A DNA stretch of 31,682 nucleotides from Gemmatimonadota bacterium (lineage in GTDB: Bacteria; Gemmatimonadota; Gemmatimonadetes; Gemmatimonadales; Gemmatimonadaceae): the NCBI GenBank assembly GCA_031372565.1, contig JANMLN010000063.1, positions 1 through 31,682 of the forward strand, read 5' to 3'. The notes under the pieces are model-generated. The model was not told the DNA's origin and searched no databases. It saw only the letters and a list, made by a program, of their open reading frames with translations. This document shows positions 1 to 31,682 of this stretch, piece by piece (the stretch's first letter is position 1; each line of letters begins with the position of its first letter). A program made the position numbers and the translations under genes.

Positions 1-2
1 GC

Positions 3-92
3 CTGGCCGAAGGCTGGCACCCCACGCCAGGGCAGGCGGCACAGCTGGTGCGGCGCGTGGCCGACGCGCTGTCGTATGCCCATGCGCGCGGC
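3..92 (+). other. Fragment of a Hanks-type Ser/Thr protein kinase gene (helix preceding the catalytic loop), truncated
   Basis: Frame starting at nt 3 reads LAEGWHPTPGQAAQLVRRVADALSYAHARG. This is the typical 'ALxYAHxxG' segment just before the HRDxKPxN loop, but the loop does not follow. Confidence 0.65.
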
Positions 93-484
93 CCGCGCTG
101 CTGCAGCGGCGCCTCACCGAGGCAGGCTGGCTCGGCCGCAAGACGGGACGCGGGTTCTACGAATACGCCGAGGGCGCGGTGCAACCCGCCCCCACGACCG
201 ACCCGGTGCTCGGCGCACAGATCGCCGATCGCATTCTCGCGATGCTCATCAACGAAGCGGTGGACGCGCTCTACCTGCGCGTGGCCAGCGCCGCCGACAT
301 CGAGACCGCAATGCAGAAGGGGGTGAACTACCCCAAGGGGTTGCTCGCCTGGTGCGACGAGCTGGGCTCGAAGCAGGTGCTCGAACGGCTCGTGTGGCTG
401 CAGGAAGAATACGGAGATGATCGCTATCGCCCGAGCGTGAAGCTCAGGCAGTTGGCCCGGTCGGGCGGGAGCGCCCTCGCATGA
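89..484 (+). CDS. paaH: 3-hydroxyadipyl-CoA/3-hydroxyacyl-CoA dehydrogenase, C-terminal part only (5'-truncated)
   Basis: From nt 89 the frame of ORF 179..484 reads RPALLQRRLTEAGWLGRKTGRGFYEY...RILAMLINEAVDAL...DIETAMQKGVNYPKGLL...YGDDRYRPS. Its stop overlaps the paaI start (ATGA), in a paa context. Confidence 0.88.
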   Translation, partial: RPALLQRRLTEAGWLGRKTGRGFYEYAEGAVQPAPTTDPVLGAQIADRILAMLINEAVDALYLRVASAADIETAMQKGVNYPKGLLAWCDELGSKQVLERLVWLQEEYGDDRYRPSVKLRQLARSGGSALA

Positions 485-951
485 GCCCCAATGACGCGAA
501 GGGACCGCCGCTCTCCGACGCGGAGCAGCAGCTGAACGCCGAGCGGGTGGTGGCGCACATGATCGAGCGCGACGCCTTCAGCCGCTGGCTGGGCGTGACC
601 GTGAGCGAGGTCAAGCCGCGTGAAGCCACCTGCACGCTCACCGTGCGCCCCGACATGCTCAACGGGTTCGGCGTCTGTCATGGCGGCGTCACCTTCTCGC
701 TCGCGGATTCGGCGTTCGCCTTTGCCAGCAACACGCAGGGGAACGTGGCCATGAGCATCGACAACCAGATCAGCTATCCGGCGCCCGCCCGCGAAGGGGA
801 TGTGCTCACCGCCACCGCGCGCGAGGAGTCGGGCACGGACCGGCTCGCGTTCTATCGCGTGGAAGTGAAGACCCAAGCGGGCACGCTCGTGGCCATCTTC
901 AAGGGCACGGTCTACAAGACGCGCACCCCGCACCTCCCAGCAGGAGCCTGA
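481..951 (+). CDS. paaI: Hotdog-fold phenylacetyl-CoA thioesterase
   Basis: [35 protein letters not shown] motifs. Lies between paaH and the thiolase. Confidence 0.92.
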
Positions 952-952
952 C

Positions 953-2161
953 GTGAGAGAAGCGTACATTGCCGCCGGCGTGCGCACGCCGATCGGTTCG
1001 TTTGGCGGGGCGCTGGCCAACGTGCGCGCCGATGACCTGGCAGCGCACGCGATCCGCGAGCTGATCAAGCAGCACCCATCGGTTGATGCCGCCGCGATCA
1101 CTGACGTCATCCTCGGCTGCGCCAACCAGGCGGGCGAGGACAACCGCAACGTGGCGCGCATGGCGTTGCTGCTGGCGGGGCTGCCGACGTCGGTACCGGG
1201 CGAGACGGTCAACCGTCTCTGCGCTTCCGGGCTCTCGGCGACGGTCAGCGCGGCGCGCGGCATCCGCAACGGTGAAGGCGACCTGTACGTCGCGGGCGGC
1301 GTCGAGAACATGACGCGCGCGCCGTACGTCATGAGCAAGGCCGGCACGGCGTGGGCGCGCGATGCGCAACTCTACGACACGTCGCTCGGCTGGCGCTTCA
1401 TCAACAATGCGTTCAAGAACCAGTTCGGTACCGACTCGATGGGCGAGACGGCGGAGAACGTGGCCGCCGAGCGCAACGTGAGTCGCGCGGACCAGGACGC
1501 GTTCGCGCTGCGGTCGCAGCAGAAGGCGTCGGCGGCGCGCGCGGCCGGCCGCTTCGCGCGCGAGATCGTGCCGGTGGAGATCGCGGGCAAGAAGGGGCCG
1601 ACGGTCGTGAGCGATGACGAGTTCCTGCGGCCCGACACGACGCTTGAGACGCTCGCGAAGCTGAAGCCCGCGTTTCGTACCGACGGCAAGGGTACCGTGA
1701 CGGCGGGCAATGCGAGCGGATTGAACGATGGCGCGTGCGCGCTGCTCATCGCGTCTGACGCGGGGTGCAACACGCACGGACTCACGCCGATGGCGCGCCT
1801 CGTGAGCTGGGCGGCGGCTGGACTCGAGCCGCGCGTGATGGGATTGGGCCCCGTGCCCGCGACGCAGAAGGCGCTCAAGATGGCGGGGCTCACGGTCAAG
1901 GACCTCGACGTGATCGAGCTCAACGAGGCGTTCGCCGCGCAGGTGCTGGCCTCGCTCCGTGAGCTCGGCATCGCGGACGATGACCCTCGCGTGAATCGCA
2001 ACGGCGGCGCCATCGCCCTCGGCCACCCGCTCGGCATGTCGGGCGCGCGCGTGGCGCTGAGCGCCGCGCACGAGCTGCAGATCACGGGCGGTCGCTACGC
2101 GCTCGTGACGATGTGCATCGGTGTGGGGCAGGGCATGGCGGCCGTTCTCGAGCGCGTGTAG
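953..2161 (+). CDS. paaJ: 3-oxoadipyl-CoA thiolase (PaaJ/PcaF type)
   Basis: [16 protein letters not shown], catalytic NRLCASG, NEAFA, GHPLG and CIGVGQG motifs. GTG start preceded by AGGAG. Confidence 0.93.
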
Positions 2162-2236
2162 GGTGCGCGCCTGCCGCGCAGCACACGGTGAGTGACCTCA
2201 GGCAATCCTGACCGAGTACCAACGGAGAATTCATAG

Positions 2237-4333
2237 ATGCGCTTGCAGAACTATGTCCTCGGCCAGTGGGTCGAGGGAGGCGGGACCGGCACCGAGCTGG
2301 TCAGCGCCATCACGGGCGAAGCGATTGCCGTGGCGAGCACGGTTGGCATCGACTTCAAGGCCGCGCACCAGTACGCGCGCGACGTCGGCGGGCCCGCGCT
2401 CCGCGCCATGACGTTCCACGAGCGCGCCGCGCGCCTCAAGGCGATGGGCAAGTACCTGACGGAGCGGAAGGCCGAGTTCTACGACCTTTCGAACCACACC
2501 GGCGCCACGAAATCCGATTCGTGGATCGACATCGACGGCGGGATCGGCACCCTGTTCGTCTACGCCAGCAAGGGGCGGCGCGAGTTGCCGAACGAGCCCT
2601 TCTTCGTGGACGGCGGTCCCGAGGCGTTGTCCAAGGGGGGCAACTTCATCGGGCGGCATGTCTGCGTGCCGCTCGAAGGCGTTCACGTGCAGATCAACGC
2701 CTTCAACTTTCCCGTGTGGGGCATGCTCGAGAAGGTCGCGCCGAGCTTCCTCGCGGGGATGCCGAGCATCGTGAAGCCGGCGAGCCTCACGAGCTACCTC
2801 ACCGAACGCGTGGTGCACGCGATGATCGAGTCGGGGATCTTTCCCGAGGGGACGCTGCAGCTGCTGGTCGGGAGCGCGGGCGATCTGCTCGACCACCTCG
2901 ACTGTCAGGACGTGGTGGGCTTCACCGGCAGTGCGACCACGGGGCAGATGCTCAAGGCGCATCCGGCCGTCATGCGCAACAGCGTGCGCTTCAACATGGA
3001 AGCGGACTCGCTCAACTGCTGCATCCTCGGCCCTGACGCCGACCCGGGGACCGAGGAGTTCGACCTGTTCGTCAAGGAAGTTGCGCGCGAGATGACGGCG
3101 AAGGCCGGGCAGAAGTGCACGGCGATTCGACGGACGATCGTGCCCGACCGGATGGTGGAGGACGTGATGAAGGCGCTGACGAAGCGGTTGAGTGGCGTCA
3201 CGATCGGCGATCCGCGCCTCGATACGGTGCGCATGGGACCGCTCGCGGGGAGGGCGCAGGTGCAGGAAGTGGGGAAGGCCGTCGCGCGCATCCGCCAAGA
3301 GGCGGAGCTGTTCTCCGGTGGCGAGATGGATTTCAAGCTCACCGGGGCGGATCACGCCACGGGGGCGTTCTACCCGATCACGCTCATGGCCTGCAGCAAG
3401 CCGCTGACGGCTGCCACACCGCATGACGTCGAGGCGTTCGGCCCCGTGAACACCGTGATGGGCTACGCACACGTCGACGATGCGATCCAGCTGGCCCGGC
3501 GAGGCAACGGGTCGCTGTGCGGGTCACTGTTCACCGTGGATGACGCGGTCGCGCGAAAGATCGTGCTGGGCGTTGCCCCATTTCATGGCCGACTCGTCGT
3601 GGTCAACCGCCACGATGCGAAGGAGAGCACCGGGCACGGCTCCCCGATGCCGCATCTCGTGCACGGCGGTCCCGGGCGCGCGGGTGGTGGAGAGGAGATG
3701 GGCGGCATGCGCGGCGTGATGCACTTCATGCAGCGCACGGCGGTGCAGGGGTCACCGACGACCCTCACCGCCATCACGCGTGAATGGTCGGTGGGCGCCG
3801 ATCGTGCAACCGACCGCGTGCATCCGTTCCGGAAGCATTTCGAGGAACTGCGCATCGGGGAGTCGCTGACGACGCACCGCCGGACGGTGACCGAGACCGA
3901 CATCGTGAACTTCGCCGGCATCTCGGGCGACTTCTTCTATGCCCACATGGACGACATCGCCGCCAAGGCGTCGTTCTTCGAGCGACGGGTCGCCCATGGA
4001 TACTTCGTGCTCTCCGCTGCGGCGGGGCTCTTTGTCGACCCCGCGCCGGGACCGGTGCTCGCGAACTACGGGCTCGAGAACCTGCGCTTCGTGAAGCCCG
4101 TGTATGCCGGCGACACCATCCAGGTGACGCTGACCTGCAAGCAGAAGACGTTGAAGGACACGCCCGAGGGTGGCGTCCCGCAGGGGGTGGTCGCCTGGGA
4201 CGTGGAAGTCACCAACCAGAATGCGGAGCCGGTGGCGGTGTACACGATCCTGACGCTCGTCAAGCGGTTGGTCGTGCCCGACGCGATCGGTACGCACGCG
4301 ACATCAACCACCGGGGACGCCACCGGCGCGTGA
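2237..4333 (+). CDS. paaZ: Bifunctional oxepin-CoA hydrolase / aldehyde dehydrogenase (ALDH + MaoC)
   Basis: QINAFNFPVWGMLEK, MEADSLN, GQKCTAIRR, HGSPMPHLVHGGPGRAGGGEE. C-terminal MaoC domain (GDFFYAHMD, AHGYFVLSAAAGL). GGAG RBS. Confidence 0.96.
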   Translation: MRLQNYVLGQWVEGGGTGTELVSAITGEAIAVASTVGIDFKAAHQYARDVGGPALRAMTFHERAARLKAMGKYLTERKAEFYDLSNHTGATKSDSWIDIDGGIGTLFVYASKGRRELPNEPFFVDGGPEALSKGGNFIGRHVCVPLEGVHVQINAFNFPVWGMLEKVAPSFLAGMPSIVKPASLTSYLTERVVHAMIESGIFPEGTLQLLVGSAGDLLDHLDCQDVVGFTGSATTGQMLKAHPAVMRNSVRFNMEADSLNCCILGPDADPGTEEFDLFVKEVAREMTAKAGQKCTAIRRTIVPDRMVEDVMKALTKRLSGVTIGDPRLDTVRMGPLAGRAQVQEVGKAVARIRQEAELFSGGEMDFKLTGADHATGAFYPITLMACSKPLTAATPHDVEAFGPVNTVMGYAHVDDAIQLARRGNGSLCGSLFTVDDAVARKIVLGVAPFHGRLVVVNRHDAKESTGHGSPMPHLVHGGPGRAGGGEEMGGMRGVMHFMQRTAVQGSPTTLTAITREWSVGADRATDRVHPFRKHFEELRIGESLTTHRRTVTETDIVNFAGISGDFFYAHMDDIAAKASFFERRVAHGYFVLSAAAGLFVDPAPGPVLANYGLENLRFVKPVYAGDTIQVTLTCKQKTLKDTPEGGVPQGVVAWDVEVTNQNAEPVAVYTILTLVKRLVVPDAIGTHATSTTGDATGA

Positions 4334-4337
4334 GCAC

Positions 4338-5231
4338 GTGAACGCCCCCGTGCGCGACATCGCCCTGACCTTCGCCGGTGGGGGCAATCGGGCCTTCTAC
4401 CAGCTCGGGCTGCTGCGGCAGTGGGGCTCGTGGCTCCTGCCGCGCACGGTCGGCGTGGCCGCGTGCTCCGCCGGCGCGTACGTCATCTGCCTCTACCTCG
4501 CCGGGCGGGAGCAGGAGGCGTTCGACTTCTGGTATCAGGCGCGCGCGCACGTCCGTCGCAACTTCACCTTCAGCAACGCGCTCAAGGGGAAGCCGGTCGC
4601 GCCGCATGCGGCCATCTATCCCGAGACCATCCGCTTCATGCTCGCGGAGGGCGGCTTCGACAAGATCAGGGCGGCGCCATTTCCGATCCTGATTCTTGCC
4701 GCGGGCTTCCCGCGCTTCCTCTCGGGCTCGCTGGCAACCACGATCGGGCTGCTCGGCTATCAGGCCGAGAAGGCGGCCAAGCCGACCCAGATTCACCCGA
4801 GATGGGGACGTGCGTTGGGGTTCCGGCCTGTCGTGGCTGACGCGCGCGAGTGCCAGGACGTCGAGGAGTTGACGGCGCTCATCCTCGCTTCGGGCTCCAC
4901 GCCCCCCGTGACGCCGCTCGGCCGCTTCCGGGGGGAGGACCTGCTCGACGGCGGACTGGTGGACAACGTGCCGGCGTTCGTGGCCGACGAAATCCCCGGC
5001 GCGAGGCGCAACCTGGTGCTGCTCACGCGGGCGTACACCGGCCGAGGCGCGCAGCTGGAGGACGGCAGGCGCCTGTATATCGCGCCGAGTCAGCCGGTCC
5101 CGATCCATCGGTGGGACTACACCCGCCCGGACCTGCTCGAAGCCACGATCGCGATGGGGGAGCGGGAGGCGGTCAGCCTGCATGGGCCGATGGTGGAGCG
5201 TTTCCTGTCCGCGCCCCATATTGGGGCATGA
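4338..5231 (+). CDS. Patatin-like phospholipase/esterase family protein
   Basis: Gly-rich AGGGNRAFY, nucleophile elbow ACSAG, ASGSTP and catalytic DGG (LLDGGLVDNVP). Confidence 0.88.
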   Translation: MNAPVRDIALTFAGGGNRAFYQLGLLRQWGSWLLPRTVGVAACSAGAYVICLYLAGREQEAFDFWYQARAHVRRNFTFSNALKGKPVAPHAAIYPETIRFMLAEGGFDKIRAAPFPILILAAGFPRFLSGSLATTIGLLGYQAEKAAKPTQIHPRWGRALGFRPVVADARECQDVEELTALILASGSTPPVTPLGRFRGEDLLDGGLVDNVPAFVADEIPGARRNLVLLTRAYTGRGAQLEDGRRLYIAPSQPVPIHRWDYTRPDLLEATIAMGEREAVSLHGPMVERFLSAPHIGA

Positions 5232-5982
5232 GCCAACACGACCTCAGCAAGAAAGTCGCCCTCGTCACCGGGGCCACACGCGGCATCGGTCTCGCCATCG
5301 CCAAGGGGCTCGCCGCCGCGGGCGCGACCGTTGTGATCTCGAGTCGCAAGGCGGATGCGGTCAACGCGGCCGTGGCCGAGATCACCGCCGCCGGCCACGC
5401 GGCGGTCGGTCTTCCAGCCAACGTCGGCAAGCTCGACGAGGCGCGCCAACTGGTCGACGATACCATCGCCCAGCTGGGCGGTGTGGACATCGTCGTCAAC
5501 AATGCGGCCACCAATCCGGTGTACGGCCCGGTCGAGAATACCGACGAGGGCGCGTGGAACAAGATCATGATGGTGAACGTGCAGGGGCCCTTCGAGATCG
5601 CCAAGCGTGCGCTGCCCAGCATGACGGCCCGCGGCGGCGGTGCCGTGCTCAACATCTCGAGTGTCGAGGGGCTGACCCCCGGACACGGGTTGGGCGTCTA
5701 CTCCGTGAGCAAGAGTGCGCTCATCGCCCTCACGAGCGTGATGGCGCGCGAATGGGGCCCCAAGGGGGTGCGCGCCAACGTGATCTGTCCGGGATTGATC
5801 AAGACGGATTTTTCCGAGGCGCTCTGGCAGGACGAGAAGTTGATGTCGCGGTTCCTGAAGGCGCAGCCCATTGCCCGCATCGGCGAGCCGGATGAAGTCG
5901 CCGGCCTCGCCGTCTTCCTGTGTTCCCCAGCCGCGAGCTTCATCACCGGCGGGACTTATGTCGTGGATGGAGGGTACAGCAT

Positions 5983-5986
<4 letters not shown>
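5228..5986 (+). CDS. Short-chain dehydrogenase/reductase (DHRS4/LvaD-like)
   Basis: TGATRGIG, VISSRK, NNAATNP, YSVSK (YxxxK), PGLIKTDFS. The ATG at 5228 overlaps the patatin stop, so the longer ORF call from 4850 is over-extended. Confidence 0.92.
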
Positions 5987-7227
<1,241 letters not shown>

Positions 7228-7231
7228 TTGC

Positions 7232-7358
7232 AGGGGGACGGAATCGGTGCAGGGAATGCAATGCCACGCATGATCTCAACATCCGGTTGCAGTTCTCCGC
7301 GATCCTCTGTGTGCTCTGTGTCTCCCCCCCCGCACCTCTCAGTGCCCTCCGTCCCCCT
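7232..7358. repeat. Intergenic element bounded by 11-bp inverted repeats, with inner imperfect arms and short CTCTGTGT repeats
   Basis: AGGGGGACGGA (7232-7242) pairs with TCCGTCCCCCT (7348-7358). GGTGCAGGG and CCCCGCACC form inner arms. CTCCGCGATCCTCTGTGTGCTCTGTGTCTC lies at 7295-7324. Confidence 0.55.
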
Positions 7359-7370
7359 CCCCACCGCAGC

Positions 7371-8453
7371 ATGACGCCCCCCCCCATCGACACCGCCCGC
7401 GCCGTACGCCCCGGCGAAGAGATCGATGCCAAGGCGTTGGCCGCCTGGTGCGCCGTCCACGCCCCCGAAGTCGCCGGCCCGATCACGATCCAGCAATTCC
7501 CACGCGGCTTCTCGAACCTCACATATCTGCTGTCGACGGCGAGCCGCGAGTTTGTGCTCCGTCGGCCGCCGCGAGGGGTCAAGAAGGGCTCGGCCCATGA
7601 CATGGGGCGTGAGTTCCGCATTCTCGCCGCCCTGCACGCTCGCCACGCTCCGGTCCCTCGGCCGGTCGCGCTCGCGGACGATGAGTCGATCATCGGCGCG
7701 CCGTTCTACATGATGGAGCGGGTGGCCGGCGTCATTCTCCGCAGTCAGAATCCGCCGGGGCTCGTGCTCGACGAGTCGACGATGCGCGGCCTCTCGCTCG
7801 CCTTCGTCGATGCGCTGCGGGCGATTCATGCCACGCCACTCGACGCCGCCGGGATCGCCGACCTCGGCAAGCCCGAGGGATACGTCGAACGGCAGGTGCA
7901 GGGCTGGGCGGCACGCTACCAGCGGGCCCGCACCGACGACGTCGCCGACATGGATGCGCTCGCGGCCTGGCTCGACGCGCACCGCCCGACCGAGTCTGGT
8001 GCGGCGCTCATTCACAACGACTTCAAGTACGACAATTTCGTGCTCGCGCCCGACGACTTGACGCGCATCGTCGCCGTTCTCGATTGGGAGATGGCAACGC
8101 TCGGCGATCCCCTGATGGATCTCGGCACCTCGCTCGGCTACTGGGTCGACCCGACCGATCCCCCCGAACTGCGCGCCATCGGGCTGACCGTCACCGCGCT
8201 TCCCGGCAACCTGAGTCGCGCGGAGCTGTGGCAGCGATATCACGATGTGGCTGGTCGCCCCGCGCCGGATCCGGTGTTCTACTATGCGTTCGGTCTGTTC
8301 AAGATTGCGGTCATCGTCCAGCAGATCTATGCGCGCTACAAGGCGGGACTCACGGCCGACGAGCGGTTCGCGCAGCTCGGCGCGGCGGTGCAGGGACTCG
8401 CCGGGCTCGGACGTCGCGCGATCGAGCTCCAGCGGATCGATCGGCTCGGGTAG
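7371..8453 (+). CDS. APH/choline-kinase family phosphotransferase (ACAD10/11 N-domain / LvaA-like)
   Basis: QFPRGFSNLTY, VLRRPP, AHDMGREF, IHNDFKYDN, VLDWEMATLGDPLMDLG. ATG at 7371 is preferred over the TTG at 7287. Confidence 0.92.
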   Translation: MTPPPIDTARAVRPGEEIDAKALAAWCAVHAPEVAGPITIQQFPRGFSNLTYLLSTASREFVLRRPPRGVKKGSAHDMGREFRILAALHARHAPVPRPVALADDESIIGAPFYMMERVAGVILRSQNPPGLVLDESTMRGLSLAFVDALRAIHATPLDAAGIADLGKPEGYVERQVQGWAARYQRARTDDVADMDALAAWLDAHRPTESGAALIHNDFKYDNFVLAPDDLTRIVAVLDWEMATLGDPLMDLGTSLGYWVDPTDPPELRAIGLTVTALPGNLSRAELWQRYHDVAGRPAPDPVFYYAFGLFKIAVIVQQIYARYKAGLTADERFAQLGAAVQGLAGLGRRAIELQRIDRLG

Positions 8454-8555
8454 CGGCGGCCTCCGCCTCCCCCGCGCCTCCCCCGAATGACCGGGGGCGG
8501 GCTGCCCGGCAATCCGCTAAAATTCTGTGATTCCCACGCCTCGCCTGATGTGCAG

Positions 8556-9464
8556 ATGAAGAAGGTCCTGATTGGCGTCCTCGCGATGCCGGTATTGCTC
8601 TGGCTCACGGCGATCGTCTTCGTGAAGCTCAAGGAGCGCACGCTGATCTTCCATGCGGAGAAGGCGGTCGGGCCGCTGAAGGAGCCAGCGCCCCCGTTCC
8701 AGCCACCGCATGAGCGCGTCTCGTTCGCATCTGCGGATGGTACGCCCTTGGTCGGATGGGTCGTGCCGAGCGCATCGGCGGACTCGAGCGGCGTCTGGGT
8801 GCTGGTGTGTCATGGGAACTCGCACAACCTCTCGCAATTCGAGGAGCCCGAGTTCTACAGCTACCTGCGCGCGCTCGGCGTCAACATCCTGACGTTCGAC
8901 TACCGCGGCTTCGGCGAGAGCGGTGGCGAGCCGAGCGAGGATGGCGCGTACGCCGACACCCGCGCCGCCTATGATCTCGTTGTCAGCCGCTACGGGGTGA
9001 ACCCGAAGCAGGTGATCATCTACGGACACTCGTTGGGTACTGGCATGGCCGTGCAGCTGGCCAGTTCGGTGGAGGCCGGCGCGCTGGTGTTGCAGGCGCC
9101 CTATACGAGCGTGCCTGACATGGGCGCGCGGCGCTACCCGTACCTCCCGATCCACTCGCTGGCGACGTACACCTTCCCGTCGCTCGAGCGCATGGCTCGT
9201 GTGACCGAGCCCCTGCTGGTGCTGCATTCACCGGCGGACTCCACCATTCCGGTCGCCATGGGTGAACTGATCCATCGTGCCGCGGCGAGCCCGATCAAGC
9301 GGTTCATGCACATCGCGGGTGGCCACAACATCGCCTTCAAGGTCGACAGCGCGCTCTTTTTCCGGGCGTTCCGCGAGATGATCGGCACGGTGCGCGCAGC
9401 CTCCTCGACGGTGGCCGGCCCAGCCGACAGCGCAGCCATGCGCGTGCGAGGCACTCGTGGCTGA
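8556..9464 (+). CDS. Membrane-anchored alpha/beta hydrolase (ABHD12/13/17-like)
   Basis: N-terminal TM segment (MKKVLIGVLAMPVLLWLTAIVFV), CHGN, FDYRGFGES, GHSLG nucleophile, HSPAD, GGHN. Confidence 0.9.
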   Translation: MKKVLIGVLAMPVLLWLTAIVFVKLKERTLIFHAEKAVGPLKEPAPPFQPPHERVSFASADGTPLVGWVVPSASADSSGVWVLVCHGNSHNLSQFEEPEFYSYLRALGVNILTFDYRGFGESGGEPSEDGAYADTRAAYDLVVSRYGVNPKQVIIYGHSLGTGMAVQLASSVEAGALVLQAPYTSVPDMGARRYPYLPIHSLATYTFPSLERMARVTEPLLVLHSPADSTIPVAMGELIHRAAASPIKRFMHIAGGHNIAFKVDSALFFRAFREMIGTVRAASSTVAGPADSAAMRVRGTRG

Positions 9465-11352
9465 TCCCCGAACGAATGGCGCCACGCCTGCCGCGAAGGG
9501 CGCCAAGGCCAAGCCGAAGAAGCCGCCGGTGGACACCAAGCGGGCGTGGCGCGAGGCGCGCGCGCTGTTGTACGCGCACCGTGGTCAACTCTCCATTGGC
9601 CTTACGCTGATGTTGATCAGCCGCGTGGCCGGGCTCGTGTTGCCGGCGAGCACCAAGTACCTGATCGACGAGGTCATCAACAAGCAGCGCACGGATCTTC
9701 TGCTGCCGTTGGCGCTCGGCGCCGGCGGCGCCACGTTGATCCAGGCGATCAGCAGCTACGCCAACTCGCAAGTCGTGTCGGTGGCGGCGCAGCGCGCCAT
9801 CATGACGATGCGGCAGCGCGTGCAGGATCACATCCTGCGCCTCCCGGTCAGCTACTTCGACTCGACGAAGAGCGGCGTGGTCGTCGCGCGCGTCATGAAT
9901 GATGCCGATGGCATCCGGAACCTGGTCGGGACCGGCCTCATCCAGCTGGTGGGCGGTATCCTGACGGCGAGCATTTCGCTCGGCGTGCTGCTGTACCTCA
10001 ACTGGAAGATGACCATCGGCGCGATCGTCTTCCTGGGCGCCTTCGGTGGTGCGATGGCGGTGGCGTTCAACAAGCTGCGTCCGCTGTTCCGCGAGCGGAA
10101 CGAGATCACGGCCGACATCACGGGACGCCTCGCGGAGTCGATTGGCGGCGTGCGCTTGCTGAAGATCTACGTGGCCGAGTCGCGCGAGTCGAAGATCTTC
10201 GCCGCCGGGGCGGAACGGCTGTTCAAGAACGTGGCCGGCACGATCACGGGCACGAGCGCCATCACGGCCTTTTCGACGGCCATCATCGGCGCCATTGGCG
10301 TGTTGATCATGGTCATCGGCGGGCGAGCGATCTTCGCCGGCCAGATGACGCTCGGCGATCTGATCATGTACACCTTCTTCGTCGGACTGCTCGCGGCCCC
10401 GGTCGTGAACATCGCCAACATCGGGACGCAGGTGAGCGAGGCATTCGCCGGGCTCGACCGGATACGCGAGATCCTCGACATGCCCACCGAGGACGAGACC
10501 GACAAGACGCGCGATCCGATCCCCACGGTGCAGGGACACGTCCGGTTCGAGGATGTGTTCTTCGAGTACGAGAAGGACACGCCGGTACTGAAGGGGATCG
10601 CGTTCGACGTGCCGGCGGGTACGACGGTGGCGCTGGTCGGCTCGAGCGGCTCGGGCAAGAGCACCATCATGGGGCTCGTGATGGCGTTCAATCGTCCGCA
10701 GCAGGGGCGCATCACCGTGGACGGGCGCGACCTGCAGTCGGTGCGCCTTCGCGAGTATCGCGCGCTCCTGGGCGTCGTGATGCAGGACAACTTCCTCTTC
10801 GACGGCACGATCGCCGAGAACATCGGCTTCGCCAAGCCCGGGGCGCCGCGCGAGGAGATCGAGCGCGTGGCGCGCATCGCGCACGTGCAGGAGTTCACCG
10901 ACCGGTTCGAGCTGGGGCTCGATACGATCGTCGGGGAGCGCGGGGTCAAGCTTTCGGGTGGCCAGCGCCAGCGGGTCGCCATCGCCCGCGCGATCCTCGC
11001 CGACCCGCGCGTGTTGCTGCTCGACGAAGCCACGAGTTCGCTCGACTCGGAGAGCGAGGCGATGATCCGGGACGGACTTCGCAAGCTGCGTCAGGGGCGC
11101 ACGACCTTCGTGATCGCTCACCGCCTCTCCACGATCGAGTCGGCGGACCAGATTCTGGTGGTCGAGAAGGGGGAGATCGCCGAGCGCGGGACGCATGCCC
11201 AACTGCTTGCGCTCCACGGTCGCTACAAGCACCTCTATGATCGCCAGCACGGGATCGAGACTGACCAGTTCATCAATCCCGGAGAGGACTTCACGACGCC
11301 GGCCGTGGCGACCGATGCGCGCGCCGCGAACCAGAGTGGACGGCCCGGGTAG
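9457..11352 (+). CDS. ABC exporter, fused permease/ATP-binding (MsbA/MdlB-like)
   Basis: Six-TM N-domain, Walker A GSSGSGKST, signature LSGGQRQR, Walker B LLLDE, IAHRLST. Confidence 0.95.
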   Translation: MADPRTNGATPAAKGAKAKPKKPPVDTKRAWREARALLYAHRGQLSIGLTLMLISRVAGLVLPASTKYLIDEVINKQRTDLLLPLALGAGGATLIQAISSYANSQVVSVAAQRAIMTMRQRVQDHILRLPVSYFDSTKSGVVVARVMNDADGIRNLVGTGLIQLVGGILTASISLGVLLYLNWKMTIGAIVFLGAFGGAMAVAFNKLRPLFRERNEITADITGRLAESIGGVRLLKIYVAESRESKIFAAGAERLFKNVAGTITGTSAITAFSTAIIGAIGVLIMVIGGRAIFAGQMTLGDLIMYTFFVGLLAAPVVNIANIGTQVSEAFAGLDRIREILDMPTEDETDKTRDPIPTVQGHVRFEDVFFEYEKDTPVLKGIAFDVPAGTTVALVGSSGSGKSTIMGLVMAFNRPQQGRITVDGRDLQSVRLREYRALLGVVMQDNFLFDGTIAENIGFAKPGAPREEIERVARIAHVQEFTDRFELGLDTIVGERGVKLSGGQRQRVAIARAILADPRVLLLDEATSSLDSESEAMIRDGLRKLRQGRTTFVIAHRLSTIESADQILVVEKGEIAERGTHAQLLALHGRYKHLYDRQHGIETDQFINPGEDFTTPAVATDARAANQSGRPG

Positions 11353-11390
11353 CGTCGCCGCTCAGCGCGGACGCGGGATGCGCGGTTGCA

Positions 11391-11879
11391 CTACCCCGTG
11401 CAGCGTCGCGCGTCGCCCGGCTCAAGCCGCGTCGCCAACTGGCTGCAGACCCCATCTCGTTCGTCCACGACCGCCTGCCACCGCTTCTCAACCAGCTTCT
11501 CCTGCTCCAGGAGTCGGGTCGCGGTCATCTCCGCCTTGACCTCGGCGCGGAACCGGTCGGACATCGCGCCCCGCCCGCCACCGTCCTGCGAGAGCGCGGG
11601 CAGGCGGTCGCCGCTCGGGTTGCGCGCAAACTCGACCAGCGCCTGATGCGCGTCGCGCCGTTCCTGCGCAAGCCGCTGCACACGCTGGTCGAGCGAATCT
11701 CGGCGGACCAGCAGCGCGGCGAGCGTGTCCGCACGGGTGCCGGTCGGGATGCCGTCCAACGGGGCCCGCACAACGATGTGCTCCGGAGCGAGTACCAAGG
11801 TTTCTGCGCGTGACGCGCAGGCGGCGCACGCCGCAAGAAGGACGATCTGGGCGCCGAGGCGCGCTCGTGAAGCTGGCAT
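11391..11879 (-). CDS. Hypothetical protein, probable coiled-coil lipoprotein
   Basis: AGGAGG lies about 10 nt upstream of the ATG at 11879. N-terminus MPASRARLGAQIVLLAACAAC is lipobox-like. The body is helical and charged. Confidence 0.6.
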   Translation of the reverse strand: MPASRARLGAQIVLLAACAACASRAETLVLAPEHIVVRAPLDGIPTGTRADTLAALLVRRDSLDQRVQRLAQERRDAHQALVEFARNPSGDRLPALSQDGGGRGAMSDRFRAEVKAEMTATRLLEQEKLVEKRWQAVVDERDGVCSQLATRLEPGDARRCTG

Positions 11880-12021
11880 GGCAGGGATTCCTCCTGCTGC
11901 ACGGTACCCACGGCGTGCGGCGCGCACAACCACCGGTGCTTGCGCCTGCCTCGAGCGGTCATGCACCTTGTGCCCCTCATGCACCCTGGCGAGCGGTCCT
12001 CGCCATTTCACGGGAGTTGTC

Positions 12022-13104
12022 ATGCGCTACATGCTGGTCTCGCTCGTCGCCGCCGCCTGCGTAGCCTGCCTGGCGGGTGCTCAGGGCACCGCCGCATCGG
12101 CGCCTCGTCCGCTCAAGGTCATGCTGCTCTATGACATGGAGGGGGTGAGCGGCATTCACGAATGGCGCATGACATCGGCGCGACATCCGGAGCAGTATGC
12201 CGAGGGGCGGCGGTCGTTGACGGCCGACGTGAACGCCGCGATTGCGGGCCTGAAGGCCGCAGGGGTGAGTGACATTCTCGTGGTGGACGGGCACGGGTCG
12301 GGCAACACCGACGGTCCTGATGTCCTCGAGGATCAGCTGCTCGCGCCCGCACGGATGGCCAATCGCGATGCGCCGTTCGACACCTACATGGACAGCTACG
12401 ATCACTCGGTCGATGCCATCGTGGCCATCGGCATGCATGCCGGGGCGGGGAACCGCGTTGGGTTTCTCTCGCACACGTACACGTTCGAGGATATCGAGTA
12501 CCGCGTCAACGGGACGCCGTTCAACGAGTCGATGCTGCTGGCGGCGGGGGCGGCGCGACTCCGCATTCCGGTCATCATGGTGAGTGGTGACGACCAGTTG
12601 GAGCGTGAACTGAAGCGGATGATGCCATGGGTACGCTACGCCATGACCAAGCGGGCGGTGGATCGGAGCCGCGCGGAACCGCTGGCACGCGAGGAGGCGA
12701 GCCGGCGCATCGAGGCCGCGGCGCGCGAGGCCGTCCTCAAGCTCTCCGATGCCCGGATTCCGGAGTGGGGTGGACCGTACCGGTTCCAACTCACCTTTCA
12801 GGATGAGTTGCAGGCGCGCAACGCGAGTTACGTGCGCGGGGCCGAACTGGGGTGGTTCCCCACGATGGTCCAGTTCGCGGCCACCGACTTCGAAGAGGGC
12901 TACCGGCGGTCGTTGCTGCTGATTCGCATGGCCGGCCCCGTGTCCGCCGCCGATGCGGCCAATGCGGTGATCGAGCGGCAGCCGAACGGCAAGGCACTCG
13001 CGGTCGAGACGGTGGACTGGGCGTTCGAGCGCTTCCTGACCGGTCCCACGCCTCCGGCTGCGGTCGGCGCGAGTCCGAAGCGACGCTACTGGGGCGCGCG
13101 GTAG
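12022..13104 (+). CDS. M55 family (DppA-like) D-aminopeptidase with N-terminal signal peptide
   Basis: YDMEGVSGI, VDGHG, GMHAGAG, LSHT, NES and VSGDD match DppA metal-site motifs. GGGAG RBS before the ATG at 12022. Hydrophobic leader MRYMLVSLVAAACVACLAGAQ. Confidence 0.9.
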   Translation: MRYMLVSLVAAACVACLAGAQGTAASAPRPLKVMLLYDMEGVSGIHEWRMTSARHPEQYAEGRRSLTADVNAAIAGLKAAGVSDILVVDGHGSGNTDGPDVLEDQLLAPARMANRDAPFDTYMDSYDHSVDAIVAIGMHAGAGNRVGFLSHTYTFEDIEYRVNGTPFNESMLLAAGAARLRIPVIMVSGDDQLERELKRMMPWVRYAMTKRAVDRSRAEPLAREEASRRIEAAAREAVLKLSDARIPEWGGPYRFQLTFQDELQARNASYVRGAELGWFPTMVQFAATDFEEGYRRSLLLIRMAGPVSAADAANAVIERQPNGKALAVETVDWAFERFLTGPTPPAAVGASPKRRYWGAR

Positions 13105-13118
13105 GCGCGCCCGCGGCG

Positions 13119-13982
13119 TCAGGGCGTGACCCGCTCTAGCGCCATGCGCCGCGTGAGGTCTCGCAACGCGCCGATCCGCTGGATCGTGTACGGAATCGTG
13201 TCGAGCCCGGTCGTGAACTTCTGGATGTACTGGTAGATGCCGATGATCGAGCCGGCCTGCAGGTTCTCGCTCGAGATGTCGGTCGTCGCCAGCAGCGAGA
13301 CCGTGACGACGACGAGGGCGAGCAGCTCCATGGCGCCGAAATTCCACGCCTCCAGGTCGGAGACCCGCACCTGCCACTGGCGCAGCTCCGCATAGTGCGC
13401 CCGGATCCGCCCCATGTCACTCGAGGAGATGATGTCGACCTGGCGCTCGAGTTCGTCGTTGGTCCCCTGCGCGAGCCGGGCGGTGCGGCGCCCGTACAGG
13501 TAGCTCAGCCGGGAGACCGGCACGAGGATGAGCAGGCAGATCAGCACCACGGTCCGATCGTAGAACAGGAGCAGCACCAGCGACCCGACGATGTTGTACA
13601 TCGCTTCGACCACGTAGTTCGCGTCGAATTCCAGGAAGTCGATGAACTGCCGAGCCAGCTGCGAGTGGGCCGAGAGGCGCGAGACATCCTCGCGGCCAAT
13701 CTCCCGGTCGAGGAGCTTGGTGACGAAATCCGTGTAGATGGCCGTGAAGGTGCGCGTGTCGTACAGATGGCGCAGCGTGCCGACCACCAGATAGCTCGCG
13801 TGGACCACCACCAGCTCGATCAGGCCGGCGTAGTGTCCGTCGAGCAGGCCGTCCACGGCCCGACCGAGAAAGAGGGGACGCAGCAGCGTCCCCAGCATCT
13901 CGAGGCCGAAGAGCGTGTACGTGATGACCAGACGGCCGCGATGTTGGGCGAACACCCGCTGGAGCGGGGTGAAGTCGCTCAA
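13119..13982 (-). CDS. Stand-alone ABC-type six-transmembrane domain protein (ABC_membrane_3-like, no NBD)
   Basis: About 6 hydrophobic segments, PLFLGRAVDGLL, YDTRTFTAIY, RQFIDFLE, NDELERQVDII. No Walker motifs. TTG start 4 nt after the upstream stop. Confidence 0.8.
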   Translation of the reverse strand: MSDFTPLQRVFAQHRGRLVITYTLFGLEMLGTLLRPLFLGRAVDGLLDGHYAGLIELVVVHASYLVVGTLRHLYDTRTFTAIYTDFVTKLLDREIGREDVSRLSAHSQLARQFIDFLEFDANYVVEAMYNIVGSLVLLLFYDRTVVLICLLILVPVSRLSYLYGRRTARLAQGTNDELERQVDIISSSDMGRIRAHYAELRQWQVRVSDLEAWNFGAMELLALVVVTVSLLATTDISSENLQAGSIIGIYQYIQKFTTGLDTIPYTIQRIGALRDLTRRMALERVTP

Positions 13983-13986
13983 CCGT

Positions 13987-15438
13987 TCACCGCGGCCAGC
14001 TTTCCCGCACCATGCGGCGTGCCCGCTCGCGCAGGGTGACCGAGTTGTTTGCCGTGCCGCTCACCATGCCCCGGCAGGTGGGCGCGCCGCAGTTGCAGCG
14101 GAACGAGGCGCTGGTCTCGCTCAGGAAGTCCGCGAAGTCCAGGGTCAGCTCGACGCCCTTGGGGATATCGCGGCGAGCGGCCACGTCGAGTCCCACAAAG
14201 ACGGTGTTGGGGTCGCAGGAGTGGTTCTGCGGCGCCCACTCGGACGGATTCGCGTCCCAGAGCACGAACACTTCGTCCGACAACGGATAGGCGTAGTGCT
14301 TGAAGCTCTCCAGCTCGTCGGCGGTCCAGCTGCCCTCGACGTGCGACTTGGTCACGACCCGCTGTGCTTTCTCCTCGCCATGGAAGACGATCTCGCCCGC
14401 CCGGATGTCGCGCGTGGCGTAGATGCCGTAGCCGGCGATGTCGCTCCCCTGAATCGCGAACGGACGGGTCTTGCGGTGGTGGCGGGCGATGGCTTCGGTC
14501 ACCACCAATTCGCCAAACCCCTGCTGACCGATGCCGTCGTGCTTGAGGATGTAATCCGCCGAGCCCTCGAGCCCGTCGGCGTAGAAGAGTGAACAGGAGA
14601 AGTTCACTTCCAGGAAGAACAGCTCCCCCTGCTCGTTGAGCCGGAAGTCCATGCGGGCGTATCCGACGGCGCTGAAGCCGTTGTACACCGCGGTCGCCGC
14701 CCGTTTGAGCCGCTCGGCGAGTTCAGGATCGCGCACCGGCACGTTGGCCTCGGGGTGCAGCTCCGAGGTCTTGTGCGCGTAGGTCTTGAACTGGGGGCCT
14801 TCCTCGAAGACAAACTCGACCGGCGTGAAGGCGCGCACCTTGCCGTGCGCCTGCGGATCGGCAATCACGAGCACGGTCAGCTCGCGGCCGTCGATGTACT
14901 CCTCGACGAGCAGTTCCGGGTAGTCGGGGAGGGTTGCGGCCACCTTGGCGTCGAGCTCCGCCTTGGTGCGGCACAACGACTGGGTATCGATCCCCAGCGA
15001 ATCACCCGCGTGCGCCGGCTTGACGAAGAGCGGGAAGGTGAGCCGGTTCGCGGCACGCTCGGCGTCCGCCATCGACGCCACCAGCACGTGGGCGGCGGTG
15101 CGCACCCCCGACACGTGCGCGATGTACTTCATCAGGACCTTCTTCGGGTGGTACAGCTCGGCCGTGGGGCCGGTGTACGGGAGCCCGAGCAGGTCCAGCG
15201 AGTGGATGACATCGATCGAGGGGATGTCCCACTCGAGGTAGCCGTCCACCAGGTTCACGTAGAGGTCGAATCCCTGCTTCGACAGGTCACGCAGCTGCCG
15301 ATAGGTGCTGAGCTTGTTGAGCGCGACATGATGCACCTCATGGCCGACGAAGACGCGGCCGAGGTCACGCGGGGGATCGTAGTTCTTGTAGTCGACCGAA
15401 GAGGCGGAGTAGTCGGACTGGAGAACGCAGAGCTTCAT
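13987..15438 (-). CDS. D-Ala-D-Ala ligase-like ATP-grasp protein fused to C-terminal SET and post-SET domains
   Basis: ATP-grasp: LPYTG, FPLFVKP, GDSLGI, VEEYIDGRELTV, GYARMDFR, LEVN. SET: AGYGIYATRDIRAGE, NHSCDPN, RRDIPKGVELTLDF, post-SET CNCGAPTCRG. The ATG at 15438 overlaps the upstream stop (ATGA). Confidence 0.92.
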   Translation of the reverse strand: MKLCVLQSDYSASSVDYKNYDPPRDLGRVFVGHEVHHVALNKLSTYRQLRDLSKQGFDLYVNLVDGYLEWDIPSIDVIHSLDLLGLPYTGPTAELYHPKKVLMKYIAHVSGVRTAAHVLVASMADAERAANRLTFPLFVKPAHAGDSLGIDTQSLCRTKAELDAKVAATLPDYPELLVEEYIDGRELTVLVIADPQAHGKVRAFTPVEFVFEEGPQFKTYAHKTSELHPEANVPVRDPELAERLKRAATAVYNGFSAVGYARMDFRLNEQGELFFLEVNFSCSLFYADGLEGSADYILKHDGIGQQGFGELVVTEAIARHHRKTRPFAIQGSDIAGYGIYATRDIRAGEIVFHGEEKAQRVVTKSHVEGSWTADELESFKHYAYPLSDEVFVLWDANPSEWAPQNHSCDPNTVFVGLDVAARRDIPKGVELTLDFADFLSETSASFRCNCGAPTCRGMVSGTANNSVTLRERARRMVRESWPR

Positions 15439-16580
15439 GAGGCCAAGGTCGGGGCGGCGATCGGTCGGCGCAGGCAGACCTCGATGATGTCCTTCACGAT
15501 GGCATGGTACGGCGTGCTGGCGAACCGCAGGATGGCGCCGATCGAGGTGTAGTTCTCGTCCTCGGAGAGGCCGCACTGGGCGTTCACCTCGAGCACGTAC
15601 AGCTCTCCGGTCTTCGCGTCCATGCGCAGGTCAACCCGGCCATAGCCGGTGCCGCCGACCGCCTGATAGGCCGCCCAGCTCACGTCGCACACCTTGGCGC
15701 TGAGCGTCTCGGGAACCGCCGCGTACTCCCACAAGTTCTGGCCGCCCGGTACGGGGGCCTCGTCGGCGTGGAACTCCCAGAGCCGGTCGAACGACAGGAA
15801 CTGCTCGGTGGACGGCAGCGTCGGGTTGAAGACGCGCTCGACGGGCGGGAAGACGATTCCGTTGTCCGACGAGTGTCCGTTGCCTATGATGAACGTGGTG
15901 AACTCGCGCCCGGCGATGTAGCGCTCGACGAACAGCCCGCCTTCGACCAACGACCAGCCGTTGACCCCGGCGCGCATCTCGGTGAGCCGCGCATTGAGCT
16001 GCGCCCTCGTGGACACGACGTTCTTGCAGCCGATGCCGAGACTGCCGGCCGACACCGCCGGCTTGAGGATCAGCGGGCCTGGAATGCGCTTGAAGATGCC
16101 GTTGACCGCCTTCGTGGTCGGCGGGATGACCTCCCACGGCGCGGTTGGCACTCCCGCCCGGTTGAAGGCTTCCTTCATCACGATCTTCGACGTGGTGATG
16201 TCGTAGAAGTGCTCGTTGGCGCCCGTGTAGGGCAGGCCGACCTGCTCGAGGTGCCGGATGACGGAGAGGCCCGGCGAGCCGTTGAGCTCGTCCCCATCAC
16301 AGAGATTGAAGACGACGGGCCGGAACCCGGCCGACTGCGCGGGAATCTCGTCGATCACGCTCCGGAACGAGCGCATCGTGACGAGCGACCAGCGGAACTC
16401 GATCCCGAGTTCGCCGAAGGCACGCGCGAACTCCGCGTGGCCCTGGCTGAAATCATTGTAGTACTGGATCGTGGGGTCGTCGGTCTCGATGTAGGGGACC
16501 AAGACCCAGACGAGGAGTGGCGCCAAGGGCGCGTCTCGACTCGTGCGTCGTGCAGCGGAACCATTGCGGGCTCTCGTCAT
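15435..16580 (-). CDS. D-Ala-D-Ala ligase-like ATP-grasp protein
   Basis: FNLCDG, LPYTGA, SKIVMK, GVPTAPW, LILKP, AGSLGI, FVERYIAGREFT, GYGRVDLR, LEVNAQCGL. The exact start may lie slightly downstream. Confidence 0.9.
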   Translation of the reverse strand: MTRARNGSAARRTSRDAPLAPLLVWVLVPYIETDDPTIQYYNDFSQGHAEFARAFGELGIEFRWSLVTMRSFRSVIDEIPAQSAGFRPVVFNLCDGDELNGSPGLSVIRHLEQVGLPYTGANEHFYDITTSKIVMKEAFNRAGVPTAPWEVIPPTTKAVNGIFKRIPGPLILKPAVSAGSLGIGCKNVVSTRAQLNARLTEMRAGVNGWSLVEGGLFVERYIAGREFTTFIIGNGHSSDNGIVFPPVERVFNPTLPSTEQFLSFDRLWEFHADEAPVPGGQNLWEYAAVPETLSAKVCDVSWAAYQAVGGTGYGRVDLRMDAKTGELYVLEVNAQCGLSEDENYTSIGAILRFASTPYHAIVKDIIEVCLRRPIAAPTLAS

Positions 16581-16583
16581 GCA

Positions 16584-16603
16584 CCAATCCGCGCGCGGAT
16601 TGG
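16584..16603. promoter_or_regulatory. Perfect 20-bp palindrome, candidate operator or 5' hairpin
   Basis: CCAATCCGCGCGCGGATTGG is its own reverse complement. It sits between the putative -10 box and the start codon at 16580. Confidence 0.6.
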
Positions 16604-16609
16604 CGACTG

Positions 16610-16638
16610 ATTGAAGCGCCCCCCGGATGGAGCGTCAA
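16610..16638 (-). promoter_or_regulatory. Putative sigma70-type promoter of the ATP-grasp/SET operon
   Basis: Minus strand TTGACG (16638-16633), 17-nt spacer, TTCAAT (16615-16610), with an AT-rich tract upstream. Confidence 0.5.
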
Positions 16639-16800
16639 TGCGCATCGTGCAATCCTACAACTATTGGTCGGGATTGCAATAGTTGCTAACAAATACGAAT
16701 GCACGAATCATCGATGACAGATCGCGTGGCGTACGATGGATCGACCTCGATGCGTCGATCTCGCATCACGCGCCGTGTGCGCGGTGCGAGTCGCGGCCCG

Positions 16801-17277
16801 TCACCGCGCGCCGAGCAATGCCGGATTGCGTCGCCAGACGCTGGCTGCAAGTGCGGTCGCGATGGACACCCACGCGAGGTACGGCACGAACAGGATCCCG
16901 GCCGATGGGTGCAGTCGCCAGAAGGCCACCATCGTGCTCGCCACGCCCAGCCAGAGCATGGCCGCCTCGTAGGTCGACCAACGACCGCTGTGTCGGACAA
17001 AGAAGAGGTAGGACCAGAGCGCATTCAGCCCGAGCTGCACCACGTAGAGCGTGAGCGCGAGGCGCGCGCCGGAGAAGCCGAAGTCACGCCAGATCGTCCA
17101 CGCGGCCGTCGCCATGAGGCAGTACAGCACGCTCCATGCCGGGCCGAACGCCCACGCGGGAGGCGCCCATCGGGGCTTGTCGAGCTGGGCGTAGAAGGCG
17201 GCCGCCGTACGCGCCGTCACCGCGCCAGAGATGGCGGCGAGGAAGGTGAAGGCGAGCCAACCAGCCAATCCGGTCAT
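16801..17277 (-). CDS. tspO: TspO/MBR family tryptophan-rich sensory protein
   Basis: FYAQLDKPRWAPPAWAFGPAWSVLY, QLGLNALWSYLFF, LFVPYLAWV. Strong AAGGAGG RBS. Confidence 0.95.
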   Translation of the reverse strand: MTGLAGWLAFTFLAAISGAVTARTAAAFYAQLDKPRWAPPAWAFGPAWSVLYCLMATAAWTIWRDFGFSGARLALTLYVVQLGLNALWSYLFFVRHSGRWSTYEAAMLWLGVASTMVAFWRLHPSAGILFVPYLAWVSIATALAASVWRRNPALLGAR

Positions 17278-17315
17278 GTGAGCCTCCTTGCGGGCGCACT
17301 GAAGCGACGCGCGAC

Positions 17316-18506
17316 CTATCCGTGAACCAACGCAACGACCGGGTTCATCTGTACGGTTCCACCAAAGGCCGTCGTTTCGTTGACTCGGAACATCACGGGC
17401 GGCGCCGACGCCACGTCCTTGTTCGTCAACACCTCCTGTGCCGCCACCTCCACCAGGTAGTTCCCCGGTGGCAGGTTGGCTTGCAGCGTCAGGTCCACCG
17501 CAAAGGGCCCTCGATCACGCAGCTGCACGCCGAGCCCCGAGGCCCCACTCATGAACAGCACGCCCCCCGTCCGCAAGGAGCGGACGCGGATGTACAGCGG
17601 CTCGATCCGATTGCTCAACGGCTCGCGCACTTCCCCCTCGATGCGCACACCAAAGGTCGCACCGGACACCACGGGCGCCTCGTCGTGCAGGTGCACGCGC
17701 GTGTAGCGCACGGGGCCATGGTCGTGCGCTGCCACCTCGACCCGCTGCTGCTGCACATACGTCGAGATCGCGTCCGCCGCCTCACCCTGCGCCACCACTT
17801 CGCCCTGCTTGAGCACGAGCACGTGCGAGCAGAGCTCCGCCACGCGATCGAGCTGATGCGAGACCATGATCACGGGGATCCCGCTCTGCGTCATCTCCCG
17901 AATGCGGCCGAAGGCGCGCGTCTGGAACGAGAGGTCGCCCACCGCCAACACCTCGTCGATCACGAGCACATCCGGCTCCAGATGTGCCGCGATCGAGAAG
18001 CCCAGCCGCGCGTTCATGCCGCTCGAGTAGCGCTTGACCGGGGTGTCGATGAACTCCGAGATCCCCGAGAACTCCACGATCTGGTCGAACTTGCGCTCCA
18101 CTTCCTTGGTGCGCATTCCCATGATCGCCCCCTGCAGGAAGACGTTCTCCCGACCGGACAGGTCGCCATGGAAGCCCGCCGAGACCTCGATCAGCGTGCC
18201 GACGCGCCCGCTGATCAGCGTCCGTCCCCGCGTTGGCGCGTAGATGCGCGTCAGCAACTTGAGCGCGGTCGACTTGCCCGACCCGTTCGGTCCGATGATA
18301 CCCATGCACTGCCCAGGCACCACCTCGAACGACAGGTCGCGCACGGCCCAGAAATCGCCCGTCCGCAGCACATCGGCCGGCGGGCCACGGCCGATCATGC
18401 TCGCCATCGTCGCCGGAATGAGATCGCGCAGGCTGTCGTGCACCCGGCCCCGACCGAACTTCTTCCACACGCGGTCGAAGACCATGCGTCCGTGCACGCT
18501 GCTCAT
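17316..18506 (-). CDS. wzt: Polysaccharide ABC transporter ATP-binding protein with C-terminal Wzt_C-like domain
   Basis: FWAVRDLSFEV, GPNGSGKST, DTPVKRYSSGMNARLGF, IDEVLAVGD, VSH, plus a beta-rich C-terminal extension. Confidence 0.92.
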   Translation of the reverse strand: MSSVHGRMVFDRVWKKFGRGRVHDSLRDLIPATMASMIGRGPPADVLRTGDFWAVRDLSFEVVPGQCMGIIGPNGSGKSTALKLLTRIYAPTRGRTLISGRVGTLIEVSAGFHGDLSGRENVFLQGAIMGMRTKEVERKFDQIVEFSGISEFIDTPVKRYSSGMNARLGFSIAAHLEPDVLVIDEVLAVGDLSFQTRAFGRIREMTQSGIPVIMVSHQLDRVAELCSHVLVLKQGEVVAQGEAADAISTYVQQQRVEVAAHDHGPVRYTRVHLHDEAPVVSGATFGVRIEGEVREPLSNRIEPLYIRVRSLRTGGVLFMSGASGLGVQLRDRGPFAVDLTLQANLPPGNYLVEVAAQEVLTNKDVASAPPVMFRVNETTAFGGTVQMNPVVALVHG

Positions 18507-18516
18507 GCCGTCGCCC

Positions 18517-19467
18517 TCATCCGAACTCGGCGAATCGCTGCTCGGCCCGGTGGAAGATCAGCGCGCTGATCGCCAGAAAGCCGAACGATGCCGCCGCGCT
18601 GTACGCCAGCAACCATGGTGTCCAGAAGGCGAAGCCCTGGGGGGCGGCGAGCGGGGTGAGCAGGTTGTGGCCGTTGACGATCGACAGGCGCAATCCTTCG
18701 AGGATCGGGGCGACAGGATTGAGCATGAGCAGTCGGCACCCCAACCGTCCGAACTGCGGGGCATCCAGCAACACCGGCGTGGCGAAGATGCCGAAGGTGA
18801 GGAAGACCTGCACGATGTACTTCACATCGCGAAAGAACAGGTTCGCGCAGCTCAGGATCAGGGCCATCGCGAGCGCGAAGACCCAGAGCAACCCCAGCAG
18901 CAGAGGCACCCACAGCAAGGCCCAACTGAGGTGCACGCCGAGAAAGGGCAGCACCAGCGTCACCAACACGAGGCCGATCGAGGAATCGAAGCTCTGCGCC
19001 AGGACGGCGGCCAGCGGGAGGGTTTCGCGCGGAAAGTAGATCTTGGTCACCAACGACATGTTGGCTACGAGACTCGGCGTGCCCATCGTCAGGCAGCCCG
19101 AGAAAAAGGCCCACGGCACCGACTTGACCGTCATGCCGGCGACCTGGTCGAGATTCAGCGACCTGCCCGCCGCATGGGCAAGCGCCAAGCGCAGGGTGAG
19201 CCCGGCCAGGATGATGCTGACCGGGACGAGGAGCGCCCAGGCGAATCCGAACGCCGCCTGCTTGTAGCGCACGGTGATGTCCCGGCGCACGAGCTGCCGC
19301 AGCAGGTCACCGACCCCCAACATGTCGGAGACGATCTCGCGGAAGTCACCCACGACGGTCCGCGTCGGCTCCGGCGGAAGCTCCCGAACCACAGGAGCGC
19401 TCGTGCGACCCGCAGTGGTGGGAACCGACTCAGAAGCGGAGGTGGCGGACACGGCGGCGGTCTTCAC
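18517..19467 (-). CDS. wzm: Polysaccharide ABC-2 transporter permease
   Basis: LVRRDITVRYKQAAFGFAWALL, LVTKIYFPRE, FFRDVKYIV, LNPVAPILEGLR, FHRAEQRFAE. Start position uncertain. Confidence 0.92.
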   Translation of the reverse strand: MKTAAVSATSASESVPTTAGRTSAPVVRELPPEPTRTVVGDFREIVSDMLGVGDLLRQLVRRDITVRYKQAAFGFAWALLVPVSIILAGLTLRLALAHAAGRSLNLDQVAGMTVKSVPWAFFSGCLTMGTPSLVANMSLVTKIYFPRETLPLAAVLAQSFDSSIGLVLVTLVLPFLGVHLSWALLWVPLLLGLLWVFALAMALILSCANLFFRDVKYIVQVFLTFGIFATPVLLDAPQFGRLGCRLLMLNPVAPILEGLRLSIVNGHNLLTPLAAPQGFAFWTPWLLAYSAAASFGFLAISALIFHRAEQRFAEFG

Positions 19468-19752
19468 GGGGAAGGCGTTCAGTTGGTTCGGGGAGGCGTA
19501 ACGCGCTCATTCACGTGACACCTGACAGGACCCACCGCTGCAGCCCCTCTGCGTGGCCTATGGCGGATGGTCGTGCATCCCGTACGTTAGCACAAACTTA
19601 GCGACTTGTCCCCGTTGCAACACGCTCGCGGCAGTCCGGTTGCAAAGGTGGCGCATGGCAGCAGGAGCCAGCGCGGCCACACGGTTCGATCAGCGGCTCC
19701 GGACCGCTCGCCCATCGTGCCAGCGTGGCGATCCCGCCCCTCACCTCGACGC

Positions 19753-21354
19753 ATGACGCCTTGGCACCAGCGTTACGACCCGCTCGACTCGGCCCTCGCG
19801 TCCACGCTGCTGGCGGCGCTGCCGCTGGTCGTGCTCCTCGGGCTGCTCGCGTCGCACAAGGTGCGGGCCCCCGTCGCGGCGTTGGTCGCGGCCGCCACGG
19901 CTGGCCTGGTTGCTGCCCTCGTGTTCGGCATGCCGGTCCGACTCGTGGTGGCCAGCGCCGCCTTCGGTGCGGCATACGGCCTGTTTCCCATCGGGTGGAT
20001 CGTCCTCAACGTGATCTTCCTGTACCGGTTGACGCTCGAGCGCGGGCACTTCGACCTGGTGCGCCAGAGCATTGCCGGCATCACGGATGACAAGCGCCTG
20101 CAGCTGTTGCTCATTGCCTTCGCTTTCGGCGCGTTCTTCGAGGGGGCCGCTGGCTTCGGGACGCCGGTGGCGGTCACCGCCGCGCTGTTGCTCGGCCTTG
20201 GCTTTTCGCCGCTTGAGGCATCGGGTCTCTCGCTGATTGCCAACACGGCGCCGGTGGCCTTCGGCGCGCTCGGCACCCCCATCATCGCGCTGCAAGGCGC
20301 GACCGGGCTTGAACTCCGCGACCTCTCGGCCATGGTGGGTCGGCAGCTGCCGTTCTTCTCGGTGATCATCCCGTTCTGGCTCGTTGCGGCCTATGCGGGA
20401 CGGCGTGGTGTGCGCGAGGTGTGGCCAGCGCTCGTCGTCGCGGGCCTGAGCTTCGCCGTTCCGCAGTGGGCCATGGCCACCTTTCACGGACCGTGGCTGG
20501 TGGACGTGGTCGCGGCGGTGTGCTGCATCGGCTGCACGGTCGCCTTTCTCCGCGTGTGGCAGCCGCCGCGCGCCGGCGCGTTGCCTGATCGCCCGAGTGG
20601 CGCAGCGCGAACACCACGCGCCCCCGGCACCATGCGCGCGTGGCTTCCGTGGGGACTGCTCTCGCTGGTCGTCTTTCTGTGGGGATTGCCGCAGGTCAAG
20701 GGCGCGCTCAACGCGGTGAGCGCGCCACGCATCGCGGTGCCGTACCTCGACGGCGCGGTGCTGCGCATGCCGCCGGTCGTCGCCGCCGCCACGGCGGAAC
20801 CGGCGATCTTCGCGTTCAACTGGCTCACCGCCACGGGGAGTGCCATCCTGATCGCAGCGCTGCTCTCAGCCCCGCTGCTCGGTGTCGGGGCACGCGACGT
20901 TGGCCGCATCTACCTCGGGACCCTGCGGGACGTGCGCGCCTCGCTCGTGACCATCGCCGCCATGCTGGCCATCGGATACCTCACCCGCTTTTCCGGCATG
21001 GACAGTGTGCTCGGGCTCGCCTTTGCCGCCGCAGGGCCCGCATATCCATTCTTCGGAACGCTGCTCGGCTGGCTGGGGGTCGCCATCACCGGATCGGATA
21101 CCGCCTCCAACGTGCTCTTCGGTAACCTGCAGGTGGTCACGGCGCGGCAGGTGGGTGTCGATCCCGTCCTCATGGCCGCCGCCAACTCGAGTGGTGGCGT
21201 GATGGGCAAGATGATCGACGCGCAGAGCATCGTTGTCGCGAGGACCGCGACGGGCTGGTCCGGGTCGGAGGGAACGATCCTGCGCTTCGTCTTCTGGCAC
21301 AGCCTCGCGCTCGCGGTTCTGGTGGGCCTCTTCGTTACCGTGCAGTCGCTCTGA
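19753..21354 (+). CDS. L-lactate/glycolate permease (LctP family)
   Basis: WHQRYDP, FPIGWIVLNVIFLY, DKRLQLLLIAFAFGAFFEGAAGFGTP, GSDTASNVLFGNLQ, GGVMGKMI. ATG at 19753. Confidence 0.95.
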   Translation: MTPWHQRYDPLDSALASTLLAALPLVVLLGLLASHKVRAPVAALVAAATAGLVAALVFGMPVRLVVASAAFGAAYGLFPIGWIVLNVIFLYRLTLERGHFDLVRQSIAGITDDKRLQLLLIAFAFGAFFEGAAGFGTPVAVTAALLLGLGFSPLEASGLSLIANTAPVAFGALGTPIIALQGATGLELRDLSAMVGRQLPFFSVIIPFWLVAAYAGRRGVREVWPALVVAGLSFAVPQWAMATFHGPWLVDVVAAVCCIGCTVAFLRVWQPPRAGALPDRPSGAARTPRAPGTMRAWLPWGLLSLVVFLWGLPQVKGALNAVSAPRIAVPYLDGAVLRMPPVVAAATAEPAIFAFNWLTATGSAILIAALLSAPLLGVGARDVGRIYLGTLRDVRASLVTIAAMLAIGYLTRFSGMDSVLGLAFAAAGPAYPFFGTLLGWLGVAITGSDTASNVLFGNLQVVTARQVGVDPVLMAAANSSGGVMGKMIDAQSIVVARTATGWSGSEGTILRFVFWHSLALAVLVGLFVTVQSL

Positions 21355-21398
21355 TCCAGAAGGCGATGCTGCCACGACCACGCTCCGGGAGTCACCGC

Positions 21399-22301
21399 AT
21401 GATGCGACACTCATGGTTTGCAGGCTCGCTCCTCGTGCTCCTGGGCGCTCCAGCCCACGCGCAGCGGTCCGACACCGCCGCCACAAAGGCCTGGCTGCTC
21501 GCCGCCGATCGGACGTTGGCTGCCGCGGTCGCCGAGCGGGGGATCGAGGCGCTTGTCCACGTGCTCACGCCCGAGGCGGCCGTGCTTATACCGGGCCACC
21601 CCGTGCTCTCAGGTTCCGAAGCCGAGGCGCCGCTCGTGGCGCGCTACGGCGGCCGCTCGCGCACGACGTGGCGTGTGGCAGCAGCCGTGGCATCGACCGA
21701 TCCCATCTTCGGATGCACGATCGGCGTCTCCACGTTCATCAGTGGTGGCGACACGCTGCATCGCGAGCGCGCTGGGGACTATCTCCTCTGCTGGCGCCGC
21801 GGGCCTGGAGGGAGCCCACAGCTGATCGGCTTTCAGCGCGATGACGCGCCGCCCGGCGCGCGACCGCCTGCCAGTGACGCTCCAACCCCTGCGATGCCGC
21901 ATTCGGCGACCGAGCCAGGCGGCGTCCGAGCACTCGCCGACGCGCAGGACGCGGACGCAGCCTTTGCCCGCGCCGGAGGGACGCGCGCGGGACCAGGTGA
22001 GGCCTTCGCGCGATGGATCGCGCCCGATGGTCTCTTCCCCGGCGATCTCACCGGCGCACGCGGGCCCGCGCTTGCGCAGGCATCGTTCGCCAAGTGGCCT
22101 GCAGGGGCGCAGTTGCTGTGGGAGCCCATGCGCTCAGCTGGGTACGGCTCGGGCGGCCTCGCGTTCACCGTGGGTCATGCCGTGCGTCGCAACGCCGGCA
22201 CGGAGGCGGACGTCGGACGCTCCAAGTACTTCACCGTGTGGCGACTGGAACCCGATGGACGGTGGCGCTGGATCTTCGACCTCGGTTCGCCGCGCCCGTA
22301 G
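21399..22301 (+). CDS. Secreted protein with two NTF2-like (DUF4440/SnoaL-like) domains
   Basis: Signal peptide ending AHA-Q. Repeat 1 is LLAADRTLAAA...GDYLLCWRR and repeat 2 is DADAAFARA...SKYFTVWRLEPDGRWRWIFDLGS. A Pro-rich linker joins them. Confidence 0.75.
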   Translation: MMRHSWFAGSLLVLLGAPAHAQRSDTAATKAWLLAADRTLAAAVAERGIEALVHVLTPEAAVLIPGHPVLSGSEAEAPLVARYGGRSRTTWRVAAAVASTDPIFGCTIGVSTFISGGDTLHRERAGDYLLCWRRGPGGSPQLIGFQRDDAPPGARPPASDAPTPAMPHSATEPGGVRALADAQDADAAFARAGGTRAGPGEAFARWIAPDGLFPGDLTGARGPALAQASFAKWPAGAQLLWEPMRSAGYGSGGLAFTVGHAVRRNAGTEADVGRSKYFTVWRLEPDGRWRWIFDLGSPRP

Positions 22302-22418
22302 GGCTACTGGTCGCGAGTCACGGCACTCGTTCGAGAGGCAATCCAGTTCAGCAGCATCAGCGTGGGCATGACAGAAGGAAGGATTTCGCGCTGCGTGTCC
22401 GACGCAGAGCGGGTACCC

Positions 22419-22490
22419 TTGCAAATATAAAACATCCGGATAATATACGGGCAATTAGGGAATATTGCCTGTTGTATCCGTGTAAAACAT
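22419..22490 (+). promoter_or_regulatory. AT-rich promoter/operator region of the DUF2239-MATE operon
   Basis: TTGCAA (22419-22424), N16, TAATAT (22441-22446). Three related boxes: ATCCGGATAA (22434), ATACGGGCAA (22445), ATCCGTGTAA (22476). Confidence 0.55.
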
Positions 22491-22492
22491 AT

Positions 22493-23137
22493 ATGCCTGG
22501 TTACATTGCATTCGCGAGCGGCCGGTTGCTGGCTCGCGGCCCCCTCCTCGAGGTCGCGCGCGCTGCCAAGCTCGCCACCGACGCGGGCGCGCCCCGCGTC
22601 GTCCAAGTCTTTGACGAGCGCACCAGCCAGCCGCGCGATCTCGATTTGGGCGGCTCGATCGACGATGTGATCGCTCGTCTCCGATTCGACGATGACGCCG
22701 AACCAGCGGGCGCAGCGGTCGGCGCTCTGGCCGACGCCGCGTCGGTGGCTGCGGGAGGCCGCGGTGCCGCGGTGCCGCATCGCGCCGGCCCCGGTCGTCC
22801 CAAGCTCGGCGTCGTCGCGCGCGAGGTGACGCTCCTCCCGCGCCACTGGGCCTGGCTCAACGACCAGCCTGGCGGCGCCTCGGCCGCACTGCGTCGCCTC
22901 GTGGACGAGGCGCGCACCCGCTACGCGGCCCGCGACGAGCTCCGCCGTGCGCGCGACGCGGTGTACCGGTTCCTGCTCGCCACGCTCGGCGACGCGCACG
23001 GCTTCGAAGAAGCGATGCGCGCGCTGTACGCCGACGATGAAGATCGCTTCATCGCGGAGAGTGCGCCGTGGCCTCCCGACCTCCGTACCCACGCGCTGCG
23101 GTTGTCGCGTGCCGTCTTTCACCCGACGTCTGCCTGA
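22493..23137 (+). CDS. DUF2239 family protein
   Basis: YIAFASGRLLARG, VFDERT..DLDLGGS and the hallmark GPGRPKLGVVAREVTLLPRHWAWLNDQPGGASAALRRLV, then GFEEAMRALYA. ATG at 22493. Confidence 0.9.
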   Translation: MPGYIAFASGRLLARGPLLEVARAAKLATDAGAPRVVQVFDERTSQPRDLDLGGSIDDVIARLRFDDDAEPAGAAVGALADAASVAAGGRGAAVPHRAGPGRPKLGVVAREVTLLPRHWAWLNDQPGGASAALRRLVDEARTRYAARDELRRARDAVYRFLLATLGDAHGFEEAMRALYADDEDRFIAESAPWPPDLRTHALRLSRAVFHPTSA

Positions 23138-23138
23138 C

Positions 23139-24527
23139 ATGCAGGACTTCACGCAGGGCTCCATTCCGAACCACATCATCCGCATGGCGGTGCCGGTCTT
23201 CGCCGGGATGATCTTCCAGACGCTCTACTTCCTCGTCGACCTCTTTTTCGTCTCGAGGTTGGGCGATGCCTCGGTGGCGGGGGTGAGCGCGGCCGGCAAC
23301 CTGCAATTCATCGTCATGGCGCTCACGCAGGTGCTGAGCGTGGGCACCATGGTGCTCATCTCGCATGCGAGCGGGCGCAAGGATCGCGATGATGCCAACC
23401 GCGTCTTCCATCAGTCGCTGTTGCTCGCCGTGGCGTGCATGGTGGTCACGCTGGTCGTGGGCTACAGCCTGGCCGGGCGCTTCGCGCGTGGCATCGGGGC
23501 CGATCAGGCCACGGCGGACGCCGCCACCGCGTACCTCCATGCGTACCTGCCCGCGCTGGCGCTGCAGTTCGCGCTCGTGACGGTCGCGGCGGCGCTCCGC
23601 GGAACCGGGGTGGCCAAGCCCACGATGGTCGTGCAGGTGCTCTCGGTGGTGCTCAACGCGGTGCTTGCCCCGGTGCTGATCGCGGGGTGGGGGACGGGGC
23701 ATCCGCTGGGTGCGGCCGGTGCCGGCCTCGCGTCGTCCGTCTCGGTGCTGGCGGCCGTGCTGCTGCTGCTCTGGTACTTCACGAAGCTCGAGACCTTCGT
23801 GACCTTCGACCGCGCGCAGCTTGTGGTGCACGTGGACACGTGGAAGCGCATTCTCAGGATCGGCCTCCCGGCAGGAGGCGAGTTCGCCCTCATGTTCGTG
23901 TACATGGGCGTCATCTACGTCATCATCCGCGATCTCGGCGCCGCCGCGCAGGCGGGGTTCGGCATCGGCTCGCGCGTGATGCAGTCGCTGTTCATTCCCG
24001 CCATGGCCATCGCCTTCGCGGCGAGTCCGATCGCCGGACAGAACATCGGGGCAGGGAAGCTGCACCGCGCGCGCGAGACGTTCATGACCGGCGTGGCGAT
24101 GGAGACGGTCTGCATGCTCATCCTCACCGGCGTCGCGCAGTGGCTCGGCGGATCGCTCGTGGGCGTGTTCACGACGGAGCCGGCCGTCGTTGCCGTGGCG
24201 ACGACCTTCCTCGGGATCATCTCGGTCAACTTCGCGGCACAGGGGGTGATCTTCACCTCCTCGGGCATGTTCCAGGCGCTCGGCAACACCGTGCCCGCGA
24301 TGATCTCCAGCGGCACGCGGGTGCTCACCTTTGCCGGACCCGGATGGTGGCTGTCGCGTCAGCCGGGGTTCGAGCTCAAGCAGCTGTGGTACCTGAGCGT
24401 GGCGACGGTGACGCTGCAGGCGGTGGTGAGCGTGGCGCTGCTGGCGCGCGAGTGGAAAAAGCGTCAGGCGGCGGGCGCGAGTGTGTCGGCGCGCGGCATG
24501 ACGGAGGTCGAATCGGTCACGGCGTGA
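23139..24527 (+). CDS. MATE family efflux transporter
   Basis: MQDFTQGSI..HIIRMAVP, LVDLFFVSRLG, ALRGTG, ILRIGLP, GQNIGAG, FQALGNT, about 12 TM. Starts 1 nt after the DUF2239 stop. Confidence 0.95.
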   Translation: MQDFTQGSIPNHIIRMAVPVFAGMIFQTLYFLVDLFFVSRLGDASVAGVSAAGNLQFIVMALTQVLSVGTMVLISHASGRKDRDDANRVFHQSLLLAVACMVVTLVVGYSLAGRFARGIGADQATADAATAYLHAYLPALALQFALVTVAAALRGTGVAKPTMVVQVLSVVLNAVLAPVLIAGWGTGHPLGAAGAGLASSVSVLAAVLLLLWYFTKLETFVTFDRAQLVVHVDTWKRILRIGLPAGGEFALMFVYMGVIYVIIRDLGAAAQAGFGIGSRVMQSLFIPAMAIAFAASPIAGQNIGAGKLHRARETFMTGVAMETVCMLILTGVAQWLGGSLVGVFTTEPAVVAVATTFLGIISVNFAAQGVIFTSSGMFQALGNTVPAMISSGTRVLTFAGPGWWLSRQPGFELKQLWYLSVATVTLQAVVSVALLAREWKKRQAAGASVSARGMTEVESVTA

Positions 24528-24535
24528 TGCACGTC

Positions 24536-24575
24536 GCGAGTGCGCTCATCCACCAAGGTGGGTGAGCGCACTCGC
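24536..24575. terminator. Long hairpin between convergent MATE and thiolase genes (candidate bidirectional terminator)
   Basis: GCGAGTGCGCTCATCCACC-AA-GGTGGGTGAGCGCACTCGC: 19-nt arms with one G-U pair. No U-tract. Confidence 0.6.
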
Positions 24576-24628
24576 CACGCCGCGCAGCACCCGCACGAGG
24601 AGCCGTGCGGGGCCGTGTCCTGTCCGTG

Positions 24629-25798
24629 CTACGCTGCCTCGAAGATCCCCGCCGCACCCATCCCGCCGCCAATGCACATCGTCACCATCCCGTAGCCGCC
24701 ACCGCTGCGGCCGAGCTGATGCACGAGCTGCGTGGTGAGCTTCGCGCCGGTCGCGCCCAACGGGTGACCCAACGCGATCGCACCGCCGTTCAGGTTCACG
24801 CGGCTCATGTCCATCTCGAGCGTGCGTGCCACGGCCAGCGCCTGCGCCGCGAACGCCTCGTTGAACTCGATCACCTTGATGTCGTTCAACGCGAGACCGG
24901 CACGCTTGAGCGCCTTCGGTACCGCCTTGATCGGCCCCACACCCATGATGTCCGGGTCGACGCCTGCCACGGCGAACGTCACGAACCGCGCCAGGGGGGT
25001 GAGGCCCAGCGCCTGTGCGCGCTCGCCGCTCATGACCAGCACCGCAGCCGCACCATCGGAAAAGGGCGATGCATTGCCGGCCGTGACGGTGCCCTTGACC
25101 TTGAACGCAGGCGGCAACTTGGCGAGGCGTTCCACACTTGAGTCGGCGCGCACCAGCTCGTCGGTGCTGAAGGCGCCCTTCTTCACGACCTTCCTGGTGC
25201 CTTCCCACGTCACCGACTCGACCTCGATCGGCACCAGTTCCGGCGTGAAGACGCCGCTGGCGAGTGCTGCGGCCGCCTTGCGATGCGAGTCCACCGAGAA
25301 CGCATCCGCGTCCTCGCGCGAGATCTTCCACCGCTCGGCGACGTTCTCCGCCGTGAACCCCATGCCGATGTAGGTCTCGGTCAGCTCGGGGTGCAACCGC
25401 GGATGATAGCCGGTCATCGGCACGAGACTCATCATCTCGCACCCGCCGGCCAGCACCACGTCGGCCGTGTTCGCGATGATCGCCTGCGCGGCCATCGCCA
25501 CGGTCTGCAGACCGCTCGAGCAGAACCGGTTGACCGTCGCCGCCGGCACATCGGTCGGAAAGCCGGCGCGAAGCACGGCGGTCCGGGCAAAGTTGAGTCC
25601 CTGCCCACCCTCGGGGTTCGCGCACCCCCACAGCACGTCATCCAGTTCGGCGGTGTCGAGCCCGACACGCTCGACCGCCGCCTTCATCACGGCCGCCGAC
25701 AGGTCCGTCGGCGTGACGTTGGCCAACGAGCCGTCCTTCTTGCCGCGGCCCACGGCGGAGCGCACGGCGCTCACGATCACTGCTTCACGCATGCTCAT
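24629..25798 (-). CDS. fadA: Acetyl-CoA C-acyltransferase (3-ketoacyl-CoA thiolase)
   Basis: [39 protein letters not shown]. Directly downstream of the fadN-like gene. Confidence 0.9.
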
Positions 25799-25800
25799 GG

Positions 25801-28119
25801 TCAGTTCCTCAGGGGCTTGCCGGTCTCGAGCATGTGCTTGATGCGCGCCTGCGTTTCCTTGGTGCCGAGCAAGCTCAGCGTGCCTTCGCGCTCAAGATCG
25901 AGGATATCCCACTCGGACACGTCGCGGGCGGGGCCATCGCCGCCGCTCAACACGTACGCGATCCGGTCACCAATGACGATGTCGTGCGCGCTGGCCATGC
26001 CGCCTTCCTTGAACGACCAGAGCGCGTACTTGAGGTTGCCGTACGCTTCGGCGCCCAGGGCGCGAATCGTGCGGCGTGGCGGCGCGACGTAGTCAGGCGC
26101 CAGGTCCAGCACGCGCTGCTTCGCGTCGGACAAGAGCAGGTCGCGGTTCATGCTGATCCGGTCGCCCGGGCGCAGGAAGCCGAACTTCTGCGCCTCGAGT
26201 GCGCTCGTGCTGGTCTGCGCCATCGTGATCAGCTTGAAGGCGCGGGTGATCGCCTCGAACGGATCGGCGTTGTCGTAGCGCGCCAGTTCCTCGGTGAAGC
26301 GGAAGAGCAACTCCTTGGTGCCACCGCCACTTGGCAGAATGCCGACGCCGACTTCCACGAGGCCCATGTACAGCTCGGCGTTCGCCTGCACCCGATCGCA
26401 GTGCATGGAGAACTCGCACCCGCCGCCCAGCGTGAGGCCGTGCGGTGCCGCCACCACCGGCACCGGCGACTCGCGCAGCCGCATGGCGGTTTCCTGGAAG
26501 ACCCGCGCGCCCACTTCGAGCTCCTTCCACTTGCCTTCCATGATCAGCTGCCCGACTCCGGCAAGGTTGGCCCCGGCGGTGAAGGTGCGCTTGTCATCGT
26601 TCCCGAGCACGAGGCCCGTATAGCCCGCTTCCACCCGGTCGAGTGCACTGTGAATCGCCCGCAGCACCCCTTCGCCCAAGGTGTTCATCTTGCTGCGGAA
26701 TTCGAGGCAGAGCACGCCGTCGCCCAGATCGATGAGGGCGGCGTCCTGCGTCGCTTCCACCACCTTGCCCGTGCGCTTGAGCGAGTCGAGCACGAAGGCG
26801 CCGGCGATGGCGGGATAGTTGAGGTAGCCGCCATCATTGCCGAGGTAGCCTTCCGAGCCGCCCGCCGGCTTGTAGAACGAGCCGATGACCGTAGTGAGCA
26901 TGGCCGGCTCGTCCTGCTGGCGCTGCGCACACTGGTAGCGGAGCCAGTCGGCACCGAGCATGTCCATGATGCGGTACGGGCCCACGTCCCAGCCGTAGCC
27001 CCACTCGAGCGCGCGGTCGACGGCCACCAGGTCGTGCGCGAGCTCGGGGGTCTTGGCGAGTGTGTAGAGCGCCGTTTCAGCCAGCAGGTCGCGCAGGAAG
27101 TCGAAGTGCGCGCCCGGCAGTTCCTTGATCCTGGCGATCCGGTCGGGAAGCGGGAGCTTCATGAGCATGCCCAACTCGGGCGACTCGACCTTCTGCTGCG
27201 GGCCGTACGCGCCGGTCTTCCAATCGAAGGTCTCGATCGTCGGCTTGCCGCCCTTCGCCGCAGTCTTCTTGTAGAAGCCGCCCCCCGCCTTGTCGCCGAG
27301 CGCGCCCGCCTTGACCAGGCCGGTCACCCAGTCGGGAATGCTGAAGTTCTCACCGGTCTGTTGGCTGAGTCCGGCGGCGACGTGCGTCAGGATGTCGAGC
27401 CCGGAGAGATCACCCGTCCGGAAGACGGCGGTCTTGGGGCGACCGAGCAAGGGGCCGGTGAGCGCGTCGACTTCGTCGATGCTCAGGCCATGCTGTTGCA
27501 TCAGTCGCAGCGCGGTCACCATGCCGAACATGCCCAGCCGGTTGGCGATGAAGCCGGGTTGGTCCTTGCAGATCACCACCCCCTTTCCGAATGCGCGCTC
27601 CGCCATGATGCGCGTCCAGCGCAGCACCTCGGGTGCGGTGTCGGGAGTCGGGATGATCTCCAGCAGGTGCATGTAGCGCACCGGATTGAAGAAGTGCGTG
27701 CCGACGAAACGACGCTTGAAGTCGTCGGAGCGTCCCTTGGTGAGCACGCTCATCGGGATGCCGCTCGTGTTCGACGCGATGATGGCCGTCGGCTTGGCGA
27801 GCGTCTCGAGCTTCTCGAACAACGCCTGCTTCGGCCCGGGAAGCTCGATGATGGCCTCGACGATGAAGTCGCAGTCGGCGAGGAGGCCCAAGTCGTCTTC
27901 GGTGTTGCCCGTGCGCACGAGACTCGCCCGCGCGGGATCCATGAAGGCGGCGGGCTTGGCCTTGATGGCCTTCGCGAGGCCGTCGCGCGCCGGCTTGCCG
28001 CGATCCTCCGCGCCCGGTATGTCGAGGAGTACCACCGGCATGCCGGCGCTCGCGGCGAGGGCGGCAATGCCGCTGCCCATCGCACCCGCGCCCACAACGC
28101 CAATCTTTGCAATCCGCAT
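25801..28119 (-). CDS. fadN: 3-hydroxyacyl-CoA dehydrogenase / enoyl-CoA hydratase family fusion (FadN-type domain order)
   Basis: [37 protein letters not shown]-terminal crotonase [14 protein letters not shown]. Ends [13 protein letters not shown] at 28119. Confidence 0.9.
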
Positions 28120-28294
28120 CTGCGGGACCCTGCTTGAAGTTGAGGGTTCAACGTTGGCGACGGCCTCAGGCCCGGTGTAGGCGCTCGGCCTGATTTCCGC
28201 CAACGGAGGGGAATGTCGCGAGCGGGGACGAGACGCGCAAACCGTCACACGCGACGCCTTGTCCGCTCGCGCGCAGCCGTTTCGATTCCACCCC

Positions 28295-29653
28295 GTGACA
28301 GACTCCGAACGCTGGCTGCCGGCCCGCACGGCGTGGACCATGGTGGCGATCCTGACGCTCGCCAATGCGTCGGCGTTCGTCGATCGGTTCGTGCTCGCCT
28401 TTCTCGTGACGCCGATCAAGGCCGATCTGGGACTCACCGACAGCCAGGTCGGGGCGATGTTGGGGCTGCCGTTCGCCCTCTTCTACGCGCTCGCGGCCAT
28501 TCCCATCGGCTGGCTCGCAGACACCAGGAGTCGGCGGCTCGTCGTGAGTCTCTCGGTTGCGGCATGGAGCCTGTTCACGATCGGCTGCGGCCTGGTGCGG
28601 TCGTACTCCGGGCTCTTTGCGATGCGCATCGGTGTGGCGGTGGGGGAGGCCGGGCTCACGCCGCCCGCCCTGTCGCTCATGAGCGACGCCTTTCCTCCCG
28701 CACGACTGGCGACGGCGCTGTCGGTCTTCTCGGTGGGCATCTTTCTCGGTGCCGGGGTGGCCAACATCGTGGGAGGCAGTCTGGTCGCTGCGGTCGCGGG
28801 TCGCGCCGAGTGGGTGCTGCCGCTTGTGGGGGCCGTGAAGCCGTGGCAGGCCATCTTCGTCGCGGTCGGACTGCCCGGGATGCTGATCGCAGCCGTCGCC
28901 GCCTTCATGCCGGAGCCCCCTCGTCGTCCTGAGCGCAGCGAAGGACCTGCTTCTGCTCTCGCGCCCACACTCGCCTCCCCCCCCGCCACCGACCCGTCGA
29001 CCCGACCCTCACTCGCGTCGTTCCTCGGCACACACTGGGTCCTCCTGTGCACCTTCGCCCTCGCGGTCTCCTGCTTCTCCACGGTGAATAACGGCATCGC
29101 CGGTTGGCTGCCGACCTTCTTCCAGCGCGTACACGGCTGGACAGCGCAGCAGTCCGGGCTGGTGGCGGGAACCTTCACCGCGACCATCGGCGTGTCGGGA
29201 GCGCTGTTCGCCGGGCGCTGGGCCGACCGGATGCGCGTACGTGGCAAGCTCGACGCCGACCTGATCGTCTTTCTCGCGGGCTCGATTGGCATGGGCCTCG
29301 CCGCCGTCGTCTTTCCGCTGATGGCCACGGGCTTCGGCTCCGCCGCAGTGCTGGCGGTGGTGAACTTCCCGGCCGCATTCCCATTCGGCGTCAGCTTCGC
29401 GGCCATCGCCGTCGTCACCCCGCCACACCTGCGCGCGCAGGTGGCCGCACTCTTCCTGCTGGTCACAAATCTGCTCGGATTGGCCGTCGGGCCGTGGTTG
29501 GTGGGGTATCTCACCGACCGCGTCTTCCACGACGAACTGGCCATTGGCAAGGCGCTCTCGCTGCTGGCGGGCGCTGGGCACCTGGGTGCGACCGGTTGCA
29601 TGCTCGCGGCGCGCACCCGCTTTCGGAAGGCGGCGGCAGTATCTTGGAACTGA
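28295..29653 (+). CDS. MFS transporter (spinster-like)
   Basis: AFVDR, IKADLGLTDSQVG, GWLADTRSRR (motif A), RIGVAVGEA, about 12 TM. Start uncertain (GTG 28295 or TTG 28259). Confidence 0.92.
   Translation: MTDSERWLPARTAWTMVAILTLANASAFVDRFVLAFLVTPIKADLGLTDSQVGAMLGLPFALFYALAAIPIGWLADTRSRRLVVSLSVAAWSLFTIGCGLVRSYSGLFAMRIGVAVGEAGLTPPALSLMSDAFPPARLATALSVFSVGIFLGAGVANIVGGSLVAAVAGRAEWVLPLVGAVKPWQAIFVAVGLPGMLIAAVAAFMPEPPRRPERSEGPASALAPTLASPPATDPSTRPSLASFLGTHWVLLCTFALAVSCFSTVNNGIAGWLPTFFQRVHGWTAQQSGLVAGTFTATIGVSGALFAGRWADRMRVRGKLDADLIVFLAGSIGMGLAAVVFPLMATGFGSAAVLAVVNFPAAFPFGVSFAAIAVVTPPHLRAQVAALFLLVTNLLGLAVGPWLVGYLTDRVFHDELAIGKALSLLAGAGHLGATGCMLAARTRFRKAAAVSWN
28921..28952 (+). repeat. REP-like palindromic element, copy inside the MFS coding sequence
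   Basis: TCGTCGTCCTGAGCGCAGCGAAGGACCTGCTT is the exact reverse complement of 30423-30454. Internal stem GTCCT...AGGAC. Confidence 0.85.
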
Positions 29654-29733
29654 GATAGTTGCCCGGGTGTTCCAGCTGGCGTGGCTATCCCTGATCCATC
29701 GCTCCCGCTCGCGCCCCCAGCCTGAGGTCATTC

Positions 29734-30312
29734 ATGCTCGCGTTCCTGTCCGCTCTGCTGCTCCTGCCCTCGACGCAGGCCCCTATCGCCACCGTCGTCG
29801 ACAAGGCCCACAGTGAGATCAACTTCGTGGCCGAAGCGCGCTTCCTGTCGGCGCACGGCTTCTTCAACACGTGGGACGCCGAGGTCCAGCTCGATCGGGA
29901 GAACATGACGGCGTCCACGATCAAGATCACGATCGACACGAAGAGCATCACGACCCGCAACGATCGTCGCGACAATCACCTGCGCAGCAACGACTTCTTC
30001 GCGGTGGACTCGTTCCCGTCGATCGTGTTCGTGTCGAAGAAGATCACGGCCGACGGCGACAAGTCCTGGAAGATCACCGGCGACCTCACGGTCCGCGGCA
30101 AGACGCGCGAGGTGACGGTGCCGGTCAAGGAAGTCTTCTGGGACAACGGGCAGGCTGGAGCGACGGGGCCGCAGGCGGCAGGCCGTGGGCGCTGGAAGGG
30201 GGCCTTCAGCATCAAGCGCAAGGAGTACAACATCAACTACGACTCGCGCATGAACCCGATCGCGGATGACATCGAGATCCAGTTCAACTTCTCGCTGACC
30301 GAGAAGAAGTAG
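29734..30312 (+). CDS. YceI family (polyisoprenoid-binding) periplasmic protein
   Basis: Signal peptide, VDKAHSEINF, SITTRNDRRDNHLRSNDFF, FPSIVF, GDLTVRGKT. Confidence 0.95.
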   Translation: MLAFLSALLLLPSTQAPIATVVDKAHSEINFVAEARFLSAHGFFNTWDAEVQLDRENMTASTIKITIDTKSITTRNDRRDNHLRSNDFFAVDSFPSIVFVSKKITADGDKSWKITGDLTVRGKTREVTVPVKEVFWDNGQAGATGPQAAGRGRWKGAFSIKRKEYNINYDSRMNPIADDIEIQFNFSLTEKK

Positions 30313-30336
30313 GTCACAGCCGGTCGTGAGACTGAG

Positions 30337-30369
30337 CGGCCCTGCCACGCGCGTTGCGTGGCAGGGCCG
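30337..30369. terminator. Perfect 14-bp stem-loop between convergent yceI and DUF502 genes
   Basis: CGGCCCTGCCACGC-GCGTT-GCGTGGCAGGGCCG, followed by GTGTGGTTT-like sequence on the + strand. Confidence 0.65.
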
Positions 30370-30392
30370 TGTGGTTTCGGGGGGGGAGAGAA

Positions 30393-30454
30393 AAGCAGGT
30401 CCTTCGCTGCGCTCAGGACGACAAGCAGGTCCTTCGCTGCGCTCAGGACGACGA
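30393..30454 (-). repeat. Two perfect tandem copies of the 30-bp REP-like element
   Basis: AAGCAGGTCCTTCGCTGCGCTCAGGACGAC at 30393-30422 and 30423-30452, with no spacer. Confidence 0.9.
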
Positions 30455-31024
30455 CGGGGGGGTGGGAAGCGGAAGCGCCTCGCGCTCCAGGTTGGTGACG
30501 CCCGCCGAGACCACGAATGCCATCACGGCCGCCGGATCGGCGTCGATGGGCTCCACATTCGAACGCGCGATGATCAACGTGATCCCCGCGAACGCATACG
30601 CCTGCGGGATGTACACCGCGACGTGACCCGGCAGGTGGAGCGCCTCGAGGGAGTCCTGCGTGATGAACCCCAGGGCCCGCGCGCCGTCCGGCACCAGCGT
30701 CACGAGCGCGGGCCGGTTGAACCGCCGCTTTTCGCCGACGAACGCGTTGAGCATGTCCTTCGTCGAGCTGTATACGATGCGCACGAACGGCACGCGGTCG
30801 AGCAACCCGTCGAACCAACCGATCAGCTGGCTCGTGATCAGGTTGGCCGCGAGGAAGCCGAACAGCGTGATGAAGGCGAACGTGAGCACGGCGCCGGCGC
30901 CGGGCCATGGCAGGTTGAGCCAGCCATCGATGACCTGAAAGGCGCGCACCACCACCCAGCCGGTGATGGCGACCGGTGCCAGCAGGACCAGGCCCCGGAG
31001 GAAGTGCTTGAGCAGTGGGCGCAT
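30443..31024 (-). CDS. DUF502 family membrane protein
   Basis: FLRGLVLLAPVAIT, LDRVPFVRIVYSSTKD, LGFIT, VAVYIP, FVVSAG. Confidence 0.92.
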   Translation of the reverse strand: MRPLLKHFLRGLVLLAPVAITGWVVVRAFQVIDGWLNLPWPGAGAVLTFAFITLFGFLAANLITSQLIGWFDGLLDRVPFVRIVYSSTKDMLNAFVGEKRRFNRPALVTLVPDGARALGFITQDSLEALHLPGHVAVYIPQAYAFAGITLIIARSNVEPIDADPAAVMAFVVSAGVTNLEREALPLPTPPSSS

Positions 31025-31048
31025 GCTGCGACCCGGCGATGTGCGGGG

Positions 31049-31498
31049 CTAGTTCTTGCGAATGCGCTTGACGTTCGCGCCGAAGAGCTCTTCGGGATGC
31101 CCGCACCGTTCGCAGTCGCGATAGACGTCGACCAGGGTCCAGCCGGCGGGGGTCGGGGCCGTCGTGCACACCTCGATCGTCGAACCCGAGGCGCGGCCCT
31201 CGATCTGCTCGATCGCCCAGACATTGTACAGCTTGATGGCGGCGGGGTTCGCGCCGTCGCACTGGTTGCTGTCGCGCAGGTCATCCACGAGCGCCCACCC
31301 GGCCGGGATCTTGCCGCCGCGGCAGATGATCTGCCGCTTCCCCTTGGGATCCATCCCCGCCTTCGAGGTTCCCGTCACCGTGGTCGGCTTCTGCTGCGCG
31401 AGTGTCGCGCGCGCCGGAACGACCAGCGCGGCGGTGGCGGTCACGACGACGACGGAAAGATGGCGAGCAGAAACGGCGAAGCGGCGGCTCATCGGCAT
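31049..31498 (-). CDS. Secreted hypothetical protein with two Cys/Trp-containing internal repeats
   Basis: GGAG RBS before the ATG at 31498. Signal peptide ends around TLA-QQ. Repeats are IICRGGKIPAGWALVDDLRDSNQC..NVWAI and EVCTTAPTPAGWTLVDVYRDCERC..NVKRI. Confidence 0.7.
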   Translation of the reverse strand: MPMSRRFAVSARHLSVVVVTATAALVVPARATLAQQKPTTVTGTSKAGMDPKGKRQIICRGGKIPAGWALVDDLRDSNQCDGANPAAIKLYNVWAIEQIEGRASGSTIEVCTTAPTPAGWTLVDVYRDCERCGHPEELFGANVKRIRKN

Positions 31499-31682
31499 GT
31501 CGGGCTCCAGGCGGGAAGGGCGAGGCGGCGCGCGCGTGGACGCGGACGCTGACGGAGAGCATCGTACAGCGGTCGCCAGCCCAAGGCAAACCGTTACCGG
31601 CGCCAACTGTTTGATTCGCGGGTTGTGGGCCCTAGTTTCCGTGCAATGACCAGCCCCGAAACACTCACGCCGCCGGCGGCCG

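Follow-up and report, generated by a model that had tools for sequence, protein, structure and literature searches.

What might be made by two enzymes resembling D-alanine–D-alanine ligase (Ddl), a SET methyltransferase and an ABC-type membrane domain without an ATPase, when all of them are encoded together in a bacterium? This question is raised by a locus within 31,682 nucleotides of Gemmatimonadota DNA (contig JANMLN010000063.1, assembly GCA_031372565.1). The whole stretch is here referred to as the window. A sequence-only reading had proposed three packed minus-strand genes for two Ddl-like ATP-grasp enzymes, the second fused to a SET/post-SET domain, and a lone six-helix ABC-type domain. 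ORFs and translations bore out the coordinates of the genes, and Pfam the domain calls. Our tentative answer, which we regard as nearly balanced but leaning towards doubt, is a cytoplasmic pathway in which amino-acid-type units are ligated, a side chain is methylated and the product leaves through an exporter of the module itself.

For the second gene the longest ORF extends to 15576 (GTG start). The start was nevertheless set at the ATG at 15438, since all 15 aligned homologues begin there, and AG1 and AG2-SET consequently share an ATGA overlap at 15435-15438. A gap of 4 nt (13983-13986) separates AG2-SET from the gene of the membrane domain (TMD). With its TTG start the TMD agrees in length and N-terminus with the NCBI-annotated homologue P0126.

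Table 1. Features of the locus, numbered from the first nucleotide of the window
Feature	Position	Strand	Remarks
AG1, Ddl-like ATP-grasp ligase	15435..16580	-	381 aa; paralogous to AG2; Pfam Dala_Dala_lig_C 8e-14
AG2-SET fusion gene	13987-15438	-	483 aa; ATP-grasp + SET/post-SET
AG2, Ddl-like ATP-grasp domain of the fusion protein	14464..15438	-	residues 1-325; Pfam Dala_Dala_lig_C 9.9e-22
SET + post-SET methyltransferase domain of the fusion protein	13987..14463 (stop codon included)	-	residues 326-483; Pfam SET 1.3e-9
TMD, lone six-helix membrane domain resembling type-IV ABC exporters, no NBD	13119..13982	-	287 aa, TTG start; Pfam ABC_membrane_3 1.6e-41
Operon 5' leader, conserved	16577..16680	-	possible promoter and two hairpins; confidence below that of the genes
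Leader promoter candidate	TTGCAA 16679-16674, TAGGAT 16657-16652	-	below promoter-scan threshold
Leader hairpin 1	16612-16638	-	alignment and RNAalifold
Leader hairpin 2	16577-16610	-	AG1 start codon pairs within the hairpin

AG1 and AG2 share 32% identity across 275 residues. The Pfam match of AG1 reached 52.1 bits (cut-off 24), and that of AG2 covered residues 126-279. The positions K173, R315, D317, E331 and N333 of AG1 were invariant in an alignment of 17 homologues, and so were K140, R262, D264, E277 and N279 of AG2 among 16. Judged from these alignments, both ligases retain the ATP/Mg-binding residues. Ddl/Van enzymes were the closest matches of both in sequence and structure; for the AF2 model of AG2 (mean pLDDT 78.3) the top PDB folds were all Ddl (E 1e-19, target-normalised TM-score 0.70-0.78).

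Against the curated Ddl models TIGR01205 (cut-off 245.65) and NF002378 (cut-off 243), AG1 scored 81.1 and 67.4 bits and AG2-SET 86.8 and 96 bits, respectively. Both ligases fall short of every curated Ddl cut-off, so we do not regard them as peptidoglycan Ddl. The name 'D-alanine--D-alanine ligase' given to such proteins in databases is probably misleading. No NCBIfam model attained its cut-off with AG1 or AG2-SET. The omega-loop motifs (FKTYAxKTSELHP in AG2, LPxxExFLSFDRLWE in AG1) are unlike those of Ddl, as is the C-terminal substrate region. As a weak hint, a distant ATP-grasp relative is located among diamino-acid biosynthesis genes; another adjoins CapA on pNGR234a. In 72,556 plasmid records there were no full-length fusions and only 6 partial ATP-grasp matches.

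SET domains are customarily taken for protein methyltransferases that act on chromatin or on host targets. The fused SET domain scored 38.8 bits in Pfam (cut-off 22.4, residues 336-435). Its motifs GYGI, NHSCDPN and ELTLD(F/Y) and the post-SET motif CxCGxxxCRG were invariant or almost so among 16 homologues, with G336/G338, N405-H406-x-C408, E430-L-T432 and C448/C450/C455 strictly invariant. The post-SET cysteine cluster is thus complete (C408 of NHSC with C448, C450 and C455), and the residue after the conserved aspartate is Phe in 6/16 sequences, the window included, and Tyr in 10/16. By this alignment the domain retains its SAM-binding and post-SET motifs. In profile searches it matched KMT2A SET domains at 5.8e-12 (residues 332-457) and BurB at 1.2e-11, the latter only over the C-terminal part of the fused domain. 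Its tail, NS(V/L)TxRE, was considered as a TMD-docking element and dropped, being alike in loci with and without the TMD.

Related loci mostly carry a further, stand-alone small SET protein. Its gene was found in 64/72 loci, upstream of AG1 in 62/72; in the window a tblastn search with this protein matched the fused SET domain only. The small protein has no NCBIfam matches. Its top solved relative is BurB (2.3e-10, runner-up 1e-3). The methylation substrate of BurB is free methionine, and the accessible part of its description presents it as a novel type of SET protein because a free amino acid is methylated (PMC12542666). The database name 'protein-lysine N-methyltransferase' is probably misleading as well.

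Confirmed relatives of the module occur in at least 590 species genomes, mostly of Chitinophagaceae and Gemmatimonadota, and the bacteria concerned, hundreds in number, come from soil and freshwater. The locus analysis covered the best-scoring 80 of these, essentially from two phyla. AG1 preceded AG2-SET, with both on one strand, in all 76 assessable loci, within 350 nt in 75. The TMD was present in 46/72 loci, adjacent and on the same strand in 45, and this linkage was seen in both main clades of the AG2-SET tree, the Gemmatimonadota-type (12 rows) and the Bacteroidota clade (67 rows). The gene-neighbourhood check thus supports the expectation that the genes are conserved together, some even being fused. 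Since the TMD was missing from the flanks in 26/72 loci and at least seven independent linkage changes were found, export coupling in cis is not obligatory.

All 120 AG2-SET homologues among the matches listed kept the SET fusion. Additionally, P0028 combines AG1, AG2 and SET in the order of the genes, P0249 and P0256 are AG2-SET-SET fusions, and P0285 joins an AG-SET unit to an additional ATP-grasp domain. The natural fusions AG1-AG2-SET and AG2-SET-SET argue that the enzymes belong to one pathway. Across the 80 loci no precursor, racemase or amino-acid-supply gene was a conserved neighbour, and mur/fts genes were not conserved. The sequence-only reading had foreseen that similar fusions may exist in databases, and relatives of the module indeed number in the thousands. 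Its description of the architecture as minimal needs amending. Most relatives have a fourth gene, that of the stand-alone BurB-like SET protein, and about a third of the loci can do without the TMD in cis.

The TMD matched ABC_membrane_3 (PF13748) with 142.7 bits (cut-off 27) and was also just over the Pfam cut-off for ABC_membrane (29.5 against 28); an ABC_tran domain was absent from the protein according to Pfam, and there were no NCBIfam matches. Its AF2 model (pLDDT 81.5) consists of six long helices. The top folds were the membrane domains of TAP2, EfrCD and TmrAB (query-normalised TM-score up to 0.80) as well as BmrA (E 1.5e-7), and the matches take in lipid and peptide exporters, MsbA among them. 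All 120 homologues among the matches listed were 278-350 aa long. A search for longer homologues gave two proteins, both without ABC ATPase, ATP-grasp or SET Pfam domains. Likewise, no ATPase was present among the 14 recurrent neighbour clusters scanned, and the nearest ABC_tran gene in the window (17316-18506) is partnered with an ABC-2 permease.

In 3/3 neighbourhoods, distant PF13748 homologues were lone genes facing away from a divergently transcribed regulator of the TetR/AcrR or MerR type, and neither an ATPase nor an ATP-grasp gene lay within 6 kb; this context comes from 3 of 113 records, of relatives that are 27-34% identical. Such a regulator-paired layout of a lone gene is typical of stand-alone efflux pumps and suggests that the TMD may be an autonomous efflux permease. 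A functional study of PF13748 or ABC_membrane_3 was not found in the accessible literature.

The leader upstream of AG1 was almost invariant in four Gemmatimonadota loci, with the alignment lost farther upstream. RNAalifold predicted 30 pairs, three of them with compensatory double changes. Neither the leader nor the rest of the window matched an Rfam family. A covariance model of the leader recovered its four source sequences, and the remaining 77 loci gave no credible match; three weak extra matches look like noise.

The statement that no mur, fts or van genes are nearby held for the 47 ORFs of at least 200 aa scanned across the window. A gene for a Peptidase_M55 D-aminopeptidase ends at 13104, convergent with the TMD gene and 14 nt from its stop. 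Further neighbours include MsbA-like and Wzm/Wzt-like exporters and TspO. All of these were rejected as members of the module, as they are conserved only in L001-L003, the three closest relatives. The PADLOC anti-phage models gave no families for the four proteins searched.

In the pathway that we tentatively favour, AG1 and AG2 would act jointly as paralogous Ddl-type ligases with intact catalytic motifs, probably as a Ddl-like heterodimer. Each would convert a carboxylate via an acyl-phosphate into an amide bond, joining amino-acid-type units to a compound resembling a di- or tripeptide. In the fusion protein the SET domain would carry out a SAM-dependent methylation of a linear side-chain nucleophile, on a substrate or on the product; an amine of the Lys/Orn type and a thioether of the Met type are the candidates for this nucleophile. 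The BurB-like enzyme would add an extra methylation in most of the other lineages. The NBD-less TMD would serve as an autonomous efflux permease, with the resulting product, probably cationic, as its cargo.

We infer the substrates and the order of the steps. A small-molecule product is favoured because the ligases are related to Ddl/Van enzymes, which use free amino acids, because the small SET protein is closest to BurB with its free methionine substrate, and because of the distant ATP-grasp relative among diamino-acid genes. The direction and energisation of transport are likewise part of the model, in which the TMD is read as an exporter because its fold fits type-IV ABC exporters and its distant relatives have the layout of efflux pumps. 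A more specific version we consider somewhat unlikely: the SET enzymes here would act on metabolites and not on proteins, and a widespread pathway would build a di- or tripeptide, possibly containing D- or diamino acids, that methylation leaves permanently charged as a quaternary ammonium or sulfonium compound. It would be secreted via PF13748, an ABC-exporter membrane domain that would have lost its ATPase and work as a secondary transporter.

Against the pathway reading stands that the best full-domain solved relatives of the fused SET domain are protein lysine methyltransferases, with likeness in sequence to the SET domains of KMT2A and ASH1L, and that the BurB match is confined to the C-terminal part. 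Further counterpoints are the loci lacking the TMD and the absence of a conserved precursor, racemase or amino-acid-supply gene beside the module. The lysine methyltransferase likeness speaks for an alternative that we consider unlikely, in which proteins would receive amino acids at the C-terminus or on side chains from the ligases, in the manner of RimK or tubulin-tyrosine ligase, SET would methylate lysines of the same target and the TMD would be the target or a membrane anchor. The eukaryotic TTLL12 likewise joins SET-like and ATP-grasp (TTL) domains, according to the accessible part of its description (PMC3520985), but with reversed domain order and, as far as the accessible text of another source goes, as a pseudo-enzyme (PMC10889654). 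By alignment and model, those polar motifs that are strictly invariant in the TMD map to cytoplasmic loops, which would suit protein-protein contact. On the other hand, Ddl/Van models fit both ligases far better than RimK (for AG1 81 against 20.5 bits), and no conserved candidate substrate gene was found beside the module in the 80 loci. Tagging would also agree with an identity of approximately 57-60% between phyla and with the housekeeping neighbours SSB, MnmG and YbeY in Chitinophagaceae, but the latter reflect synteny inside one family.

A modification of the envelope, in which an amine-bearing lipid or precursor is aminoacylated and methylated at the inner leaflet and flipped outward by an MsbA-like TMD, would follow the logic of MprF, which is both synthase and flippase. 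The lipid and peptide exporters among the fold matches, the translational coupling of the TMD gene to the SET gene across the 4-nt gap and the exporter genes in the window agree with it. We nevertheless judge it quite improbable: only the three closest relatives keep the exporter neighbours, the model shows no membrane-binding segment in the enzymes, over a third of the loci lack the TMD in cis and its distant relatives resemble drug-type efflux genes. Two paralogous ligase active sites could also alternate in extending a polymer similar to cyanophycin or poly-gamma-glutamate, which would be methylated and extruded via the TMD. We hold such a non-ribosomal poly-amino-acid synthetase to be very improbable, as the triple fusion matches cyanophycin synthetase models with 51.8 bits against a cut-off of 850, as a Mur-ligase-type domain, primer-binding and polymerase-like features are all absent and as the TMD fold is of the small-substrate exporter type; besides the paired active sites, the cyanophycin synthetase matches, weak as they are, and the relative beside CapA are the points in its favour. 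Ordinary peptidoglycan D-Ala-D-Ala ligases with incidental SET and TMD are scarcely credible, even with Ddl as top matches in sequence and fold and a D-aminopeptidase gene adjoining in the window. The sequence-only reading would have given way to this explanation, against which several points stand: 81 to 96 bits lie far under the cut-offs of 243 and 245.65, the omega-loop and substrate region differ, the SET fusion is kept in every listed homologue and mur/fts genes are absent nearby.

We found no description of the module in curated families, defence models, Rfam or the accessible literature, and none of a bacterial fusion of ATP-grasp and SET domains in the latter. That at least 590 species genomes encode a SET domain joined to an amino-acid ligase, mostly with a BurB-like SET gene alongside, points to a sizeable unexplored role of SET enzymes in bacterial metabolism, and the context of the TMD suggests that membrane domains of ABC exporters can function without an ATPase. 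If a charged methylated peptide is indeed secreted, Chitinophagaceae and Gemmatimonadota would gain a metabolite class that is new; PF13748 would obtain its first function and the eukaryotic pairing of SET and ATP-grasp in TTLL12 a bacterial counterpart. With three or four genes the module is compact and should be easy to express.

With Ddl and VanA/B/C/G the two ligases share the three-domain ATP-grasp fold and the Lys, Arg-x-Asp and Glu-x-Asn residues of the ATP/Mg site. They differ in being a divergent paralogue pair, one SET-fused, with scores of about a third of the family cut-offs, distinct omega-loop motifs and no cell-wall gene context. BacD/YwfE and MysD are ATP-grasp (pseudo)peptide ligases of secondary metabolism, which join unusual amino acids and are encoded in small operons with tailoring enzymes and an exporter. 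To our knowledge, none of these dipeptide or pseudopeptide ligases has a fused SET domain, a paralogous partner ligase or a PF13748 protein.

The six-helix membrane domains of type-IV (ABCB-type) exporters such as TAP, TmrAB, EfrCD, BmrA and MsbA superpose on the TMD model, whereas the TMD has no fused or adjacent NBD and forms a separate family. SbmA/BacA-type proteins are ABC-related membrane domains that import peptides, using the proton gradient in place of an ATPase. They presumably belong to a Pfam family and fold class other than that of the TMD, and they were absent from its listed fold matches (ranks 1-50 with gaps).

TTLL12 is the sole protein type that we found described, in sources accessible in part, as pairing SET-type and ATP-grasp domains in one chain. 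It is a weak look-alike of the fusion (score 0.80), likened by features and description, and its ATP-grasp domain is of the TTL and not the Ddl type. For the bur pathway, the accessible part of its description lists a decarboxylase, an aminotransferase and a dehydrogenase and names neither an ATP-grasp ligase nor a membrane protein (PMC12542666), and the identity of BurB to the SET domains of the module is low. Even so, the BurB/MSMT enzymes, methionine S-methyltransferases of DMSP synthesis (PDB 9l4t), are bacterial SET proteins acting on a free amino acid, and they are the nearest solved relatives of the stand-alone protein of approximately 170-180 aa that accompanies the ligases in most related loci.

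ORF calling recovered three minus-strand ORFs between 13119 and 16580, where a sequence-only reading had placed a candidate ligase/methyltransferase/transporter operon. They encode a Ddl-like ATP-grasp ligase (AG1), a paralogous ATP-grasp ligase fused to a SET/post-SET domain (AG2-SET) and an ABC-type membrane protein without an ATPase (TMD), together referred to here as the module. The longest possible ORF of AG2-SET begins with a GTG at 15576. Since the methionine encoded at 15438 was the start in 15 of 15 aligned homologues, AG2-SET was set to 483 aa, and the ATGA overlap with the stop codon of AG1 that had been proposed was borne out. The four-base gap was found as well, TMD starting with a TTG four bases past the AG2-SET stop; an NCBI-annotated homologue had the same length and N-terminus.

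The domain assignments of that reading also held in Pfam scans. AG1 matched Dala_Dala_lig_C (8e-14), AG2-SET matched Dala_Dala_lig_C (9.9e-22) and SET (1.3e-9), and TMD matched ABC_membrane_3 (PF13748, 1.6e-41) with no ATPase domain. AG1 and AG2 are paralogues sharing 32% identity, and in homologue alignments both retained the Lys, Arg-x-Asp and Glu-x-Asn which we take to form the ATP/Mg site, as in Ddl. The AF2 model of AG2-SET (pLDDT 78.3, pTM 0.71) had Ddl structures exclusively as its best fold matches. The SET domain of the fusion was complete; its GYGI, NHSCDPN, ELTLD(F/Y) and post-SET CxCGxxxC motifs showed little or no variation across 16 homologues.

Relatives of AG2-SET were numerous: 3493 at E<=1e-3 among 8000 candidates scored, 217 at E<=1e-30 when representatives at 50% identity were searched exhaustively, and at least 599 matching stretches, at least 590 of them confirmed, in one-genome-per-species contigs. 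All 120 relatives listed carried both Pfam domains (identity 54-100%). Linkage was counted in the best 80 of the at least 590 loci, mostly from Chitinophagaceae and Gemmatimonadota. The genes were conserved together: all 76 loci with sufficient flanking sequence had AG1 upstream of AG2-SET in the same orientation, at a distance of at most 350 nt in 75 of these. TMD could be assessed in 72 loci; 46 had the gene, and in 45 of the 46 it was a same-strand neighbour. In locus L011, AG1 and AG2-SET were separated by two inserted ORFs, one of them a LytTR response-regulator gene. Towards the end of the short L006 contig both strands carried TMD-like sequence (3859-5373 (+) and 4450-5223 (-)), possibly because of an assembly artefact or an inverted duplication.

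In a quick maximum-likelihood phylogeny of AG2-SET (79 rows; L040 and L049 dropped), 12 rows formed a Gemmatimonadota-type clade and 67 rows a Bacteroidota clade, both with an SH-aLRT of 99. TMD linkage was seen in both clades and changed 13 times, well-supported branches requiring at least seven of these changes; TMD therefore looks like an ancient partner, frequently lost in cis. Natural fusion proteins link the enzymes to one another: the 831 aa protein P0028 comprises AG1, AG2 and SET in gene order, P0249 and P0256 have an AG2-SET-SET architecture, and in P0285 AG-SET is joined to an additional ATP-grasp. Among 72,556 plasmid records no full-length AG2-SET copy was found. Two further proteins were also seen, the giant P0344 (6220 aa) with an AG-SET-like region at its C-terminus (residues 5677-6131), and P0258 (1415 aa) with several SET stretches and a SAF domain.

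Clustering of all ORFs in the loci revealed a fourth component, a protein of ~169 aa with SET as its sole domain (Pfam SET 8.6e-7), here named small SET. Of 72 loci, 62 had its gene immediately before AG1, 2 had it at another place and 8 had none; the window and its closest relatives belong to the last group. NCBIfam has no model for small SET or TMD. Residue 435 of AG2-SET (window ~14134-14136), following the Asp of ELTLD, was Phe in the window and five others and Tyr in 10 of the 16 aligned proteins. A Phe/Tyr switch is associated with methylation multiplicity in SET enzymes, and by analogy this exchange could alter it; the correlation of Phe with a missing small SET gene was imperfect.

The four closest Gemmatimonadota loci were nearly identical over approximately 100 nt preceding the AG1 start codon, and the sequence further upstream was unalignable. 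Two hairpins were found in this leader, the second of which pairs with the AG1 start codon and carried three compensatory double changes and a G-U change across the four loci. Rfam gave no match to the leader, and a covariance model did not find it in the other 77 loci. The leader may be a riboswitch-like element or a lineage-specific translational control element, for which four close relatives are a small sample. A weak match of the model within the lactate permease gene (20685-20768 (+), 24.7 bits, E 0.004 by rough calibration) is probably due to chance.

The window had a G+C content of ~67% and its closest relatives were Gemmatimonadota MAGs. Neighbours of the module were the M55, TspO and Wzm/Wzt-like genes tabulated below, an MsbA-like full ABC half-transporter, the lactate permease and many fatty-acid-oxidation genes. 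The neighbours were rejected as system members, as they recurred in no loci beyond the closest three (L001-L003); the TspO gene and the Wzm/Wzt-like pair, conserved only in L001 and L003, are probably separate units. Beta-oxidation-type genes, unrelated to the module, were abundant at 953-7227 and 24629-28437 (two thiolases, acyl-CoA dehydrogenase, 3-hydroxyacyl-CoA dehydrogenase/enoyl-CoA hydratase, an aldehyde dehydrogenase-MaoC fusion and an SDR). Gemmatimonadota-type loci repeatedly had peptidase or amidohydrolase genes next to the module. D-stereospecific peptide hydrolases are known from several of the families concerned; the link is a lead and not evidence.

Coordinates of the module genes, the leader and genes in the window and in related loci (L numbers)
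Feature	Locus	Position	Strand	Remark
AG1	window	15435-16580	(-)	381 aa
TMD	window	13119-13982	(-)	
Conserved 5' leader of AG1	window	16577-16680	(-)	two hairpins
Leader equivalent	L001	5759-5865		
Leader equivalent	L003	5759-5865		
Leader equivalent	L002	2067-2173		
Small SET	L027	1697-2206		example locus; directly upstream of AG1
M55 D-aminopeptidase	window	~12100-13104	(+)	convergent with TMD; ends 14 nt from TMD stop
TspO	window	16801-17277	(-)	upstream of module, same strand
Wzm/Wzt-like ABC-2 exporter pair	window	17316-19467	(-)	upstream of module, same strand
M19 dipeptidase	L005	4340-5776		same strand, directly upstream of module
M3 peptidase	L006	1-1145		beside module
S15 peptidase	L007	4704-6725		beside module
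S15 peptidase	L015	39-2000		beside module
Beta-lactamase-fold protein and Amidohydro_3	L058	5836-8339		beside module
Distant PF13748 gene	L081	5923-6822		Cronobacter plasmid
Distant PF13748 gene	L082	5959-6840		Priestia plasmid
Distant PF13748 gene	L083	5950-6843		Pantoea plasmid

The AF2 model of TMD (pLDDT 81.5) comprised six long helices. It superposed on the membrane domains of the type-IV ABC exporters TAP2, EfrCD and TmrAB (TM-score normalised to the query up to 0.80) and BmrA (E 1.5e-7). Invariant polar motifs (SRLSAHSxLAR..DFLEFD, SDxEAWNFG, GLDTIP) mapped to the cytoplasmic loops and the end of TM6. In ABC exporters the ATPase docks at the corresponding loop region. TMD belongs to a stand-alone family: the 120 homologues listed were 278-350 aa in length, and in two longer ones no ABC ATPase, ATP-grasp or SET Pfam domain was seen, which is weak evidence. 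Distant PF13748 homologues (identity 27-34%) occurred on 113 plasmid records. In all three of the plasmid neighbourhoods inspected, the gene stood by itself, facing away from a regulator gene of the TetR/AcrR or MerR type, and no gene for an ATPase or an ATP-grasp enzyme lay within 6 kb, a layout which looks like that of a classic autonomous efflux pump.

Tentatively, we read the module as a small-molecule pathway of ligation, methylation and autonomous export. AG1 and AG2, probably as a Ddl-like heterodimer, would couple amino-acid-type units; the fused SET domain would methylate an amine or thioether on a linear side chain of a substrate or of the product, in other loci together with the second, BurB-like SET; and TMD would export the product unaided. 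The resemblance of both ligases to enzymes joining free amino acids is a clue in this direction. The best solved relative of small SET was BurB (2.3e-10; next match 1e-3), described as a SET enzyme for S-methylation of free methionine in DMSP synthesis (PMC12542666). SET chemistry on free amino acids therefore has a precedent. A remotely related ATP-grasp gene on a plasmid of Thioflavicoccus lay among diaminobutyrate, diaminopropionate and lysine-aminomutase genes, which is only a lead.

By sequence, the fused SET domain lies at a similar distance from KMT2A-type protein methyltransferases, over the full domain, and from BurB, over the C-terminal part only. Protein tagging in the manner of RimK/TTL, combined with lysine methylation, is an unlikely alternative to the small-molecule pathway. 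Modification of the envelope or of lipid head groups, with TMD as a flippase, appears less probable still, and poly-amino-acid synthesis is highly improbable. A true Ddl would agree with the fold matches of AG2-SET; however, the best Ddl models reached 81-96 bits against cut-offs of 243-246, by which a peptidoglycan Ddl, named beforehand as an outcome that would refute the proposal, was ruled out, and as the sequence-only reading had noted, no mur, fts or van genes were present among the 47 window ORFs of at least 200 aa scanned with Pfam and NCBIfam, leaving this explanation a negligible probability. PADLOC defence models gave no match to the module.

Full-text literature searches returned no description of the bacterial AG2-SET fusion or of PF13748 function, and a prior in-silico mention is possible. 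The module is real, widespread, mis-annotated and open to experiment. The sole described protein with SET and ATP-grasp that we found was the eukaryotic TTLL12, whose domain order is opposite to that of AG2-SET and which is reported as a pseudo-enzyme (PMC10889654). Lacking the ATPase, the module falls outside the definition of an ABC transporter. Its parts come from known superfamilies (ATP-grasp/Ddl-like, SET, type-IV ABC exporter membrane domain), and as an operon of ligase, tailoring enzyme and exporter it is a variation on a known type.
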